Shown here: in pieces, positions 1-64,000 of the stretch
How positions within the stretch are numbered: the stretch's first letter is position 1
How the letters are laid out: each line of letters starts with the position of its first letter
Source of the DNA: an uncultured Gammaproteobacteria bacterium
GTDB taxonomy: Bacteria > Patescibacteriota > Patescibacteriia > SG8-24
Assembly: GCA_964491475.1 (NCBI GenBank)
Contig: CAZBFO010000003.1
Span: 253,293-317,292, forward strand
Length of the DNA: 64,000 nucleotides
Direction of reading: 5' to 3'
Position numbers and translations under genes: made by a program
Notes under the pieces: model-generated
What the model was told of the DNA's origin: nothing
Databases searched by the model: none
The model's input: only the letters and a program-made list of their open reading frames with translations

Positions 1-2
1 AG

Positions 3-1127
3 ATGAGCTACTTCGAGTTCCTGGGGGAGTTCTCCAAGGACCGCTGGACTATCGGCGTATCAGGTACCAACGGTAAAAGCACCACCACCGCGCTGTTGGG
101 GCTGATGTTGGAGCGCGGCGGGCTCGAACCGACGGTCATCGTAGGCTCCAAGGTGCCGACCTTCCCGCACAGGAACCTGCGCATCGGACGCAGCAAGTTC
201 TTCGTGGTTGAGGCCGACGAGTTCAACGCCCACATGCTGCAGCTGTCGCCGCAGATGATCGTGCTGACCAACGTCGAGGAAGACCATCTCGACTTCTACC
301 GCGACCTGGCCCACATCCGCGACACCTTCAAGGAATACGTCGGCAAGCTGCCGCCCGACGGCCAGCTGATCCTGAACGCCGACGACCATATCTGCTTCTA
401 CGAGCTGGCGCCCAAGGTGCCGTTCGTCACCTATGCCATGGACAATCCGGCCGATTACTCGGCGCGGCACGTCGCCGTGGCCACCGGCATGCAGTCGTTC
501 CAGATCGTGCGCACGCGCGGCGGCGCGGAGACTGCCGTGGCTGATTGCGCCATGCGCCTGCCCGGGAGGTTCAACGTGATGAACGCGCTGGCCGCCGCGA
601 CCGCCGCGCTGGAGCTGGGCGTCGCTCCGGACGCCGTCGTCGCCACGCTGCGCGAGTTCACCGGCATCTGGCGCCGCTTCGAGACCGTCGGCGAATGTCG
701 CGGCGCGACGCTGATTTCCGATTACGGTCATCATCCCACTGCCGTCCGCGGCACGCTCGAGGCCGCACGCAGCTTCTTCGGCGGACGCCGCATCGTCCTG
801 GCGTTCCAGCCGCACCATCACAACCGCACCCGCAACCTGTTCGACGAGTTCGTGGCCTCGTTCGACGGCGCCGACGTGCTGGTGCTGCCGGAAGTGTATG
901 ACGTCGCCGGCCGCGAGGAAGGCGGCCGCGTCAGCTCGCGCGACCTGGTCGCCGCAGCCGAGGCGCGCGACGCCGAGCGCGGTATCGACCGCCAGGTGCT
1001 GTTCGGCGGCACCGTTCCCGAAACGCAGAAGCTGCTCGAAGGGCTGATTCGCGACGGCGACGTGGTGCTGCTGATGGGCGCGGGCGACCTGTACACCATC
1101 GCCAAGAAGATGATCGACGGCAGTTAG
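3..1127 (+). CDS. murC: UDP-N-acetylmuramate--L-alanine ligase, 5'-truncated by the window edge
   Basis: Mur-ligase P-loop GVSGTNGKSTTTALLG near the start and a Mur-ligase middle/C-terminal layout (…DYGHHPTAV…FQPHHHNRTRNLF…). The ORF runs off the 5' end of the window and is followed 9 nt later by murB. Confidence 0.8.
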   Translation: MSYFEFLGEFSKDRWTIGVSGTNGKSTTTALLGLMLERGGLEPTVIVGSKVPTFPHRNLRIGRSKFFVVEADEFNAHMLQLSPQMIVLTNVEEDHLDFYRDLAHIRDTFKEYVGKLPPDGQLILNADDHICFYELAPKVPFVTYAMDNPADYSARHVAVATGMQSFQIVRTRGGAETAVADCAMRLPGRFNVMNALAAATAALELGVAPDAVVATLREFTGIWRRFETVGECRGATLISDYGHHPTAVRGTLEAARSFFGGRRIVLAFQPHHHNRTRNLFDEFVASFDGADVLVLPEVYDVAGREEGGRVSSRDLVAAAEARDAERGIDRQVLFGGTVPETQKLLEGLIRDGDVVLLMGAGDLYTIAKKMIDGS

Positions 1128-1136
1128 CCGCACCGT

Positions 1137-2123
1137 ATGTCCCATAGCACTGTCTTGCGCGAGAAGATTTCTCCTGACGTCAAGGAAGGGGAGCCGCTCG
1201 CAAAACACACCACCTTCAAGATCGGCGGCGCAGCCGAGTATTTTTTCGAAGCCAAAAGCGCGGAAGACGCGGTGAAGGCCATCCGCGCGGCGAATGATCT
1301 GGGCATCCCGCTGTTCCTGTTCGGCGGCGGCTCCAACATGCTGGTGGCGGACCAGGGCGTGAAGGGGTTGGTGATAAAGATGGCTAACCGCGACTTCACC
1401 ATCGAGGGCAATGCGATCGTCGCCCAAGCGGGCGCGCCGACCGGTCTGGTGTCGATGCGCGCCGCGGAGGCCGGGCTCACCGGATTCGAGTGGGCGGTCG
1501 GCGTGCCGGGGACCATCGGCGGCGCCGTGCGCGGCAACGCCGGCGCGTACGGCGGCGACATGAACGGCTGCGTCACCTCGGTGGTCGCCTTCAAGGACGG
1601 TCAAGTGGTCGAGATGTCGCACGCCGACTGCGGGTTCAGCTACCGCGACTCCGCCTTCAAGCGCAATCCCGGCTGGTTCGTACTTGCCGCGACCATTGCT
1701 CTCGCGCCGGCGCCGGACGTCGAGGCGGGCAAGGCCAAGCTCAAGAAGATCCTGCTCGATCGCAAGGAGAAGCAGCCGGTGGAGTTCCCCACGGCAGGCT
1801 GCATGTTCACCAACTGGAAACCGGACCGTCCCGAGCAGCTGGCCGAGATGTGGAAGTGGTTCGACCTGGACAAAGGCGAGCAGGTTCCCGTGACGACCGA
1901 AGGCACCGTACCCGCCGGCTGGATCATCGACCGGGCGCAGCTCAAGGGCACCAAGGTCGGTCACGTGCAGGTCTCCGAGAAGCACGGCAACTTCTTCATC
2001 AGCGACGGGCAGGCCAAGGCCGACGACGTGGTGGCGCTGACCGCCGTGCTCAAGACCCGTGTCCGCAACATGACCGACGGCAACGTCTTCCTGCACGAAG
2101 AAGTCGAATACGTCGGTTTCTAG
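1137..2123 (+). CDS. murB: UDP-N-acetylenolpyruvoylglucosamine reductase
   Basis: 328 aa. N-terminal FAD-binding signature TTFKIGGAAEYF…LFLFGGGSNMLV typical of MurB. Sits immediately downstream of murC. Confidence 0.85.
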   Translation: MSHSTVLREKISPDVKEGEPLAKHTTFKIGGAAEYFFEAKSAEDAVKAIRAANDLGIPLFLFGGGSNMLVADQGVKGLVIKMANRDFTIEGNAIVAQAGAPTGLVSMRAAEAGLTGFEWAVGVPGTIGGAVRGNAGAYGGDMNGCVTSVVAFKDGQVVEMSHADCGFSYRDSAFKRNPGWFVLAATIALAPAPDVEAGKAKLKKILLDRKEKQPVEFPTAGCMFTNWKPDRPEQLAEMWKWFDLDKGEQVPVTTEGTVPAGWIIDRAQLKGTKVGHVQVSEKHGNFFISDGQAKADDVVALTAVLKTRVRNMTDGNVFLHEEVEYVGF

Positions 2124-2186
2124 CCATATTGAGATTAGCGGCGGCCGCGGGTATACTTGTGGCATTCACCGCCTAACCGCATTTTT

Positions 2187-2540
2187 ATGAAACTCGCCAT
2201 CAAAGCCACCCACCTCACCCTCACCGACGCCATTAAGGCCTACGTCGAACAGAAGGTCGACGGCCTGGACAGCAAGGTCAAGCGCTTCGGCCCGAGCGTC
2301 ACTGCCGAGTGCGAGGTCGGCATGACCACCAAGCACCACAAGAAGGGCCCCATCTTCCGCGCCGAGCTGCACGTGCGCCTGCCGGGCAAGCTGGTCTACG
2401 CAGAGTGCGAGGACCTCAACCTCTACACGGCCATCGGAGAAGTGAAGCGTGAAGCCGAGCGCCAAATCGCCGATTACAAGGGCACGCTGACCGGCAAGAA
2501 CCTCCGCGCTGCCAAGAAGTCCAAGGGTGGACGGGAATAA
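2187..2540 (+). CDS. hpf: ribosome hibernation promoting factor / RaiA-family (sigma-54 modulation protein fold)
   Basis: About 117 aa from the internal ATG at 2187. MKLAIKATHLTLTDAIKAYVEQKV…AECEV…GPIFRAELHVRLPGK…YAE matches the short-HPF/YfiA pattern. Confidence 0.7.
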   Translation: MKLAIKATHLTLTDAIKAYVEQKVDGLDSKVKRFGPSVTAECEVGMTTKHHKKGPIFRAELHVRLPGKLVYAECEDLNLYTAIGEVKREAERQIADYKGTLTGKNLRAAKKSKGGRE

Positions 2541-2607
2541 CTCGCTTGCAAATTCACCGCACGCGGAATAGGTTGCGGGGCTCTTAATTCATGAGGGTCC
2601 CGTACTT

Positions 2608-2976
2608 ATGTATAAAGGCGACGATATTTCCCCAGTTGTTCCAGAGGGGCGCATCGAAGGGAAGATTTACCTCTTGAGGGGTAAAAAGGTCATGGTTGAC
2701 CATGATTTGGCGACGCTTTATGGGGTGGAAACTAAGGCACTGAACCAGGCCGTCAGACGTAACGCAGAACGGTTTCCCGAGGACTTTATGTTTAAATTAA
2801 CGCTAAGCGAAGCCGAGAACTTGAAGTCACAAATTGTGACTTCAAGTTCTGGTCACGGTGGCAGGCGGAAACCGACGCTCGCCTTCACCGAACAGGGCGT
2901 AGCCATGCTCTCTAGCGTTTTGCGGAGCAATCGGGCAATATTGGTGAACATTCAAATCATCCGCACGCACAAGTGA
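2608..2976 (+). CDS. ORF6N-domain protein (KilA-N-like; commonly mobile or phage associated)
   Basis: [47 protein letters not shown]…[20 protein letters not shown] is the canonical ORF6N motif set. The gene and its 5' flank are visibly more A+T-rich than their neighbours. Its stop TGA (2974-2976) overlaps the GTG at 2973 and sits just before the secA ATG at 2979. Confidence 0.7.
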
Positions 2977-2978
2977 CC

Positions 2979-5768
<2,790 letters not shown>

Positions 5769-5780
5769 ACCGAAAAAGAA

Positions 5781-5814
5781 AAACCGTCTCCGAAACAGGA
5801 GGCGGTTTGCGTTT
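5781..5814. terminator. bidirectional intrinsic terminator between convergent secA and the small minus-strand gene
   Basis: Hairpin AAACCGTCTCC-GAAACA-GGAGGCGGTTT flanked by A-rich and T-rich tracts. Confidence 0.5.
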
Positions 5815-5824
5815 GAATGGTCCT

Positions 5825-6073
5825 CTACACGAACACCTTGCACACCTTCATTCCCTCCGGCATGTGCGAACCGCAGCCGTCGACAAGGCGTTTGGCGTTC
5901 ACGGGGCTGGCGGTCCCGACCACGTGTTGCTCGTTGCCGGTCTTTTTGAAGACGTAGGAGCCGTTGCGGTAGCCGCCGTGGCCGGAGTCGTCTCCGTCCA
6001 ACGGGAAGCTGATGAAGTGGTCGCCGACCTCGAGTTCGGCGAAGGTGAGGGGTTTCGATTGCGTCGCGCTCAT
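5825..6073 (-). CDS. hypothetical small protein (82 aa)
   Basis: ORF preceded on the minus strand by GGAGG 4 nt before the ATG (revcomp of 6074-6090). It converges on secA. No recognisable domain (…GHGGYRNGSYVFKK…). Confidence 0.45.
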   Translation of the reverse strand: MSATQSKPLTFAELEVGDHFISFPLDGDDSGHGGYRNGSYVFKKTGNEQHVVGTASPVNAKRLVDGCGSHMPEGMKVCKVFV

Positions 6074-6155
6074 GAAAGACCTCCGTGTGAGTGGTGAGTA
6101 TCACGCGGCGGTGGTAGTGTCAACGCGTAACGATTGGCTTCTCCTTCCGCCGCAT

Positions 6156-6623
6156 ATGCAAAAACTCCTCCTCACGCTCTGTCTCATCCACCAGGACGAT
6201 CGGGTGCTTTTGGGCATGAAAAAACGCGGGCACGGGATGGGAAAATGGAACGGTTTCGGCGGCAAGGTCGAGGCGGGGGAGGAGATCGAGGCCGCGGCGC
6301 TGCGCGAGTTCCGCGAGGAGGCCGGGGTGGTGCCGACGGACATGCGCAAGCTCGCCGTCATGACCTTCGACAACGTCATGGACGACAAGGTGATGGAGGT
6401 GCACCTGTTCAAGGCGACTCGGTTCACGGGTGAACCGACGGAAAGCGAAGAGATGCTGCCGCGCTGGTTCGGCCTGGACGAGATTCCCTTCGAGCAGATG
6501 TGGCCCGACGACCGCATCTGGTTCCCGCTGATGCTGGCCGACAAGACGTTCACGGCGCGGTTCCAATACGAGGGCGAAACGCGGATCGTAAGTCATGAGA
6601 TACGGGAGGGAGTTACGGCCTAA
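6156..6623 (+). CDS. Nudix hydrolase, MutT/MTH1-like (8-oxo-dGTP diphosphatase family)
   Basis: Nudix box GGKVEAGEEIEAAALREFREEAGV. The N-terminus LIHQDDRVLLGMKKRGHGMGKWNGFGG resembles MTH1/MutT1-type enzymes. Start placed at the internal ATG 6156. Confidence 0.75.
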   Translation: MQKLLLTLCLIHQDDRVLLGMKKRGHGMGKWNGFGGKVEAGEEIEAAALREFREEAGVVPTDMRKLAVMTFDNVMDDKVMEVHLFKATRFTGEPTESEEMLPRWFGLDEIPFEQMWPDDRIWFPLMLADKTFTARFQYEGETRIVSHEIREGVTA

Positions 6624-6668
6624 CGTCCGGCGGTTGCTTATTGGCCGCCGCCGTGCTGAACTGAAGCC

Positions 6669-7454
6669 ATGGCACGAGAGAAACTGACCATCATTTCCCT
6701 GAACGCCTGGGGCGGACGTGCGCTGCATCCGCTGATGCGGTTTTTGCAGCGCCATGCGCCGACGACGGACGTCTTTTGTCTGCAGGAGGTCTTCAACACC
6801 GCCCAGAAGGCGGTAGAGCGGCGGCACCCGGACGAGTACGTCTGCGGCGACCTGTTCAACAAGATTTCGGCGGCGCTGCCGGACTTCTACGGTTCTTTCG
6901 CCCGGCACGAGGACAGCCCGCACCGCATGAGCTTGGCGATGTTCATCAAGGACACCGTCTCGCGCCGGCGCGGACCGAAGGACTTCGTGGTGCACGTGCC
7001 CGAAAAGCAGGTGCTCACGGGCAGCGCGATTCTTTCTTCGCGCCGCCTGCAGTACGCCACCGTCAACTTCGGCGGGGCCGGGCTGCTGATCGCCAACTAC
7101 CACGGCTTGTGGGTCAACGGTCCCAAGACCGACAACCCCGAGCGCATCCTGCAGTCGCAGCGGCTGCGGGCCTTCCTGGACTCCAAGACGCATCCGCAGG
7201 TGCTCTGCGGCGACTTCAACCTGCTGCCGCGCACCAAGTCGGTGGCCATCATCGCCGAGCACATGCGCGACCTGGTGGCGGAATACAAGGTCCGCAGCAC
7301 CAGGACGCCGCTGTATCGGCACTACCGCAATAAGGCGGAACCGAACTACGCCGACTATGTCTTCACCACCAAGGACGTGAAGGTCAACGCGTTCGAGGTC
7401 CTGCCCGACATCGCCTCCGATCACGCCGCGCTCCGCGTCGAGCTCGGTTGGTAG
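6669..7454 (+). CDS. endonuclease/exonuclease/phosphatase (EEP) family protein
   Basis: 261 aa. N-terminal LTIISLNAWGG and C-terminal SDHAALRVEL are EEP-fold catalytic hallmarks. Confidence 0.65.
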   Translation: MAREKLTIISLNAWGGRALHPLMRFLQRHAPTTDVFCLQEVFNTAQKAVERRHPDEYVCGDLFNKISAALPDFYGSFARHEDSPHRMSLAMFIKDTVSRRRGPKDFVVHVPEKQVLTGSAILSSRRLQYATVNFGGAGLLIANYHGLWVNGPKTDNPERILQSQRLRAFLDSKTHPQVLCGDFNLLPRTKSVAIIAEHMRDLVAEYKVRSTRTPLYRHYRNKAEPNYADYVFTTKDVKVNAFEVLPDIASDHAALRVELGW

Positions 7455-7538
7455 CGCCGCCCGTCATACGACTGGCGGTTTTTCGTATGCGGACCGCGTG
7501 CTATCATTTGCGCATTCATCACTTTTCAGTTCAGCACT

Positions 7539-7946
7539 ATGGACAATCGCATCAGCCTCATCACCCTCGCCGTCAAGGACGTCAAGAAATCAGCCGCATT
7601 CTACCAAAACGTCCTTGGCTTCAAGCCCAGCAAGTACAGCATGCCGGTCATCGCTTTCTTCGGCCTCAAGGGAACGTGGCTCGCCCTGTACGGCGCCAAG
7701 CATTTGGCGCAGGATGCCGGCGTGTCGGCAAAGGGGAGCGGCTTTCGCGGCGTGAGCGTTTCGCACAATCTGCGCAGCGCCAAGGAAGTAGACAAGCTGT
7801 TCGCGCGTCTCAAGAGGCATCGCGTCAAGATCGTGAAGCCGCCGCAGAAGGCGGAGTGGGGAGGGTACTCTGGCTATTTTGCCGACCCTGACGGCCATTT
7901 GTGGGAGCTGGCGCACAATCCTTTTTTCTGGATTGGGCCAAAGTAG
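7539..7946 (+). CDS. VOC (glyoxalase/bleomycin-resistance/dioxygenase) family protein
   Basis: ISLITLAVKDVKKSAAFYQNVLGFKP…DPDGHLWELAHNP is the typical VOC beta-alpha-beta-beta-beta signature. Confidence 0.7.
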   Translation: MDNRISLITLAVKDVKKSAAFYQNVLGFKPSKYSMPVIAFFGLKGTWLALYGAKHLAQDAGVSAKGSGFRGVSVSHNLRSAKEVDKLFARLKRHRVKIVKPPQKAEWGGYSGYFADPDGHLWELAHNPFFWIGPK

Positions 7947-7977
7947 TCCGCGCCGGCAAGAAAAAAGCCGGGCCATC

Positions 7978-8006
7978 TTGCCGTTTTCGGCATTTTCGGC
8001 TATATT
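7978..8006 (+). promoter_or_regulatory. candidate sigma70-type promoter for the ITPase gene (-35 TTGCCG, 17-nt spacer, -10 TATATT)
   Basis: TTGCCG at 7978-7983 and TATATT at 8001-8006. The ATG at 8016 would leave a very short leader. Confidence 0.35.
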
Positions 8007-8015
8007 CGCGGCACC

Positions 8016-8570
8016 ATGCGCATCATCGTAGGAAGCACCAACGAAGTGAAGATCGGTGCCGTCCGCCAGCTGGCGCCCGACTACCCGTGCATCGCCACGG
8101 CGGTCGTCGGCGGCATCGACGTGCCGAGCGGCGTCTCCGATCAGCCAAAGTCTCTGGAAGAAACCATGACGGGCGCGATGAACCGCGCCCGCGGCGCCTG
8201 GGACCGCGGCGGCCTGAAGGTCGATGACGGCGGCGACCTGTCCTTCGGGATCGAATCGGGGCTGTTCAAGGTGCCGTTCACCCGTACGGGCTACATGGAC
8301 GTGTGCGTGTGCGCGATTTTCGACGGCGTTCAGTTCGAGTTCGGCTTTTCGTCGGCATGGGAATCACCGGCCGAGGTCATGAAGTACATGATCGAGGACG
8401 GTCTCGACATGAACCAGGCCTATCACAAGGCAGGGTACACCGACGATCCCAAAATCGGGTCGTCGATCGGGACCATCAGCCTGGTCACCAAAGGCAGGCT
8501 GTCGCGAATGGCATATACTGCCGAGTCGGTCCGCACCGCGCTCATCGGCATCGAGGCAAGGCGGAAGTAG
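8016..8570 (+). CDS. yjjX: inosine/xanthosine triphosphatase, YjjX (non-canonical purine NTP phosphatase) family
   Basis: STNEVKIGAV…VPSGVSDQPKSLEETMTGAMNRA…IGTISLVTKGRLSRMAY aligns with E. coli YjjX (TNPAKI…[22 protein letters not shown]…IGVFTAGKLTRASVY). Confidence 0.7.
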   Translation: MRIIVGSTNEVKIGAVRQLAPDYPCIATAVVGGIDVPSGVSDQPKSLEETMTGAMNRARGAWDRGGLKVDDGGDLSFGIESGLFKVPFTRTGYMDVCVCAIFDGVQFEFGFSSAWESPAEVMKYMIEDGLDMNQAYHKAGYTDDPKIGSSIGTISLVTKGRLSRMAYTAESVRTALIGIEARRK

Positions 8571-8670
8571 GCTTTCATCCGGCGCATGCCGGATTTTTCT
8601 TTGCCGCGTTGACCGGAGCAGGCGCATCGCGTACCTTAGCGGTGGCGTTCTTTTGCCGAGGAGGTCACGC

Positions 8671-9129
8671 ATGGCTCGTGCCGTCATGTTGATGCTGTAC
8701 GCTTTTCCGCTGGTCTTGGCGCTGCTGATGCTGTTCACTGCCGCCGTCAGGTCGTTCCAGGCGCGTCGTCTGCGCCAGCCGCAGGAGTCGGTTCGTCGCG
8801 CACAGATGCTCGAGTATTACCTCAAGCGCCAGCTGCTTTGGAACCGCGTCGGGCAGGAGGTGGAGCGGAAGATCGAGGAGGAGGGGAAGCTTCCGGAAGC
8901 GCCCGTCGCCTACGTGCCCGCGCCCCACGACGAACTGAAGGCGCTGCTTCGCAAGAAGTACGCCCTGCAGCTGCTGATGGCCCGCAAGAAAGCGGAGCAC
9001 GTGACCGAGATGGAAGTCCTTGGTGGCAGCCTGCAGCTGCTCGACAGGGCCCTGCATGGCCGTTCGGACGCGGAGTTCGAAGAGGCCTTCGCCGCAGAAG
9101 GGCTGACCATACCGGAAGAGTATTCCTGA
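8671..9129 (+). CDS. hypothetical membrane protein
   Basis: GAGGAGG Shine-Dalgarno sequence before the ATG at 8671. Hydrophobic N-terminus MARAVMLMLYAFPLVLALLMLFTAAV followed by a charged, helical tail. Confidence 0.5.
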   Translation: MARAVMLMLYAFPLVLALLMLFTAAVRSFQARRLRQPQESVRRAQMLEYYLKRQLLWNRVGQEVERKIEEEGKLPEAPVAYVPAPHDELKALLRKKYALQLLMARKKAEHVTEMEVLGGSLQLLDRALHGRSDAEFEEAFAAEGLTIPEEYS

Positions 9130-9196
9130 CACCGCGCTCGGCGCGGTTTTTTTGTCGCCTTCACTCTTTCGGCAAAAGGCCGTATCCTTCAGGCGT

Positions 9197-9742
9197 ATGC
9201 ACGCATCCAAGCCAGCCGAAGCCATTTCCCTTGCGGCCGCCAAGCAGGACAAGCTGTTCTACTTCGTGGCCAACGTCGTCGTCTATCGCGAATCCGACGG
9301 GCGCTGCCTGCTGCTCAAGCGCGCCGAAACCGAAAAGGTGCACCCCGGCATCTACGCGGCCATCGGCGGCAAGCTTGAGTGGAACGACTTGCCGGTGGAG
9401 CGTCCGACCCGCCGCAACGGCGACGTGCTCGACTACGAGAACGCCGTCGAGTATCTGCTGGCCCGCGAAGTGCGGGAGGAAGCAGGCATCAGCATCGACA
9501 AGCAGCTCACCTACATCAACAGCGTCGCCTTCATCCGCCCCGACGGCATCCCCGTGGTGCTGGTGAAGTTCGCCGCGCGTTATGCCGGCGGCGAGGTGCG
9601 GCTCGAGGCCGGCGCCTTCACCGACCACGCCTGGGTGAACGGAGAGGAGGTCGACAGGCTGGAGTGCATCGAAGGCATTCCCGACGAAGTGCGCGCGGCC
9701 ATCGCCGCCTGCGCCAAGCAGCCCGCCGTTTCCCATGCCTAA
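9197..9742 (+). CDS. Nudix hydrolase
   Basis: Nudix box GGKLEWNDLPV…AVEYLLAREVREEAGI. Start placed at the internal ATG 9197; the true start is uncertain. Confidence 0.7.
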   Translation: MHASKPAEAISLAAAKQDKLFYFVANVVVYRESDGRCLLLKRAETEKVHPGIYAAIGGKLEWNDLPVERPTRRNGDVLDYENAVEYLLAREVREEAGISIDKQLTYINSVAFIRPDGIPVVLVKFAARYAGGEVRLEAGAFTDHAWVNGEEVDRLECIEGIPDEVRAAIAACAKQPAVSHA

Positions 9743-10080
9743 GCTTCCGCGCATCGCTTTCGTCGACTTGGAGAGGCTCGGTTTCGCGACCGAGCCTCGT
9801 TATTACTTTTACGGCTGGTCCGATTCGCCCCGGGTGCGCGGACGCAAGTCGTTGGCGGAGGCGCTGCTGCGGGCGAAGAAGCATTTGCCGAAAGGGTGCA
9901 ACTTCAAGATTTGGGACTGTCAGCGCGACCGCTACTTCCTCCGCGGCGAGGACGGCGAAATCGCTCCGCCCGATGGACAGGGAAGCCAAAAAGAATCGTC
10001 GGCTGCTCAAGAGAGTGATGCTCAAGGCGGGGTTCTATTCGTACGCCCCGGAATGGTGGCATTTCGGTTTCGAGCGATGA
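9735..10080 (+). pseudogene. VanX-type D-Ala-D-Ala dipeptidase (peptidase M15D) remnant with a frameshift and no zinc-binding core
   Basis: The 9735 frame carries LAEALLRAKKHLPKGCNFKIWDCQRD, matching VanX LAESLLKAK…GYGLLLWDGYRP. The C-terminal end MDREAKKNRRLLKRVMLKAGFYSYAPEWWHF, matching VanX NRRRLRSIMENSGFEAYSLEWWHY, lies in a different frame and ends at 10080. The central SxHxxGxAxD metal-binding segment is absent and the total length is about half of VanX. Confidence 0.45.
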
Positions 10081-10183
10081 ACGCAGTGTCGCTATCCACA
10101 CCCCGTCCACTTCTCAATGACGGGGTGTTTGTTATAGTGGAGGCTCCAAAAATCGCCGCCGATTCACGCTTAGCCTCACGAAC

Positions 10184-10615
10184 ATGCAAGAACTCAAAGA
10201 CGTCTTCGACCGCATCCAGCAGAAGAAGAAAGAGCGCAAGGAACTGACCAAGATGTTCCAGGACGAGCTCAAGCACGACGGCGAGTACCAGAAGATACTG
10301 GAGGACATCAAGACCTTGCGCGACAAGAAGAAGTCCATCGAGAACCAGGCCAGGGCAAACGCGCTGGCGGATGCCGAACAGCTCGACAACCTGGCCGAGG
10401 AGATCAAGGGATCGATCGAGCTGCTCTCGGACGTGGCGCTGTCCAAGCTGATGAACCGCGAGACCGTCGAGATCGTCGACGAGGCCAACGACATCCGCTA
10501 CGCGCCGGTGTTCACCGTGCGCTTCAAGAAGGAAGAAGGGGAGAGCTACCAGCAGAAGGCCGAAGCCGAGCGCGCCGAATCTCACAAGGAGGAGCGCACC
10601 TTCGCCCCGGCATAG
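10184..10615 (+). CDS. hypothetical coiled-coil protein
   Basis: 143 aa, highly charged with heptad-like KE-rich sequence (QQKKKERKELTKMFQDELKHDGEYQKILEDIKTLRDKKK). Confidence 0.5.
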   Translation: MQELKDVFDRIQQKKKERKELTKMFQDELKHDGEYQKILEDIKTLRDKKKSIENQARANALADAEQLDNLAEEIKGSIELLSDVALSKLMNRETVEIVDEANDIRYAPVFTVRFKKEEGESYQQKAEAERAESHKEERTFAPA

Positions 10616-10714
10616 CAGCAGCGCGCGCCGCCCGGAAGGGCGGCGTTTTGGTTCGTGGACAGAACCGCGGCGAATGGTTACGCTCTGGTCGCGTCCTTTG
10701 AAAGCGAGGAGAGA

Positions 10715-11386
10715 ATGGCGACTGTCATCGTGTTCATCCTGGTGATTGCGGCCATGGGCGGCGCGATCCTGTTCATCGATATCCAACGCTGGTACCGGCT
10801 GCGGCGGCTGGCATCTGCTCGACGCGATGCGCACGAGGCAGACGCGGGCGTTCCTACGGTGACGCACGAGGCCACCGACGTGCTCGAGGCGTACGTCCTC
10901 GACGACAGGAAGGTGCGGTATGCCTGCGGGCATGACTACGCCGTCCTGTTCGGACATGATTTCTACGGGGAGCGGCTGGACGTGTCCGACCAGTATGCGG
11001 CCAAGCGCGAGAAGTGCGGCGACTGCATGCTGGCGGAGATAAGGCCGCTGCTCATCCGCTGCTGTCATTGCGGCCGTGCGATCATGCCCGGCGAGCCGGT
11101 TGCCGCGTACGGCGACAACGGCATGTTCAGGAAGGAGTGGTGCACGGGCCTGCCGGACAGCGACGCGGTGCTCGGCTGCATGCGCTGGAACTGCTGTCCG
11201 AGCGGAGGGTTCTTCGCCGGGCATTGGTCGGTCCGCGGCTTCGTGCCGGCGTTCCCGGGCAAGGCGAACCTGATGGCCGAAGTATTGGCCGTCGGCAAGC
11301 CGGTGGTCGTGAGCGTCGGCGACGGCCGCGCGAAAGTGACGGTCCTCGACGACAAAAAGGGCAAGGACGGCGGCGATGACCGCTAG
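10715..11386 (+). CDS. hypothetical membrane-anchored Cys-rich protein
   Basis: GAGGAGAGA before the ATG at 10715. N-terminal transmembrane segment MATVIVFILVIAAMGGAILFI. Multiple Cys pairs follow (CGHDY…CGDC…CCHCGR…CMRWNCC), suggesting a metal-binding ribbon. Confidence 0.45.
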   Translation: MATVIVFILVIAAMGGAILFIDIQRWYRLRRLASARRDAHEADAGVPTVTHEATDVLEAYVLDDRKVRYACGHDYAVLFGHDFYGERLDVSDQYAAKREKCGDCMLAEIRPLLIRCCHCGRAIMPGEPVAAYGDNGMFRKEWCTGLPDSDAVLGCMRWNCCPSGGFFAGHWSVRGFVPAFPGKANLMAEVLAVGKPVVVSVGDGRAKVTVLDDKKGKDGGDDR

Positions 11387-12041
11387 CCCTTTCGTCGCGC
11401 TGCTGTCCGATCTCGACGGCACATTGGTCGAGACGGAACGCGTCCTCTACGCCGCCTGGGTCGAGCTGGGCCGCAGGGCCGGCGTCGACTTCCGCACCAT
11501 GGACTACGCCAAGATCATCGGTCGTCCGGACCTGGATTGCTGCGCCATCGTGGCCGCGCATTTCGGCCTGGCACGCGATCCGGCGGCCTGGTATCAGGAG
11601 TATCGCGTCATTGCCCTCGGCATGATGGACAAGGATCTGGACCTGCGGCCGGGCGTGCATGCCTTCTTGGCGACTGCCGACGCGGCATGTTTGCCCGTCG
11701 CTCTCGTGACTTCCGCCACGACCGAGCATGCCCGCAAGGCGCTCGACAAGTACGGTCTCTTCGGGCGGTTCCGCGCGCACGTCACCGCAGACACGCCGGG
11801 ACTTAAGGCTCGTAAGCCGGACCCGTCGCCTTACCTGCTCGCGGCGGCATTGCTGGGCGTCGATCCCAGGCGGTGCGCGGCTTTCGAAGACTCGCCCGCA
11901 GGGGTGGCTTCGGCGCTAGCTGCCGGCTGTCGCGTCTACGCCATACCGCACGAGCATTCGCCCGCGTCAGGGCTGATGAAGGCACACGTGCTGCTCGGCA
12001 GCATCGATTGGTTCAATCCGAATGACCCGCTGTATCCGTAG
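11376..12041 (+). CDS. HAD-superfamily hydrolase (beta-phosphoglucomutase/phosphatase subfamily IA)
   Basis: Motif I LLSDLDGTLVETE, motif II VTSAT, and a C-terminal K…(F)EDS(P)AGV motif. Confidence 0.75.
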   Translation: MTASPFVALLSDLDGTLVETERVLYAAWVELGRRAGVDFRTMDYAKIIGRPDLDCCAIVAAHFGLARDPAAWYQEYRVIALGMMDKDLDLRPGVHAFLATADAACLPVALVTSATTEHARKALDKYGLFGRFRAHVTADTPGLKARKPDPSPYLLAAALLGVDPRRCAAFEDSPAGVASALAAGCRVYAIPHEHSPASGLMKAHVLLGSIDWFNPNDPLYP

Positions 12042-12048
12042 CGCTTAC

Positions 12049-12078
12049 GAACTTCCGCCGTGGAAGTTCTTTTTATTC
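12049..12078 (+). terminator. intrinsic terminator after the HAD hydrolase gene
   Basis: GAACTTCC-GCCG-TGGAAGTTC hairpin followed by TTTTTATT. Confidence 0.45.
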
Positions 12079-12104
12079 CGGCGGCGGCATCGCGTCTGCC
12101 CTTA

Positions 12105-12133
12105 TTGACTTTGCGGCCATTTTCGGGTGCAAT
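12105..12133 (+). promoter_or_regulatory. candidate promoter for the permease gene (-35 TTGACT, 17-nt spacer, -10 TGCAAT)
   Basis: Motifs at 12105-12110 and 12128-12133. AAGGAGG Shine-Dalgarno sequence precedes the ATG at 12189. Confidence 0.3.
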
Positions 12134-12188
12134 GCTCTCTTCGTCCTTTTCATCATGAACGTTGAGGCTGCTTAGCAAGGAGGTCTCG

Positions 12189-13490
12189 ATGCAAAAGCAA
12201 CGCAAGCTCTCGGTCCGACACTTGATCGCCGCCACCTACTTCATGGTGGCCGGCGGCCCCTACGGGCTCGAAGAGATGATCGGAGCTGCCGGCTACTACG
12301 GGGCGATCATCGCGCTCCTGGTGACGCCGGTCATCTGGAGCCTCCCCACCGCCCTCATGGTCAGCGAGCTTTCCAGCGCGCTGCCCGAAGAAGGCGGCTA
12401 CTACGCCTGGGTCAAGCGCGGGCTGGGTCCCTTTTGGGGGTTCCAGGAAGCCTGGCTGTCGCTGATGGCCAGCATCTTCGACATGGCCATTTACCCGACG
12501 CTGTTCGTGCTGTACCTCGGCAGGCTGTGGCCCGCCGTGGCCAGCGGTCCGAACGCCGTCCTGGCCGGCCTGGCGATGATCATCGCCTGCACGCTCTGGA
12601 ACATCCGCGGCTCGCGGGCAGTCGGCGCTTCGTCGGTGGTGATGACCGTGCTGCTGCTGGCGCCGTTTGCGGCACTGGCCGTCTACGGCTTCACCCGGCC
12701 TGCCGCCGCGTGCGCTCCGGAGACGAGGCCGTTCGACCTGACCTCCGCGCTGATGGTCGCCATGTGGAACTACATGGGTTGGGACAACGCCTCGACCGTC
12801 GCCGGCGAAGTGGAGCGTCCGCAGCGGACCTATCCTCTGGCGATGATCGGCACGGTAGTCCTGGTCGCCGTCACCTACGTCATTCCCGTCGCGGCCGTCG
12901 CTACCGTGGGCATTCCGCTCTCCGTTTGGACGACAGGCGCGTGGGCCGACGTCGGCGGCGCGCTTGCCGGCCGATGGCTGTCAGCGGCCGTGGTCATCGG
13001 CGGCATCGTCTGCGCCGTGGGCATGTTCAACGCCCTGGTGATGTCCTATACGCGCGTGCCGCCGGCCTTGGCCGCCGACGGCTTCCTGCCCAAGGCGTTT
13101 GCCAAGACCACCAAGGGTTCTGGCGCGCCGTGGGTGTCGATCATCGTCTGCGCCACCTGCTGGGCGGCCTGCCTCGGCATGGGCTTCTCCCGCCTGGTGG
13201 CGCTCGACGTGATGCTCTACGGCTTGAGCCTGCTGCTGGAGTTCGTAGCCCTGGTCGCCCTGCGCGTCCGCGAGCCGAACTTGGCACGACCGTTCAAAGT
13301 GTGGGGCGGATTGATTGGCGCGGCGTTGGCCGGCGTGGGCCCGATGGTCCTCATCGCCGTGGCGCTGTACCGCAACATGCACGAACGCATCGCCGGCATG
13401 AACGTCCTGCTGTTCGGTGCGCTGCTCGTTGCCGCCGGACCGCTGGTCTACGGCTTGAGCAAGGTGCTGAAGAAGTCGGACAAGAAGTGA
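12189..13490 (+). CDS. APC-superfamily amino acid/polyamine permease
   Basis: About 433 aa with roughly 12 hydrophobic spans. N-terminal region AATYFMVAGGPYGLEE…SELSSALPEEGGYYAWV is typical of APC transporters. Strong Shine-Dalgarno sequence AAGGAGG. Confidence 0.8.
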   Translation: MQKQRKLSVRHLIAATYFMVAGGPYGLEEMIGAAGYYGAIIALLVTPVIWSLPTALMVSELSSALPEEGGYYAWVKRGLGPFWGFQEAWLSLMASIFDMAIYPTLFVLYLGRLWPAVASGPNAVLAGLAMIIACTLWNIRGSRAVGASSVVMTVLLLAPFAALAVYGFTRPAAACAPETRPFDLTSALMVAMWNYMGWDNASTVAGEVERPQRTYPLAMIGTVVLVAVTYVIPVAAVATVGIPLSVWTTGAWADVGGALAGRWLSAAVVIGGIVCAVGMFNALVMSYTRVPPALAADGFLPKAFAKTTKGSGAPWVSIIVCATCWAACLGMGFSRLVALDVMLYGLSLLLEFVALVALRVREPNLARPFKVWGGLIGAALAGVGPMVLIAVALYRNMHERIAGMNVLLFGALLVAAGPLVYGLSKVLKKSDKK

Positions 13491-13504
13491 CTTACCGGCA
13501 AACA

Positions 13505-13538
13505 AAAACCCCGACCGTGCGGTCGGGGTTTTCTTTTT
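13505..13538 (+). terminator. intrinsic terminator after the permease gene
   Basis: CCCCGACCG-TGC-GGTCGGGG hairpin followed by TTTTCTTTTT. Confidence 0.6.
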
Positions 13539-13540
13539 GA

Positions 13541-13830
13541 GGGTCTGAAGTCCTGATCAGGCTTTTCGTTTACGACATGCGTGACTGTTTCCTGCTGAAT
13601 CTTCGGGACCGTGCGTCCCTTCTTGTCAGATGACTCTCATTGAACTCTTGGCTTCAGGCCGAGCGCAGCATGGCGCGTCAGCGGAAGCGGGGCGGGGAGT
13701 GAAGATACTGGTCAGGCAAAACTTTTTACTCTGTCCTGCTGAATCTTCCGGACCTGTGCGTCCTACCGTTTAGGTCTCCCGCGCGCGAGGCACGAATTGC
13801 ACAAGACCTGAAGAATACCAGAAAACCGCC
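13541..13830. repeat. imperfect tandem duplication (about 75-150 bp units) between convergent genes; each unit contains a conserved small hairpin
   Basis: TGAAGTCCTGATCAGGC…GTTTCCTGCTGAATCTTCGGGACCGTGCGTCCC at 13545-13620 recurs as TGAAGATACTGGTCAGGC…CTGTCCTGCTGAATCTTCCGGACCTGTGCGTCC at 13700-13765. Both units carry a GGGAC/GTCCC or GGAC/GTCC stem. No ORF with a convincing start. Confidence 0.4.
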
Positions 13831-13882
13831 TGTTTGTCAACGGTTCCGGAGCTTTTTGGCCAAAATAAGGCTGTTTTTGCAC

Positions 13883-13911
13883 AAAAAAGCGCCCCGACGA
13901 TAGTCGAGGCG
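13883..13911 (-). terminator. intrinsic terminator for the minus-strand ctp gene
   Basis: The minus strand reads CGCCTCGAC-TATC-GTCGGGGCG followed by CTTTTTT (revcomp of 13883-13911). Confidence 0.5.
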
Positions 13912-13927
13912 TTGGCGTTTCGGTGAA

Positions 13928-15199
13928 TCACTTCCCCGTGGTGAGGTACTGCAGCGCGCGGCCCAGCTGCGTGTCCGCGCCTTTGGCGGCGTCCGCGGGA
14001 TCGGGCTTGACGATCTCGTCGGGCGTGATGCCCTTCTTGTGGATCGAGCGCCCGTTGGGGGTGAACCACAGGAACGAGACGATGATCAGCTCGGCGCCGT
14101 CCGGGAAGCGGACGACGCTTTGGCCGCAACCCTTGCCGTGGGTGGTCTCGCCGAAGACTCGGCCCTTGCCGTAGTCCTGCAGCGCGCCGGCCGTGATCTC
14201 GGAGGCGGAAGCGGAGTGGTTGTTCACCAGCACCGCCGCCGGAATGCCGGCGAAGGGCGCGTAGCCGCGGCAGAGCAACGGCTCGTCTTCCCTGCTGTCC
14301 TTGCGGCCGCCGAGGATGGTGAACGGTCCCTTGGGAATCCAGGCACAGGTGATGAAGCCGGCGACGTCCAGGCGTCCGCCACCGTCATCGCGCAGGTCCA
14401 GGATGATGCCCTTCGCATTGGCCTTGAGCGTGGCGTCGATGGCGTCCTGGAAAAGTCGGCGCGTGTCGTCGGCGAACTGCTCGACGGCGATATAGGCGAC
14501 GACCTTGCCGCCGGAGTTGATCATCCGCCATTTGACCGAAGGCGTGTCGATTTGCGCCCTTTCCAGATGGAAGATGATCGGGTTGTTGGCGGCGCCAGGG
14601 CGCTGGACGGTGACCTTGACCTTGGTTCCGGCGGCACCGCGGATGCGTTTGATGGTCGCCTCGGCCTCCTCGCCCTCGGTGGGCTTGTCGTCGACGGCGA
14701 CCACGATGTCACCGGCCTTGATGCCCGCCTTTTCGGCAGGGGAGCCGCTCATGGTCCCAGTGACCTTGAGCGTGCCGTCCTTGCCGTCGAGCTTCATGCC
14801 GACGCCGACGAAGTGGCCGGAACGCGATTCCTGCGATGCCTTGGCCTCCTTGGGATCCAAGAAGTGCGTGTAGGGATCGTTCAGCGCCTTCACCATGCCC
14901 TTCAAGGCGCCGTAGTACAGCTCCTTGTCGGTGGCATCGCTGGTGATGTGGATCTTGCGGATGAGCTTGTACAGCTCGCGCAGGTCCGTGGTGTCGGCGA
15001 ACGGCGGGATGTCCGAGAGCGGGACCGGCTTGGTGCCGTCGAGCTTCTGCAGGTCCTCGTCGGAGGTGGGCGGGATGACCCGCACCGTGGTCTTGCCCTG
15101 CTGCGGCAGGACGGGCTGGCGGGGGCCTCCCGTGGGAGTTCGCGTGCAGCCCGCGAGCACCATCAGGAGGATGGCGAGAAACGGTTTGAAAGACTTCAC
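13928..15199 (-). CDS. ctpA: carboxyl-terminal processing protease (peptidase S41, CtpA-like), lipoprotein-type signal
   Basis: N-terminus MKSFKPFLAILLMVLAGC is a lipobox. PDZ region GVGMKLDGKDGTLKVTGTMSGSPAEKAGIKAGD. S41 catalytic region ILDLRDDGGG…ASASEI. Confidence 0.8.
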   Translation of the reverse strand: MKSFKPFLAILLMVLAGCTRTPTGGPRQPVLPQQGKTTVRVIPPTSDEDLQKLDGTKPVPLSDIPPFADTTDLRELYKLIRKIHITSDATDKELYYGALKGMVKALNDPYTHFLDPKEAKASQESRSGHFVGVGMKLDGKDGTLKVTGTMSGSPAEKAGIKAGDIVVAVDDKPTEGEEAEATIKRIRGAAGTKVKVTVQRPGAANNPIIFHLERAQIDTPSVKWRMINSGGKVVAYIAVEQFADDTRRLFQDAIDATLKANAKGIILDLRDDGGGRLDVAGFITCAWIPKGPFTILGGRKDSREDEPLLCRGYAPFAGIPAAVLVNNHSASASEITAGALQDYGKGRVFGETTHGKGCGQSVVRFPDGAELIIVSFLWFTPNGRSIHKKGITPDEIVKPDPADAAKGADTQLGRALQYLTTGK

Positions 15200-15309
15200 G
15201 AGAACTCCGTTGCGTATGAGGGGCGTGAGAAATGAGCTGTATCGAGCTTGCTATGGGTGCCGGGCTTTGTCAAACAAAAATCCCCCGACGTGCATCGGGG
15301 GGAGGGGTG

Positions 15310-16509
15310 CTAGCGGCCGCCGGAAAGGTAGTCGATAGCTCGCTGGAGCTGGGCATCCTTGCCCTTTGCACGGTCTTCGGAGTCGTTGACGACCGTTTCG
15401 TCGGGCGTGATGCCGGTCTTGTTGATGGACCGGCCGTTGGGCGTGAACCACAGGAAGGAGGTCAGGGCAAGCTTGGCGCCGTCGGGGAAGCCGATGATGT
15501 CCTGGCCGCAGCCCTTGCCGTAGCTCTTCTCGCCGATCAGCCGCGCGTGCGCCATGTCTTGGAGCGCGCCGGCCGTGATTTCGGAGGCGGAGGCCGAGCC
15601 CTTGTTGATCAGGACCACCGTGGGCATGTCACGCAACGGTGCTCTGCCTCTGCAGCTGTACGTCTCACGCGCGCCATTCACGCGTTCCGTGATGAGAAAC
15701 GGTTGGTGCGAAATCCAGTTGCAGGATACCGCTTCGGCGGCGCCGAGGTAGCCGCCCGGGTCGTTGCGCAGGTCCAGGATGATGCCTGCGCCGCCCGCGT
15801 CGACGGCTTCCTTGGCCGCCTGGTCGAACAGCTCACCGGTGTCGTCATGAAAGCCGGTGACGGTCACGTGGAGCATGTGTTTGCCGTTGCCCGACCGAAC
15901 GGTCTTCCAGCGGACCGACTTCACCGTGACGGTGTCGCGGATGACGCGGAACTCGCGGATGCCGTCGGAACCGTCGCGGTCGACGGTGAGGGTGATCGGA
16001 GTGCCTTTGGCACCGCGGACCTTGGCTACCACGTCGGACGGCTGCATGCCGTAGGTGTTCTCGCCGTTGACCGTCATGATGACGTCCCCGGCGAGAATGC
16101 CGGCCTTGGCTGCCGGGGAGCCGTCGATGGGCGCCACCACCAGCGGTCGGCCGTCCTTGTTGTCGAGTTCCACGCCGATGCCGGCGAAGTTGCCGGCCAT
16201 ATCCTCGTCGTTCTGCTTGGCAGACGCGGGGTCCATGAAATGGGAGAACGGGTCGTCCTTCATGGCCTCGACCATGCCGCGGATAGCGCCGTAGTACAGT
16301 TCGTCGTCCGTGACGGGCTTCCCGACATGCTTGGCGCGAATCTGCTTCATGGTCTCGACCATGTCGTAGGTGTTCCGCTCGAACGGCGGGGCGTAGACTT
16401 GGTCGCGGGTGGCGAGTTCGGCTCCGTGGAGCAGGCAGACTTTCGCCAAAATAAAAGACCAGACGACGAACGCGATTAGGAGGCGAAGACCTCGAATTGA
16501 CAGCTTCAT
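15310..16509 (-). CDS. second carboxyl-terminal processing protease (peptidase S41), tandem paralog
   Basis: Same architecture as ctpA (GIGVELDNKDGRPLVVAPIDGSPAAKAGI…ILDLRNDPGGYL…SASASEI). Start placed at the internal ATG (MKLSIRGLRLLIAFVV) with an upstream GGAG. Confidence 0.75.
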   Translation of the reverse strand: MKLSIRGLRLLIAFVVWSFILAKVCLLHGAELATRDQVYAPPFERNTYDMVETMKQIRAKHVGKPVTDDELYYGAIRGMVEAMKDDPFSHFMDPASAKQNDEDMAGNFAGIGVELDNKDGRPLVVAPIDGSPAAKAGILAGDVIMTVNGENTYGMQPSDVVAKVRGAKGTPITLTVDRDGSDGIREFRVIRDTVTVKSVRWKTVRSGNGKHMLHVTVTGFHDDTGELFDQAAKEAVDAGGAGIILDLRNDPGGYLGAAEAVSCNWISHQPFLITERVNGARETYSCRGRAPLRDMPTVVLINKGSASASEITAGALQDMAHARLIGEKSYGKGCGQDIIGFPDGAKLALTSFLWFTPNGRSINKTGITPDETVVNDSEDRAKGKDAQLQRAIDYLSGGR

Positions 16510-16666
16510 CGGGAATCTCCAGTTTCTTCGGTAGAAAGGACGTCGGTCAGACCTCACCACAAAAGAGGGCCTTGGTCAATCCTGACGGCCTCGCACTCTT
16601 GATTTTTCGGCCAAATGTGCTACGGTCGCGGCAGGTTCGCTCACAACGCAAGTAAAGGAGAGAAGG

Positions 16667-18034
16667 ATGTCTTCATCTTCGTATGACGTGGTCATTGTCG
16701 GCGGCGGCGTCACCGGTACGGCGGCGCTGTACGCGCTTTCGCGATACAGCAACCTCAAGCGCATCCTGATGGTCGAGCGCCGTCACAATGTGGCGCAGGT
16801 CAACAGCAACGTGGTCAACAACAGCCAGACGCTGCACACGGGAGACATCGAGACCAACTACAGTCTCGAAGCTGCCCTCAAGGTGCGAGCTGGCGCCGAC
16901 CTGGTCGCCGGTTTCGTCGACAACTACGCATCCGACATCTGCCTGCGCATCCACAAGATGGTGCTGGGGGTGGGGGAGCAGGAAGTGCAGAGCCTCAAGG
17001 ACCGGCACAGGGAGTTCGCGGAGCAGTTCCCGGACCTTCGTCTGCTAGGCCGCGAGGAGCTGATCGACGTGGAGCCCATGACCGTCGTCGACCGCAAGGC
17101 GGACGAACCGGTTATTGCCCTGCATACTCACCGGGGGTATGCCGTGGACTACCGGCGGCTGTCCGAGTCGTTCGTGCGTATGGCCAAGGGCGGCGAAGCG
17201 CACATCGACTTCTGCTTCCACCTGGCGGTCAGTGGCATCGAGCGGCGGGAAGGCGGCTTCGTCATCAAAATGGGCGGGGACGAGGTCTTTGCTCGGGCTG
17301 TCATTGTCGCTGCCGGATCGCCCAGCCTGATGTTCGCCCAGGCGCTCGGCTACGGAAGGGAATACGCCATCCTGCCGGTGGCCGGGAGCTTCTACCTCTC
17401 CCGCAACCTTCTCAAGGGCAAGGTCTATACCGTTCAGAACCCGAAGATTCCCTTTGCTGCCGTCCACGGCGATCCCGCCGTCTACGACAGCAAGGAGACG
17501 CGGTTCGGCCCCACGGCGCGGCCCATGCCCCTGCTGGAACGTCACCACTACGCCACCTTCATGGAGTTCATGCGCACCGGCACGGCCACCCCACGCGGCA
17601 TCATCGCCGCCTTGCGGGTGGCAGGCGATTGGGACATCGCCAAGTTCCTCCTGCGGAACGCGGCCTACGACCTGCCCTACTTCGGGAAGCGCATCTTCCT
17701 GAAGGACGCCAAGAAGATTGTTCCGTCGCTGACCGCGGCGGACCTCACCCTCGATCGTGGCGCCGGCGGCATCCGCGGGCAACTGGTCGACAAGCGGGTC
17801 GGCAAGATCGCGCGGGGTCACGACAAGATCGTCGGCGAGGGCATCATTTTCATCATGGCGCCGTCGCCCGGGGCGTCGTATTGTCTCGGCAACGCCGTCG
17901 AGGATGCCCGCACGTTGGGCGCGTTCCTCGGTGACAGTTACCGCTTCGACGAAGAGGGGATGCGGCGCGACTTGGCCATCGATTCGGTGGCCGGACACGT
18001 CGGCATCGGCGCGGCGCGGACGATCACTCCGTAG
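16667..18034 (+). CDS. FAD-dependent oxidoreductase of the malate:quinone oxidoreductase (MQO) family
   Basis: GxGxxG dinucleotide fold DVVIVGGGVTGTAAL. ERRHNVAQVNSNVVNNSQTLHTGDIETNY parallels MQO [41 protein letters not shown] Shine-Dalgarno sequence. Shorter than typical MQO. Confidence 0.55.
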   Translation: MSSSSYDVVIVGGGVTGTAALYALSRYSNLKRILMVERRHNVAQVNSNVVNNSQTLHTGDIETNYSLEAALKVRAGADLVAGFVDNYASDICLRIHKMVLGVGEQEVQSLKDRHREFAEQFPDLRLLGREELIDVEPMTVVDRKADEPVIALHTHRGYAVDYRRLSESFVRMAKGGEAHIDFCFHLAVSGIERREGGFVIKMGGDEVFARAVIVAAGSPSLMFAQALGYGREYAILPVAGSFYLSRNLLKGKVYTVQNPKIPFAAVHGDPAVYDSKETRFGPTARPMPLLERHHYATFMEFMRTGTATPRGIIAALRVAGDWDIAKFLLRNAAYDLPYFGKRIFLKDAKKIVPSLTAADLTLDRGAGGIRGQLVDKRVGKIARGHDKIVGEGIIFIMAPSPGASYCLGNAVEDARTLGAFLGDSYRFDEEGMRRDLAIDSVAGHVGIGAARTITP

Positions 18035-18039
18035 CACAC

Positions 18040-18240
18040 GTCGTCCTGTACATCTGCAGGACGATTTTTTATTTTCGCAAATGCTGTATACATTTTTTGT
18101 TCAATTAAATGCTTTAAAACATTGCGATATATTTTAAGCATTAAAAAAAGTATTCAGCATTTTTCCCTGCGGGTGATGGGGGAGTGGCAGACGCGGGCCG
18201 AAACGTTTTGCCGAAACGCAAATGCGTGTTACGCTCCGCG
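18040..18240. other. strongly A+T-rich intergenic island in an otherwise high-G+C region
   Basis: Sequence such as GATTTTTTATTTTCGCAAATGCTGTATACATTTTTTGTTCAATTAAATGCTTTAAAACATTGCGATATATTTTAAGCATTAAAAAAAGTATTCAGCATTTTT. Contains a TGTATACA palindrome and reiterated (A)GCATT motifs. The downstream gene and the giant-gene leader are also lower in G+C. Confidence 0.6.
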
Positions 18241-18241
18241 C

Positions 18242-18841
18242 ATGATTGCTTCACGCGCAAAAATCACGCAGTTTCTCGGCCAGATATTGCCGTCGTTGGC
18301 GGTGCTTACTTTGGCCATTTTTTCCGCTTACGCGATGACGCAGCAATCGTTGCGCATGAGCGCCAATGATCCGCAGATTCAGCTGGCCGAAGACGTGTCT
18401 GCGGCGCTTGGCAGCGGAAAAAATCCCACCGATTTTTTCGGTGATTTGGCCACGGTGAATCTCGATAAAAGCTTGGCGACTTTCGTGGTGATTTACGATG
18501 CGCAAGGGCGCGCGCTGGCCTCGAATGCCAGCTTGTTCGGCTCGATGCCCAAGCTGCCGAAAGGCGTTCTCGATGCGGCCAAAATCGGCGGGCAAAATCG
18601 CGTTACCTGGCAGCCGAAACCGGGCCTGCGTTTTGCCACGGTGGTCGTTTCGTACGTGCAGCCCGGCGGCGATGCCGGCTTCGTGGTGGCGGGAAGGTCG
18701 TTGCGCGAGGTCGAAAAACGGTATGCGAATCTCGCCTGGATTTCTTTCGCGACCTGGGCGGCGGGCGCAGCATTTTTGCTCCTGTTTTTCGGATGGCTGT
18801 ATCCGCTATACATTGCGATGAGGTTGTCAAACAAACTGTGA
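18242..18841 (+). CDS. hypothetical membrane protein (N- and C-terminal transmembrane segments)
   Basis: MIASRAKITQFLGQILPSLAVLTLAIFSAYAM… with a C-terminal WAAGAAFLLLFFGWLYPLY. Visibly lower G+C than flanking genes. Start uncertain. Confidence 0.45.
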   Translation: MIASRAKITQFLGQILPSLAVLTLAIFSAYAMTQQSLRMSANDPQIQLAEDVSAALGSGKNPTDFFGDLATVNLDKSLATFVVIYDAQGRALASNASLFGSMPKLPKGVLDAAKIGGQNRVTWQPKPGLRFATVVVSYVQPGGDAGFVVAGRSLREVEKRYANLAWISFATWAAGAAFLLLFFGWLYPLYIAMRLSNKL

Positions 18842-18955
18842 ACTGATTGAGGATAACTGTGCGTGGCTGTCAGCGCGAATGAAAGACGCGCTGATTTTTT
18901 GAGCGAAACGAGCATAATAAAATCAAGCATTTTACGGAGTAATCCACATCACCTT

Positions 18956-18985
18956 TTGGAGGTGGAAGGGGTCTTGCTCTATAAT
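18956..18985 (+). promoter_or_regulatory. candidate promoter of the giant surface-protein gene (-35 TTGGAG, 18-nt spacer, -10 TATAAT)
   Basis: TTGGAG at 18956-18961 and TATAAT at 18980-18985, about 30 nt upstream of the ATG at 19016. Confidence 0.35.
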
Positions 18986-19015
18986 AGGCGTGTACTCATT
19001 TTTCGCGCCAAGTTC

Positions 19016-22000
19016 ATGCACTTTTGGCGGAACATTTTCCGAAAGCTGCTGTCGCTTGCGATAGGCGTCAGTTTTGTGTTTTTCGGTTTGGCGTCGGCGG
19101 CGAATGCGGCTGTCGGCGTGCCGAAGATTTTGAGCCACCAGGGTCGTCTCCTGGACGCCTCGCAGAACTTGCTCGGCGGTGCGGGCACGAACTACTGTTT
19201 CCGGTTCTCGCTGTACGACGACGCCGCCGTCGGCGGTCCTGACGTCCAGCTGTGGCCGGCCGGTGCGCCGTCGACCATGACGGTCAACGTCAAGAACGGC
19301 GTCTACAACGTCGGCGTCGGTGACGTGGCCGCCGGCGGCGACCTGCTCGACTACGACTTCCAGTCCGGCGATGCCGCCTACCTGAACATCGAGGTGGCCA
19401 ACAGCGTCGCCGGTTCGTGCGTCGGCGTGATCTCGTTCGAGAACCTTTCGCCTCGCCAGCGCGTCATGTCCGCAGGCTACGCCATCAACTCCGACACCGT
19501 CGACGGTTTCCATGCCAAGCAGTCAGCTGACGGCAACTTCATCCCGGCCCTGACCTCCGGCAACCTCATTCTGGGCGCCACCAATCCGCAGATCAACTCC
19601 ACCGGTGCCAACGCGCTGGTCCTCCAGGGCGGCGCCGCGACTGGCGACGTCCAGTTCTTCTCGTCACTGAACAAGCTGACCTCGGCCGGCGACCTGACCG
19701 TGGCCGGTACGGTGACCAACGCCGGCGTGATCATCAACGGCGCGACCACCGACATCAAGACGGGAGCAAACGAGGACTTGGCTCTCGACGCCTCGGGCAC
19801 GGGCAACATCGTCTTCGTGGGCGTGGACTGCTCCGGTTACGCCAACGGCGGCAAGCTGACCACCAACGCTTCGGGCGTGGTCACTTGCGCCAACGACGAC
19901 AGCACGTCTGGCGGCGGCACGGTTACCAGCATCGATGGCAGCGGCGGCACCACCGGTCTTACGTTTAGCGGCGGTCCGGTGACCACTTCGGGCACGCTGA
20001 CGTTGGGCGGCACGCTGGGTGCGGCCAACGGCGGTACCGGTCTGACCTCTTTCACCGTCGGTGACATCCTTTACGCTTCCGGTCCCACGACCTTCTCCAA
20101 GCTTGGCATCGGCTCTGCCGGCCAGGTGTTGAAGGTGGCAGGCGGCATTCCGACCTGGGGTACGGACAACAACACTACTTATACGGCGGGTACCGGCATC
20201 TCCATCAGCCTCGGCAATGTCATCTCGAATACTGGCGTGGTTTCGGAAGCGGACACCTTGGCGACGGTCACCGGCCGCGGCGCGACCACTTCTACGGCTT
20301 CTTCCTTCAACGGCGGCGCTTCGGTGCGCGGTCTGACGGTCGACTCCGCGACCGTCACCAACGATAAGATTTTGGTCAGCATCACCACCGTCGGCGGCGC
20401 CTCTTTCAACGGCACCATTACCAACGCCGACCTTACCGCCGCTCGTACCTACACGCTGCCCGACGTCACCGGCACCTTTATCGTTACGGGATCGGCTGCA
20501 GGCGGCGATTTGACCGGCACCTATCCGAATCCGACCATCGCAGCAGATGCCGTCGCTCTCGGTACCGACACCACGGGCAACTATGTGGCGACCGTTTCGG
20601 GCGGAGGTCCCATTTCCGTGAGCGGTACGGGTGAAGGCGCGGCTGTAACGGTTTCCTGTCCGACCTGTCTGGTTACGGGCGGTTCGCTTTGGACGCTTGC
20701 GGCCTCGGCCGGTTCCGATTCGACCATCTCGCAGGGCGACACCGCGACCTTCGCTGCGGGTTCCAGCAAGGTGACCACGACGAACGACGGCGCCGGCACC
20801 GTCTCTATCGACGTGGCCGAGGCCAATTTGAACTTGAACAACATCGGCGGCAGCCTCGACCTCTCCACCCAGACCACCGGCACCATCAGCCTGACCACCC
20901 AGGTGACCGGCGTCCTGCCTATCGCCAATGGCGGCACCAACGGCTCGTCGTTCACCACCAACACGCTGACGTACTTCGACGGCACGTCGATCGTTTCTAC
21001 CGGCATCAACCCGTCGAGCGTGGTGACCACCACTAACGTCAGCTCCAATGCCGTCACCTCGGTGACCGCGGGCAATGGCCTCACGGGCGGCGGCGGACCG
21101 GGCGCGATCACCGTCCATGTCGGCGCGGGCAACGGCATCGCCGTGGCAGCCAACGACGTCTCGGTTGCCGTCACTTCCAGCGGGACCACCGCCACGACCT
21201 CGTCGAACTCCGGCATCGAGTCCACCTCCACGGGCATCCGCCTGCTGGGCGGCTGCACTGGCGGTGAGATTCTGAAGTGGAACTCCGGCACGAGCACTTG
21301 GGACTGCTCTGCGGATTCGACTGCCGGTACGCTGACCGCACGCGAAACTGACGGCTCGCCGTCACTGGCAGCCACTACTATAGAGTTTGGCCCCACCAGC
21401 AGCTCCGATGATGAATTCGTCGTCACCAATGAGGGTTCCGGCGTCGCCCGCGTGCGCACGGGCACCAAGATCCCGCGCACTGACGTCGCGGCGACAGTCA
21501 CCGGCGGCTGGACTTTCAATTCGGCAACCTCCTTTACCTCGACCGTCGACGCTTCCGGTGCGACCTTCCTCGGCGCCACGCCCCTCATCTTTGAGGGCGG
21601 CACTGTCGACGCGTTCAAGACCGCCTTCAACATCACCGATCCGACTGCATCCAACACCATCACTTTCCCTGACGCTTCCGGTACGGTGGCCGTTTCGGCT
21701 TCGGGTCCGATTTCTTTGAGCGCGGCAGGCAACATCTCCTGTCCGACCTGTCTGGTGAGCGGCAGTTCGTTGTGGACCTCTGCCGGTGACGTCGGTTCGT
21801 TTGCGGTTTCGCAGGGCGGCACCGCCACGTTCGCAGGCGGCCTCGGCATCGACACTTCCGCAGCCGGTTCTACGGTGACCATTGCGGTAGATGAATCCGC
21901 CCTCGACCTCGCCAACATCGGCGGGTTCCTGGACCTTTCGACCCAGACCACCGGCACCATCAGCCTGACCACCCAGGTCTCGGGCGTCCTCCCGATCGCC

Positions 22001-25000
22001 AACGGCGGCACCAACAACACTTCCTTCACTGCCAACCGGCTGACGTACTTCGACGGCACCAAGATCGCCTCGACCTCGATCGATCCGGCCAACGTGCTCG
22101 TCTCTGGCGGCAGCCTGTACACTTTGGCCGCCACCAGCGGTTCGAACTCCACCATCAGCCAGGGAGGCACGGCGACCATCGCTGCGGGTACCGACATCAG
22201 CACGACGGGCAACGGCAGCGGCACCGTCACGATTGCTGACACCTCGACGCTCTCGAGCGTAACCGGCCGCGGTGCCTCGACCTCGACCGCCGTCTCCCTG
22301 AACGGCGGCGCCACGGTCCGCGGCCTGACGGTCGACTCGGCCACGGCCACCGAGGACCGCATCCTCACGAGCATCGCCGCCACCGGAGCGGCCCGCTTCG
22401 ACGGCACGATCACCAACGCCGACCTGACCGCAGCCCGCACCTGGACGCTCCCGAACGCCAGCGGCACCTTCGCGGTGTCGGCTTCCGCGCCCATCTCGCT
22501 CTCGGCGGCGGGCAACGTCTCCTGCCCGACCTGCCTCACTTCCGGCAGCACCGTGTTCACCCTCGCCGCCACCTCCGGCAGCAGCCAGGCGCTCGCCTCC
22601 GGCGACACCATCACCATCGCGGCCGGCTCCAACGTTACCACCACGGCCGGAGCGACCGACACCGTCACCGTCGCGGTCGTCAGCAACCCCACCTTCACCA
22701 CGGTGACCGCCACCGACGTCGACAACGCCGCCACGTTGAACCTCGGGGCCAGCTCGACCACCGTCAACATCGGCAATCCCTCTTCCACCACCAACATTTA
22801 CGGCACGCTCTCGCTCGCCGGCGACTTCGCGCCGTCGGTCGACAACACCTACGAGCTCGGCACCGCCAGTCTCCGCTGGAAGGACGTCTGGGTCGGACCC
22901 GGCTCGTACAAGCTGTCCTCGACCGCCGGAAACTCCGGTTCGGGCACGGACTACACGCTTGGCAGCCTGTCGTTCAGCGGTACCGACTTGGTGCTCAAGT
23001 CTGACGTCGTCGGTTTGGGTACGCAAGGCTCGCTCCGTCTCACCACGGCCAGCAACTACGGTGTCGTCGTCGGTCCTTCTGGCGAGGTGTCGGTCGGTTT
23101 CGGCGGCAGCAACCTCGGTGCGGGCATCGTCCACACCGACGCTTTCGGCGTGCTCTCAAGCTCGGCGCTCGACCTTACCGCTGAAGTTGGCACCAGCGTC
23201 CTGCCGATCGCCAACGGCGGCACCAACAACACTTCCTTCACGGCCAACCGCCTGACCTACTTTGACGGCACCAAGATCGCTTCGACGACCATTAATCCGG
23301 CCAACGTCTTGCTCTCCGGCGGAAGCCTGTTCACTGCTGCAGCGACATCGGGCTCCAATTCGACCATCTTGCAGGGCGGCACGCTGACGCTCGCCGCAGG
23401 CACCGACATCAGCACGACGGGCAGCGGCTCGGGTACGGTCACGGTCGCCGACACCTCGACCCTGGCCAGCGTCACCGGCCGCGGCGCGACCACTTCCACT
23501 GCCATTACCCTGACTGGCGGCGCGACCATTTCGGGCGGCGTCGACCTTAGCAGCGCCATCTTGGCCGGCACCAACCCATTGGTGTTCGATGGCACTACCG
23601 TCGATGCCAACACGACCGCGCTGTCGTTCGTGGATCCGACCGGCACCAACGTCATCACCTTCCCTGACGCCTCCGGTTACGTGCTGCTTTCGGGCGGAAA
23701 TCTGTTCACGCTGGCCGGTTCCTCTGGCAGCAACTCCACCATCAATCAGGGCGGCACCGCGACCGTCGCCGGTGCTTCCGGCCGCGTTTCCGCCACCGGT
23801 AACGGCAGCGGCACCGTTACCATCGACGTCATCGAGTCCGGTTTGAGCTTGGCCAGCATGGGCGGGTCGCTCGATCTGACCACCCAGGTCTCGGGCGTCC
23901 TGCCGATTGCCAACGGCGGCAGCAACAGCTCCGGTCCGTTCGTCACCGGTGAGCTGCTTTCCTTTGACGGGTCATCGTTCGTCTCCTCGGGCATTTCTGC
24001 GGCCAGCGTCGTCACCTCCGGCACGGCGGCCGGCGGCGACCTTACGGGCTTCTACCCGAACCCGACGGTTGCCGCGAATGCCGTCGCTCTCGGCACGGAC
24101 ACCACCGGTAACTACGTCGCCACCGTTGCCGGTTCCGGCCCGATTTCCGTCGCCGGCTCCGGCGGTGAGAGCGCCAACGTGACCGTTTCCTGCCCGACCT
24201 GCGTCACCACCTCCAGCAGCAACGTTTGGACGCTGTCCGGATCCACCGGTACTTCGACGGCCATCGGCTACGGCGACACCGCCACGGTCGCGGCCGGCTC
24301 CTCCAAGGTCTCTTCGGTCGGCGACGGTGCCGGATCGGTAGCCATCGACGTCGTCGAGGCCAACTTGAACCTCAACAACATCGGCGGCTCGCTGGACCTC
24401 TCCACCCAGACCACCGGCCAGATCGACCTGACCACCCAGGTTACCGGTGTGCTTCCGATTGCCAACGGCGGTACCAATAACACCGGTTTCACCACCAACC
24501 GCCTGGTGTACTTCGACGGTTCGCAGCTGACCTCTACCTCCATCAATCCCACCGATGTCCTTCTGTCCGGCGGCAGCCTCTTCTCAACGGCCGGCAATTC
24601 TGGCACCTCGACCATCTCGCAGGGCGGCACGCTCTCGATTCTCGGCGGCACCGACGTCACTACCACCGACGACGGTTCCGGCAACATCACCGTCGATGAC
24701 ACCTCGACCCTGGCTAGCGTCACCGGCCGCGGCTCGTCGACTTCGACCGCCGTCTCCCTGAACGGCGGCGCCTCGGTCCGCGGACTGACGGTCGACGACG
24801 TCACCGCCACGCACGACCGCATCCTGACCAGCATCGCCGCCACCGGAGCGGTCCGCTTCGACGGCACGATCACCAACGCCGACCTGACCGCAGCCCGCAC
24901 CTGGACGCTCCCGAACGCCAGCGGCACCTTCGCGGTGTCCGCCAGCGCTCCCATCTCGCTCTCGGCAGCCGGCAACATTTCCTGCAGCACCTGTCTCGTC

Positions 25001-28000
25001 TCCGGCGGCAGCCTCTTCAGCAGCCTCGGCGACACCGGTACTTCGTCCATTTCGCAGGGCGGCTCGCTGAAGATCGCCGGCGGCAGCAACATCACCACGT
25101 CCGACAACGGTGCTGGCATCATCACCGTGGCCACGTCGGCGAATCCGAGCTTCACCTCGGTCACTTCCGACACCTTCGACAGCTCCAGCACCACCCTGAA
25201 CCTCGGCCCGACCAACGCCACCACCATCAACATCGGCAACGGCGGATCGACCACCAACATCTTCGGCACGTTGGTGCTCGACGGCGGCTTCAACCCCGCA
25301 GTCGACAACACCTATGACCTCGGTTCCCCGGCGCTTCGCTGGAAGACCGTGTACGTCGGTCCCGGCTCGTATCATCTGACCTCGACCACCGGCACTTCCG
25401 GTTCCGGTGCCAACTACACCGACGGCTCGCTGGCGTTCGGAGGAACCAACCTGAAGCTCGCTACCGCCGCGGTCGGCACCGGCGCGATCGGTTCGTTGCA
25501 GCTCACGACCGGCAGCAACGCCGGGGTGAACGTCGACTCCACGGGCAAGGTCGGCGTCGGTACCGCCTCTCCGACTGCTCTCCTGTCCGTCGGTTCCGCC
25601 TCCGACTTCACCGTTGACAACTCCGGTAACGTCACCGCCTCTGGCGACGCGGCAGTGAACGGCGGCAATCTCACCACGACCGCCTCGACCGGCAATCTTT
25701 TCAGCACCAATGCGACCACCGTCAACCTCGGTGACGCCGCCGATACCGTGAACCTCGCGGGCGGCAGCGGCTCGACCGGTTGTACCATCGATCTCAACGG
25801 TAACTTCAGCTGCACGGGTTCGGTTACCGGCGGCGGCACCGTCGGCGGTTCCGGAGCGCAGTACCACACTGCGGTCTGGGCATCCGCCAACACCCTTGCC
25901 GACGTAGGTCCCGGCACTGCGGGTCAGCTGCTGATTTCCCAGGGCGGTTCGGCCTATCCGGCCTACACCACGGTATCCGGCGACGCGACCATTAACGGAT
26001 CCGGCGTGCTCACCATTTCCGCGAATGCCGTCGCCCTCGGCACCGACACCACCGGCAACTACGTTGCCAGCGTGTCCGCCACCGGGCCGATCTCGATTTC
26101 TGGCACGCCCGGCGAAGGTTGGACTCCCAACGTCTCCTGCCCGACCTGCGTGACCACCAGCAGCACCGGCGTCTGGACCCTGTCCGGCTCCACCGGCTCC
26201 AGCACCTCCATCAACTACGGCGACACCGCCACCGTCGCGGCCGGCTCCTCCAAGGTCTCCGCCGTCGGTAGCGGCACCGGATCGGTGGCCATCGACGTCG
26301 TCGAGGCCAACCTGAACCTCAACAGCATCGGCGGCTCGCTCGACCTGTCGACGCAGACCACCGGTTTCCTTAGCCTCACCACCCAGGTCACCGGCGTCCT
26401 GCCGATCGCCAACGGCGGCACCAACAACACTTCCTTCACGACCAACCGGCTGACGTACTTCGACGGCACCAAGATCGCGTCTACCGCCATCGATCCTTCG
26501 ACGGTGCTGGTTTCCGGCAGCGCGCTGTTCAACTCTGCCGGCGACACGGGCACGTCGAGCGTTTCGCAGGGCGATACGCTTACCTTTGTGGGCGGCACCG
26601 ACGTTTCGACTGCGGATGACGGCGCGCGCAACGTCACCATCAACGACATCTCGACGCTCGCCACGGTCACCGGCCGCGGCGCGACCACTTCTACGGCCGT
26701 CACGTTGACCGGCGGCGCCACCGTCCGCGGCCTGACGGTCGACTCCTCGACGGCCACCAACGACAAGATACTCACCTCCATCACCACTGTCGGCGCAGCG
26801 TCGTTCAATGGCACGATCACCAACGCCGACCTGACCGCCGCCCGCACCTGGACGCTCCCGAACGCGAGCGGCACCTTCGCGGTGTCGGCCTCGGCGCCGA
26901 TCTCGCTCTCGGCCGCGGGCAACATCAGCTGTTCGACCTGCGTCACGACCGGCGGATCGCTGTTCACGCTGGCGGGCTCGACGGGCAGCAACTCGACCAT
27001 CAGCCAGGGCGGCACGGCCACGATCGCCGCGGGCTCGAGCAAGGTGACCGCCGCGGGCAACGGCACGGGCACCGTCTCGATTGACGTCGTCGAGGCCAAC
27101 CTGAACCTCAACAACATCGGCGGCTCGCTCGACCTTTCTACCCAGACCACCGGCACCATCGACCTGACCACCCAGGTCTCGGGCGTCCTCCCGATCGCCA
27201 ACGGCGGCTCCAATGCCGACGGCACCGGCTACACCGCCAACCGCCTCCTGGCCTTCGATGGCACCAGCTTCGTGACCACTTCCATCAACCCCGCCAACGT
27301 CCTGCTCTCCGGCGGCAGCCTCTTCACCAGCCAGGGCGACAGCGGCAGCTCGACCATCAGCCAGGGCGGCACGCTCAAGGTGGCCGGCGGTACTGACGTC
27401 ACGACCTCCGACAGCGGTTCCGGCGTGATTACGGTCAACGACTCTTCGACCCTGGCCAGCGTGACCGGCCGCGGCGCGTCGACCTCCACCGCCTCGTCCT
27501 TCAACGGCGGCGCCACAGTCCGCGGCCTGACGGTCGACTCCGCCACGGCCACCGAGGACCGCATCCTGACAAGCGTCGCCGCCACCGGCGCCGCCCGCTT
27601 CGACGGCACCATCACCAACGCCGACCTGACCGCAGCCCGCACCTGGACGCTCCCGAACGCCAGCGGCACCTTCGCGGTGTCGGCCAGCGCTCCCATTGCG
27701 CTCTCGGCCGCCGGCAACATCAGCTGTTCGACCTGCGTCACCACCGCCACCACGCTCTTCAACTTCGCAGGTACCTCCGGCTCGGCCTCGACCATCACCT
27801 CGGGCGGCACCGCCACCGTCACCGCCGGCACCAACATGACCACCACCGGCAGCGGCGGCTCGGGTTCCGGCGCCGTCACCGTCGCGGTCGTCGCCAACCC
27901 CAGTTTCACCTCGGTCACCTCCGACACCTTCGACAGCTCTTCGACCACCCTGAACCTCGGCCCGACCAACGCCACCACCATCAACATCGGCAACGGCGGA

Positions 28001-31000
28001 TCGACCACCAACATCTACGGCACCCTCTCTCTTGCCGGCGACTTCAGCCCGTCGGTCGACAATACCTACGAGCTCGGCGCCGAGCAGCTCCGCTGGAAGG
28101 ACGTCTGGGTCGGACCCGGCTCGTACAAGCTGTCCTCGACCACCGGCACCTCCGGCTCCGGCACGGACTACACCCTCGGCAGCCTGTCGTTCGGCGGCAC
28201 CAACATGGTCCTGAAGACCGAGGCGGTCGGCGCGGGCGTAACCGGCAGCGTCCAGGTCACCACCGGTTCCAACGTCGGCCTGAACGTCGACTCGACCGGC
28301 AAGGTCGGCATCAACACCGCTTCTCCGTCGGCCGCCTTCGCTGTCGGCACTGGTTCGCCGTTCACCGTCGACAACTCCGGCAACGTCATCACTTCGGGCA
28401 ACGCCACCGTCAACGGTGACACCGCGCTCGGCGACGCCGCAACCGACGGCATCACCCTAACCGGCGAGGTTCGCGGCGCCAGCCCGATTCGCTTCGAGGG
28501 CGCCACCAACGACAACACCTACACGACTATCGCCGTGGTCGATCCGACCGCCTCGCGCACCATCAATCTGCCCAATGCCAGCGGCACCTTCGCCGTGTCG
28601 GCCAGCGCCCCGTTGTCTTTGAGCGCGGCCGGCAACCTGACCTGCAGCACCTGCGTCACCACCAGCAGCACCGGCGTCTGGACCCTGGCCGGCTCCACCG
28701 GCTCCAGCACCTCCATCAACTACGGCGACACCGCCACCGTCGCGGCCGGATCCTCCAAGGTCTCCGCGGTCGGCAGCGGCTCCGGATCGGTGGCCATCGA
28801 CGTCGTCGAGGCCAACCTGAACCTCGCCAACATCGGCGGCTCGCTTGACCTGACCACCCAGGTCACGGGTGTGCTTCCGATCGCCAACGGCGGCACCAAC
28901 AACACTTCCTTCACGACCAACCGGCTGACGTACTTCGACGGCACGTCCATCGCTTCGACGACCATCAATCCCTCGAACGTCCTGCTTTCCGGCGGCAGCC
29001 TCTTCACCGCCGCAGCCACGTCGGGCTCGAGCTCGACCATCTCGCAGGGCGGCACGCTGACCCTTGCGGCTGGCACCGACATTTCCACGACCGGCAACGG
29101 CTCCGGAACCGTCACTGTCGCCGACACCTCGACGCTTGCCACGGTCACCGGCCGCGGCGCAACCACTTCCACTGCGGTCTCGCTGACCGGAGGCGCCACC
29201 GTTCGCGGCGAGACTATCGACACCGCCACCGCAACTGACGACCTTATCGCGGTTTCCGTGACGGCCGGCGGCGCGGCCCGCTTTACCGGCACCGTCACCA
29301 ACGCCGACCTGACCGCCGCCCGCACCTGGACGCTCCCGAACGCCAGCGGCACCTTCGCGGTGTCGGCCAGCGCGCCGATCACCTTGAGTGCGGCAGGCGA
29401 TATCGGCTGTTCGACCTGCCTTACCACCGGCAGCAACATCTTCACGCTGGCCGGCACCTCTGGCTCGAATCAGACGCTTACCAACGGCGACACCATCACC
29501 ATCGCTGCGGGTACCAACATCACCACCACCGGCGGCGCCACCGACACCGTCACCGTGGCCACCGTCGCCAACCCGACCTTCAGCACCTCGGTAACCACGC
29601 CCTCGGTCGATAACGGCGCCTCTGGCATTACCATCGGTTCTGGATCGGGTACCACGACCATCACTTCGTCCAACTGGGGCGTGAGCTCGGCCGGCGCGAT
29701 TTCCGGCCTGACGGGCATCTCCAGCTCCGGCACCGTCACCCTCACCGGCCTGACCGCCAGCCGCTTCGTGACCACCGACGGCTCCTCGAACCTCACGACC
29801 TCGCAGAACTCCGCCGCCCTCTCCGCGACCCTCACCGACGAGACCGGCTCCGGCGCGGCCGTCTTCGGCACCAGCCCGGCCATCACCACCAGCCTGACCA
29901 CCGGATCGGCCAGCTTCGACCTCCTGAACGCCACGGCCACCACCGTCAACTTCGCCGGCGCGGCCACCACGCTGGCCATCGGCGCCGCGACCGGCACCGC
30001 CACCGTCAACAACGCCACGGTGACCCTCGCCAACGCCACCACCGTCAACGTCAACGGCGCCTCGCCGAGCATCGTCACCAGCTCGGCCGGCACCGCCAGC
30101 GTCTTCAACACCAACGCCACCACGCTCAACATGGGCGGCGCGGCCACCACCGTGGCGATCGGCGTCGCGGGAGCCTCCGGCACCATGAACCTCATGGGCG
30201 GCTCCGGCTCCACCGGCTGCACCGTCGACGGCTCCAACGGCAACTTGGCCTGCAGCGGCACAATCACCAGCACCGCCACCTCCGGCAACATCGGCTGGTG
30301 GAACCGCACCGGCACGACCCTTTCGCCCAGCAACTCGGGCGACAACGTCACCACCAGCGGCAACGTCAGCACGACCGGCTCCGGCACCATCACCTCGGCA
30401 GCCTTGCTGACCGCCTCCAACGGCTTCACCCAGACCACCGGCGCAACCAACGTCACCGGCACCTCCGGCTCGATCGCGCTGACCGGCTTCGGTTCCACCT
30501 CCATCACTTCCACCAACAGCGGCAGCAACGCCTTCAGCCTGTCCGACTCCGCGCTCACGACCGCCTCGCTGGCTTCGCTCACGTCGACCAACAACTCGGC
30601 CGCGAATACCGCCTGGTCCGCGGACGTCTTCAACGTCACCAACGCGCAGGGCACCACGGCCGTCAGCACCGGCAGCATCGCCGGCGTCGACGTCCAGTTC
30701 ACGCAAGGCACGACCGTTGCCGGCAACAACGACACCGCGCTGCGCGTGAACCTGGCGCAGAACAATTCGTCGTCGACTGACGCGACCTTGAGCTCGCTGG
30801 TCTCGCTGGCCAACAACGACACCGCCACCGGCAACCAGATCACCGTCACCGACGGCCTGAACATCGCCGGGGCCAACGTCACCAACGGCATCAACCTGTC
30901 GGGCACCTTCGGCACCAACCTGATCACCAGCTCCAACTTCAGCGTGACCCAGGCCGGCCTCGTCACCACCGCCGACGACATCGCCGTGAACGGCGCCGAC

Positions 31001-34000
31001 GTCACCACCACTTCCTCCGGCACCGCCACGCTCTTCAACACCAACGCCACCACGCTGAACGCGGGCGGCGCGGCCACCACGGTCAATGTCGGCATCGCCG
31101 GAGCCAGCGGCACCATGGCCCTGATGGGCGGCTCCGGCTCCACCGGCTGCACCGTCGACGGATCGAACGGCAACTTCACTTGCTCCGGCACAATCACCAG
31201 CACCGCCACCTCCGGCAACCTCGGCTGGTGGAACCGCACGGGCACGACGCTCTCGCCGGTCAACGCCGGCGACAACGTCACCACCACAGGCAACGTCAGC
31301 ACGACCAGCTCGGGCACTATCACTTCGGCCGGTACTTTGACGGCCAGCAACGGCTTCACCCAGACCACCGGAGCCACCAGCGTCACCGGCACCTCCGGCT
31401 CGATCGCGCTCACCGGCTTCGGTTCCACCGCGATCACCAGCACCACCGCCACGGGCAACGTCTTCAACCTTGCTGACACCAGCCTGACCACCGGCACCGG
31501 CTTCCGCTCGGCCACCACCAGCACCGCCACCACCAATACGGCCTTCTCGGCCAACGTCTTCGCGGCCACCTTCGCCCAGGCGACGGCAGCCAACACCTCC
31601 GGCGTCAACGGCCTCGACGTGCAGTGGACCCAGAACCCGACCGTCGCCGGCAACACCAATGAGTCGATGCTGCGCCTGCAGAACCAGCTCGTGAACAGCA
31701 CCACCGACACCAGCGTGGCCAACGGCCTGCTGATCGACAACGCAGACACTTCGGCCACCGGTTCGACGGCCATCACCAACGCCATCAACATCTCCCAGTC
31801 CGGCGGCCTCGCCACGACCGCGGCGTACACCAACTACCTGAACGCCACCAACTGGTCGGTGACCAGCGCGGGCGCGGAGACGCTCGCCTCCGACCTGGCG
31901 GTGAACGGCGGCAACCTCACCTCGTCCGCCACCACCTTCAACCTGCTCAACTCGGGCGTCACCACGCTGAACGAGGGCGGCGCTGCCACCACCGTGGCGA
32001 TCGGCATCGCGGGAGCTTCCGGCACCATGGACCTGATGGGCGGCAGCGGCAGCACCGGCTGCACGATCAACGGCTCCAACGGCAACCTGACCTGCAGCGG
32101 CACCATTTCCGGCACTTTCGCCGTGAAGTGGAGCGACCTGCAGAACCCGACGGCCAACGAGTCGCTGGCGATGGGCGCCAACACTTCGACCTTCACCTAT
32201 AACGCCACCACCGGCGCCGGCGTCAACCTCTACACCCTGGTCGACACCGCCTCGAACACCGGCACCGGCTACATCCTGTCGGCAGAAACGGCGGCCAGCT
32301 CGGCGGCCAAGCCGTTCCGGGTCGTCGCTCGCGCCAACACCATCATCGACACCACCTCCACCGGAGGCGTGACCATCGGTAACGCCACCGCAGCGCAGGC
32401 CGTGACCGTCGACGCGGGCACTGCCACGCTCAACTTCGGCAACTCCAACAACGCCAGGGCCATCAACATCGGCACCGGCACCGCCGTGGACACCATCCAC
32501 ATCGGCGACGGCGGCACGGGCGCCGACGTCATCACCATCGGTTCGAACGTCGCCGGACAGACTTTGGCGCTCGACGCCGGCACCGGCGCCGCGGCCATCA
32601 CCATCGGCAACAGCGCCACCGCCCATGGCATCCAGATCGGCACCGGCGCTGCCGTCCAGACCATCTCGATCGGCTCGACCAATTCGACCTCGGCCACCAC
32701 CGTCAGCGCCGGATCGGGCAACTTGGCCCTGACCGCCACCTCCGGCGGCGTCAACCTGTCGACGACCACCAGCGGCACCATCAACTTCCAGCCGCTCGGC
32801 TCGGGCACCACCGGCATCGTTCAGGTGGGCGCGGGCGGCGCAGGTTCCACCACGCCTGACCTCCTGGCTGTCGACGTGAAGTCGAACGCCGGCGACCCGG
32901 CCACCACCCAGAACGGCTACATGTACTACAACGGCAGCACCAACAAGTTCCGCTGCTACGAGAACGGCGCCTGGAAGGACTGCGACACCAACACCGGTTC
33001 CGCGCCGCGCCTCGACCAGATCATCGCCGCGACCGCCGCCAACACCATCGCCAACGCCAACTTCGCCCAGACTTGGAACTGGGGCACGCTCACGACCCAG
33101 ACCGCCATGACCTTCGGCGGCGGCTCGGCCATGACCACGGGCTCGGTGTTCAACTTGAGCGGCGGCACCTACGTTCACACCGGCACTGTCACCGAGACCG
33201 GCAGCTTGGCCACCTTGAACGTGACCGACTCTTCCTCAAATACGGGCGGCAACCCGGTGACCAACGGCCTGCTGATCACGCCGACGTTCAGCACTACTGC
33301 CAGCGCCGGCACCAAGGTGCTTAACGGCCTCAAGGTCGATCCGACCCTGACCTCCTGCGGTACCACCGCTGGCACCTGCACCTTGAGCGACATCGTGGCC
33401 AACACGCCGGCGCTGACGCAGACCACCACCAACACGATGAACATCAACGCCCTGCAGCTGCCGACGGCGGGCGCGCTGGTGCAGAACACGGCGGCCGGCA
33501 CCATCAACTGGAACGGCCTGACCATGCAGATGCCGAACATCACCCAGACCACCGGCACGGTCACCTCGACCGGCGTGAAGGTCACTGGCGGCACGGTCAC
33601 CTCCGGCACCTCGTATGCCTTCGTTTCGGACAGCAACGCCGGCAACGTAGGCGTCGGCACGCTTACGCCGACGCGCACTTTGGACGTGAACGGCAACATG
33701 GGCGGCAGTTCCGTCACTAGCGCCCAATCGCTGACCAGCACGCAGACGGTGACCGTCTCGACCAAGGCGGTGGCCTTCTACCTGTCCGAAGACTCCACCA
33801 CCACGAACTCCGACGTCGACATCACCTTCAATCTGACCGGCCTGCCCGACGTGGACGGCACCTACGCCTTCTTCTACCTGTCGGCCAAGAAGGGCGTGAC
33901 CACCAACGCGCACCTCACCACCGTCGATGTCAGCATCAACGGCAACGCCATCACCAACGCCCTGGTGAAGAGCTCCACCGCGACCGTCGCCTCGACCATC

Positions 34001-35683
34001 GACCGCAATTTCACCCTCGTCCGCATGAACGGCGCCTGGAGGCTCATCGGTTCGAGCGGCGACGGCACCGGCGGCGTCGGCTCCGGTTCGATTATCAAGT
34101 ACAAGTCCGCTGACCAAAGCAGCGTCACCACGACGCTGGCCAATGACTCCGACATGTTCTGGAACATCGGCGCCAACGAGAACTGGTCGGGATTCTTCGC
34201 TGTCCAAGTATTCTCCAACTCGAACAGCCCTGACTTGAACGTCGCCATCACCGCCCCGTCCGGCGCGACTTGCGACATGAGCTACACGCTTCTGAATACG
34301 CCCTCATCCGGAGCGCAGGCCAATCTGGGTTGCGGCACGCGCTCCGCGCAGATCGCTCTCGGCGCCAACACCGAAAACATCCTCTTCATCAGCGCCAACA
34401 TCAGCAACGGCAGTACTGCCGGCTCGGTCAACCTGCAGTTCTCGCAGGACACCGTTGACGCCACCCATGCGACCATCTTCCGACAGGGTTCCTACACCAA
34501 CGCCTTCCGCTCCACCGGCGCGGACGTCGCCGAAGCCTATTACACCGCCGACAGCAGCATGAATGCCGGCGACGTGGTCGCGCTCGATCCGTCGTTCCGC
34601 GCCGGCGTCCGCAAGACCGCCTCGGCCTACGATGCCGGAACCCTCGGCGTCATCACTAGCATGCCCGGACTGGCGCTTAGCGATCCGCTGCGTCCGCAAC
34701 CGGCCGGTACCCGCACCGTCTTCATGGCCCTTAACGGCCGCGTGCCGGTGAAGGTCAGCGACGAGAGCGGCCCGATTGCCGCCGGTGACTTCCTTGCCGC
34801 GTCTTCGACGCCCGGCGTGGCCATGAAGGCCGCCAAGGCCGGACCGGTCATCGGTCGCGCCCTCACGGACTGGGCCGGCACCGGTACGGGAAGCGTCGAC
34901 ATGATCATCTCGCCCGCGCAGCAGAACGCCATCGTGACGCGCGCTGCCGACCCGACCAAGACCGCCGACCAGATCAACTCGGACATCCTGGCCGCCGTTT
35001 CCGCGCAGACCTACGCGCCCGACCAGAGCACCACCGAGCTGAACGTCGACCGCGTGGTCGCCGGCCTGTCAATCATCTCCGACAAGGGCATCTTCAACGG
35101 CCTGACGGTCGACTCCATCGGTTCGCTGCATGACGCCATCACCCTGGCCTCGGATGCGGTCTTCATCGGCCGCCCGTACTTCAACAGCGACACTGCCGGC
35201 TTTGCGGTCATCACCCCCGGCGACAGCAGCGTCAACGTGACCTTCGACAAGCCCTACGAGACGACTCCCGTGGTCAGCGCCACCTTGTCCTTCGACGGCG
35301 ACGCGCCGAGCGACTGGCAGAACATCCGCTACGTGGTCACCGACAAGTCGGTCAACGGCTTCACCATCCGGATGTACCAGCCGATCGGCCAGGACGTGAA
35401 GTTCAGCTGGATCGCGCTGGCGGTAAAGGACGCGCGCACCGCAAAGTCGACTGGCACGACCGCTTCAGTCAGCGTGCCTGCTCCGAGCGGCACGCCGGCG
35501 GGGGATACGGGCACCGGCGACTCCGGCTCGTTCTCCTCGACGACGACCTCTGACGCAGCTCCTTCGAGCGATGCTTCGTCGTCCGATGCCGGCGCGGCGA
35601 GCGCGCCGGCAGATACGGGCGCCGCTGCGCCCACGTCCGATGCTCCTGCATCCGACGCGTCTGCGCCGAGCGCGACCAACTGA
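19016..35683 (+). CDS. giant secreted repeat protein (about 5,555 aa) with tail-fibre-like Thr/Ser/Gly beta repeats and a C-terminal H-type-lectin-like module
   Basis: Single uninterrupted 16.7-kb reading frame. Signal peptide MHFWRNIFRKLLSLAIGVSFVFFGLASAANA. Dozens of reiterated modules: …LDLSTQTTG.I.LTTQV(S/T)GVLPIANGGTNN…, …ADLTAARTWTLPNASGTFAVSASAPISLSAAGNISC(S/P)TC…, …TGRGA(S/T)TSTA…GGATVRGLTVDSATAT…ILTSIA…. A module NP(S/T)FT.VT…NIGN…T(T)NI(Y/F)GTL.L.G.F.P.VDNTY(E/D)LG…LRWKDVWVGPGSYKLSSTTG recurs three times. The C-terminal part contains NGYMYYNGSTNKFRCYENGAWKDC and ends with VNVTFDKPYETTPVVSATLSFDGD…NGFTIRMYQPIG…SWIALAV followed by an acidic Ala/Ser/Pro-rich tail. Confidence 0.85.
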   Translation: MHFWRNIFRKLLSLAIGVSFVFFGLASAANAAVGVPKILSHQGRLLDASQNLLGGAGTNYCFRFSLYDDAAVGGPDVQLWPAGAPSTMTVNVKNGVYNVGVGDVAAGGDLLDYDFQSGDAAYLNIEVANSVAGSCVGVISFENLSPRQRVMSAGYAINSDTVDGFHAKQSADGNFIPALTSGNLILGATNPQINSTGANALVLQGGAATGDVQFFSSLNKLTSAGDLTVAGTVTNAGVIINGATTDIKTGANEDLALDASGTGNIVFVGVDCSGYANGGKLTTNASGVVTCANDDSTSGGGTVTSIDGSGGTTGLTFSGGPVTTSGTLTLGGTLGAANGGTGLTSFTVGDILYASGPTTFSKLGIGSAGQVLKVAGGIPTWGTDNNTTYTAGTGISISLGNVISNTGVVSEADTLATVTGRGATTSTASSFNGGASVRGLTVDSATVTNDKILVSITTVGGASFNGTITNADLTAARTYTLPDVTGTFIVTGSAAGGDLTGTYPNPTIAADAVALGTDTTGNYVATVSGGGPISVSGTGEGAAVTVSCPTCLVTGGSLWTLAASAGSDSTISQGDTATFAAGSSKVTTTNDGAGTVSIDVAEANLNLNNIGGSLDLSTQTTGTISLTTQVTGVLPIANGGTNGSSFTTNTLTYFDGTSIVSTGINPSSVVTTTNVSSNAVTSVTAGNGLTGGGGPGAITVHVGAGNGIAVAANDVSVAVTSSGTTATTSSNSGIESTSTGIRLLGGCTGGEILKWNSGTSTWDCSADSTAGTLTARETDGSPSLAATTIEFGPTSSSDDEFVVTNEGSGVARVRTGTKIPRTDVAATVTGGWTFNSATSFTSTVDASGATFLGATPLIFEGGTVDAFKTAFNITDPTASNTITFPDASGTVAVSASGPISLSAAGNISCPTCLVSGSSLWTSAGDVGSFAVSQGGTATFAGGLGIDTSAAGSTVTIAVDESALDLANIGGFLDLSTQTTGTISLTTQVSGVLPIANGGTNNTSFTANRLTYFDGTKIASTSIDPANVLVSGGSLYTLAATSGSNSTISQGGTATIAAGTDISTTGNGSGTVTIADTSTLSSVTGRGASTSTAVSLNGGATVRGLTVDSATATEDRILTSIAATGAARFDGTITNADLTAARTWTLPNASGTFAVSASAPISLSAAGNVSCPTCLTSGSTVFTLAATSGSSQALASGDTITIAAGSNVTTTAGATDTVTVAVVSNPTFTTVTATDVDNAATLNLGASSTTVNIGNPSSTTNIYGTLSLAGDFAPSVDNTYELGTASLRWKDVWVGPGSYKLSSTAGNSGSGTDYTLGSLSFSGTDLVLKSDVVGLGTQGSLRLTTASNYGVVVGPSGEVSVGFGGSNLGAGIVHTDAFGVLSSSALDLTAEVGTSVLPIANGGTNNTSFTANRLTYFDGTKIASTTINPANVLLSGGSLFTAAATSGSNSTILQGGTLTLAAGTDISTTGSGSGTVTVADTSTLASVTGRGATTSTAITLTGGATISGGVDLSSAILAGTNPLVFDGTTVDANTTALSFVDPTGTNVITFPDASGYVLLSGGNLFTLAGSSGSNSTINQGGTATVAGASGRVSATGNGSGTVTIDVIESGLSLASMGGSLDLTTQVSGVLPIANGGSNSSGPFVTGELLSFDGSSFVSSGISAASVVTSGTAAGGDLTGFYPNPTVAANAVALGTDTTGNYVATVAGSGPISVAGSGGESANVTVSCPTCVTTSSSNVWTLSGSTGTSTAIGYGDTATVAAGSSKVSSVGDGAGSVAIDVVEANLNLNNIGGSLDLSTQTTGQIDLTTQVTGVLPIANGGTNNTGFTTNRLVYFDGSQLTSTSINPTDVLLSGGSLFSTAGNSGTSTISQGGTLSILGGTDVTTTDDGSGNITVDDTSTLASVTGRGSSTSTAVSLNGGASVRGLTVDDVTATHDRILTSIAATGAVRFDGTITNADLTAARTWTLPNASGTFAVSASAPISLSAAGNISCSTCLVSGGSLFSSLGDTGTSSISQGGSLKIAGGSNITTSDNGAGIITVATSANPSFTSVTSDTFDSSSTTLNLGPTNATTINIGNGGSTTNIFGTLVLDGGFNPAVDNTYDLGSPALRWKTVYVGPGSYHLTSTTGTSGSGANYTDGSLAFGGTNLKLATAAVGTGAIGSLQLTTGSNAGVNVDSTGKVGVGTASPTALLSVGSASDFTVDNSGNVTASGDAAVNGGNLTTTASTGNLFSTNATTVNLGDAADTVNLAGGSGSTGCTIDLNGNFSCTGSVTGGGTVGGSGAQYHTAVWASANTLADVGPGTAGQLLISQGGSAYPAYTTVSGDATINGSGVLTISANAVALGTDTTGNYVASVSATGPISISGTPGEGWTPNVSCPTCVTTSSTGVWTLSGSTGSSTSINYGDTATVAAGSSKVSAVGSGTGSVAIDVVEANLNLNSIGGSLDLSTQTTGFLSLTTQVTGVLPIANGGTNNTSFTTNRLTYFDGTKIASTAIDPSTVLVSGSALFNSAGDTGTSSVSQGDTLTFVGGTDVSTADDGARNVTINDISTLATVTGRGATTSTAVTLTGGATVRGLTVDSSTATNDKILTSITTVGAASFNGTITNADLTAARTWTLPNASGTFAVSASAPISLSAAGNISCSTCVTTGGSLFTLAGSTGSNSTISQGGTATIAAGSSKVTAAGNGTGTVSIDVVEANLNLNNIGGSLDLSTQTTGTIDLTTQVSGVLPIANGGSNADGTGYTANRLLAFDGTSFVTTSINPANVLLSGGSLFTSQGDSGSSTISQGGTLKVAGGTDVTTSDSGSGVITVNDSSTLASVTGRGASTSTASSFNGGATVRGLTVDSATATEDRILTSVAATGAARFDGTITNADLTAARTWTLPNASGTFAVSASAPIALSAAGNISCSTCVTTATTLFNFAGTSGSASTITSGGTATVTAGTNMTTTGSGGSGSGAVTVAVVANPSFTSVTSDTFDSSSTTLNLGPTNATTINIGNGGSTTNIYGTLSLAGDFSPSVDNTYELGAEQLRWKDVWVGPGSYKLSSTTGTSGSGTDYTLGSLSFGGTNMVLKTEAVGAGVTGSVQVTTGSNVGLNVDSTGKVGINTASPSAAFAVGTGSPFTVDNSGNVITSGNATVNGDTALGDAATDGITLTGEVRGASPIRFEGATNDNTYTTIAVVDPTASRTINLPNASGTFAVSASAPLSLSAAGNLTCSTCVTTSSTGVWTLAGSTGSSTSINYGDTATVAAGSSKVSAVGSGSGSVAIDVVEANLNLANIGGSLDLTTQVTGVLPIANGGTNNTSFTTNRLTYFDGTSIASTTINPSNVLLSGGSLFTAAATSGSSSTISQGGTLTLAAGTDISTTGNGSGTVTVADTSTLATVTGRGATTSTAVSLTGGATVRGETIDTATATDDLIAVSVTAGGAARFTGTVTNADLTAARTWTLPNASGTFAVSASAPITLSAAGDIGCSTCLTTGSNIFTLAGTSGSNQTLTNGDTITIAAGTNITTTGGATDTVTVATVANPTFSTSVTTPSVDNGASGITIGSGSGTTTITSSNWGVSSAGAISGLTGISSSGTVTLTGLTASRFVTTDGSSNLTTSQNSAALSATLTDETGSGAAVFGTSPAITTSLTTGSASFDLLNATATTVNFAGAATTLAIGAATGTATVNNATVTLANATTVNVNGASPSIVTSSAGTASVFNTNATTLNMGGAATTVAIGVAGASGTMNLMGGSGSTGCTVDGSNGNLACSGTITSTATSGNIGWWNRTGTTLSPSNSGDNVTTSGNVSTTGSGTITSAALLTASNGFTQTTGATNVTGTSGSIALTGFGSTSITSTNSGSNAFSLSDSALTTASLASLTSTNNSAANTAWSADVFNVTNAQGTTAVSTGSIAGVDVQFTQGTTVAGNNDTALRVNLAQNNSSSTDATLSSLVSLANNDTATGNQITVTDGLNIAGANVTNGINLSGTFGTNLITSSNFSVTQAGLVTTADDIAVNGADVTTTSSGTATLFNTNATTLNAGGAATTVNVGIAGASGTMALMGGSGSTGCTVDGSNGNFTCSGTITSTATSGNLGWWNRTGTTLSPVNAGDNVTTTGNVSTTSSGTITSAGTLTASNGFTQTTGATSVTGTSGSIALTGFGSTAITSTTATGNVFNLADTSLTTGTGFRSATTSTATTNTAFSANVFAATFAQATAANTSGVNGLDVQWTQNPTVAGNTNESMLRLQNQLVNSTTDTSVANGLLIDNADTSATGSTAITNAINISQSGGLATTAAYTNYLNATNWSVTSAGAETLASDLAVNGGNLTSSATTFNLLNSGVTTLNEGGAATTVAIGIAGASGTMDLMGGSGSTGCTINGSNGNLTCSGTISGTFAVKWSDLQNPTANESLAMGANTSTFTYNATTGAGVNLYTLVDTASNTGTGYILSAETAASSAAKPFRVVARANTIIDTTSTGGVTIGNATAAQAVTVDAGTATLNFGNSNNARAINIGTGTAVDTIHIGDGGTGADVITIGSNVAGQTLALDAGTGAAAITIGNSATAHGIQIGTGAAVQTISIGSTNSTSATTVSAGSGNLALTATSGGVNLSTTTSGTINFQPLGSGTTGIVQVGAGGAGSTTPDLLAVDVKSNAGDPATTQNGYMYYNGSTNKFRCYENGAWKDCDTNTGSAPRLDQIIAATAANTIANANFAQTWNWGTLTTQTAMTFGGGSAMTTGSVFNLSGGTYVHTGTVTETGSLATLNVTDSSSNTGGNPVTNGLLITPTFSTTASAGTKVLNGLKVDPTLTSCGTTAGTCTLSDIVANTPALTQTTTNTMNINALQLPTAGALVQNTAAGTINWNGLTMQMPNITQTTGTVTSTGVKVTGGTVTSGTSYAFVSDSNAGNVGVGTLTPTRTLDVNGNMGGSSVTSAQSLTSTQTVTVSTKAVAFYLSEDSTTTNSDVDITFNLTGLPDVDGTYAFFYLSAKKGVTTNAHLTTVDVSINGNAITNALVKSSTATVASTIDRNFTLVRMNGAWRLIGSSGDGTGGVGSGSIIKYKSADQSSVTTTLANDSDMFWNIGANENWSGFFAVQVFSNSNSPDLNVAITAPSGATCDMSYTLLNTPSSGAQANLGCGTRSAQIALGANTENILFISANISNGSTAGSVNLQFSQDTVDATHATIFRQGSYTNAFRSTGADVAEAYYTADSSMNAGDVVALDPSFRAGVRKTASAYDAGTLGVITSMPGLALSDPLRPQPAGTRTVFMALNGRVPVKVSDESGPIAAGDFLAASSTPGVAMKAAKAGPVIGRALTDWAGTGTGSVDMIISPAQQNAIVTRAADPTKTADQINSDILAAVSAQTYAPDQSTTELNVDRVVAGLSIISDKGIFNGLTVDSIGSLHDAITLASDAVFIGRPYFNSDTAGFAVITPGDSSVNVTFDKPYETTPVVSATLSFDGDAPSDWQNIRYVVTDKSVNGFTIRMYQPIGQDVKFSWIALAVKDARTAKSTGTTASVSVPAPSGTPAGDTGTGDSGSFSSTTTSDAAPSSDASSSDAGAASAPADTGAAAPTSDAPASDASAPSATN
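22680..29650 (+). repeat. mosaic coding super-repeats (about 2.5-2.8 kb units built from shorter ~0.6-0.7 kb modules) within the giant gene, with long near-identical DNA stretches
   Basis: For example, 25150-25270 and 27905-28025 are almost identical (…CACCTCGGTCAC(T/C)TCCGACACCTTCGACAGCTC…ACCATCAACATCGGCAACGGCGGATCGACCACCAACATCT…). GCCGACCTGACCGCAGCCCGCACCTGGACGCTCCCGAACGCCAGCGGCACCTTCGCGGTGTCG recurs at about 22425, 24885, 26826, 27625 and 29305. Boundaries are approximate. Confidence 0.6.
30110..32100 (+). repeat. second coding repeat family (three ~0.9-kb units) within the giant gene
   Basis: ATTLN.GGAATTV.IG.AGASGTM.LMGGSGSTGCT(V/I)DGSNGN..CSGTI recurs at about 30115, 31045 and 31955 with identical DNA cores (GGCGGCTCCGGCTCCACCGGCTGCACCGTCGACGG). 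Boundaries are approximate. Confidence 0.55.
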
Positions 35684-35733
35684 TTGACGGCGCGGGATGG
35701 TAGCCGTACCGTTGCACCGTAGAACACCCCTTA

Positions 35734-36162
35734 ATGCTGAAACGTATGAAATCGGTCCTCAAGTACCTCGGGGCGAGCGCGGTCATCCTTCTCCTTGCCG
35801 GTTCGCTGGCCGAAAATGCGCTGCAGTACGGGCAAATCAAGGCGCTCAAGTCCGATCCGGCCTACACGGCCTCGAAGGAAACCGCGTCGCTCATCGCCGC
35901 TGTCGGCCGCCTGATGGTCCTGCCGGACGAGACGCCGACCATCGCCACGGTCGACGACATGGACAAGCTGAAGGGTCAGGCGTTCTTCGCCAACGCCAAG
36001 AAAGGGGACAAGGTGCTGATCTTCACGAACGCCAAGAAGGCCGTGCTGTACGACCCCGTAGCCGACAAGATCGTCGAGTCGGCGCCGCTCTCCGCCGCCA
36101 GCGCCCCGGCATCGGATGACTCGACCAAGACGGATACCTCCCAAAAAGACACTTCGCAGTAA
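35734..36162 (+). CDS. hypothetical small secreted/membrane-anchored protein
   Basis: 142 aa, starting about 50 nt after the giant-gene stop. N-terminal signal/anchor MLKRMKSVLKYLGASAVILLLAGSLA. Ends in an acidic, Ser/Thr-rich tail. Confidence 0.5.
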   Translation: MLKRMKSVLKYLGASAVILLLAGSLAENALQYGQIKALKSDPAYTASKETASLIAAVGRLMVLPDETPTIATVDDMDKLKGQAFFANAKKGDKVLIFTNAKKAVLYDPVADKIVESAPLSAASAPASDDSTKTDTSQKDTSQ

Positions 36163-36171
36163 GCAACGCCG

Positions 36172-38691
36172 TTGCATGCCACGACGATGACGACTTGGAA
36201 ACGCGCAATCCGGTTGCTGGGCGGAATCGCGCTTGCCGTCGCAATGACGGCGGGCGCGACGTCCGTTGCGTTTGCCGACAATTACTCCAGCGCCAGCTTC
36301 ACCGTCAGCAACCCGGTCATCGACAACGGCGGGGGATTGTCGTCATCCGCGCACTTCCTGAACTATTCCAGTTTCGGACAGACCCAGTTCGAGGTGGAAT
36401 CCAGTTCCAACTTCATCGACTGCAACGGCTTCCTGTATTTCGAGTCGGCCAGCAAGCCCACGGTGACTTCGCTGACCGCCGGCAACGCCACGGTGACCCT
36501 GGGGTGGGCCACCTCTTTCGGCGTCTGCGGCAACGTCATCACCAAATACAAGATCGGCGTTTCCGGCGCCAGCGGCGGCCCGTACGTCTTCGGCGACGAG
36601 GTCGCCGGCAACGTGCTGACGTTTCCCAAGACCGGCCTCACCAACTGCACGCCCTACTACTTCGTGATCCAGGCGATTTCCGGCACTACGGTGCTGGCGA
36701 CTTCTGCCGAGGTCACCGGTACGCCTACCAATGGCAGCTGCAGCGGAGGGGGCGGAGGAGGGGGCGGTGGCGGTGGCTGCGGCTTGAACTGCGGCGACCA
36801 CATCTGCTGCATCAATTACGAGAACACCGCCTCGTGCCCTTCGGACTGCCCGGCCCCGCCGCCGTCGCCACCGGCTCCGGTGGTTACGCCTCCCGGCCCG
36901 CAGTGCGTGCCGCAATGTTCAAGCGTGTCTTATGACTTGTACATCGTAGACCCCGACGGTACCGAACGTCACAGCGGCACTTCCTGGACGCATGACCGCG
37001 CTATCGACGCTAGCACCGTCGAGCACGCCTTTGAGGACAAGGGCAACGACTTCGACTACAACGACGTCATCGTCGACGTCAACAAGGCCGACTGCCACAC
37101 TTTGTCCGCCAAGGTGGTCAGCATCGACGCCGGCTGGCACCACCAGATCTGGTTCGCGCTGTACTACGACGGCGTCAAGAAGCGCACCGTGATGATTTCG
37201 CCGGACTCTCACCAGGCGGCCGGTTCGTCGCTAGTCATCGACGGCGGCACGCCCGACATGTGCGGCGGCTCCAACGCCCTGACCGTGGTGGTCAGCGGCC
37301 CGGACGGCAAGCCTGAACCCATCCGCGAGGGCGACCTGATCAAGGCCGACCAGGACACCGTCTACTACTACGGCCGTGACGGCAAACGTCACCCTTTCCC
37401 GCATTTCAAGATTTACGACAGCTGGTACGGAGACAAGTTCGCAGCAGTCAGGCATATCGCGCCGGCCGATTTGGCCACGATTCCGGTCGGTCCGAACGTG
37501 CTCTACCGCCCGGGCAGCCGCTTGGTAAAGCTGCTGACCGATCCCAAGGTGTACGCGGTCGCGGCACAAGGCGTCTTGCGCTGGGTCACCACCGGCGACG
37601 TCGCCACCTCGCTGTTCGGCACCAACTGGAAGCGCTTCGTCGAAGACCTGAACGACGCTTTCTTCAACGACTACGTCATCGGCGCGCCCATCAACGCCCC
37701 GGGCGAATACGGCGCCGCGTCGGACTACGCCAAGTACAAGAGCATCGACGACAACCAGAAGCTGCCGACGACCTCGCCGCCGCAGCTGCCGCCGGTCAGC
37801 TCGACGGTGCTGCCTGCCTGCACGGTCGCCTCGCCTTTCGAAAGCATCCTCGGCGTCGGGGTGACCGACCCGCAGGTGCAGACGCTGCAGCAGCTGCTGC
37901 AGTGCCTGGGCTTCTTTCCTGCTGCGGTTACGCCGAACGGCATTTACGGTGCGGCCACCGAATCGGCAGTGAAGGACTTTCAGGACGCCAACGGCCTCAA
38001 CGTGGTCGGTTTCCTCTCCAATGAGACCCGTTCGATGCTGAACCGTTTCGTCCTGCCGCCCAACTCTGAAGTGATTCCCGAGACGCCGGTTCCGGTTCCG
38101 ACGCCGGTTCCCGCGACGCCCGTGGCAGCGGCGCCAACGCCCACCTGCACGGCTTCCTCACCGACGACGCACTCCTTCGGTGCCGGCAGCACGGATTCGC
38201 AGGTGCTTCCTATGCAGCAGCTGCTGCGGTGCCTGGGCTTCTTCCCCAAGACGGTCGCGCCCAACGGCGTGATGGGCCCGACCACCGTGGCCTCGCTCAA
38301 GGCCTTCCAGACGGCCAACGGCCTGACGGCGACAGGCGCTACCAACGATGCCACCAACACCAAGCTCAACAGCTACATTCCGGGGACGCCGACCGGCAAC
38401 ACCACGACCACGGGTTCCGCGTCGAGTTCCGCGCCATCTCCGGCTCCGACGGCCTGCACGGCGTCCGTGACGTTCAACAAGCAGTTGCAGGCCGGGGACG
38501 AGGATCCGCAGGCGCTGGCGTTGCAGCAGCTGCTGCGGTGCCTGGGCTTCTTCCCCAAGACGGTCGCGCCCAACGGCGTGATGGGCCCGACCACCGTGGC
38601 CTCGCTCAAGGCCTTCCAGACGGCAAAGGGCATCTCGGCCACGGGCATCATCGGTCCGCTGACGCAGGCGGCACTGAACGCCTACCGTTAA
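36172..38691 (+). CDS. secreted cell-wall-associated multidomain protein with three C-terminal peptidoglycan-binding (PG_binding_1-like) repeats
   Basis: Signal peptide …LLGGIALAVAMTAGATSVAFA. FN3-like beta region. Poly-Gly/Cys-rich segment CSGGGGGGGGGGGCGLNCGDHICC and a Pro-rich linker. GNDFDYNDVIVDV motif reminiscent of DUF4114. Three repeats of LQQLL(Q/R)CLGFFP…VAPNG.(Y/M)G..T…(V/L)KAFQ.ANGL. Starts 10 nt after the previous stop. Confidence 0.7.
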   Translation: MHATTMTTWKRAIRLLGGIALAVAMTAGATSVAFADNYSSASFTVSNPVIDNGGGLSSSAHFLNYSSFGQTQFEVESSSNFIDCNGFLYFESASKPTVTSLTAGNATVTLGWATSFGVCGNVITKYKIGVSGASGGPYVFGDEVAGNVLTFPKTGLTNCTPYYFVIQAISGTTVLATSAEVTGTPTNGSCSGGGGGGGGGGGCGLNCGDHICCINYENTASCPSDCPAPPPSPPAPVVTPPGPQCVPQCSSVSYDLYIVDPDGTERHSGTSWTHDRAIDASTVEHAFEDKGNDFDYNDVIVDVNKADCHTLSAKVVSIDAGWHHQIWFALYYDGVKKRTVMISPDSHQAAGSSLVIDGGTPDMCGGSNALTVVVSGPDGKPEPIREGDLIKADQDTVYYYGRDGKRHPFPHFKIYDSWYGDKFAAVRHIAPADLATIPVGPNVLYRPGSRLVKLLTDPKVYAVAAQGVLRWVTTGDVATSLFGTNWKRFVEDLNDAFFNDYVIGAPINAPGEYGAASDYAKYKSIDDNQKLPTTSPPQLPPVSSTVLPACTVASPFESILGVGVTDPQVQTLQQLLQCLGFFPAAVTPNGIYGAATESAVKDFQDANGLNVVGFLSNETRSMLNRFVLPPNSEVIPETPVPVPTPVPATPVAAAPTPTCTASSPTTHSFGAGSTDSQVLPMQQLLRCLGFFPKTVAPNGVMGPTTVASLKAFQTANGLTATGATNDATNTKLNSYIPGTPTGNTTTTGSASSSAPSPAPTACTASVTFNKQLQAGDEDPQALALQQLLRCLGFFPKTVAPNGVMGPTTVASLKAFQTAKGISATGIIGPLTQAALNAYR

Positions 38692-38761
38692 AAGCGCGGC
38701 GCTATGCCGGATGGTGCGGACCGTCCGGCATTTGCTATACTTCCCGTGGATAACAGGCCGC

Positions 38762-39493
38762 ATGGAGGCCGCTCCCCCAAGCAACATGCCAAAACTCCTC
38801 GAAATCATCGTGGTGCTCATCATTTCCACTTACACGGCAGTAATGGGCTATTCGTTCGGCGTGGTCACCGAGACTGACGCCTCCATTGCGACCTCGTTCA
38901 TGCGGCAGATCATGCATCGGCCGGGCGACACCTCCACCTACGCCACCCGCGATTGGAAGACTTGGAACGACGGCAGGTTCGATAACGCCGGCAAGACCTA
39001 CTCGGGATTCTCCGTCAAGTACCCGCGCGACTTCGAAGCGGTCCATGGAGAGGAGGCCAACGGTAATTTTGTCGGCAGGCCTTCGGTGAAGCTGTCCTTC
39101 CCTCGGGATGCCTACGCCACGCCCAAAACCAACTTCGGCGAGGCCTATATGACCATCAGCGTCGATGACGCCAAGGATGCCGTGCGGTCCTGCTACAATA
39201 ACCCCGACGCTGCCGCACCGGAAAAGACCCTTCAAAACGTGGTGACCGTGGCTGGCATCGGCTTCCATCGTGCCGAAGTACGTGACGCGGCCGCAGGCAA
39301 TCGCTATGATTCGCGCGTGTATCGCGTCTTGCGCGGTTCGCGCTGCTACGAAGCCGTGCTGACGGTCCATACCGGCGCCATCGGCAACTACGATCCCGGT
39401 ACCGTCGCCGAGTTCGACAAAGAGAAGGCGTTCTCCCTGCTGCAGAAGATGCTGACTACCTTCCAGTTCACCGACAAGGCGCCGACGCCCTAA
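38762..39493 (+). CDS. hypothetical secreted/membrane-anchored protein
   Basis: N-terminal transmembrane segment MPKLLEIIVVLIISTYTAVMGYSF. No recognisable domain. Start ambiguous (38762 or 38786). Confidence 0.45.
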   Translation: MEAAPPSNMPKLLEIIVVLIISTYTAVMGYSFGVVTETDASIATSFMRQIMHRPGDTSTYATRDWKTWNDGRFDNAGKTYSGFSVKYPRDFEAVHGEEANGNFVGRPSVKLSFPRDAYATPKTNFGEAYMTISVDDAKDAVRSCYNNPDAAAPEKTLQNVVTVAGIGFHRAEVRDAAAGNRYDSRVYRVLRGSRCYEAVLTVHTGAIGNYDPGTVAEFDKEKAFSLLQKMLTTFQFTDKAPTP

Positions 39494-39506
39494 CCTCCAT
39501 TCGCGC

Positions 39507-40073
39507 ATGCAACCCACTTCTTCCGGAAACCGTATCGCCGTGTTCGGCGGAGGCTGCTTCTGGTGCACCGAGGCTGTCTTCAAGATGTTCCGCGGCGTCA
39601 TCGCCGTTTCGCCCGGTTATGCCGGCGGCACCGTGATGAATCCCACCTACGACCAGGTGTGCACCGGGCGCACCGGCCACGCCGAAGTCGTGCGCATCGA
39701 GTTCGATCCCGCGCTGGTCAGCTACGAGACCCTGTTGACGGTGTTCTTCGCCACCCACGACCCCACGACGCTCAATCGCCAGGGCAACGACATCGGCACG
39801 CAGTACCGTTCGTCCGTGTTCTATGCCGACGACGAGCAGGCGGCCCAGGCCAAGGCGTACATCGCCGCCTTGGAGCGCGAGTCGCCGGGCGGGGATCCCA
39901 TCGTGACCACGCTGGAGCCGCTCAATGCCTTTTATCCCGCCGAGGACTATCACCGCGACTATTACGCGCGCAACAAGGACGCGGGGTACTGCCAGGTAGT
40001 AATCAACCCCAAGCTCAAGAAGGTCAAGGAGAAGTTCGCCTCGCTGCTCGATGCCGCCGCTTCGGCGGAATAG
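39507..40073 (+). CDS. msrA: peptide methionine (S)-sulfoxide reductase MsrA
   Basis: Active-site signature AVFGGGCFWCTEAVF and conserved GHAEVVRIEFDP, YHQ(R)DYY. Confidence 0.85.
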   Translation: MQPTSSGNRIAVFGGGCFWCTEAVFKMFRGVIAVSPGYAGGTVMNPTYDQVCTGRTGHAEVVRIEFDPALVSYETLLTVFFATHDPTTLNRQGNDIGTQYRSSVFYADDEQAAQAKAYIAALERESPGGDPIVTTLEPLNAFYPAEDYHRDYYARNKDAGYCQVVINPKLKKVKEKFASLLDAAASAE

Positions 40074-40142
40074 CGCGGGTGATGCTGAAAAAGAAAACCG
40101 CTCGCCTTAGGCGAGCGGTTTTGCGTCGTGCGGCGAGACGCC

Positions 40143-43100
40143 TTACTTGGAAAGCGTCTGCGAGTCGGTGGGGACGACCTTCACGTAGCCGCCGTTGGCC
40201 CAGTCGGCACTGCTGGCGCCCACTGTGGCGTCGTGCGGCGAGGCGGACTGGTCTGACCAGACGAACTCGGAGTCGGTGCCGTCCACGGCGAACGGATAGT
40301 GGGCGGTGTCGCCGGCGACGGTCAAGGCGCCGGTGTCGAGCAGGGTGGCGCCGTCGTCGCCCAGCAGATGGCCGGTGACGGAGGAGCCGACGGATGCCGC
40401 GCCGACGTTCAGGCGGATGTCGTAGGTGCGCGAGGAGCCTGCCGCGACGGTTTCCTCGTTCGCCAGGCGAAGCACCAAGGTGCAGGTCGCGGCGGCACCG
40501 CAGGCGGTCAGCGCCGAGCTGCCGGCGAGATTGGACGAATCGCCGACGCGGCGCAGCTGCGAGTCGCCGTTGCTGATGTTGGTGATGGTTCCTGACGTGC
40601 CGTTGTTGACCAGCATCGCCAGCCCCTTGAGCGCCACGTCGCCGCCGCCGGCCGAGACGGTGAAGCGCATGGCCACGTTTTGGCCTGCCGTGAGCGTGGC
40701 GGTGGGCAGCGCCGCCAGGCTGACCGTAGGAACGGCCTTGCGGACGATCTTGGCGTTGCCGACCATGTCGCCGCCGATCGAAGTGATCAAGGTGGAGCTT
40801 CCGGCGGAAGCGCCGCGGATTTCGAGCGTGCCGGCGGTGTCCTTGAGGGTGGCCGTCACGGCGGAGCCGGTGGTCGCGCCGCTCGGGCCGACGGCGTTCA
40901 AGGTTCCCTTGACGGTCAGGTTCTTGGAGCTGTCTTTGGCGATGACGAAGCCGGTGATGCCGGAGAAGTCGGCGTTTCCGGAACCGTCGACCGAGACGGG
41001 GCCGGCGATCATCGTGCCGCCGTCGTAGAGGGAGAGGCTGCTGACGGCGTTGGGCGTGGCCACGTTGATGCGGGCCTTGGTCAGCTTGAGGTCTTCGTAT
41101 TGGGCGCTGAAGCGGAATTTGGCGAGCGTGACGCTGCTGGCCGACCCCAGCAGCAGGCCGGCGTCCGTTTCGGTCGAGCTGTCGGACGAGACGGCGGTGG
41201 TGACGGTGCCGCCGTCGGTCAGGCGCATGGCGGGTCCGTTGGCGGTGCCCGTGGCGGCGAGGGCGTTGCCGTCGGCATCGGTGGCGCTGACGTTGCCGCC
41301 GGTCAGCTGGAATGAGACGTCATCCGGGAGCGTGCCGGCGGCCATCGAGGAAGCGAGGTTGCCCCGGAGCTGCAAGGTGACGGTTTGGCCGGAAGGGACG
41401 ATCAGGTTGAGGGTGTCGAAGGTCAGGCTGCCGTCCGTGCCCGAGGCGGGGGACTTGGCGGCGCCGAGCTGCGTCGAGCCGTTCCAGAGCGTCACGGTCT
41501 GGACGTCGTCGGCAACGGAGGCGCAGCCTGCCGGCTCGCGGCCGTTGGAGAAAGCGCCGTTCGGGGCATTGGTGCAGACGCCGGAGTTGTCGCTGGAGTC
41601 GATACGTCCCTGCAGCTGGAGCGAGCTGATCGTCACCGGAGAGCCGTCGCCGGCCTTGAGCGAGAGGCCCATCAGCGCGACGCCCTGGCTGCCCTTCACG
41701 TACGATTGCGCCACCGGCGTCGAAGCGGCCGAAACCGCCAGCGTGGCCGGTGCCAGGCTGAACTGGTTGCCGGCGATGACGGAATCCGGGACGTAGTCGG
41801 ACGAGGTCAGGTCCTGGTTGGTGTCCACGTTCTTGATGGCCGAGGCGAGCGCGCTGAACTTGTTGAGCGAGACGCGGAGCTTGGACAGCGGGCCGAGAAT
41901 GGAGGCGTTGGCGACGTCGGCGACCACCTTGAAGGTGCGTGACTGGCCGGCCGGCAAAGTGAACGTTTCGGAGAAGTCGAGCGTGGCGGAAGCGGCACCG
42001 ACCAGGTAGCCCGTGGCACCGGTGACGTCCTTGGGACCCAGCACCGTGGTGCCGCTGGCCGTGTCGATGACTTTGATGTTGGTGATGCGGGGCGAGCTTA
42101 GCGAACCGTTATCGAGCGCACTGGCGCCGTCGCCGGAGACCGCCAGCTGGAGCTTGCGCACGTCCAATTTGGCGAGGGCCGACATGGTGAAGTTGAACAG
42201 CTCGACGCTTTTGGCGGCCGCGGCCAGGTTCTTGGAGGCCGGACCGTTGAACGAGGTGGTCAGCGTGCCGGACTCGATGCGGGTCGAAGAGCAATTGCCT
42301 GCGCCCAGCGCGCAGCTGTCGCCGTCGTACGATGCGCCGTTGGCGGTGGTGGTCACGACGGCCGAAGCGAAGCCGTACACGTGGCCGTAGGCGGCGACGT
42401 CGACCGGGTCGTCCACGTACGTGAAAATCGTTTCCGCGGTGCCGCCGCGCGATTCGGGGGCGATGTCGGCGTACAGGCTGAAAGTGCGGCTGTTGTTCTT
42501 TGTAAGCGTCACCGGGGTCGCCAGGACGAAGGTGGCACGGTCATAACGGTCGTATTTGGCGACGGTCGCGAGCGCGTTGCCGGCGCTCTCCAGCGACAGG
42601 TTGGAGAGCCTCTCGCGGGCGACGGAGCCGCCGTGGGTCAGGGCCAGCGAGGCGAAGTCCATGTCTTCGGTGCCGTCCAAAGTGAACTTGAACTCGCCGA
42701 TTTTCTGATGCTTGCCGCCGGAGACTACGTTGGAGAGCGGTGCCGGTCCCGACTTGTCGACGCTCAACAGGCCGCTGTTCGCCGGAGACATGGTGAAGAG
42801 GTTGCCGTGCAGCGGCAGGCCGCGGGCTGTCAGGTTGCCGCTCTTGAGGTCGATCAGGTCGAGCGCGTGCTGGTTGGAGCCGCCGAGGAAATAATTGAAG
42901 CCGGCGATGACCGACAGCACTTCGGTGGTTCCCGGCGCGACGTCCAAAATGACGCTGTTGAAGGCGGCGTCGTTGCTGGTGGAGTTGATGGTGACCATGC
43001 TGGTCAGGCGGTCGTAGCCGTGGAACAGGTACAGGCCGGCGATGTCGGTGTTGCCGCCGGCGCCGCGGCGATGAAGAGTGACCGAGGTGACGGCCGCCGT

Positions 43101-43763
43101 CGTTGAACCGGTGTTGGTGACGGCGATTTCCATCATCGACACGCCGATGCCGCCGACGAAGGTGTTCGAGGGGGGATTAGTCGGGGCGAGGGCGACCGAC
43201 AGCTTTCCGGATGAAGCGGCGGTTCCGCCGATGCCTCTGTCCGCGTTGATCGAGGCGGCCGCGGCCGAGGCCGAGGCGGGCGAGAAGTCAGCGGCGGCGC
43301 TCAAGTCCGAGCCCACGGAGTAGTTGGTGAAGAAGGCGTCTGGAACGTCGACGATTTTCTTGTTCCAGTCCGAGCCGTACAGCGCGGCCGCGATCGCCTC
43401 CGACGGCACCCAGCGCAGGGTGCAGTTGCGGTCGACGGCGTACACTTTGGGGTCAGTCGTAATTTTGACCATCAGCGCGCCTGGCTTCATGCAGACGTTG
43501 CCGCCGACAGTCATGGCGGCGAGCTCGGCATCAGTAAGGGTAGTGACAGCGGAAAAGTCCGCATACCAGGTCTTGTAGGTGGTCTGGTTCGGGAAGACGT
43601 AGCGCTTGCCGTCGGCGCCGACGTAATAGACGGCGGGTGTCGAGGCTTTGACCAGCGCGCCAGAAGACGCGCCCAAGGCGGCGAGCGGGGCGAACAGGGC
43701 AGAAAGAGACAGCGACCAGGCAATTGTCGCCGAGACGACCGCGGCGGTGAGGGATTTGCGCAT
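40143..43763 (-). CDS. large secreted Ser/Thr/Ala-rich surface protein (about 1,206 aa; adhesin or S-layer-like)
   Basis: Signal peptide MRKSLTAAVVSATIAWSLSLSALFAPLAALGASSG. Long beta-rich low-complexity region with repeated TLT/SVS/TVT tripeptide-type segments. Start placed at the internal ATG 43763. Confidence 0.6.
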   Translation of the reverse strand: MRKSLTAAVVSATIAWSLSLSALFAPLAALGASSGALVKASTPAVYYVGADGKRYVFPNQTTYKTWYADFSAVTTLTDAELAAMTVGGNVCMKPGALMVKITTDPKVYAVDRNCTLRWVPSEAIAAALYGSDWNKKIVDVPDAFFTNYSVGSDLSAAADFSPASASAAAASINADRGIGGTAASSGKLSVALAPTNPPSNTFVGGIGVSMMEIAVTNTGSTTAAVTSVTLHRRGAGGNTDIAGLYLFHGYDRLTSMVTINSTSNDAAFNSVILDVAPGTTEVLSVIAGFNYFLGGSNQHALDLIDLKSGNLTARGLPLHGNLFTMSPANSGLLSVDKSGPAPLSNVVSGGKHQKIGEFKFTLDGTEDMDFASLALTHGGSVARERLSNLSLESAGNALATVAKYDRYDRATFVLATPVTLTKNNSRTFSLYADIAPESRGGTAETIFTYVDDPVDVAAYGHVYGFASAVVTTTANGASYDGDSCALGAGNCSSTRIESGTLTTSFNGPASKNLAAAAKSVELFNFTMSALAKLDVRKLQLAVSGDGASALDNGSLSSPRITNIKVIDTASGTTVLGPKDVTGATGYLVGAASATLDFSETFTLPAGQSRTFKVVADVANASILGPLSKLRVSLNKFSALASAIKNVDTNQDLTSSDYVPDSVIAGNQFSLAPATLAVSAASTPVAQSYVKGSQGVALMGLSLKAGDGSPVTISSLQLQGRIDSSDNSGVCTNAPNGAFSNGREPAGCASVADDVQTVTLWNGSTQLGAAKSPASGTDGSLTFDTLNLIVPSGQTVTLQLRGNLASSMAAGTLPDDVSFQLTGGNVSATDADGNALAATGTANGPAMRLTDGGTVTTAVSSDSSTETDAGLLLGSASSVTLAKFRFSAQYEDLKLTKARINVATPNAVSSLSLYDGGTMIAGPVSVDGSGNADFSGITGFVIAKDSSKNLTVKGTLNAVGPSGATTGSAVTATLKDTAGTLEIRGASAGSSTLITSIGGDMVGNAKIVRKAVPTVSLAALPTATLTAGQNVAMRFTVSAGGGDVALKGLAMLVNNGTSGTITNISNGDSQLRRVGDSSNLAGSSALTACGAAATCTLVLRLANEETVAAGSSRTYDIRLNVGAASVGSSVTGHLLGDDGATLLDTGALTVAGDTAHYPFAVDGTDSEFVWSDQSASPHDATVGASSADWANGGYVKVVPTDSQTLSK

Positions 43764-43820
43764 GGGGATGCGGTTAAGAGATTCGTGGTCAGTATAGCAG
43801 TTTTTCCCGATGCCATGGGC

Positions 43821-43848
43821 AAAAAAAGCCCCCGTTATGCACGGGGGC
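43821..43848 (-). terminator. intrinsic terminator downstream of the minus-strand serine protease gene
   Basis: The minus strand reads GCCCCCGT-GCATA-ACGGGGGC followed by TTTTTTT (revcomp of 43821-43848). Confidence 0.45.
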
Positions 43849-43852
43849 GGTG

Positions 43853-44623
43853 TCAACGCAGGTCTGCGCGGGTCACGCCGAGCGCGGCCAGGGCATGCTC
43901 GATGGGAACGAGCCGCAGGCGGCCGTTCTTGCCATACGGTCCCAGGGCGACGCCGACGATTTCGCCGCAGGCGTTCAGCACGGGGGAGCCGTTGTCGAGC
44001 GGCCTGCTCGGAATTTCGGCCTCGGCGAGACTTACGTCGCCGTCGCCAGCAACGTCGGCTTGCGCGATGGTGCCATTCACCAGCGGACCGTGGTCGCCGA
44101 GAAACCAGACGCGATCGCCAAGGATGACCTTGTCATGCCGAATGGCCATCGGCGGCGGCATGGAACCGCTGACGTTCAGCATCAGCAGCGCCAGGTCGGC
44201 GTCGCGCGAAGTGACCAGCGGCGTCGCCAACGCTTCGCGCGTTTCCTGGTAGCGGCCGTTCTCGGCAGGCGAGCGGAGGGTGACGGTAATGAGCTGCGCT
44301 CCCTGGATGACGTGATAGGCCGTCAGGACGTAGCCTTTCGAGCCGATGATCGTGCCGGAGCCGGTCAGGGCGGACCGGCCGGCTTCGCCGTTGTAGCGGA
44401 GACCTCGGACGGTCACCGTCGAGGCCACGGTCCGCCTTATGAACCCTTCCTCGCGGGCGCGGGCGGCGGCAGCCGAGACGTTCGGCTGGCCGAAGGCCAG
44501 GCACTCGGTGTCCTGGGGGCAGATGCCCGGCGCACGGACGTAAACGGTCTTGGTGCAGGCGGCCGCGAAGAGCACGATGCCCAATGTCAGCAGCCGCAGG
44601 AAATGAGCGAGAGGGCGGGCCAT
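43853..44623 (-). CDS. trypsin-like serine protease (S1 family, HtrA/DegP-like protease domain without obvious PDZ)
   Basis: Start at the internal ATG with AAGGAGG 5 nt upstream. N-terminus MARPLAHFLRLLTLGIVLFAAAC is a signal peptide, possibly a lipobox. Catalytic motifs GYVLTAYHVIQGA (His) and GDHGPLVN-type Ser region. Confidence 0.7.
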   Translation of the reverse strand: MARPLAHFLRLLTLGIVLFAAACTKTVYVRAPGICPQDTECLAFGQPNVSAAAARAREEGFIRRTVASTVTVRGLRYNGEAGRSALTGSGTIIGSKGYVLTAYHVIQGAQLITVTLRSPAENGRYQETREALATPLVTSRDADLALLMLNVSGSMPPPMAIRHDKVILGDRVWFLGDHGPLVNGTIAQADVAGDGDVSLAEAEIPSRPLDNGSPVLNACGEIVGVALGPYGKNGRLRLVPIEHALAALGVTRADLR

Positions 44624-44737
44624 ACGTGCCTCCTTTGCTTGGGGTACGGGCCGATGCAGGTATCCTTGCAGGACGGTCATGGCCAGTCAACTGTGCTATG
44701 CTCACAGCAGTCCTTTCCTCCGCTTGGAGAGGCCGAC

Positions 44738-45388
44738 ATGAGAAAAACCGTCAGCCTTCGGGTTCCGTTCTTTCCGCAGCCAAAGGGCGTGGGCTGGTGC
44801 GTGCCGGCCTGCCTGCAAATGGTCATGGCCTACCACGGCGACAAGGTACCGCTGCAGGAGATCGTCGATGACATCGGCGTGACAAGGCACGGCGGTCTCG
44901 ATGAGATGCACGCGGCCATCTACCTGCTTCGACGCGGGTACGGCGTGCGCCTCCTCGGCTGGCATCAGGGCTATCCCGCCAGCTTCTCCAAGGTGCGGGG
45001 CGAGCTTCCGGCGGGCACGTTCGTCGATTGGGCCTTTCGTGACGTGAAGCATCCTTCGATGTACCGCGTCGCCTGCCGCAGCTACTGCATGGAGTTCCTT
45101 GACCGCGGCGGCATCCTGGAACCGCGGCCAGCCAGCGTCGACGACCTGTACGGTGCCCTTGGACGGAGAGAGCCGCCCATCGTCATCGTGAGCGTCACCA
45201 CGCTCTGGCACACGGATTCGACGGGAACGCACGCCATCGTCTGTACCGGCATGAGCGAATGGACCGCCTCGTTCCTGGACCCGTCCCTTTCCGGGGGCAA
45301 ATCCAGCTACCGGCACGACGTCTTCCTGCACGCCTTTTACCGCGTGGAGGGGAGCGCGCTGCTGATCAGCCCGCCAAAACGCAGGTGA
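44738..45388 (+). CDS. standalone peptidase C39-like (papain-fold cysteine peptidase) domain protein
   Basis: GGAGAGG before the ATG at 44738. FFPQPKGVGWCVPACLQMVMAYHGDKVPLQEI resembles the catalytic Cys region of C39/C39-like domains. A later His (…HAIVCTG…) is plausible. There is no ABC-transporter partner in the window. Confidence 0.5.
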   Translation: MRKTVSLRVPFFPQPKGVGWCVPACLQMVMAYHGDKVPLQEIVDDIGVTRHGGLDEMHAAIYLLRRGYGVRLLGWHQGYPASFSKVRGELPAGTFVDWAFRDVKHPSMYRVACRSYCMEFLDRGGILEPRPASVDDLYGALGRREPPIVIVSVTTLWHTDSTGTHAIVCTGMSEWTASFLDPSLSGGKSSYRHDVFLHAFYRVEGSALLISPPKRR

Positions 45389-45528
45389 GCGTGACCTTTC
45401 TTCGCTTTCGCGTGAGCTTCGGCTCACGCTTTTTCGTCGGTGAGCAGTTTGCGGCCGCATTGACCGAAACGGCCCGACATGCTAGGTTTGGCAGTCATTT
45501 AAGACGAATCATTTTTTAACGCACGAAT

Positions 45529-46740
45529 ATGTACCCGCAGGTCACTCTCCAGTCCGGCAAGGAAATGAACGTCGTGTTCCGCCACCCGTGGATTTTCTCG
45601 GGCGCGCTGACCAAGCGCCCTGACACCATCGAGCACGGCGACCTGGTCCGCGTCACCGACGTGTCCGGCAAGATCCTGGGCATCGGCACCTACTCGGCCA
45701 AGTCTTCGATTGCCGTGCGCGTGCTGGCCTTCGGCGACGTCGACGTGCAGGTCAATCAGCAGTGGTTCGCAGCGCGCTTTGCCGAGGCGGAGGAGCGCAA
45801 GCGCCTGCTGGGCTTCGGCCCCGGCCTGGCCACGGACGGTTATCGCCTGGTGTTCGGCGAAGCCGACGGCATTCCCGGTTTGGTGGTCGACCGCTACCGC
45901 GACGTTTTCGTGATGCAGATTTCGACCGCCGGTATGGACCGCCTGCGCGATGCCATCGTCGGCGCGCTCAAGGCAGTCTTCAAGCCCGCGGCCATCGTGG
46001 AACGCAGCGACATCGCCGTGCGCAAGGAAGAAGCCCTGCGCGACGAAGTCGGCGTGCTTTTCGGCACCGTTCCCGAAGTCGTCGAGTTCAAGGAGAACGG
46101 CCTGACCTTCGCCGCCGACGTGATGAACGGCCAGAAGACGGGTTTCTTCCTGGACCAGAAGTCGCTGCGCCAGTCGATCGCCAAGCTGGCCAAGGGCCGC
46201 GAGGTACTGAACCTGTTCTCGTATTCCGGCTCTGCCTCGGTGGCCGCGATCAAGGGCGGCGCGACCAAGGTGACCAACGTCGACAGTTCCGCCGACGCGC
46301 TGGCCGCCGCTCGCCGCCATGCCGAAATGAACGGCATCGAGGAGCACGTCATGGTCAACGAGGAATCCGACGTCTTCCAGTACCTCTCCGGCAAGACCGA
46401 GCCCGCCTTCGACATGGTCATCGTCGACCCGCCGGCGCTCATCAAGGCGCAGCGCGACGAAGAAGAAGGTAAGAAGGCCTACCACTTCCTGAACCGCGCC
46501 TCGCTCCGCCTGGTCCGCGACGGCGGCATCTTCGTGACTTCCAGCTGCTCGCACTTCTTCTCGGAAGAGGACTTCGCCTTCACTTTGCGCCGCGCTTCGG
46601 TGCAGGCCGGCGTCCGCCTGGACCTGCTCGAGACTATCCATCAGGCTCCCGACCACCCGACCTCGGTGTATTTCCCGGAGTCGGCCTACCTGAAGTCGTT
46701 CGTGTGCCGCGTGACGCGGGAAGGCGGCAAGACTGCCTAA
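45529..46740 (+). CDS. rlmI: 23S rRNA (cytosine-C5)-methyltransferase RlmI (PUA + class I SAM methyltransferase)
   Basis: The N-terminus VTLQSGKEMNVVFRHPWIFSGAL aligns with E. coli RlmI [23 protein letters not shown]. Downstream SAM motif region VLNLFSYSGSASV and DMVIVDPP. Confidence 0.8.
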   Translation: MYPQVTLQSGKEMNVVFRHPWIFSGALTKRPDTIEHGDLVRVTDVSGKILGIGTYSAKSSIAVRVLAFGDVDVQVNQQWFAARFAEAEERKRLLGFGPGLATDGYRLVFGEADGIPGLVVDRYRDVFVMQISTAGMDRLRDAIVGALKAVFKPAAIVERSDIAVRKEEALRDEVGVLFGTVPEVVEFKENGLTFAADVMNGQKTGFFLDQKSLRQSIAKLAKGREVLNLFSYSGSASVAAIKGGATKVTNVDSSADALAAARRHAEMNGIEEHVMVNEESDVFQYLSGKTEPAFDMVIVDPPALIKAQRDEEEGKKAYHFLNRASLRLVRDGGIFVTSSCSHFFSEEDFAFTLRRASVQAGVRLDLLETIHQAPDHPTSVYFPESAYLKSFVCRVTREGGKTA

Positions 46741-46880
46741 AGTGCCCAATGGCTGCCAAAAATCGCCTCAACACAGGCGATTTTTTCGTTCTTGGCGGGT
46801 TGACTTTCAGTGACGGTTTTGATAGACCGATGGTGGCTCGTCATCGAGTCGGGGAGTTCCCTGCAAGGAGGCTGACGGCC

Positions 46881-49166
46881 ATGAAAAAGCAGATCTTTCG
46901 CATCGTTATCGCGGCTTTCGTGGTCGCTCTGGCATCATTCGGAGTCGTTACGTATAGGACCTGGCATTTGGCAAAGCAGACCCAACAGCTTGCCGAACAG
47001 CAGCGCGCGCTGCAGCAGAAGACGGAAGCGGACGCGAAGGCTTTGGCCGACGCCGCTCGTGCGATCGAGGCGCAACGCCGGCACATCAAGGTGCTGGTGA
47101 CGCCGTTCGAAAACGGAGCTGCCGCGCAGTCGCTTTCAGCCTTGTCGTTGGGCATCCCGACGCACATCGCCGAGCGGCTCGAGGACGATCCGTACATCGA
47201 ACCGATCAACGGTCCGCTGGTGCTGACGGATCAGCAGGCACAGCTGGTGACGCCCAAAGGCAAGGACTACGATCTTGCCAAGGCCAACCAGCTGGCAATG
47301 AACCGCGGAGCCAGCCACTTCCTCACCGGCCGTTTCTACGGTCAGGTGTGGACATGGACCTTCGAGGCGCATCTGTACAAGGCAGCGGCCATCGGTCCGA
47401 TTCTGGTCGGTTCGGGAAAAGCTTTCGGTGATCTCACCGGCCTGGTCCCTACGGCCAGCGGCAAGACGGTGCGCACCAACTCGGCGGCCAACATCTTCAT
47501 GCTGCTGGGCAAGGCGGTCGACGGGGCGTTCGCAAGCGCGACCTTCCCTCTCGAACCGCAGACGTCCAAAGCGGTGGCCACGCCGCCGACGCCGGACGCC
47601 TTCGCGTTCCTGAAGCTGTCGCGCGCCTACGTGCGCTACTTCACGAACGTCTCGGAAGACGGCGTGGACGACACGGCCATCGGCCTGGCGAAAGTCGCGG
47701 CCATCATCGATCCCAAGCAGTCGGAAGCGCAGCGTCTGTACGCCGCGCTGCTGCTCGCGGACGAGGAGGTCAAGCTGGCGCGGATTCACTACGAGTTCGC
47801 CATCGAGGCGCGTCCCCGCGACGTCCGCTCGCTGATGGCGCTGGGTAAGCTGGAGCTCGATGCCGGCAACGCCGACATCGCTTCCGGTTACCTGAAGCGC
47901 GCCACCGAAGTCCGCCCCAAGGACGGCGACACCTTCTACTGGTACGCCATGGCGCGGCTCAAGCTCGGCAAGACCGATGAGGCCATCGCCTCGCTGGAAA
48001 AAGCCCGGGACTTGCAGTGGTGGCACGCGCCCGCACGCAAGGAGCTGGCCAACCAGTACGCGCTGCGGCACCGCTACCGCGAAGCCGCCGCCGAACTGGA
48101 AGTGGTCGCCAACCGCATCCTGACCAACGACCCCGAACCCGTGTTCCTGCAGGCCGCTTGCCTTCGTGCAGCGGGCGACCGGGCCGCAGCGGGCTTGGTG
48201 CTCTGGCAGGCAAAGCGCCGCTTTCCCGGGGAATCTCGCATCTGGAAGTTTCGGGGCGATTTGTTCCTGCACGATGGCAACATCGAGCGTGCCACTAGCG
48301 AGTATCGAGTGGCCTACAGCAAAGCGAGGAACGACGCGCGCCTGAAGGCAATCCTCGGATACGAGACCGGCGGTCCGGTCCCGCTCGGCGGCGACACGCT
48401 GCTGCAGACCGTCGGTTCGGTCACCAACGATGCCGTAATCGTGGAGACCGCCCGTTCCGGATTTCAGAGGGCCGTCAACGACGCCGTCGCCGACCTGCAC
48501 TACAATGCGGAAAAAGCCTGTCTCGACGGCGGCGCTTCGTCCTCGGCGTTGCTCGCCCAAAAGCTGGGCCAGCAGCACCAAGAAATCGGCACGCGCTTCG
48601 TTAACGACAGCACCCGCATTTCGCGGGCGCTCAAGGATGGCGAGGGCTCCGCGCTGACGCCCGACGAGTTGGTCGCGGCGGAAAAAGCCATCGCAAGTTC
48701 GGCGGTGTCACAGCGAGACTCGCGCGAGATGCGCGGACAGTACATGGGAGTGTTCATTCCCCTGTACCGCCGCTTCAAGTGCGAGACCTACGACGGTCCG
48801 ATCAAGGCGGCAACCGTCGCCGACATCGACCGCCGCGACGCCGACCGCCAGGTGTCCCTGCCGCCGGTGCCGATTCCGCCGACGCTGATGTCCTTCACCC
48901 CGCAGCTCGACGTCGAGGAGGGGAGAGTCATCCGCTTTCTGGTGGACAACAAGGAGGGCACCAAGGAACAGGTGCTCACCTTGGACGACAAGGAGCTCGG
49001 TACCGTCCTTCCCGGACGCCAGCTGACCTTCTCGACGGAGTTCGGCTACCACCGCCTGTGCCTGCTGCCCAAGGGCAGCAAGTGCGGCGATGCGGCCACG
49101 CTCCGAGTGCCGTTCATTCATGACGGGTGGACCATCCGGGTCCGCAACTTGAAAACCGCCAAGTAG
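46881..49166 (+). CDS. membrane-anchored TPR-repeat protein
   Basis: AAGGAGG before the ATG at 46881. N-terminal transmembrane segment MKKQIFRIVIAAFVVALASFGVV. TPR-like helical repeats (…LYAALLLADEEVKLARIHYEFAIEARPRDVRSLMALGKLELDAGNADIASGYLKRATEVRPKDGDTFYWYAMARLKLGKTDEAIASLEKA…). Confidence 0.6.
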   Translation: MKKQIFRIVIAAFVVALASFGVVTYRTWHLAKQTQQLAEQQRALQQKTEADAKALADAARAIEAQRRHIKVLVTPFENGAAAQSLSALSLGIPTHIAERLEDDPYIEPINGPLVLTDQQAQLVTPKGKDYDLAKANQLAMNRGASHFLTGRFYGQVWTWTFEAHLYKAAAIGPILVGSGKAFGDLTGLVPTASGKTVRTNSAANIFMLLGKAVDGAFASATFPLEPQTSKAVATPPTPDAFAFLKLSRAYVRYFTNVSEDGVDDTAIGLAKVAAIIDPKQSEAQRLYAALLLADEEVKLARIHYEFAIEARPRDVRSLMALGKLELDAGNADIASGYLKRATEVRPKDGDTFYWYAMARLKLGKTDEAIASLEKARDLQWWHAPARKELANQYALRHRYREAAAELEVVANRILTNDPEPVFLQAACLRAAGDRAAAGLVLWQAKRRFPGESRIWKFRGDLFLHDGNIERATSEYRVAYSKARNDARLKAILGYETGGPVPLGGDTLLQTVGSVTNDAVIVETARSGFQRAVNDAVADLHYNAEKACLDGGASSSALLAQKLGQQHQEIGTRFVNDSTRISRALKDGEGSALTPDELVAAEKAIASSAVSQRDSREMRGQYMGVFIPLYRRFKCETYDGPIKAATVADIDRRDADRQVSLPPVPIPPTLMSFTPQLDVEEGRVIRFLVDNKEGTKEQVLTLDDKELGTVLPGRQLTFSTEFGYHRLCLLPKGSKCGDAATLRVPFIHDGWTIRVRNLKTAK

Positions 49167-49344
49167 GCGGCTTCCCCTGACTTTCCGTCAGGGGTTTTTG
49201 TTTGCGATCTTTTGCATGGCTGCGGCCAAATTGACAAAACCCCCCATTTGGCTCACCCTTCCCACGATGTTTGTGCAGGGGCTGTCCCTCCATAAACACG
49301 CCCTTTTCAGCAGGAAATCCTTCTCAATCAGAGGGGAGAGAACA

Positions 49345-51984
49345 ATGAGAGAAATGGTGCTTCGGACCGCTCGTCTGCTCGGGTGGCTGTTGGCCCTCGC
49401 GCTTCTGACGAAGTGGATCGTCTCTTCGGTCAACGGGGTTACGGGAAGTCCGTATTTGAGCTGGCCGGCGGCGGCGGTGTTCGCCGTCTCCGCGCTGTTC
49501 GCCGGGCAGCCGTACTGGCTGCGCGGACTGGACCGGCGCGGCTGGCGGATTCGTCCGCTGCCGAAGGTGCTGCGCACCTCGCGGCTTTCCAAGATCATGC
49601 CGTTGCGGCTCATCCGCGTGACGCTGCCGGGTAAACGCTTCGCGATTTTCCGGACGCTGGCGCTGACGACCGCCGTCACCGCGCTGTTCGGCACGGCGGC
49701 GATCCCGTACGTGCGGGCGCGCGTCGCCGAGGGGCTCCCCAAGGACCTTTCGGCGCTGCTGCAGTACAACCCGCCCGTCACCACGCGCGTCTACTCCGCG
49801 GACAACGAGCTCATCTGCACGTTCACCAACGAGAACCGAGTCCGCGTGCCGCTTTCGGCCGTGCCCAAGCACGTGCAGCAGGCGTTCATCGCGGCGGAGG
49901 ACAAGGACTTCTACGCGCACGGCGGGATCGATCCGATCTCGATGGTGCGCGCGGGGACCGTCAACTACCGCAGCGGGTCCGCCAAGCAGGGAGCGTCGAC
50001 GCTCACCCAGCAGGCGATCAAGCAGGTGGTGCTCAAGGACAACTCCAAGACGGTGGCGCGGAAGATCCGCGAGATCGTCCTGGCGGTCGACGTCGAGCAC
50101 CAGATGTCCAAGGACGCCATCCTCGAGGTCTACCTGAACCACGTCTTCCTGGGTCACAATGCCTACGGCATCGAGGCTGCGGCGCAGGCGTACTTCGGCA
50201 AAGAGGCCAAGGACCTGTCGCTGGCCGAGGCGGCGATGCTCGCGGGACTGCCGCGCGCTCCGTCGCACGACTCGCCCTACAGCCACTACGACCGCGCGCG
50301 CGTGCGCCAGGCCTACGTGCTGGGGCAGATGGTCAACGCCAAGTTCATCACCCAGGCGCAGGCTGACGCCGCGCTCAAGGAGGAGCTGGCCATCATCTTC
50401 CGCGAGGACGCGCTCAACCACACGGCGGCGCCGTACTTCTGCGACCACGTGCGGCGCGAGCTCAAGCGCCTGTACGGCAACGAGGCCATCTTCGAGAAGG
50501 GCCTGACCGTGCAGACCACGCTCGACATGCGCATGCAGCGCGCCGCCGAATCGGCGGTCCGTCGCGGCCTCATCGACCTGGAACGGCGCATCGGCTTCAA
50601 CGGTCCCGAAGGAAAGGACCCGAAGTACGCCGGATGCGTCGGACCAGGGGAGGAGATCATCGACGGCGTCATCGACATGGCCAAGGTGGCCGGCGTCGGC
50701 GCCGCGCCGACCGTCTGCATCAAGGGCAAGGCCTATCCGATCCATGCCGAGGATGCCGTGCGCATCGCCAAGTGGGAAAGCGAATCCCGCAAAAGCCTTG
50801 CGGTCGGCGACCTGATGTCGGTGCAGCTCGTGACGGTCACGCCGGACCCGCCCAAGGGCAAGCCCGGCGAACCGTCGCCTCCGGCACCGTCCGGCAAGCG
50901 CTACGCCATTTCGGCGCGGCGTACCAGCGGTCCCGGTCATCCCGAAGCGCTGCAGGCCGCGCTCATCGCAGCCGACCCGCATACTGGCGAGCTGCGCGCC
51001 TACGTTGGCGGCTACGACTTCGTCGAAAGCCAGTATGACGCGGCCTCCATGGCCCACCGTCAGCCCGGTTCTTCGATCAAGCCGTACGTCTACCTGACGG
51101 CGCTGGGTCACGGCCTCAAGGTCGACGACTTCGTGGTCGACGCGCCGTACTGCTACCCGTCGGCGTCCGGCACCTGGTGTCCGCAGAACTACAAGAGCCC
51201 GTTCGGAGGGCAGCAGTACTACGGACGCATCGGGTTGCGCATGGCGCTGGCGTTGTCGCTCAACTCGGTCTCAGTGCAGCTGGCCAACAAGGTCGGCATC
51301 GAGGAGGTCATCCGTACCATGCGTGCGCTCGGCATCACTTCGCCGCTGCTGCGCGTGCTGCCGCTGGCCGTCGGCGCGGCCGAGCTTACGCCCTGGGAGC
51401 ACACCTTCGCCTACACGGCGCTGGCCTCCGGGGGCAAAGTGCTTCCGCGTCATCCGGGTTCGCCGGACGCCGGCATCTTCATCCGAAGCGTCACCGACAA
51501 TTCGGGGAAGGAGCTTTACCGCTATCAGCCCGTTCCTCGCGAACAGTGGCCGCAAGCGGTCAACGCCGGCGACGCCTACGCCATGATGTACCTGATGAAG
51601 GGCGTCGTGGAGCAGGGTACCGGCAAGCGCGTCCGCGAGCTGCAGCGTCCCGCCGCCGCCAAGACCGGCACCACCAACGACTTCCGCGACACCTGGTTCA
51701 TGGGTTTCACCAATGACCTGGTGGTGGGAGTCTGGGTCGGTCGCATGACGCCTGCGCCGATCGTCAAAGAGGCGACCGGCGGCAGCGTCGCGTTGCCGAT
51801 TTGGCTGGCAGCGGTAAAGGAGATGCATCCGCAGACGCCGCCTCGGGACTTCAGCGTTCCGGACGACGTCATGCTGGTCGGCGGGGCCGTGCCTACCGAG
51901 GACTTGGTTCCTTACCAGCGCGGCCGGCTTCCGCTGCAGTTCCAAGGGACAGGCAGCGACACCGGCAATCTGACACCCAAGTGA
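49345..51984 (+). CDS. class A penicillin-binding protein (PBP1A; bifunctional glycosyltransferase/transpeptidase)
   Basis: GAGGGGAGAG before the ATG at 49345 and a signal anchor. GT51 motifs EDKDFYAHGGID and QQAIKQ. Transpeptidase motifs SSIKP (SxxK), SLNS (SxN) and KTGTTND (KTG). Confidence 0.85.
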   Translation: MREMVLRTARLLGWLLALALLTKWIVSSVNGVTGSPYLSWPAAAVFAVSALFAGQPYWLRGLDRRGWRIRPLPKVLRTSRLSKIMPLRLIRVTLPGKRFAIFRTLALTTAVTALFGTAAIPYVRARVAEGLPKDLSALLQYNPPVTTRVYSADNELICTFTNENRVRVPLSAVPKHVQQAFIAAEDKDFYAHGGIDPISMVRAGTVNYRSGSAKQGASTLTQQAIKQVVLKDNSKTVARKIREIVLAVDVEHQMSKDAILEVYLNHVFLGHNAYGIEAAAQAYFGKEAKDLSLAEAAMLAGLPRAPSHDSPYSHYDRARVRQAYVLGQMVNAKFITQAQADAALKEELAIIFREDALNHTAAPYFCDHVRRELKRLYGNEAIFEKGLTVQTTLDMRMQRAAESAVRRGLIDLERRIGFNGPEGKDPKYAGCVGPGEEIIDGVIDMAKVAGVGAAPTVCIKGKAYPIHAEDAVRIAKWESESRKSLAVGDLMSVQLVTVTPDPPKGKPGEPSPPAPSGKRYAISARRTSGPGHPEALQAALIAADPHTGELRAYVGGYDFVESQYDAASMAHRQPGSSIKPYVYLTALGHGLKVDDFVVDAPYCYPSASGTWCPQNYKSPFGGQQYYGRIGLRMALALSLNSVSVQLANKVGIEEVIRTMRALGITSPLLRVLPLAVGAAELTPWEHTFAYTALASGGKVLPRHPGSPDAGIFIRSVTDNSGKELYRYQPVPREQWPQAVNAGDAYAMMYLMKGVVEQGTGKRVRELQRPAAAKTGTTNDFRDTWFMGFTNDLVVGVWVGRMTPAPIVKEATGGSVALPIWLAAVKEMHPQTPPRDFSVPDDVMLVGGAVPTEDLVPYQRGRLPLQFQGTGSDTGNLTPK

Positions 51985-51993
51985 CACGAAGCT

Positions 51994-52018
51994 CATCGCG
52001 CTTGCGATGGGCTTTTTT
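51994..52018 (+). terminator. intrinsic terminator after the PBP1A gene
   Basis: CATCGC-GCTT-GCGATG hairpin followed by GGCTTTTTTGT. A second GC-rich hairpin (GGGGCCCG…CGGGCCCC, about 52061-52090) follows. Confidence 0.45.
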
Positions 52019-52380
52019 GTTTGTTCGGAAAGTGTGCGGAAAATAAAAATAAAATAAGAGGGGCCCGCAGCAAGCGCTACGGGCCCCGGTTCGAGGTTCG
52101 GTTTGGCGGGCGGTGGAGAGGGTCTCCCTTTTAGGAGACCCTTGTTACGTCGGGCTTCTGATCCTGACCATCGCTGGCCTCGTCGATGAAGGCGATCACC
52201 GTCGCGTTTCGGTGCGCGGTGAACAGGTTTCGGGGTGGACGTCGAGCCGCCGGCGGTGCGTTACTGAATGATCGAGGACTGGGAGCTTCGTCTCATCTGG
52301 GCCTCCTTGGCACGCAACCAATTGCGGGAGTGACACTACCGTATTTTTGCGTCTTTGTCAAGACTCGCCGCCGCGCCTGT

Positions 52381-52407
52381 AAAAAATCCCCGCACAAAGG
52401 CGGGGAT
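52381..52407 (-). terminator. intrinsic terminator for the minus-strand nuclease gene
   Basis: The minus strand reads ATCCCCGC-CTTTGT-GCGGGGAT followed by TTTTTT (revcomp of 52381-52407). Confidence 0.55.
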
Positions 52408-52415
52408 TTCCAGGT

Positions 52416-53031
52416 TCACCGATGACGGCGGTGCGGACGGTGCGACGGTGCGGGCGGGGGATCTTCCTGCGTGCAGGCCTGCGGGTCCCACAGGCCGCGC
52501 CGCGCATCTCGCGCTTCCGCTTCGGCGGTGCGGAACTGTTCGCGCTTGGCGTAGTTGCGGCCGTAGCCGTTCTCATGGGCGAAGCCTTCGCGGACCAGCA
52601 GCTCGTTCACGTCGGTGCCGTCAGCCAGGTAGACGTAGCGGAGCAGGCGTCCGTACTTGTCGCGGTCGCCGGCTTGCGGGTCCGCTTCCAAACGGACGGT
52701 CTTGCCTTCGACCAGCTCGTGCGTGCGTCGCGAAGCTTCCTTGCCGAAGCACTCCACCGGTTTGCGCGGGTCGACGGTTTCGGGCGTGTTGATGCCGATG
52801 AGACGGACCTTCTCGTTGCCGCCGGCCGTTGCCACTACGATGGTGTCGCCGTCGACGACGCGTTCCACCTGGAACGTGCCGATGCGACGGACGTCATCGG
52901 TCACGGCGGCCGGCCCGTTCCGGAGCCAGTGACCCAGAAAGATGCCGGCCGCGATTGCCACGGCTATCGCGGTGCCGATGAAGAGAATGCTCCTCTTCAG
53001 TCGCTCGGGAGAGAACAGCATGCAGTACCTC
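52416..53031 (-). CDS. membrane-anchored thermonuclease (staphylococcal/micrococcal nuclease, SNase-like)
   Basis: Start at the internal ATG with GGAGG upstream. N-terminal transmembrane segment ILFIGTAIAVAIAAGIFLG. SNase core VVDGDTIVV…VRLIGINTPE…GRLLRYVYL…DGTDVNELLVREGFA…KREQFRTAEAEARDARRGLW. Confidence 0.75.
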
Positions 53032-53191
53032 CTCGGGTGTCGCGTGCACGATTCGACGCTAGCCGAAATCGGCCCAAAAGTCAACCGGGCGGCAGGCATC
53101 TGACGATAAACTGTCAGGCCCTTGACATAACTTTCCGGATGTGCCTATAGTTTCGGCATAACTCGCGCATGGGCGCCCAAGATCAAAAAGC

Positions 53192-54997
53192 ATGCCTGGG
53201 AAAAATGCCGCAAAGAACGTAACCGGCAGTCGGGGAGCGTGGTCCGCCATCAGCAACGGCTCGTATGCCGTTCTCGACGAACGGACGCTTTCCGAAGCCG
53301 AATTGAAGGAAATCGCCGAGCAGATCAAGTCTTCGGATTCCTTCGGCACTCTTTTTCACCTTATCGGCGAAATTCCCGTGCGCGGCCGTACGTTTGACTG
53401 GAACGTGGGCGGGCTCCTTCAGCACTTCGACGCGGACGTCGCCTTGAGCGCATTGCAGCACGTTGATGACGCCGCGTCCCTGCATGAGTCGGTCGGTTTG
53501 GCGTGGGTCTTCGGCCAGTATCGCAACCGTCAGCAGGCGATCATCTCGCACCTGTACTCCGTCGTGGCCGAAGCGAAGTCCTCCGAAGCATGGTGGCAGG
53601 CCGCCTTTTCGCTCGAAAAACTGCATGCGGATGACGCGGTAAACCTGCTGAAACGCTCACTGAAGGCGTCCGAACTCAATACGGCCTCGTACTATCTCGG
53701 TCATCTCGAGGACAAACGCTCGCTCATCGGGATTCTTCTCGTCACCGACGAGGAAGCGCTTCAGGCCGTGTATGCCAAGGTGCGCGAGACCTTTTTGGGC
53801 AAGCCCTCCCAGGACGCGCTCGTCAATTGCTGCTGGCTCATCGGGCGTCTGCACCTTTTTGACGACCAGATTGCGGCGAAGCTGATTTCGCTGATGACCA
53901 GCGAGGTCTACTCCGTGAAGTATTACGCGTTCCTCGCGCTGCAGAACAACGCCACCGAAGGGCTCCGCGCTCCGCTCGAAGCGGCCTTGGGAGGCGACGT
54001 GCTTTCGCGCCGTCTGGCGGCACGGGCGCTCCGCGTCGTCTGCAGCGACAGGTCGCTGATCGCCCTCGAGGCCGCGCTCGTCTCCGAGAAGGAACCTGGT
54101 GTCGTTTCGGAAATCACCAAGACCATCTACCGCATCAAGAATCCGCCGCATCGCGAGCGGCAGACCGTCAAGCGGAAGACCAGCATCCTCGAAAACGGGA
54201 CGATGTACGACGAGAACGCCGATCCCTGCATTTACGATCTCTTTGCGCAGGCGCAGGACCCCGAGGGGCTGTGCTTCGATCTGATCCTGAACAGCCTGGG
54301 CAAGAAGCCGAGGGTCAATCCGGTGGTGGCCTCAATGCGGACAGGCGTCGCGCTGCGGAAGATGTTGGCCTCGATGCCCTTCGAGGGGACGCTCCTGGGG
54401 TTCGACCGGTCGCCGCGCATGTGCGCCTACGTGAAGGAAAAAGTGATGCATGAGCAGAAGTTCGCCAAGAAGGTCCGTGTCGTCACCGGCACGTTTTCCG
54501 AGGCGGTGCGGCGCGAAGGCGTCACTTCCGACCTGATCGTCCGCAGCTTCGGCCTTCCCGGCAGCATTCCCGGCGCGATGGCCGTGCTGGCCGAGCTTAA
54601 GGCGGTGCATGAGACGCTGAGCGAAAACGGCGAATACTGGACCATCGGTTGGGACGAGCTGTTCAACGACGGGCTCAATGCCATGGCCTTCAAGTACCTT
54701 CCCGACGGCATTCAGGCCAGGAACTTCGAGGAGTGGCGCGAAGAGCGGGCGCGCAAGGGCATGTCGCGCGACGCCACCGGCCTTACCTGGTTCAAGCGAG
54801 GCCTGCTGGTGCCCCTGCAGTACGGGTCGCTGCAGGATGCGGCCACCGCCATGGGACATCTGTTCGGGCGCGATGCGTCGCAGTACGTCATCAGGAACGT
54901 GAAGACGGAATGGAGCATGTCGGTAGGCATCACCCGGGATACCAAGAAGAGCCTGAAGCGGGTGATTGCCGAGCTGGAAGCGCAGATGGGGGAATGA
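53192..54997 (+). CDS. HEAT/PBS-lyase-like repeat protein fused to a possible class I methyltransferase-like C-terminal domain
   Basis: 601 aa. The N-terminal half has reiterated helical repeats (…SEAWWQAAFSLEKLHADDAVNLLK…LVNCCWLIGRLHLFDDQIAAKLISLMTSEVYSVKYYAFLALQNN…RRLAARALRVV…). The C-terminal half (…LLGFDRSPRMCAYVKEK…KKVRVVTGTFSEAV…DLIVRSFGLPG…) weakly resembles a Rossmann-fold methyltransferase. Confidence 0.45.
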   Translation: MPGKNAAKNVTGSRGAWSAISNGSYAVLDERTLSEAELKEIAEQIKSSDSFGTLFHLIGEIPVRGRTFDWNVGGLLQHFDADVALSALQHVDDAASLHESVGLAWVFGQYRNRQQAIISHLYSVVAEAKSSEAWWQAAFSLEKLHADDAVNLLKRSLKASELNTASYYLGHLEDKRSLIGILLVTDEEALQAVYAKVRETFLGKPSQDALVNCCWLIGRLHLFDDQIAAKLISLMTSEVYSVKYYAFLALQNNATEGLRAPLEAALGGDVLSRRLAARALRVVCSDRSLIALEAALVSEKEPGVVSEITKTIYRIKNPPHRERQTVKRKTSILENGTMYDENADPCIYDLFAQAQDPEGLCFDLILNSLGKKPRVNPVVASMRTGVALRKMLASMPFEGTLLGFDRSPRMCAYVKEKVMHEQKFAKKVRVVTGTFSEAVRREGVTSDLIVRSFGLPGSIPGAMAVLAELKAVHETLSENGEYWTIGWDELFNDGLNAMAFKYLPDGIQARNFEEWREERARKGMSRDATGLTWFKRGLLVPLQYGSLQDAATAMGHLFGRDASQYVIRNVKTEWSMSVGITRDTKKSLKRVIAELEAQMGE

Positions 54998-55092
54998 CGC
55001 CGCCCGAAGGGCGACGGCACGACGGGGCAAAGGAGGTTTGCCGGGTCGTGCCGTCGCCCTTCACACGACGGCGACACAGGAGGTGAGTTTCC

Positions 55093-55986
55093 ATGTCAAA
55101 CGTGCATATCTGCCAAGAGCATAACGACTACGTGTTCGGCATCGCCATGAAGGAGGCGGTCCGGCGGGCGGTCAGCGTCATCCGGCGACAGCGTTTCACC
55201 TTCGAGGCGCAGGCCAAAGAAGGCCTGAGCGGCGCCATGGACGACCTGGTGACCACTGCCGACATCGTGGCGCAGGAAACGTACGTCAAGACGCTGGGTA
55301 AGGCCTTTCCCGCCTGGGGCATCGTGGCCGAAGAAAACGGCCTGTCGGTGGCCTGCCGCATGGAAGGTACCGACGCCTACTTTACCGTCGACCCGCTCGA
55401 CGGCACCAAGGCGTTTGCGCGCGGGCAGTGGGACGGCGTAGGGACGATGATCTCCGCGGTCGTCGACGGGCGCGTGATCGCCGCCTTCGTCGGCGATGCC
55501 GGCGCTCCGGCGATCTACGGCTACCGTCCGAATTCCCCGCACGTGCACCGCGTCGGAGATTTCGACACGCCCGAGCTGCTTCGGATCGACGGGCGACGCC
55601 CGTTGGCGGAACAGAAGGTGCTGGTCCGCATGGACCTGGACATGTACGGCCCGCTGCTCCGCAGGCTGCTGCACCCGAGTTCCGGATCGTTCCGGTCGCT
55701 CGAGCGCGTCAACGGCAGCATCGGCATCGGCATCGCGCGGATGTGGAAGGGCGAGGTCGGAGGTGCGGTGATGGCGCGCGGCGTCACTACCCCGTGGGAC
55801 CTCTGTCCCATCATCGGCATTTCCGAACGGTTGGGTTTCGTCTTCCTCCGTTGCACCGAAAATGACCTGGTTCCGTACAAGCCCGTCGTCAGCAAGAAGA
55901 TCGAACGTGTCGACTTTGACACGCTGATCGTCCACGAGAGCCGCGTCGAAGAAGCGCGTAACGCGCTTCGGCGCATCAAGGCGTAG
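55093..55986 (+). CDS. inositol monophosphatase / FBPase / CysQ-superfamily phosphatase (candidate pAp or NADP(H) phosphatase)
   Basis: Metal-binding motifs GIVAEENG (EE), VDPLDGTKAF (DPxDGT) and WDLCPIIGI (WDxxA/P). GGAGGTGAG Shine-Dalgarno sequence before the ATG. Confidence 0.65.
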   Translation: MSNVHICQEHNDYVFGIAMKEAVRRAVSVIRRQRFTFEAQAKEGLSGAMDDLVTTADIVAQETYVKTLGKAFPAWGIVAEENGLSVACRMEGTDAYFTVDPLDGTKAFARGQWDGVGTMISAVVDGRVIAAFVGDAGAPAIYGYRPNSPHVHRVGDFDTPELLRIDGRRPLAEQKVLVRMDLDMYGPLLRRLLHPSSGSFRSLERVNGSIGIGIARMWKGEVGGAVMARGVTTPWDLCPIIGISERLGFVFLRCTENDLVPYKPVVSKKIERVDFDTLIVHESRVEEARNALRRIKA

Positions 55987-56097
55987 TCGTGCAGCCTTCC
56001 GATGAGATCGGAGGGCTTTTTTATTGACAAAATGCCCTAAAATGCCAAGCTGATTTTATCGCTCATTCCAAGCAAAAGCATAGACGGGAGAAGCCCA

Positions 56098-56760
56098 ATG
56101 AAACCACACGTCAGCGGGCGAGTCGCCATAATGGAAGGTTCAAAATTCAACCTTTCATTGGTGATGACCGCACATGAGTTCGTGCTCGACAATATCCTCG
56201 CCGACGCCGGCCCCATCCAGATGGCGATCGACATGGCTAAGGGCCGTAACCGCTTCGATTGGCCCGCACCCGGCAAGAAGATTGCCAGGCAGATCTGGGA
56301 AAGCCTCAAGGCGCTGCACGACGTCGATGCGCGACCGCTCATGCTGATTGGGCGCGACATTACCGTGCAAGTGCGGCTGCTCGGCAACACTTGGGTCATC
56401 CAGGACGTCGACTCCGGGGAGCTCAAGCTGCACGACGGTAAGCCGCTCACCAGCCTCAACCCTTTGCCGAACATCACGGTGCTTGGTCCTTGGGATGCGT
56501 CCAAAAACGCGTATCGGCTGATGACCGCGGAGCAAGTCGATCGCATCGGCGAGCTCGTCACCGGCCCGCTGGTGCGGCTGAAGCTGGACTTCGAACGCCT
56601 GACGACCGCAAATCATCAGACGCTCAAGTCCGGCTACACCGACTACGCGCGGATTTCGTTTCCGTACGTCAGGTACGGCCTGAGCCGCGAGATCATCACC
56701 GTTCGCTGCGTCTCTTCGGACGGCAAGGAACCGGATCCCACCAGTCACGTGGAGAACTGA
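56098..56760 (+). CDS. hypothetical protein, member A of a tandem paralog pair
   Basis: 220 aa, no recognisable domain. Clearly homologous to the next gene: FDWPAPGKKIARQIWE…ISFPYVRYGLSREIITVRCVSSDGKEPDP versus VDWPYPGKDKVLEAWE…VSFPHSIYGAGEDWLRVRCVRPDGSEVE. Confidence 0.5.
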   Translation: MKPHVSGRVAIMEGSKFNLSLVMTAHEFVLDNILADAGPIQMAIDMAKGRNRFDWPAPGKKIARQIWESLKALHDVDARPLMLIGRDITVQVRLLGNTWVIQDVDSGELKLHDGKPLTSLNPLPNITVLGPWDASKNAYRLMTAEQVDRIGELVTGPLVRLKLDFERLTTANHQTLKSGYTDYARISFPYVRYGLSREIITVRCVSSDGKEPDPTSHVEN

Positions 56761-56761
56761 G

Positions 56762-57433
56762 ATGCTTTTCGGAAAAAAGTCAGCGCCCGTCGTCATCGGC
56801 GGCGCGGCGCCCGTCTTCGGAGAAAAGTTCGACCTCGTCAAGGTGCTCTACGCCTATGAACAGCTGTTCGACGCCCTCACTGCCAGGTTCGGTCACAAGG
56901 GTTCGTCGAGAGTGCAGGGCAGTTACGCTGCCATCGCCGACGGCGTCGACTGGCCGTATCCCGGCAAGGACAAGGTCCTCGAAGCCTGGGAGTTCTGGTC
57001 GCAGCGCTATGACGTCCTGGGGGAGGGCGTGCTGCACCAGGTCGGTCCCGTCGAGTCGCGGGCGTTCGTGCTCGCCCGGAACCGGTACGTCTACGACGCC
57101 GCCAGCCAAAGGCATACGCTCAGCAACGGCCAGCCGCTCGAGTCCCTCGACTCCGGGCCGCAGGTGGCGCTCTATGGCAGGACGCGGGACAACGTCATGA
57201 TCGGCATGAACGAATACCTCGCGGAAAAAGTCCGCGCGATAGTGGTCAGCGATCTCGCCAAGTTCGGCTTCGACTACACCACCGCTTCGTACTCCCGCAC
57301 TCCCAACGTCATCGAAATCGTCGGCTCGGTTTCCTTCCCGCACTCCATCTACGGAGCAGGGGAGGACTGGCTGCGAGTCCGCTGCGTCCGACCCGACGGG
57401 TCAGAGGTGGAGAAGGCGATGGGCGGGAATTAG
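56762..57433 (+). CDS. hypothetical protein, member B of the tandem paralog pair
   Basis: 223 aa. Its ATG lies 1 nt after the TGA of member A (CTGAGATG), suggesting translational coupling. Confidence 0.5.
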   Translation: MLFGKKSAPVVIGGAAPVFGEKFDLVKVLYAYEQLFDALTARFGHKGSSRVQGSYAAIADGVDWPYPGKDKVLEAWEFWSQRYDVLGEGVLHQVGPVESRAFVLARNRYVYDAASQRHTLSNGQPLESLDSGPQVALYGRTRDNVMIGMNEYLAEKVRAIVVSDLAKFGFDYTTASYSRTPNVIEIVGSVSFPHSIYGAGEDWLRVRCVRPDGSEVEKAMGGN

Positions 57434-57517
57434 GACGGATGCGGCCTCCCTACTGGGGGCTGCTTTTTTGTTTCGGTTCCCGATGACGGTTTGCGATCGG
57501 GATGATTTGGGTCGGCG

Positions 57518-57561
57518 TTGACATTGTGCACAGTTTGAGCTACTTTGTGTATCAGTAACAC
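57518..57561 (+). promoter_or_regulatory. candidate promoter (-35 TTGACA, 17-nt spacer, -10 TACTTT) with an overlapping imperfect palindrome GTGTATCAGTAACAC, a candidate NrtR operator
   Basis: TTGACA at 57518-57523. The palindrome at 57547-57561 has half-sites GTGTAT and revcomp GTGTTA, placed at or near the predicted start site directly upstream of nrtR. Confidence 0.35.
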
Positions 57562-57572
57562 GAAGTACCTCT

Positions 57573-58250
57573 ATGCCTTCCGCCATGAATCCGCACCCCT
57601 CCTCGCAGGACATCAAGGTCGCCGCAGACGCGGCAATTTTCACCGTCCAGGACGGGAAGCTCAAGGTGCTGGTTATCGAAATGAAGAAGGCGCCCTTTGC
57701 CGGGCGCTGGGCGCTGCCAGGAGGCCTGATCGACGATCAGGAGACGACGGAGCGCACGGTGCGTCGCGTGCTCAAAGACGAGGCCGGAGTGACTGGTACC
57801 TATCTGGAACAGCTCGGTGCCTTCGACGCGCCCGGTCGCGATCCTTTCGGGCGGGTGGTCAGCGTGGCGTATTTCGCCCTGATTCCTTCTGGTTCCGTGA
57901 CGCTCAAGACCTCACCCAAGTACGCCGCCGTGCGCTGGGCGGCGATCCAGGGCCTCGTCAAGTTGGCGTATGACCACGACGAAGTGCTGCAGGCAGCGGT
58001 GGCCCGCGTCCGCGAACGGCTGGGCTACTCCAACGTGGCCTGGAGCCTGCTGCCGAAGGCCTTCACCCTGGCACAGCTTCAGGAAGTGTATGAGGCCATC
58101 CTCGGAGAGGGCGTGGATAAGCGTAATTTTCGCAAAAAAATCATCGCGTCGGGGCTGCTGGCCCCGACGGGCAAACTGGCGGTCGGCGGCGCACATAGGC
58201 CGGCCGAACTGTTCACTTTCAAGTCCCGTCGGACCGGGTTGACGAAATAG
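57573..58250 (+). CDS. nrtR: NrtR-family transcriptional regulator of NAD metabolism (degenerate Nudix domain + C-terminal winged-helix)
   Basis: Nudix-like box with substituted catalytic glutamates (GRWALPGGLIDDQETTERTVRRVLKDEAGV). C-terminal region LLPKAFTLAQLQEVYEAILGEGVDKRNFRKKI matches the NrtR DNA-binding domain. Heads a cluster of NAD salvage genes. Confidence 0.75.
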   Translation: MPSAMNPHPSSQDIKVAADAAIFTVQDGKLKVLVIEMKKAPFAGRWALPGGLIDDQETTERTVRRVLKDEAGVTGTYLEQLGAFDAPGRDPFGRVVSVAYFALIPSGSVTLKTSPKYAAVRWAAIQGLVKLAYDHDEVLQAAVARVRERLGYSNVAWSLLPKAFTLAQLQEVYEAILGEGVDKRNFRKKIIASGLLAPTGKLAVGGAHRPAELFTFKSRRTGLTK

Positions 58251-58348
58251 TGAAAATCGGCTAACGTCAGCTGTTCTCTTGCTGCATTCGGCGGCAAGGG
58301 GAGAGGCGCTCATTCCACGGCAAAATCCACGACGAAAAAGGAGACATC

Positions 58349-59185
58349 GTGACGAATACCTATCAGCGTGAAGTGTTCCGCGACGACGCGGGGTTCGTGA
58401 TTCGTTCGTTGGCTGCAGATACCAAGCTGGTGATCGGACCGGAGGACGCCATCCTCCATGTCGACATCCAGACAGCCTTCATGACCGACCACGTCCGCGA
58501 TGGCAAGACCATCAGCGGTGGCGGCCTGGGCGTTCCGGGCGGGCACTGCGTCGTCGACGTGGCCCTGCGCAACAGCTCGTTCTTCACGGACGGGCAGCGC
58601 TACTTCAGCCTCGACCGGCATCCGGAAGGGCACGTGGGCGACGTCAACTCGTACGAAGGCTTGGCGCCGTTCACCGACCTCACCGTCGACATGGTTACGG
58701 CCTGGCCGGACGGCAGCCGCATCGTCAGCCCGCACTTCGACCGCGAGTACCTGCTGCGGTATCTGGCCAGCACCCCGACGCACAGGCAGACGCTGTGGCC
58801 GAAGCATGCGCGCAGGGGAACGGCGGAGACCGAACGGCATCCGGCCATGCGGCACCTCACGTGCATGCGCACGCTCGTCAAGGGGCAAGACCCGCGGGTG
58901 GACAGCTACTCGCCGTTCCAGGACAACATCGGTCGTTCGACCGGTCTGGGACAGGAGATGAGAGCCGACGGCGTGAAGCGGCTGTTCATCGACGGCCTCG
59001 CCTACAACGTCTGCGTCGGTCACGCCGCCATCGACGCGTATCTGCTGTTCGGCTTCGAGACCTTTGTCATCAAAGACGCCACGCGGTCGGTGCAGATTCC
59101 CGGCCTCGAGGTGCAGATGGACAACGACCTGGGCCTGTGCCCCGGCGTGCACATCATCACCTCGGACATGTTGGCGTCGGCCTAG
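58349..59185 (+). CDS. isochorismatase-family cysteine hydrolase, candidate nicotinamidase (PncA-like), unusually long
   Basis: GTG start with AAAAAGGAGAC Shine-Dalgarno sequence. Catalytic-type motifs ILHVDIQTAFM (Asp) and RLFIDGLAYNVCVGHAAIDA (Cys). An insertion of about 70 aa is present relative to typical ~200-aa PncA. Its position between nrtR and the NAD synthesis genes supports a nicotinamidase role. Confidence 0.55.
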   Translation: MTNTYQREVFRDDAGFVIRSLAADTKLVIGPEDAILHVDIQTAFMTDHVRDGKTISGGGLGVPGGHCVVDVALRNSSFFTDGQRYFSLDRHPEGHVGDVNSYEGLAPFTDLTVDMVTAWPDGSRIVSPHFDREYLLRYLASTPTHRQTLWPKHARRGTAETERHPAMRHLTCMRTLVKGQDPRVDSYSPFQDNIGRSTGLGQEMRADGVKRLFIDGLAYNVCVGHAAIDAYLLFGFETFVIKDATRSVQIPGLEVQMDNDLGLCPGVHIITSDMLASA

Positions 59186-59375
59186 TTCCTTTCGTTGGTG
59201 CGGAGCACGTCGGTTTTTTGCCGACGCGCTCCGCGATCTTTTTCTTCCGCTGCCCGCGCTTCGGTTCGCAGCATGCCATGGCGCTCATCTTGCATGAGCG
59301 TCGCGGCGTGCCTCGAGATACGCTCGGGCGCAAGGTCATTGCATTTTCGGAAACAGCTACGACAAGGAGGCAGTC

Positions 59376-60791
59376 ATGCCGAAACGCGTCGCCATCTACG
59401 GCGGAAGTTTCAATCCGCCGGCGCATCATCGCGGCGTGGTGGAACGGGTGATGCAGCCTGCCTGCAGGCCCCGCATCGACGAACTGGTGGTGGTGCCTTG
59501 CGGCCCGCGACCGGACAAGCTCAAGAACGACGACACCGATCCGGCACACCGCGCCGCGATGTGCGACATCGCCTTTCGCGGGCTGAAGAACGTGCGCTTG
59601 GACCTGTTCGATCTCGAGAACAACGTCTTCACCAGACAGCTGGAGCTGCAGGAACGCTACGCAGCCGATGGAACCGAGGTATGGCACGTCGTCGGGGCCG
59701 ACCTGGTGAAGGGCGGCGCAAAGGGCGAGTCCGACATCCAGAAGAAGTGGACCCGCGGCGCCGAAGTGTGGGAGAACCTGAACTTCATCGTGGTGCGGCG
59801 TGAGGGGTATCCTCTCGATGATGCTGACCTGCCGCCGCGCTGCGAGATTGTCGGCGTGCAGGATGGCGACGGTGTGGATCGGGTTTCGGGGGCGAGCTCG
59901 AAGATTCGGCTAATGATTTACGATCGGGAGCCGTACAAGCATCTGGTGTCGTCAGAGATTCACGACTACATCGAGCGGTACAACTTGTATCGAGGAGCTC
60001 GCGTTGCAAAGACCACCTCCCTCAAGCTGCCTTCGCCGCGCCCGTTCTTCGTCATCGACGTTGGCAATCCCAAGGCCGAGGCGCTGGCGGCGAAGTACGG
60101 CGCCGCCGGAATCGGCGTCGATGAGGAGCGAGCCAACTGCATCGTCTCCGTCGGCGGCGACGGGCACATGCTGCGTACGGTGCGTCAGCACTGGCGGCGG
60201 CGGTTGCCGTTCGTGGGCATCAACGCCGGGCACGTGGGCTACCTGCTCAACGACCAGCAATTGTTCGGCGACCTGCCGGAGCTGCTGGCCGACCTGCGCG
60301 TGCATCTGCTCACGCAGCTGTCGGTCGAGGCGGAGGACTTGGACGGCAACGTCTCGCACCACTACGGGTTCAACGACGCCTGGGTGCGCGACACCGGACA
60401 AGCCGCCTGGCTCGATGTCACCGTGAATGGTCGCGTAGGCCGCATCATCGGCGACGGCGCGCTGGTCTCTACGCCTGCCGGCTCAACCGGTTATGCGTGG
60501 TCGATGGGAGCGCATCCCATTCTCGTCGACGGCGACGAGATTCTGCTGGTGGGCAACAACGTCTGTCGGCCGAGAGGCTGGCAGTTCATGCGACTGCCAA
60601 AGCACACCGTTATCGAACTGGTCGCCGACGGCGGCGACAAGCGCAAAGTCAGCGGATACGTCGACGGCATGCCGCTGGGCTTCGTTCGGAGGATGCGCTG
60701 CACCTCCAGCAAGATCGCTTCGGTCGAGCTGGCCTTCTCGCCGCAACGCGACTTGGCGGCCAAGTTGAGCGACCAGATGTTTCCGGAGTGA
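59376..60791 (+). CDS. bifunctional fusion: nicotinate/nicotinamide mononucleotide adenylyltransferase (NadD-like) + NAD kinase (NadK)
   Basis: N-terminal ~190 aa: VAIYGGSFNPPAHHRGVVE…(H)VVGADLV…VSGASSKIR, matching the nucleotidyltransferase (H/T)xGH and ISSTxIR motifs of NadD. C-terminal ~270 aa: IVSVGGDGHMLRTV (GGDG), FVGINAGHVGYL, and DGALVSTPAGSTGYAWSMGAHPIL (NAD kinase DGxxxxTPTGSTAY motif). Single continuous ORF of 471 aa. Confidence 0.7.
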   Translation: MPKRVAIYGGSFNPPAHHRGVVERVMQPACRPRIDELVVVPCGPRPDKLKNDDTDPAHRAAMCDIAFRGLKNVRLDLFDLENNVFTRQLELQERYAADGTEVWHVVGADLVKGGAKGESDIQKKWTRGAEVWENLNFIVVRREGYPLDDADLPPRCEIVGVQDGDGVDRVSGASSKIRLMIYDREPYKHLVSSEIHDYIERYNLYRGARVAKTTSLKLPSPRPFFVIDVGNPKAEALAAKYGAAGIGVDEERANCIVSVGGDGHMLRTVRQHWRRRLPFVGINAGHVGYLLNDQQLFGDLPELLADLRVHLLTQLSVEAEDLDGNVSHHYGFNDAWVRDTGQAAWLDVTVNGRVGRIIGDGALVSTPAGSTGYAWSMGAHPILVDGDEILLVGNNVCRPRGWQFMRLPKHTVIELVADGGDKRKVSGYVDGMPLGFVRRMRCTSSKIASVELAFSPQRDLAAKLSDQMFPE

Positions 60792-60886
60792 GCCGCGCGG
60801 GCAAGCGATCGCTTGCCCCCTTTCTTCCGACGACGAAACCTTTCGTCTGCGGAAGATCGGACCGTTCCTTCCAAAAGGGGGACAAC

Positions 60887-61624
60887 ATGGAAAAGAAAGT
60901 CAGCAGCGTGGGAGCGCTGCGCCCCAGCTACGAGCTGGAAGACATCAGGCTGGAACGGCGCGGCTACCTGTCGCTGTTCAGCTATCACGTCGACGGGTTC
61001 GCGCACCGCTTCGAAGTGCTCGATCGCGGGCAGGACGCCGTCATCGTGCTGCCGGTCGATTGGCAGCGGCGGGTGCTGTACCTGATCCGCCAACCGCGCC
61101 CCAACAAGGCGCTGGCGTCGGCCGTCGGCCGCTCCGCTTTGGACACGGCGCGGACCGACCGTTATGTCAGGTTTTGCGCCTCGGACGCCGACGTGCACAC
61201 GCTCGATTCGCCGGCAGGCATGATCGACGGCAAGGAAACTCCCGTCGACGCCGCGATACGCGAAACGTTGGAAGAAACGGGCTTCGTCATCTCCGCCGAA
61301 TCGTTGGCGCAGGTGTCGAGGCACTTCACTTCCACCGGCTGCTCCACCGAGCGGCACGTCTGCTGCTTGGCCTCCGTAACCAAGGACACCGAGCGGCGGC
61401 AGCCGGAAGGCGACGGCGACGAGCACATCGTCACCATCGAAGTGCCCTTCGACGAGGCCTTCGCCATGCTCGACGAGATGCGCGTGGAGCAGTCCACGCT
61501 GGCGGTGCTGCTGCGCGAGGTCAAGCTCCGCGAGCAGGCTCGTGCCATCGCCGAACTGGAATCGCGTTTGCGCGACCAGGCGCTGACCATTCGGCACCTG
61601 ACCGACATGGACGACGGCTTTTGA
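60887..61624 (+). CDS. Nudix hydrolase, ADP-ribose pyrophosphatase-like, with C-terminal coiled-coil tail
   Basis: AAAGGGGGAC before the ATG at 60887. Nudix box PAGMIDGKETPVDAAIRETLEETGFV. The N-terminal beta region (YLSLFSYHVDGFAHRFEVLDRG.DAVIVLPVD) resembles NudF-type ADPRases. C-terminus LREVKLREQARAIAELESRLRDQALTIRHL. Confidence 0.6.
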   Translation: MEKKVSSVGALRPSYELEDIRLERRGYLSLFSYHVDGFAHRFEVLDRGQDAVIVLPVDWQRRVLYLIRQPRPNKALASAVGRSALDTARTDRYVRFCASDADVHTLDSPAGMIDGKETPVDAAIRETLEETGFVISAESLAQVSRHFTSTGCSTERHVCCLASVTKDTERRQPEGDGDEHIVTIEVPFDEAFAMLDEMRVEQSTLAVLLREVKLREQARAIAELESRLRDQALTIRHLTDMDDGF

Positions 61625-61729
61625 CCGCCGACTTCGATTCCCCGGCAAGCTTCCCGCTTGCCCTTCTTCTTCCGCTCACGACTTCCGGTCGTGCGCGGAA
61701 ATCAGAAGGTTCTTTCCACGGAGGCGTTC

Positions 61730-62989
61730 GTGCCCATCATCACGTCATTGCTCGAGGTCGATTTCTACAAGTTCACGATGGCCCAGGTCATCCGCAGGCA
61801 CCATGCCGGCGTGCAGGTCCGGTTCGCCTTCAAGAATCGCAGCAGCAAGACCGACCTGATCGCAAAAGTGGTCGACATCGGCCGGCTGCGCGAGGAGCTG
61901 GAGCATGCGCGCAGCCTGCGGCTGACTCCCGAGGAGATCGACTATCTCCGGCACTGCCCCGGCTATCCCGCCGGGCTGTTCTCCGAGGAGTTTCTCGGGT
62001 TCTTGTCCGAGTTGCGGCTGCCGCCCATTGAGGTCGGCATGCGCGACGGCGAGATCAGCGTCGAGGCGACCGGCGATTGGGAGAGCGTCACCTTCTGGGA
62101 GACGATCGTCCTGAACGTGGTCAACGAGCTGTACTACGACGGCCTGCGCCAACGCGACGGCACGCAAGCCGCCATCGACGATGCCGCCTGGGACCTCCTC
62201 TATCACCCCTTCTGGGATGACGGGCGTCACAAGCTGCGGCAGAAGATCGAGCGCGTCAGGCAGATGCCGTCGGCGCGGATCATCGATTTCGGCAACCGCC
62301 GGCACCACAGCGCCTGGTGGCACGGCGAAGTGCTCAAGGAGCTGGTCAAGGGACTGCCCGGACAGCTGCTCGGCACCTCCTGCGTGCGCCTGGCGAAGAA
62401 GCACGGCATCAAGCCGATCGGCACCTTCGCGCATGAGATGTACATGTGCTATGCCGCGCTCGCGCCGACGTACGACGAGATGGTCCGCTCTCACGCCAAG
62501 GTCCTGAAGGACTGGCGCGAGACGTACGGCGACGAACTGTCCGTCGCGCTGACCGACACCTTCGGCAGCGGATTCTTCTTCCGCTGCATGACCGAGCGGA
62601 TGGCCAAGGACTGGCAGTGGCTGCGCCACGACTCCGGAAGTCCCTACGACTTCGGCGAGCGCGCCATCGGCTTCTACGGGGCGCACGGCATCGATCCCGC
62701 CACCAAGGGCATCGTCTTCAGCGACGGGCTGACGGTCGAGGTCATCGAGAAACTGGTCGCCCAGTTCGACGGTCGCATCAAGTTGGCCTTCGGATGGGGG
62801 ACGGACCTCACCAACGACCTCGGCTACCGGCCGCTGTCGCTGGTGATGAAGGCGGTTGAGGCGGACGGGTACGAGACGGTGAAGCTGTCCGACAATCCCG
62901 CCAAGGCGACGGGCTCGGCGGGCGTCATCAACCTTTACAAACGCCTCTTCCAGTACGAGGAAGGGGAGCGGGAGGAATGCACGTTCTAG
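61730..62989 (+). CDS. pncB: nicotinate phosphoribosyltransferase
   Basis: SLLEVDFYKFTMAQVIRRH parallels E. coli PncB LLDTDAYKLHMQQAVFHHY. A GGAGG precedes an in-frame GTG at 61730, the preferred start. The ORF-track ATG at 61658 is the alternative. Confidence 0.8.
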   Translation: MPIITSLLEVDFYKFTMAQVIRRHHAGVQVRFAFKNRSSKTDLIAKVVDIGRLREELEHARSLRLTPEEIDYLRHCPGYPAGLFSEEFLGFLSELRLPPIEVGMRDGEISVEATGDWESVTFWETIVLNVVNELYYDGLRQRDGTQAAIDDAAWDLLYHPFWDDGRHKLRQKIERVRQMPSARIIDFGNRRHHSAWWHGEVLKELVKGLPGQLLGTSCVRLAKKHGIKPIGTFAHEMYMCYAALAPTYDEMVRSHAKVLKDWRETYGDELSVALTDTFGSGFFFRCMTERMAKDWQWLRHDSGSPYDFGERAIGFYGAHGIDPATKGIVFSDGLTVEVIEKLVAQFDGRIKLAFGWGTDLTNDLGYRPLSLVMKAVEADGYETVKLSDNPAKATGSAGVINLYKRLFQYEEGEREECTF

Positions 62990-63091
62990 TCGCGTGCGAT
63001 TCGGTCGCGGTCCTCTTGGACCGCCCTTTTCTGGGGAAGCCGAGGCAACTCGGCTGTCCCATCCGAAGGATGTTCTTTGCAAGAGGAGCGA

Positions 63092-64000
63092 ATGATGTTG
63101 ACCGGCAGCTACGAGTCCGTGCTGTTCGTCGGCACCGGCGGCGGCAACGACGTTTTTTCGACGGTGTTGGCGTCGCACTGTTTGCGCGAATACGGGGTCC
63201 GCTGGGGACGCAGCGCCATCGCGGGCGTGGTCAGCCCGTTTCACCGTCATGAGCTGGGGAGCACCGTGTTTCCCGGCGTCGGGCTGGTGACGCCCACTTC
63301 CGTGCGGCGGCTTTCACGACGCGGCGACTTGCGCGAGATCGGCTTCGTCGACGCTCGCGTGTCGCAGCTGGTGCGCCGCGGCAGGATCATGACCGACTGC
63401 GTCTACGCGCTCTCGCTGGAGCGCGGCGCCGAAGGCATGGCCGAGTCGTTCGCTGCGCTTGCCAGGGAGTTCGAGCTGATCGTGCTGGTCGACGTCGGGG
63501 GAGACATCTTCTTTGACGGCGAGGACCCGCACGTCATCAGCCCGATGTTCGACGCCATGACGCTGCGCGGCTTCACCGACAGCGGCGCCAAGGGGGTGCT
63601 GTTCGAAGCCGGTCCGGGAACGGACGGCGAGATCGAACCGGAATCGCTGGTCTGCGCGCTGGATCACAGCGGCGGCCTGGCCGACGCGCACCCGATCCCG
63701 CTTGACGCGATGACCCGCTGGGCCGCGCTTTACGGGGAGCACGTCGCCCCGGTCCGTCCCGGCAACACCGTGCCGCGGACCATCGAGGCGTACTGCTCGT
63801 CGGAGCCGGTGCTCACGGTGCCGCACCGCCTGCGCGCGCACCTCGGCGACGTGCGGTGTCACGTGACCTTCACGCAGCGGATCGTCACCGACCTGTGCAA
63901 GAAGTTCTACCTGGTCGACCCCAAGCGCGTGCTCAACCCGTTCGCGGTGCCGTGCGACAGTCCGGCCAAGTGGTTCTGGCTGACGCAGGTGCTGTGGGGA
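63092..64000 (+). CDS. hypothetical protein, 3'-truncated by the window edge
   Basis: AAGAGGAGCG Shine-Dalgarno sequence before ATGATG at 63092. Open frame with no stop to the window end. N-terminal VLFVGTGGGNDVFSTVLA is a Gly-rich nucleotide-binding-like loop loosely reminiscent of CofD/YvcK-type folds (weak). Absent from the ORF track because it lacks a stop. Confidence 0.5.
   Translation, partial: MMLTGSYESVLFVGTGGGNDVFSTVLASHCLREYGVRWGRSAIAGVVSPFHRHELGSTVFPGVGLVTPTSVRRLSRRGDLREIGFVDARVSQLVRRGRIMTDCVYALSLERGAEGMAESFAALAREFELIVLVDVGGDIFFDGEDPHVISPMFDAMTLRGFTDSGAKGVLFEAGPGTDGEIEPESLVCALDHSGGLADAHPIPLDAMTRWAALYGEHVAPVRPGNTVPRTIEAYCSSEPVLTVPHRLRAHLGDVRCHVTFTQRIVTDLCKKFYLVDPKRVLNPFAVPCDSPAKWFWLTQVLWG

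What the first reader, a model, noticed from the sequence alone, without database searches (positions are those of the whole stretch)
59376..60791. Single-polypeptide fusion of NaMN/NMN adenylyltransferase and NAD kinase
The N-terminal half carries NadD motifs (GGSFNPPAHHRG, SGASSKIR) and the C-terminal half carries NAD-kinase motifs (GGDG, DGALVSTPAGSTGYAWSMG). Known NMNAT fusions are to RNK (NadR) or Nudix (NadM). I am not aware of a described NadD-NadK fusion, which would channel mononucleotide to NADP in one enzyme. The first motif deviates from the canonical HxGH (PAHHRG), so activity should be checked.
Basis: seen in the sequence. Interest (0 to 1): 0.7.

Follow-up and report, generated by a model that had tools for sequence, protein, structure and literature searches.

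The report
Fused NadD–NadK enzyme in NAD operon
One gene in a vitamin-B3 recycling operon encodes a NadD-type adenylyltransferase joined to an NAD kinase; this fusion is real, intact and present in hundreds of bacterial species, but I found no biochemical study of it, so it is a modest novelty.

Summary
ORF 59376-60791 (+, 471 aa) is intact and has a strong ribosome-binding site. Residues 1-207 are a bacterial NadD-type adenylyltransferase and residues 222-471 are a complete short-form NAD kinase, supported by HMMs, PDB profile searches and AlphaFold/Foldseek. It is not an assembly artefact: identical copies occur in independent assemblies, and full-length relatives occur in more than 350 species genomes (Verrucomicrobiota, Planctomycetota, Acidobacteriota, Patescibacteria and others). 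The two halves co-evolve (r = 0.78).

The odd first motif is a family trait: canonical H-x-G-H is replaced by (G/A)-x-H-H. The window protein also lacks the "x" residue. All kinase motifs are invariant.

The gene sits in an NrtR-controlled operon, nrtR-pncA-fusion-nudix-pncB-DUF1152-prs-nadE, which recycles nicotinamide and ADP-ribose to NAD(P). Because NadE must act between the two halves, direct channelling of mononucleotide to NADP is unlikely here.

Seven literature searches found no description, although IMG already names some members with both functions. My verdict is a new variant of known kinds, with both activities likely but untested. Interest is moderate (about 0.4).

The parts
59376..60791 (+). 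Complete fusion gene (471 aa plus stop): NadD-like half, structured linker, NadK half
   Evidence: ORF list. Full-length relatives at 43-83% identity. AlphaFold model with pLDDT 91.2 and pTM 0.91.
59364..59370 (+). Shine-Dalgarno sequence AAGGAGG, 5 nt before the ATG
   Evidence: Read directly from the sequence.
59376..59996 (+). N-half, residues 1-207: NadD-type nucleotidyltransferase domain ending at the conserved ...ERYxLYRG
   Evidence: TIGR00482 E 4.5e-18. 1kam aligned over residues 3-194. Foldseek best hits are bacterial NadD structures 8aih, 1kaq and 3e27 with TM 0.78-0.83. A stand-alone homolog in L054 ends at the same point.
59400..59432 (+). GGSFNPPA-HHR (residues 9-19): variant of the GGxFxPxHxGH ATP-binding motif. 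The first His is replaced by Ala, a new His sits before the conserved second His (H18), and one residue is deleted relative to the rest of the family.
   Evidence: Alignment A1. Profile alignment to B. subtilis NadD GGTFDPPHNGH. Motif census over 129 members.
59496..59519 (+). PCGPRPDK (residues 41-48): counterpart of the NadD PxxxPPHK mononucleotide-phosphate loop
   Evidence: Present in 103 of 129 members in exactly this form. Aligned to PNQIPPHK of 1kam.
59886..59909 (+). SGASSKIR (residues 171-178): counterpart of the ISSTxxR motif (S174 and R178 conserved)
59997..60038 (+). Linker, residues 208-221, predicted to be ordered (strand 213-216)
   Evidence: pLDDT of about 92 across this stretch and a pTM of 0.91 for the whole model.
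60039..60788 (+). C-half, residues 222-471: complete short-form NAD kinase
   Evidence: NF003406 E 9.5e-38 covering 23-254 of 257 profile positions. Foldseek versus LmNADK1 and M. tuberculosis NadK, TM 0.75-0.79 over about 265 columns. 45% identical over its full length to a genuine stand-alone 266-aa NadK, P0264.
60153..60164 (+). GGDG (residues 260-263), holding the catalytic Asp262
   Evidence: Present in 129 of 129 family members. Aligned to GGDG of 1u0r and LmNADK1.
60369..60383 (+). FNDAW (residues 332-336): counterpart of the NAD kinase 'NE' motif
60453..60509 (+). DGALVSTPAGSTGYAWSMG (residues 360-378): glycine-rich NAD-binding motif
57518..57546 (+). Candidate operon promoter: TTGACA, 17-nt spacer, TACTTT
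   Evidence: Read from the sequence. The stricter automatic scan did not list it.
57544..57564 (+). Candidate NrtR operator TTTGTGTATCAGTAACACGAA, a 21-bp palindrome with a GT-N7-AC core, overlapping the -10 hexamer
   Evidence: It is the only perfect match in the window. It fits the NrtR consensus of PMC2330246. Similar boxes lie upstream of nrtR in L054, L022, L043, L053 and L065.
57573..58250 (+). nrtR (Nudix domain plus NrtR winged-helix domain)
   Evidence: PF21906 at 83 bits and NUDIX at 59 bits.
58349..59185 (+). pncA-like nicotinamidase (isochorismatase family)
   Evidence: PF00857 at 34 bits; NF008623 E 1.3e-21.
60887..61624 (+). Nudix hydrolase of the ADP-ribose pyrophosphatase (YffH/AdpP) type
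   Evidence: TIGR00052 E 2.3e-15. Gene call in L081.
61658..62989 (+). pncB, nicotinate phosphoribosyltransferase (the gene call in L081 starts at 61691)
   Evidence: NF003704 at 400 bits, above its cutoff of 379..
63095..64000 (+). DUF1152 gene, cut by the window end. It is followed in L081 by prs and a glutamine-dependent nadE.
   Evidence: L081 gene table. NadE NF002730 at 809 bits; Prs TIGR01251 at 114 bits.

Best explanation
The gene encodes a bifunctional NAD(P)-biosynthesis enzyme.

**N-half.** It is a NadD-type nucleotidyltransferase from a distinct subfamily in which the H-x-G-H motif is replaced by (G/A)-x-H-H. It most likely converts NaMN + ATP to NaAD + PPi.

**C-half.** It is a complete short-form NAD kinase. 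It most likely converts NAD + ATP (or polyphosphate) to NADP.

**Operon logic.** The gene is the nadD-equivalent member of an ADP-ribose-responsive NrtR operon that recycles the breakdown products of NAD:
1. PncA converts nicotinamide to nicotinate.
2. The Nudix hydrolase converts ADP-ribose to ribose-5-phosphate.
3. Prs converts ribose-5-phosphate to PRPP.
4. PncB combines nicotinate and PRPP into NaMN.
5. The N-half converts NaMN to NaAD.
6. NadE converts NaAD to NAD.
7. The C-half converts NAD to NADP.

The two halves therefore catalyse the first and third of three consecutive steps. The fusion gives co-expression, fixed stoichiometry and probably co-assembly on the kinase oligomer, rather than direct substrate channelling.

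**Shown here:** domain identity, fold, motif conservation, the breadth of the fused family, and the operon context. **Inferred:** both catalytic activities, the NaMN preference, and NrtR control.
For: **Domain identity**
- HMM and profile matches to both families.
- High-confidence structure (pLDDT 91, pTM 0.91).
- The N-half is closest to bacterial NadD. The C-half superposes on whole NAD kinases.

**Conservation of active-site motifs**
- GGDG is present in 129 of 129 members. FNDAW and DGxLxxTxxGSxxYA are conserved.
- The His pair H17-H18, PCGPRPDK, S174 and R178 are invariant or nearly so.

**Both halves under selection**
- Both are equally conserved (54.5% and 51.7% mean identity) and co-evolve (r = 0.775; Mantel 0 of 999 permutations).

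**Family breadth**
- More than 350 genomes carry a relative. There are 571 cluster representatives at E <= 1e-30.

**Operon context**
- The same nrtR-pncA-fusion-(nudix)-pncB-(prs)-nadE operon occurs in L001, L002, L053 and L085.
- The fusion occupies the slot that nadD holds in published NrtR operons such as nrtR-pncA-pncB-nadD-nadE (PMC2330246).
- No other nadD is found in the operon or among the larger ORFs of the window that were scanned.

**Independent relatives of each half**
- Stand-alone proteins with the same shifted-His motif sit in NAD operons: L054 between nrtR and prs, and L065 behind an NrtR box.
- In a sister subclade, a canonical NadD domain has been added N-terminally and the G-x-H-H domain has lost its His residues and the PCGPRPDK loop (P0172, P0199). 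This is the pattern expected if the two domains do the same job.
- The C-half is 45% identical to a genuine stand-alone NadK.
Against: - No biochemical data exist for any member that I could find.
- The first His of H-x-G-H is missing throughout the family. The window protein (with its 83% relative P0002) additionally has a one-residue deletion in that loop.
- Scores lie below the NCBIfam equivalog cutoffs for both NadD (66 versus 112 bits) and NadK (130 versus 211 bits).
- In Acidobacteriota locus L089, a separate transferase with canonical HxGH and ISST motifs lies immediately upstream of an intact fusion. The N-half may therefore not be the only, or the main, adenylyltransferase everywhere.
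- Members with a decayed N-half (P0241, P0172) show the domain can persist without its catalytic residues.
- I could not check whether genomes carrying the fusion also encode separate nadD or nadK genes.
Confidence: 0.7

Rival explanations
1. The protein is a kinase only. The NadD-like half is catalytically weak or dead and serves as a structural or allosteric (NaMN, NaAD or ATP-sensing) module for the NAD kinase.
For: - The canonical first His of HxGH is absent family-wide, and the window protein has a shortened loop.
- Sister-clade members keep the domain although the His pair and the PCGPRPDK loop have decayed (P0241, P0172, P0199).
- The high pTM (0.91) and the invariant Y198, L204 and Y205 at the domain junction suggest a fixed interface.
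- A transferase with canonical motifs lies next door in L089.
Against: - In the main clade of 129 sequences, the residues that line NadD active sites are the most conserved ones in the half.
- Stand-alone proteins with the same motif occupy the nadD slot of NAD operons.
- The window operon has no other adenylyltransferase, yet it contains PncB and NadE, which need one between them.
- Motif decay is seen only in members of the sister subclade: together with an added canonical NadD domain in P0172 and P0199, but without one in P0241.
Confidence: 0.12
2. The N-half prefers NMN (an NMNAT), so the two halves catalyse consecutive steps, NMN to NAD to NADP, on one polypeptide.
For: - The SSKIR motif and the GSFNP stretch also resemble eukaryotic NMNATs, and human NMNATs appear among the fold hits.
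- In Verrucomicrobiota the gene stands alone, without pncB or nadE neighbours.
Against: - The best sequence and fold matches are bacterial NaMN-preferring NadD enzymes.
- The operon supplies NaMN through PncA and PncB and includes NadE, which is needed only on the deamido route.
- One relative is fused to a CobT-like domain, a family that uses NaMN (P0174).
Confidence: 0.12
3. The kinase half acts on a substrate other than NAD+, for example NaAD (giving NAADP) or NADH.
For: The two halves would then be consecutive on the deamido branch. The Asp in place of Glu in the NE motif (FNDAW) is a small deviation.
Against: - All NAD-kinase motifs and the full fold are retained.
- A 45%-identical stand-alone homolog looks like an ordinary housekeeping NadK.
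- I know of no precedent for this.
Confidence: 0.04
4. The fusion is an artefact: two adjacent genes joined by a sequencing or assembly error.
For: None found.
Against: - The identical 471-aa product comes from independent assemblies.
- Hundreds of full-length orthologs exist, including one in the complete genome of the cultured Kolteria novifilia Pan216.
- The ordered linker is modelled with high confidence.
Confidence: 0.01

Closest known systems
Bacterial NadD (NaMN adenylyltransferase; e.g. B. subtilis 1KAM/1KAQ, B. anthracis 3E27, E. faecium 8AIH)
   Same: Same fold (TM 0.78-0.83). Shares the GGxFxP start, the PxxxPxxK loop, the HR motif, the WxxxxxLW region, the SSxxIR motif and the C-terminal LYR. 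It also occupies the same operon slot as nadD in NrtR regulons.
   Different: H-x-G-H is replaced by (G/A)-x-H-H, and by A-H-H in the window protein. The 'REGPSY' loop is shortened. The score is below the TIGR00482 cutoff. It is covalently joined to a kinase.
Short-form bacterial NAD kinases (NF003406/PRK04761 type; structures LmNADK1 2I1W, T. maritima 1YT5, M. tuberculosis 1U0R)
   Same: Complete two-subdomain fold (TM 0.75-0.79). Carries the GGDG, N(D/E) and DGxxxxTxxGSTAY motifs. It is 45% identical to the stand-alone relative P0264.
   Different: It has a NadD-like domain at its N-terminus. It has Asp instead of Glu in the NE motif. The score is below the NF003406 equivalog cutoff.
NadR (HTH-NMNAT-ribosylnicotinamide kinase) and NadM-Nudix
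   Same: These are multifunctional NAD enzymes in which a pyridine-mononucleotide adenylyltransferase is fused to another NAD-pathway activity.
   Different: The adenylyltransferase in those proteins is of the NadR or archaeal NadM type, and the partner is a P-loop kinase or a Nudix hydrolase. Here the partner is an NAD kinase of the GGDG fold, and the Nudix proteins are encoded by separate genes.
MJ0917-type bifunctional NADP phosphatase/NAD kinase (NF010678) of Methanococcus jannaschii
   Same: It is the one NAD-kinase fusion mentioned in a review of NADPH-generating systems in bacteria and archaea that I consulted (PMC4518329).
   Different: Its partner domain is an IMPase-family phosphatase that opposes the kinase, not an upstream biosynthetic enzyme.
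NrtR-regulated salvage operons (e.g. [quoted passage not shown]
   Same: Same regulator family, the same type of 21-bp GT-N7-AC operator, and the same pathway genes.
   Different: nadD is replaced by the nadD-nadK fusion. NAD kinase does not appear in the NrtR regulon paper (zero occurrences). This operon also carries an ADP-ribose pyrophosphatase-type Nudix gene, prs and a DUF1152 gene.

Membership tests
NadD (bacterial nicotinate-nucleotide adenylyltransferase) | Rossmann-like nucleotidyltransferase fold most similar to NadD structures | tested here: met
   The N-half model (pLDDT 89.5) has 8aih, 1kaq, 3e27 and 2h29 as its best PDB hits, with E about 1e-13 and TM 0.78-0.83.
NadD (bacterial nicotinate-nucleotide adenylyltransferase) | Canonical (H/T)-x-G-H ATP-binding motif after GGxFxP | tested here: not met
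   The family has (G/A)-x-H-H, and the window protein has A-H-H. Only the second His aligns with the canonical motif.
NadD (bacterial nicotinate-nucleotide adenylyltransferase) | ISSTxxR-type second motif | tested here: met
   G-A-S-S-K-I-R at residues 172-178. S174 and R178 are nearly invariant.
NadD (bacterial nicotinate-nucleotide adenylyltransferase) | Score above the curated equivalog cutoff (TIGR00482) | tested here: not met
   66 bits against a cutoff of 112.45. The Pfam superfamily model PF01467 passes (23.3 bits, cutoff 21).
NadD (bacterial nicotinate-nucleotide adenylyltransferase) | NaMN (rather than NMN) adenylyltransferase activity | not testable with these tools
   Only context is available: PncB lies upstream and NadE downstream in the operon.
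NAD kinase (NadK/PpnK) | GGDG motif with the catalytic Asp | tested here: met
   Residues 260-263. Present in 129 of 129 family members.
NAD kinase (NadK/PpnK) | NE motif and the glycine-rich DGxxxxTxxGSTAY NAD-binding motif | tested here: met
   FNDAW (Asp in place of Glu) and DGALVSTPAGSTGYA, aligned to the M. tuberculosis and Listeria enzymes.
NAD kinase (NadK/PpnK) | Complete two-subdomain NAD kinase fold | tested here: met
   Foldseek versus LmNADK1 and M. tuberculosis NadK: E about 2e-17, TM 0.75-0.79 normalised to the target, about 265 aligned columns.
NAD kinase (NadK/PpnK) | Score above curated cutoffs | tested here: inconclusive
   PF01513 passes at 32.7 bits (cutoff 25.5). PF20143 scores 23.6 against a cutoff of 23.7. 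NF003406 scores 129.8 against a cutoff of 211.
NAD kinase (NadK/PpnK) | Phosphorylation of NAD at the 2'-OH | not testable with these tools
   This needs an enzyme assay.
NadR / NadM-Nudix multifunctional NMNATs | P-loop ribosylnicotinamide kinase domain (NadR), or a Nudix domain fused to the NMNAT (NadM) | tested here: not met
   Neither domain is in the protein. The two Nudix proteins are encoded by separate genes at 57573-58250 and 60887-61624.
NrtR regulon member | An NrtR gene plus a 21-bp palindromic operator with a GT-N7-AC core in the promoter of the operon | tested here: met
   NrtR_WHD at 83 bits. The box TTTGTGTATCAGTAACACGAA at 57544-57564 overlaps the -10 hexamer. Similar boxes occur in relatives. 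Actual binding was not tested.

The most novel reading that the evidence does not exclude
The NadD-like half is more than an enzyme. It may be an obligatory structural or allosteric partner of this NAD kinase subfamily, so that NADP synthesis is gated by occupancy of, or flux through, the NaMN-to-NaAD site.

This would explain three observations: the domain is retained even in relatives whose catalytic residues have decayed, the inter-domain junction is invariant, and the predicted arrangement is rigid.
Probability: 0.15. Interest if true: 0.6.

Novelty: new variant of a known kind. Interest (0 to 1): 0.4.

Why it matters
NadD and NadK are both essential enzymes and are studied as drug targets. 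A natural covalent fusion of the two, spread across Verrucomicrobiota, Planctomycetota, Acidobacteriota and the small-genome Patescibacteria, would matter in four ways:

- It would add a fourth kind of multifunctional NAD enzyme to the textbook list, alongside NadR, NadM-Nudix and the NADP phosphatase/NAD kinase.
- It would be a natural test of whether the first His of the H-x-G-H nucleotidyltransferase motif can be functionally replaced by a shifted His.
- It would improve annotation. NCBI currently names these proteins only 'NAD(+)/NADH kinase', so metabolic reconstructions of these phyla may wrongly score NadD as missing.
- It could serve as a compact part for engineering NAD(P) supply.

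It does not overturn anything known about the pathway.

Tried and rejected
- **Artefact hypothesis.** Rejected on the basis of independent assemblies and hundreds of orthologs.
- **Literature.** Seven full-text searches and targeted reading of the NrtR regulon paper, an NADK evolution paper and an NADPH review found no mention of a NadD-NadK fusion. This library lacks most subscription journals, so absence is not proof.
- **Rfam.** Nothing in the whole window at gathering thresholds. Nothing meaningful in the pncA-fusion spacer at E <= 10.
- **Leader hairpin.** A covariance model built from three sequences found no further copies in 86 sources, the window plus 85 related loci. A metagenome scan with the two invariant blocks listed 80 of its 120 matching stretches, and the model rejected all 80. 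The element remains a three-genome observation.
- **AlphaFold DB fold search.** Not available, so UniProt naming could not be checked.
- **Apparent stand-alone C-half P0256.** It is a fragment at a contig end. P0264 is a genuine stand-alone protein, but the neighbouring 175-aa transferase shows only a weak N-terminal match to the N-half and looks PPAT-like by eye.
- **Housekeeping context.** Where the fusion is not in a salvage operon, its neighbours are unrelated genes.
- **Second nadD or nadK.** I could not test whether genomes with the fusion lack separate nadD and nadK genes.
Full report
**1. The observation**

Window 59376..60791 (+) is one uninterrupted ORF of 471 codons. A strong Shine-Dalgarno sequence, AAGGAGG, lies at 59364-59370, 5 nt before the ATG.

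Pfam reports CTP_transf_like (residues 7-161), NAD_kinase (248-290) and NAD_kinase_C (349-392). NCBIfam reports a near full-length match of residues 235-468 to the short NAD kinase model NF003406 (E 9.5e-38). It also matches residues 7-205 to the NadD model TIGR00482 (E 4.5e-18). Both scores are below the strict equivalog cutoffs. The best PDB sequence matches are M. tuberculosis NAD kinase (7e-14) and B. subtilis NadD (4e-10). With a family profile these improve to 6e-20 and 2.5e-18.

**2. It is not an artefact, and it is not rare**

The identical protein is encoded on contigs from two sequencing runs and in an NCBI record. A search of 5.8 billion proteins returned 769 hits. The best 120 are all 451-480 aa, cover 99-100% of the query and are 43-83% identical.

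Full-length copies occur in these groups:
- Verrucomicrobiota, including Prosthecobacter and Luteolibacter.
- Planctomycetota, including the complete genome of cultured Kolteria novifilia Pan216.
- Acidobacteriota.
- Patescibacteria (Falkow-, Uhr- and Parcubacteria).
- Binatia, Polyangia and others.

An exhaustive HMMER search of 1.84 billion cluster representatives gave 571 hits at E <= 1e-30, of which well over 100 are full-length fused proteins. Across 129 full-length members, the pairwise identities of the two halves are strongly correlated (r = 0.775; 0 of 999 Mantel permutations reach it). The halves are also equally conserved, at 54.5% and 51.7% mean identity. This fits a single old fusion that evolves as a unit with both halves under selection.

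**3. Anatomy**

AlphaFold2 with the family alignment gives a confident model (pLDDT 91.2, pTM 0.91). The linker (residues 208-221) is ordered.

The C-half superposes on complete NAD kinases (LmNADK1 and M. tuberculosis PpnK; TM 0.75-0.79 normalised to the target, about 265 aligned columns). The N-half modelled alone (pLDDT 89.5) is closest to bacterial NadD structures (8aih, 1kaq, 3e27, 2h29; E about 1e-13, TM 0.78-0.83). These rank ahead of plant, Plasmodium and human NMNATs.

*Kinase motifs.* GGDG is present in 129 of 129 members. The 'NE' motif reads FNDAW. The glycine-rich motif DGxLxxTxxGSxxYA is conserved. They align residue for residue with the catalytic and NAD-binding motifs of the solved enzymes. 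A genuine stand-alone 266-aa NadK on a 1.17-Mb contig is 45% identical to the C-half over its whole length.

*Adenylyltransferase motifs.* The profile alignment to B. subtilis NadD places the family's G-G-S-F-N-P-P-G-x-H-H-R on G-G-T-F-D-P-P-H-N-G-H-L. The second His of H-x-G-H is kept (H18). The first His is replaced by Gly or Ala, and the Gly is replaced by a new invariant His (H17).

The census over 129 members shows (P/A/S)(G/A)xHH(R/V) throughout. Only the window protein and its 83% relative P0002 lack the 'x' residue, giving PPA-HHR. Other NadD signatures are present: PCGPRPDK (against PxxxPPHK), HR, DLE...FT, the W-x6-W region, G-A-S-S-K-I-R (against ISSTxIR) and the C-terminal ...YxLYR.

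From general knowledge of the family, eukaryotic NMNATs also lack the first His (GxFxPx-T-x-x-H). A non-His at that position is therefore compatible with activity. I did not test this here.

**4. Is the N-half catalytic?**

Three lines of comparative evidence bear on this.

(a) Stand-alone proteins of about 200 aa with the same shifted-His motif exist, and they end exactly at the LYR boundary. L054 is 64% identical and lies between nrtR and prs. L065 lies behind an NrtR box. L067 to L072 are further examples. Only the most distant homologs (L078-L080) revert to H-x-x-H. G-x-H-H therefore marks a NadD subfamily that works on its own in NAD operons.

(b) In a sister subclade (34-40% identity), some proteins have gained an extra N-terminal NadD domain with fully canonical motifs (GGAFDPIHRGH ... 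SSTEIR). In those proteins, P0172 and P0199, the domain equivalent to our N-half has lost the His pair and the PCGPRPDK loop. That relaxation of constraint is what redundancy of function predicts.

(c) Against this, P0241 has a decayed N-half without an added NadD domain. In Acidobacteriota locus L089, a separate transferase with canonical motifs (GSFDPLHRGH, ISSTRIR) lies directly upstream of an intact fusion. The domain can therefore persist for non-catalytic reasons, and it need not be the only adenylyltransferase everywhere.

I put the 'both halves active' reading at about 0.7 for the window protein.

**5. Context and mechanism**

The genes around the fusion all lie on the + strand: nrtR (57573-58250), a pncA-like nicotinamidase (58349-59185), the fusion, an ADP-ribose-pyrophosphatase-type Nudix gene (60887-61624) and pncB (61658-62989; 400 bits, above its cutoff). 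On the longer contig L081 these are followed by a DUF1152 gene, prs and a 690-aa glutamine-dependent nadE (NF002730, 809 bits).

An intrinsic terminator (57441-57463) closes the upstream unit. After it come TTGACA-N17-TACTTT and, overlapping the -10 hexamer, a perfect 21-bp palindrome TTTGTGTATCAGTAACACGAA (57544-57564). This is the only perfect match in the window. It fits the published NrtR operator (a 21-bp palindrome with a GT-N7-AC core; ADP-ribose releases NrtR from DNA; PMC2330246). Similar boxes precede nrtR in L054, L022, L043, L053 and L065.

The same operon (nrtR-pncA-fusion-[nudix]-pncB-[prs]-nadE) recurs in L001, L002, L053 and L085/L086. Published NrtR operons such as nrtR-pncA-pncB-nadD-nadE have a plain nadD in that slot, and the NrtR paper does not mention NAD kinase at all.

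The coherent reading is a recycling module that is switched on when NAD is being consumed. Nicotinamide and ADP-ribose are rebuilt into NaMN by PncA, the Nudix hydrolase, Prs and PncB. The N-half then makes NaAD, NadE makes NAD, and the C-half takes a share on to NADP. Because NadE acts between the two halves, the fusion probably provides coupled expression, stoichiometry and assembly rather than substrate channelling.

In Verrucomicrobiota and some other lineages the gene stands alone among unrelated genes, as a housekeeping gene might. Whether it is the only nadD and nadK in those genomes could not be tested.

**6. Comparison with known systems, and novelty**

Each half is a divergent member of a well-known enzyme family, and the operon type is known. 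What is new is the architecture (NadD-NadK), the shifted-His NadD subfamily, and NAD kinase turning up inside an NrtR regulon.

The multifunctional NAD enzymes already known, from my general knowledge and, are NadR, NadM-Nudix, NadD-HD and the archaeal NADP phosphatase/NAD kinase. Seven full-text searches and three targeted readings found no paper describing this fusion.

Databases already contain it. NCBI labels members 'NAD(+)/NADH kinase'. IMG labels some 'NAD kinase/nicotinic acid mononucleotide adenylyltransferase'. I therefore rate it a new variant of known kinds. It is worth a biochemical paper and an annotation fix, but it is not a surprise that changes the field, so I set interest at about 0.4.

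**7. Side observations**

The 190-nt spacer between pncA and the fusion folds far better than shuffled sequence (-92 kcal/mol, z = -5.4). It contains a hairpin whose outer stem (GCAnGCC / GGCGUGC) is invariant in the window, L001 and L002. The inner stem differs in all three, with compensatory changes. Rfam has no match, and no further copies were found. With three sequences this is only a lead.

The other items are listed under 'noticed in passing'.

Noticed in passing
window 59252-59330 (+); also L001 1210-1285 and L002 5872-5950: A conserved hairpin lies in the pncA-fusion spacer. The invariant blocks GCAnGCCATG and CGCGGCGTGCCyCG flank an inner stem that differs in all three genomes with compensatory changes. 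The whole spacer folds with z = -5.4. There is no Rfam match. It could be a cis-regulatory RNA or a protein-binding site for the fusion gene.
   Followed up: partly
window 59200-59234 (+): A 14-bp GC-rich hairpin (one mismatch, TTTTTTG loop) is followed by a T-rich tract just after the pncA stop codon. It may be a terminator or attenuator, which would imply the fusion gene has separate or read-through expression.
   Followed up: no
window 60799-60818, 61644-61662, 63007-63024 (+): A short GC hairpin followed by a C/T-rich tail sits directly after the stop codon of each of three operon genes (the fusion, nudix and pncB). The terminator-like scan found 13 sites against 4.4 expected.
   Followed up: no
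window 63095-64000 (+), cut by the window end; L081 13720-14871: A DUF1152 gene of unknown function (383 aa, no NCBIfam hit) is inserted between pncB and prs in this NAD operon. It is absent from the corresponding operons of all 80 related loci.
   Followed up: partly
window 18863-35683 (+): A giant ORF of 5606 aa has no Pfam match in either half, and the region has strongly negative GC skew. A second large ORF with no hits (1236 aa) lies at 40143-43856 (-).
   Followed up: partly
window 55093-57433 (+): An IMPase-family phosphatase gene (297 aa), a family that includes NADP phosphatases, and two genes with no family match lie just upstream of nrtR. They are separated from the operon by the terminator at 57441-57463.
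   Followed up: no
L089 2166-7386 (Acidobacteriota; a similar layout is hinted at in L012): An NrtR-like regulator is divergent from four genes: an STM4012-family radical SAM gene, a small MoaA/viperin-like radical SAM gene, a 241-aa transferase with canonical HxGH and ISST motifs, and then the NadD-NadK fusion. This is an uncharacterised module linked to NAD regulation.
   Followed up: partly
relatives P0172, P0199, P0253, P0174, P0173, P0241 (one search hits): Longer architectures exist. One type is a helical N-terminal extension, a canonical NadD domain, a decayed NadD-like domain and NadK (about 763 aa). P0174 has a CobT-like (DBI_PRT, NaMN-using) domain fused in front. P0241 has a decayed N-half with no replacement domain.
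   Followed up: partly
window 58349-59185 (+): The PncA-like protein is unusually long (278 aa). Only residues 146-251 match the nicotinamidase and isochorismatase models, and the N-terminal 145 residues are unassigned.
   Followed up: no
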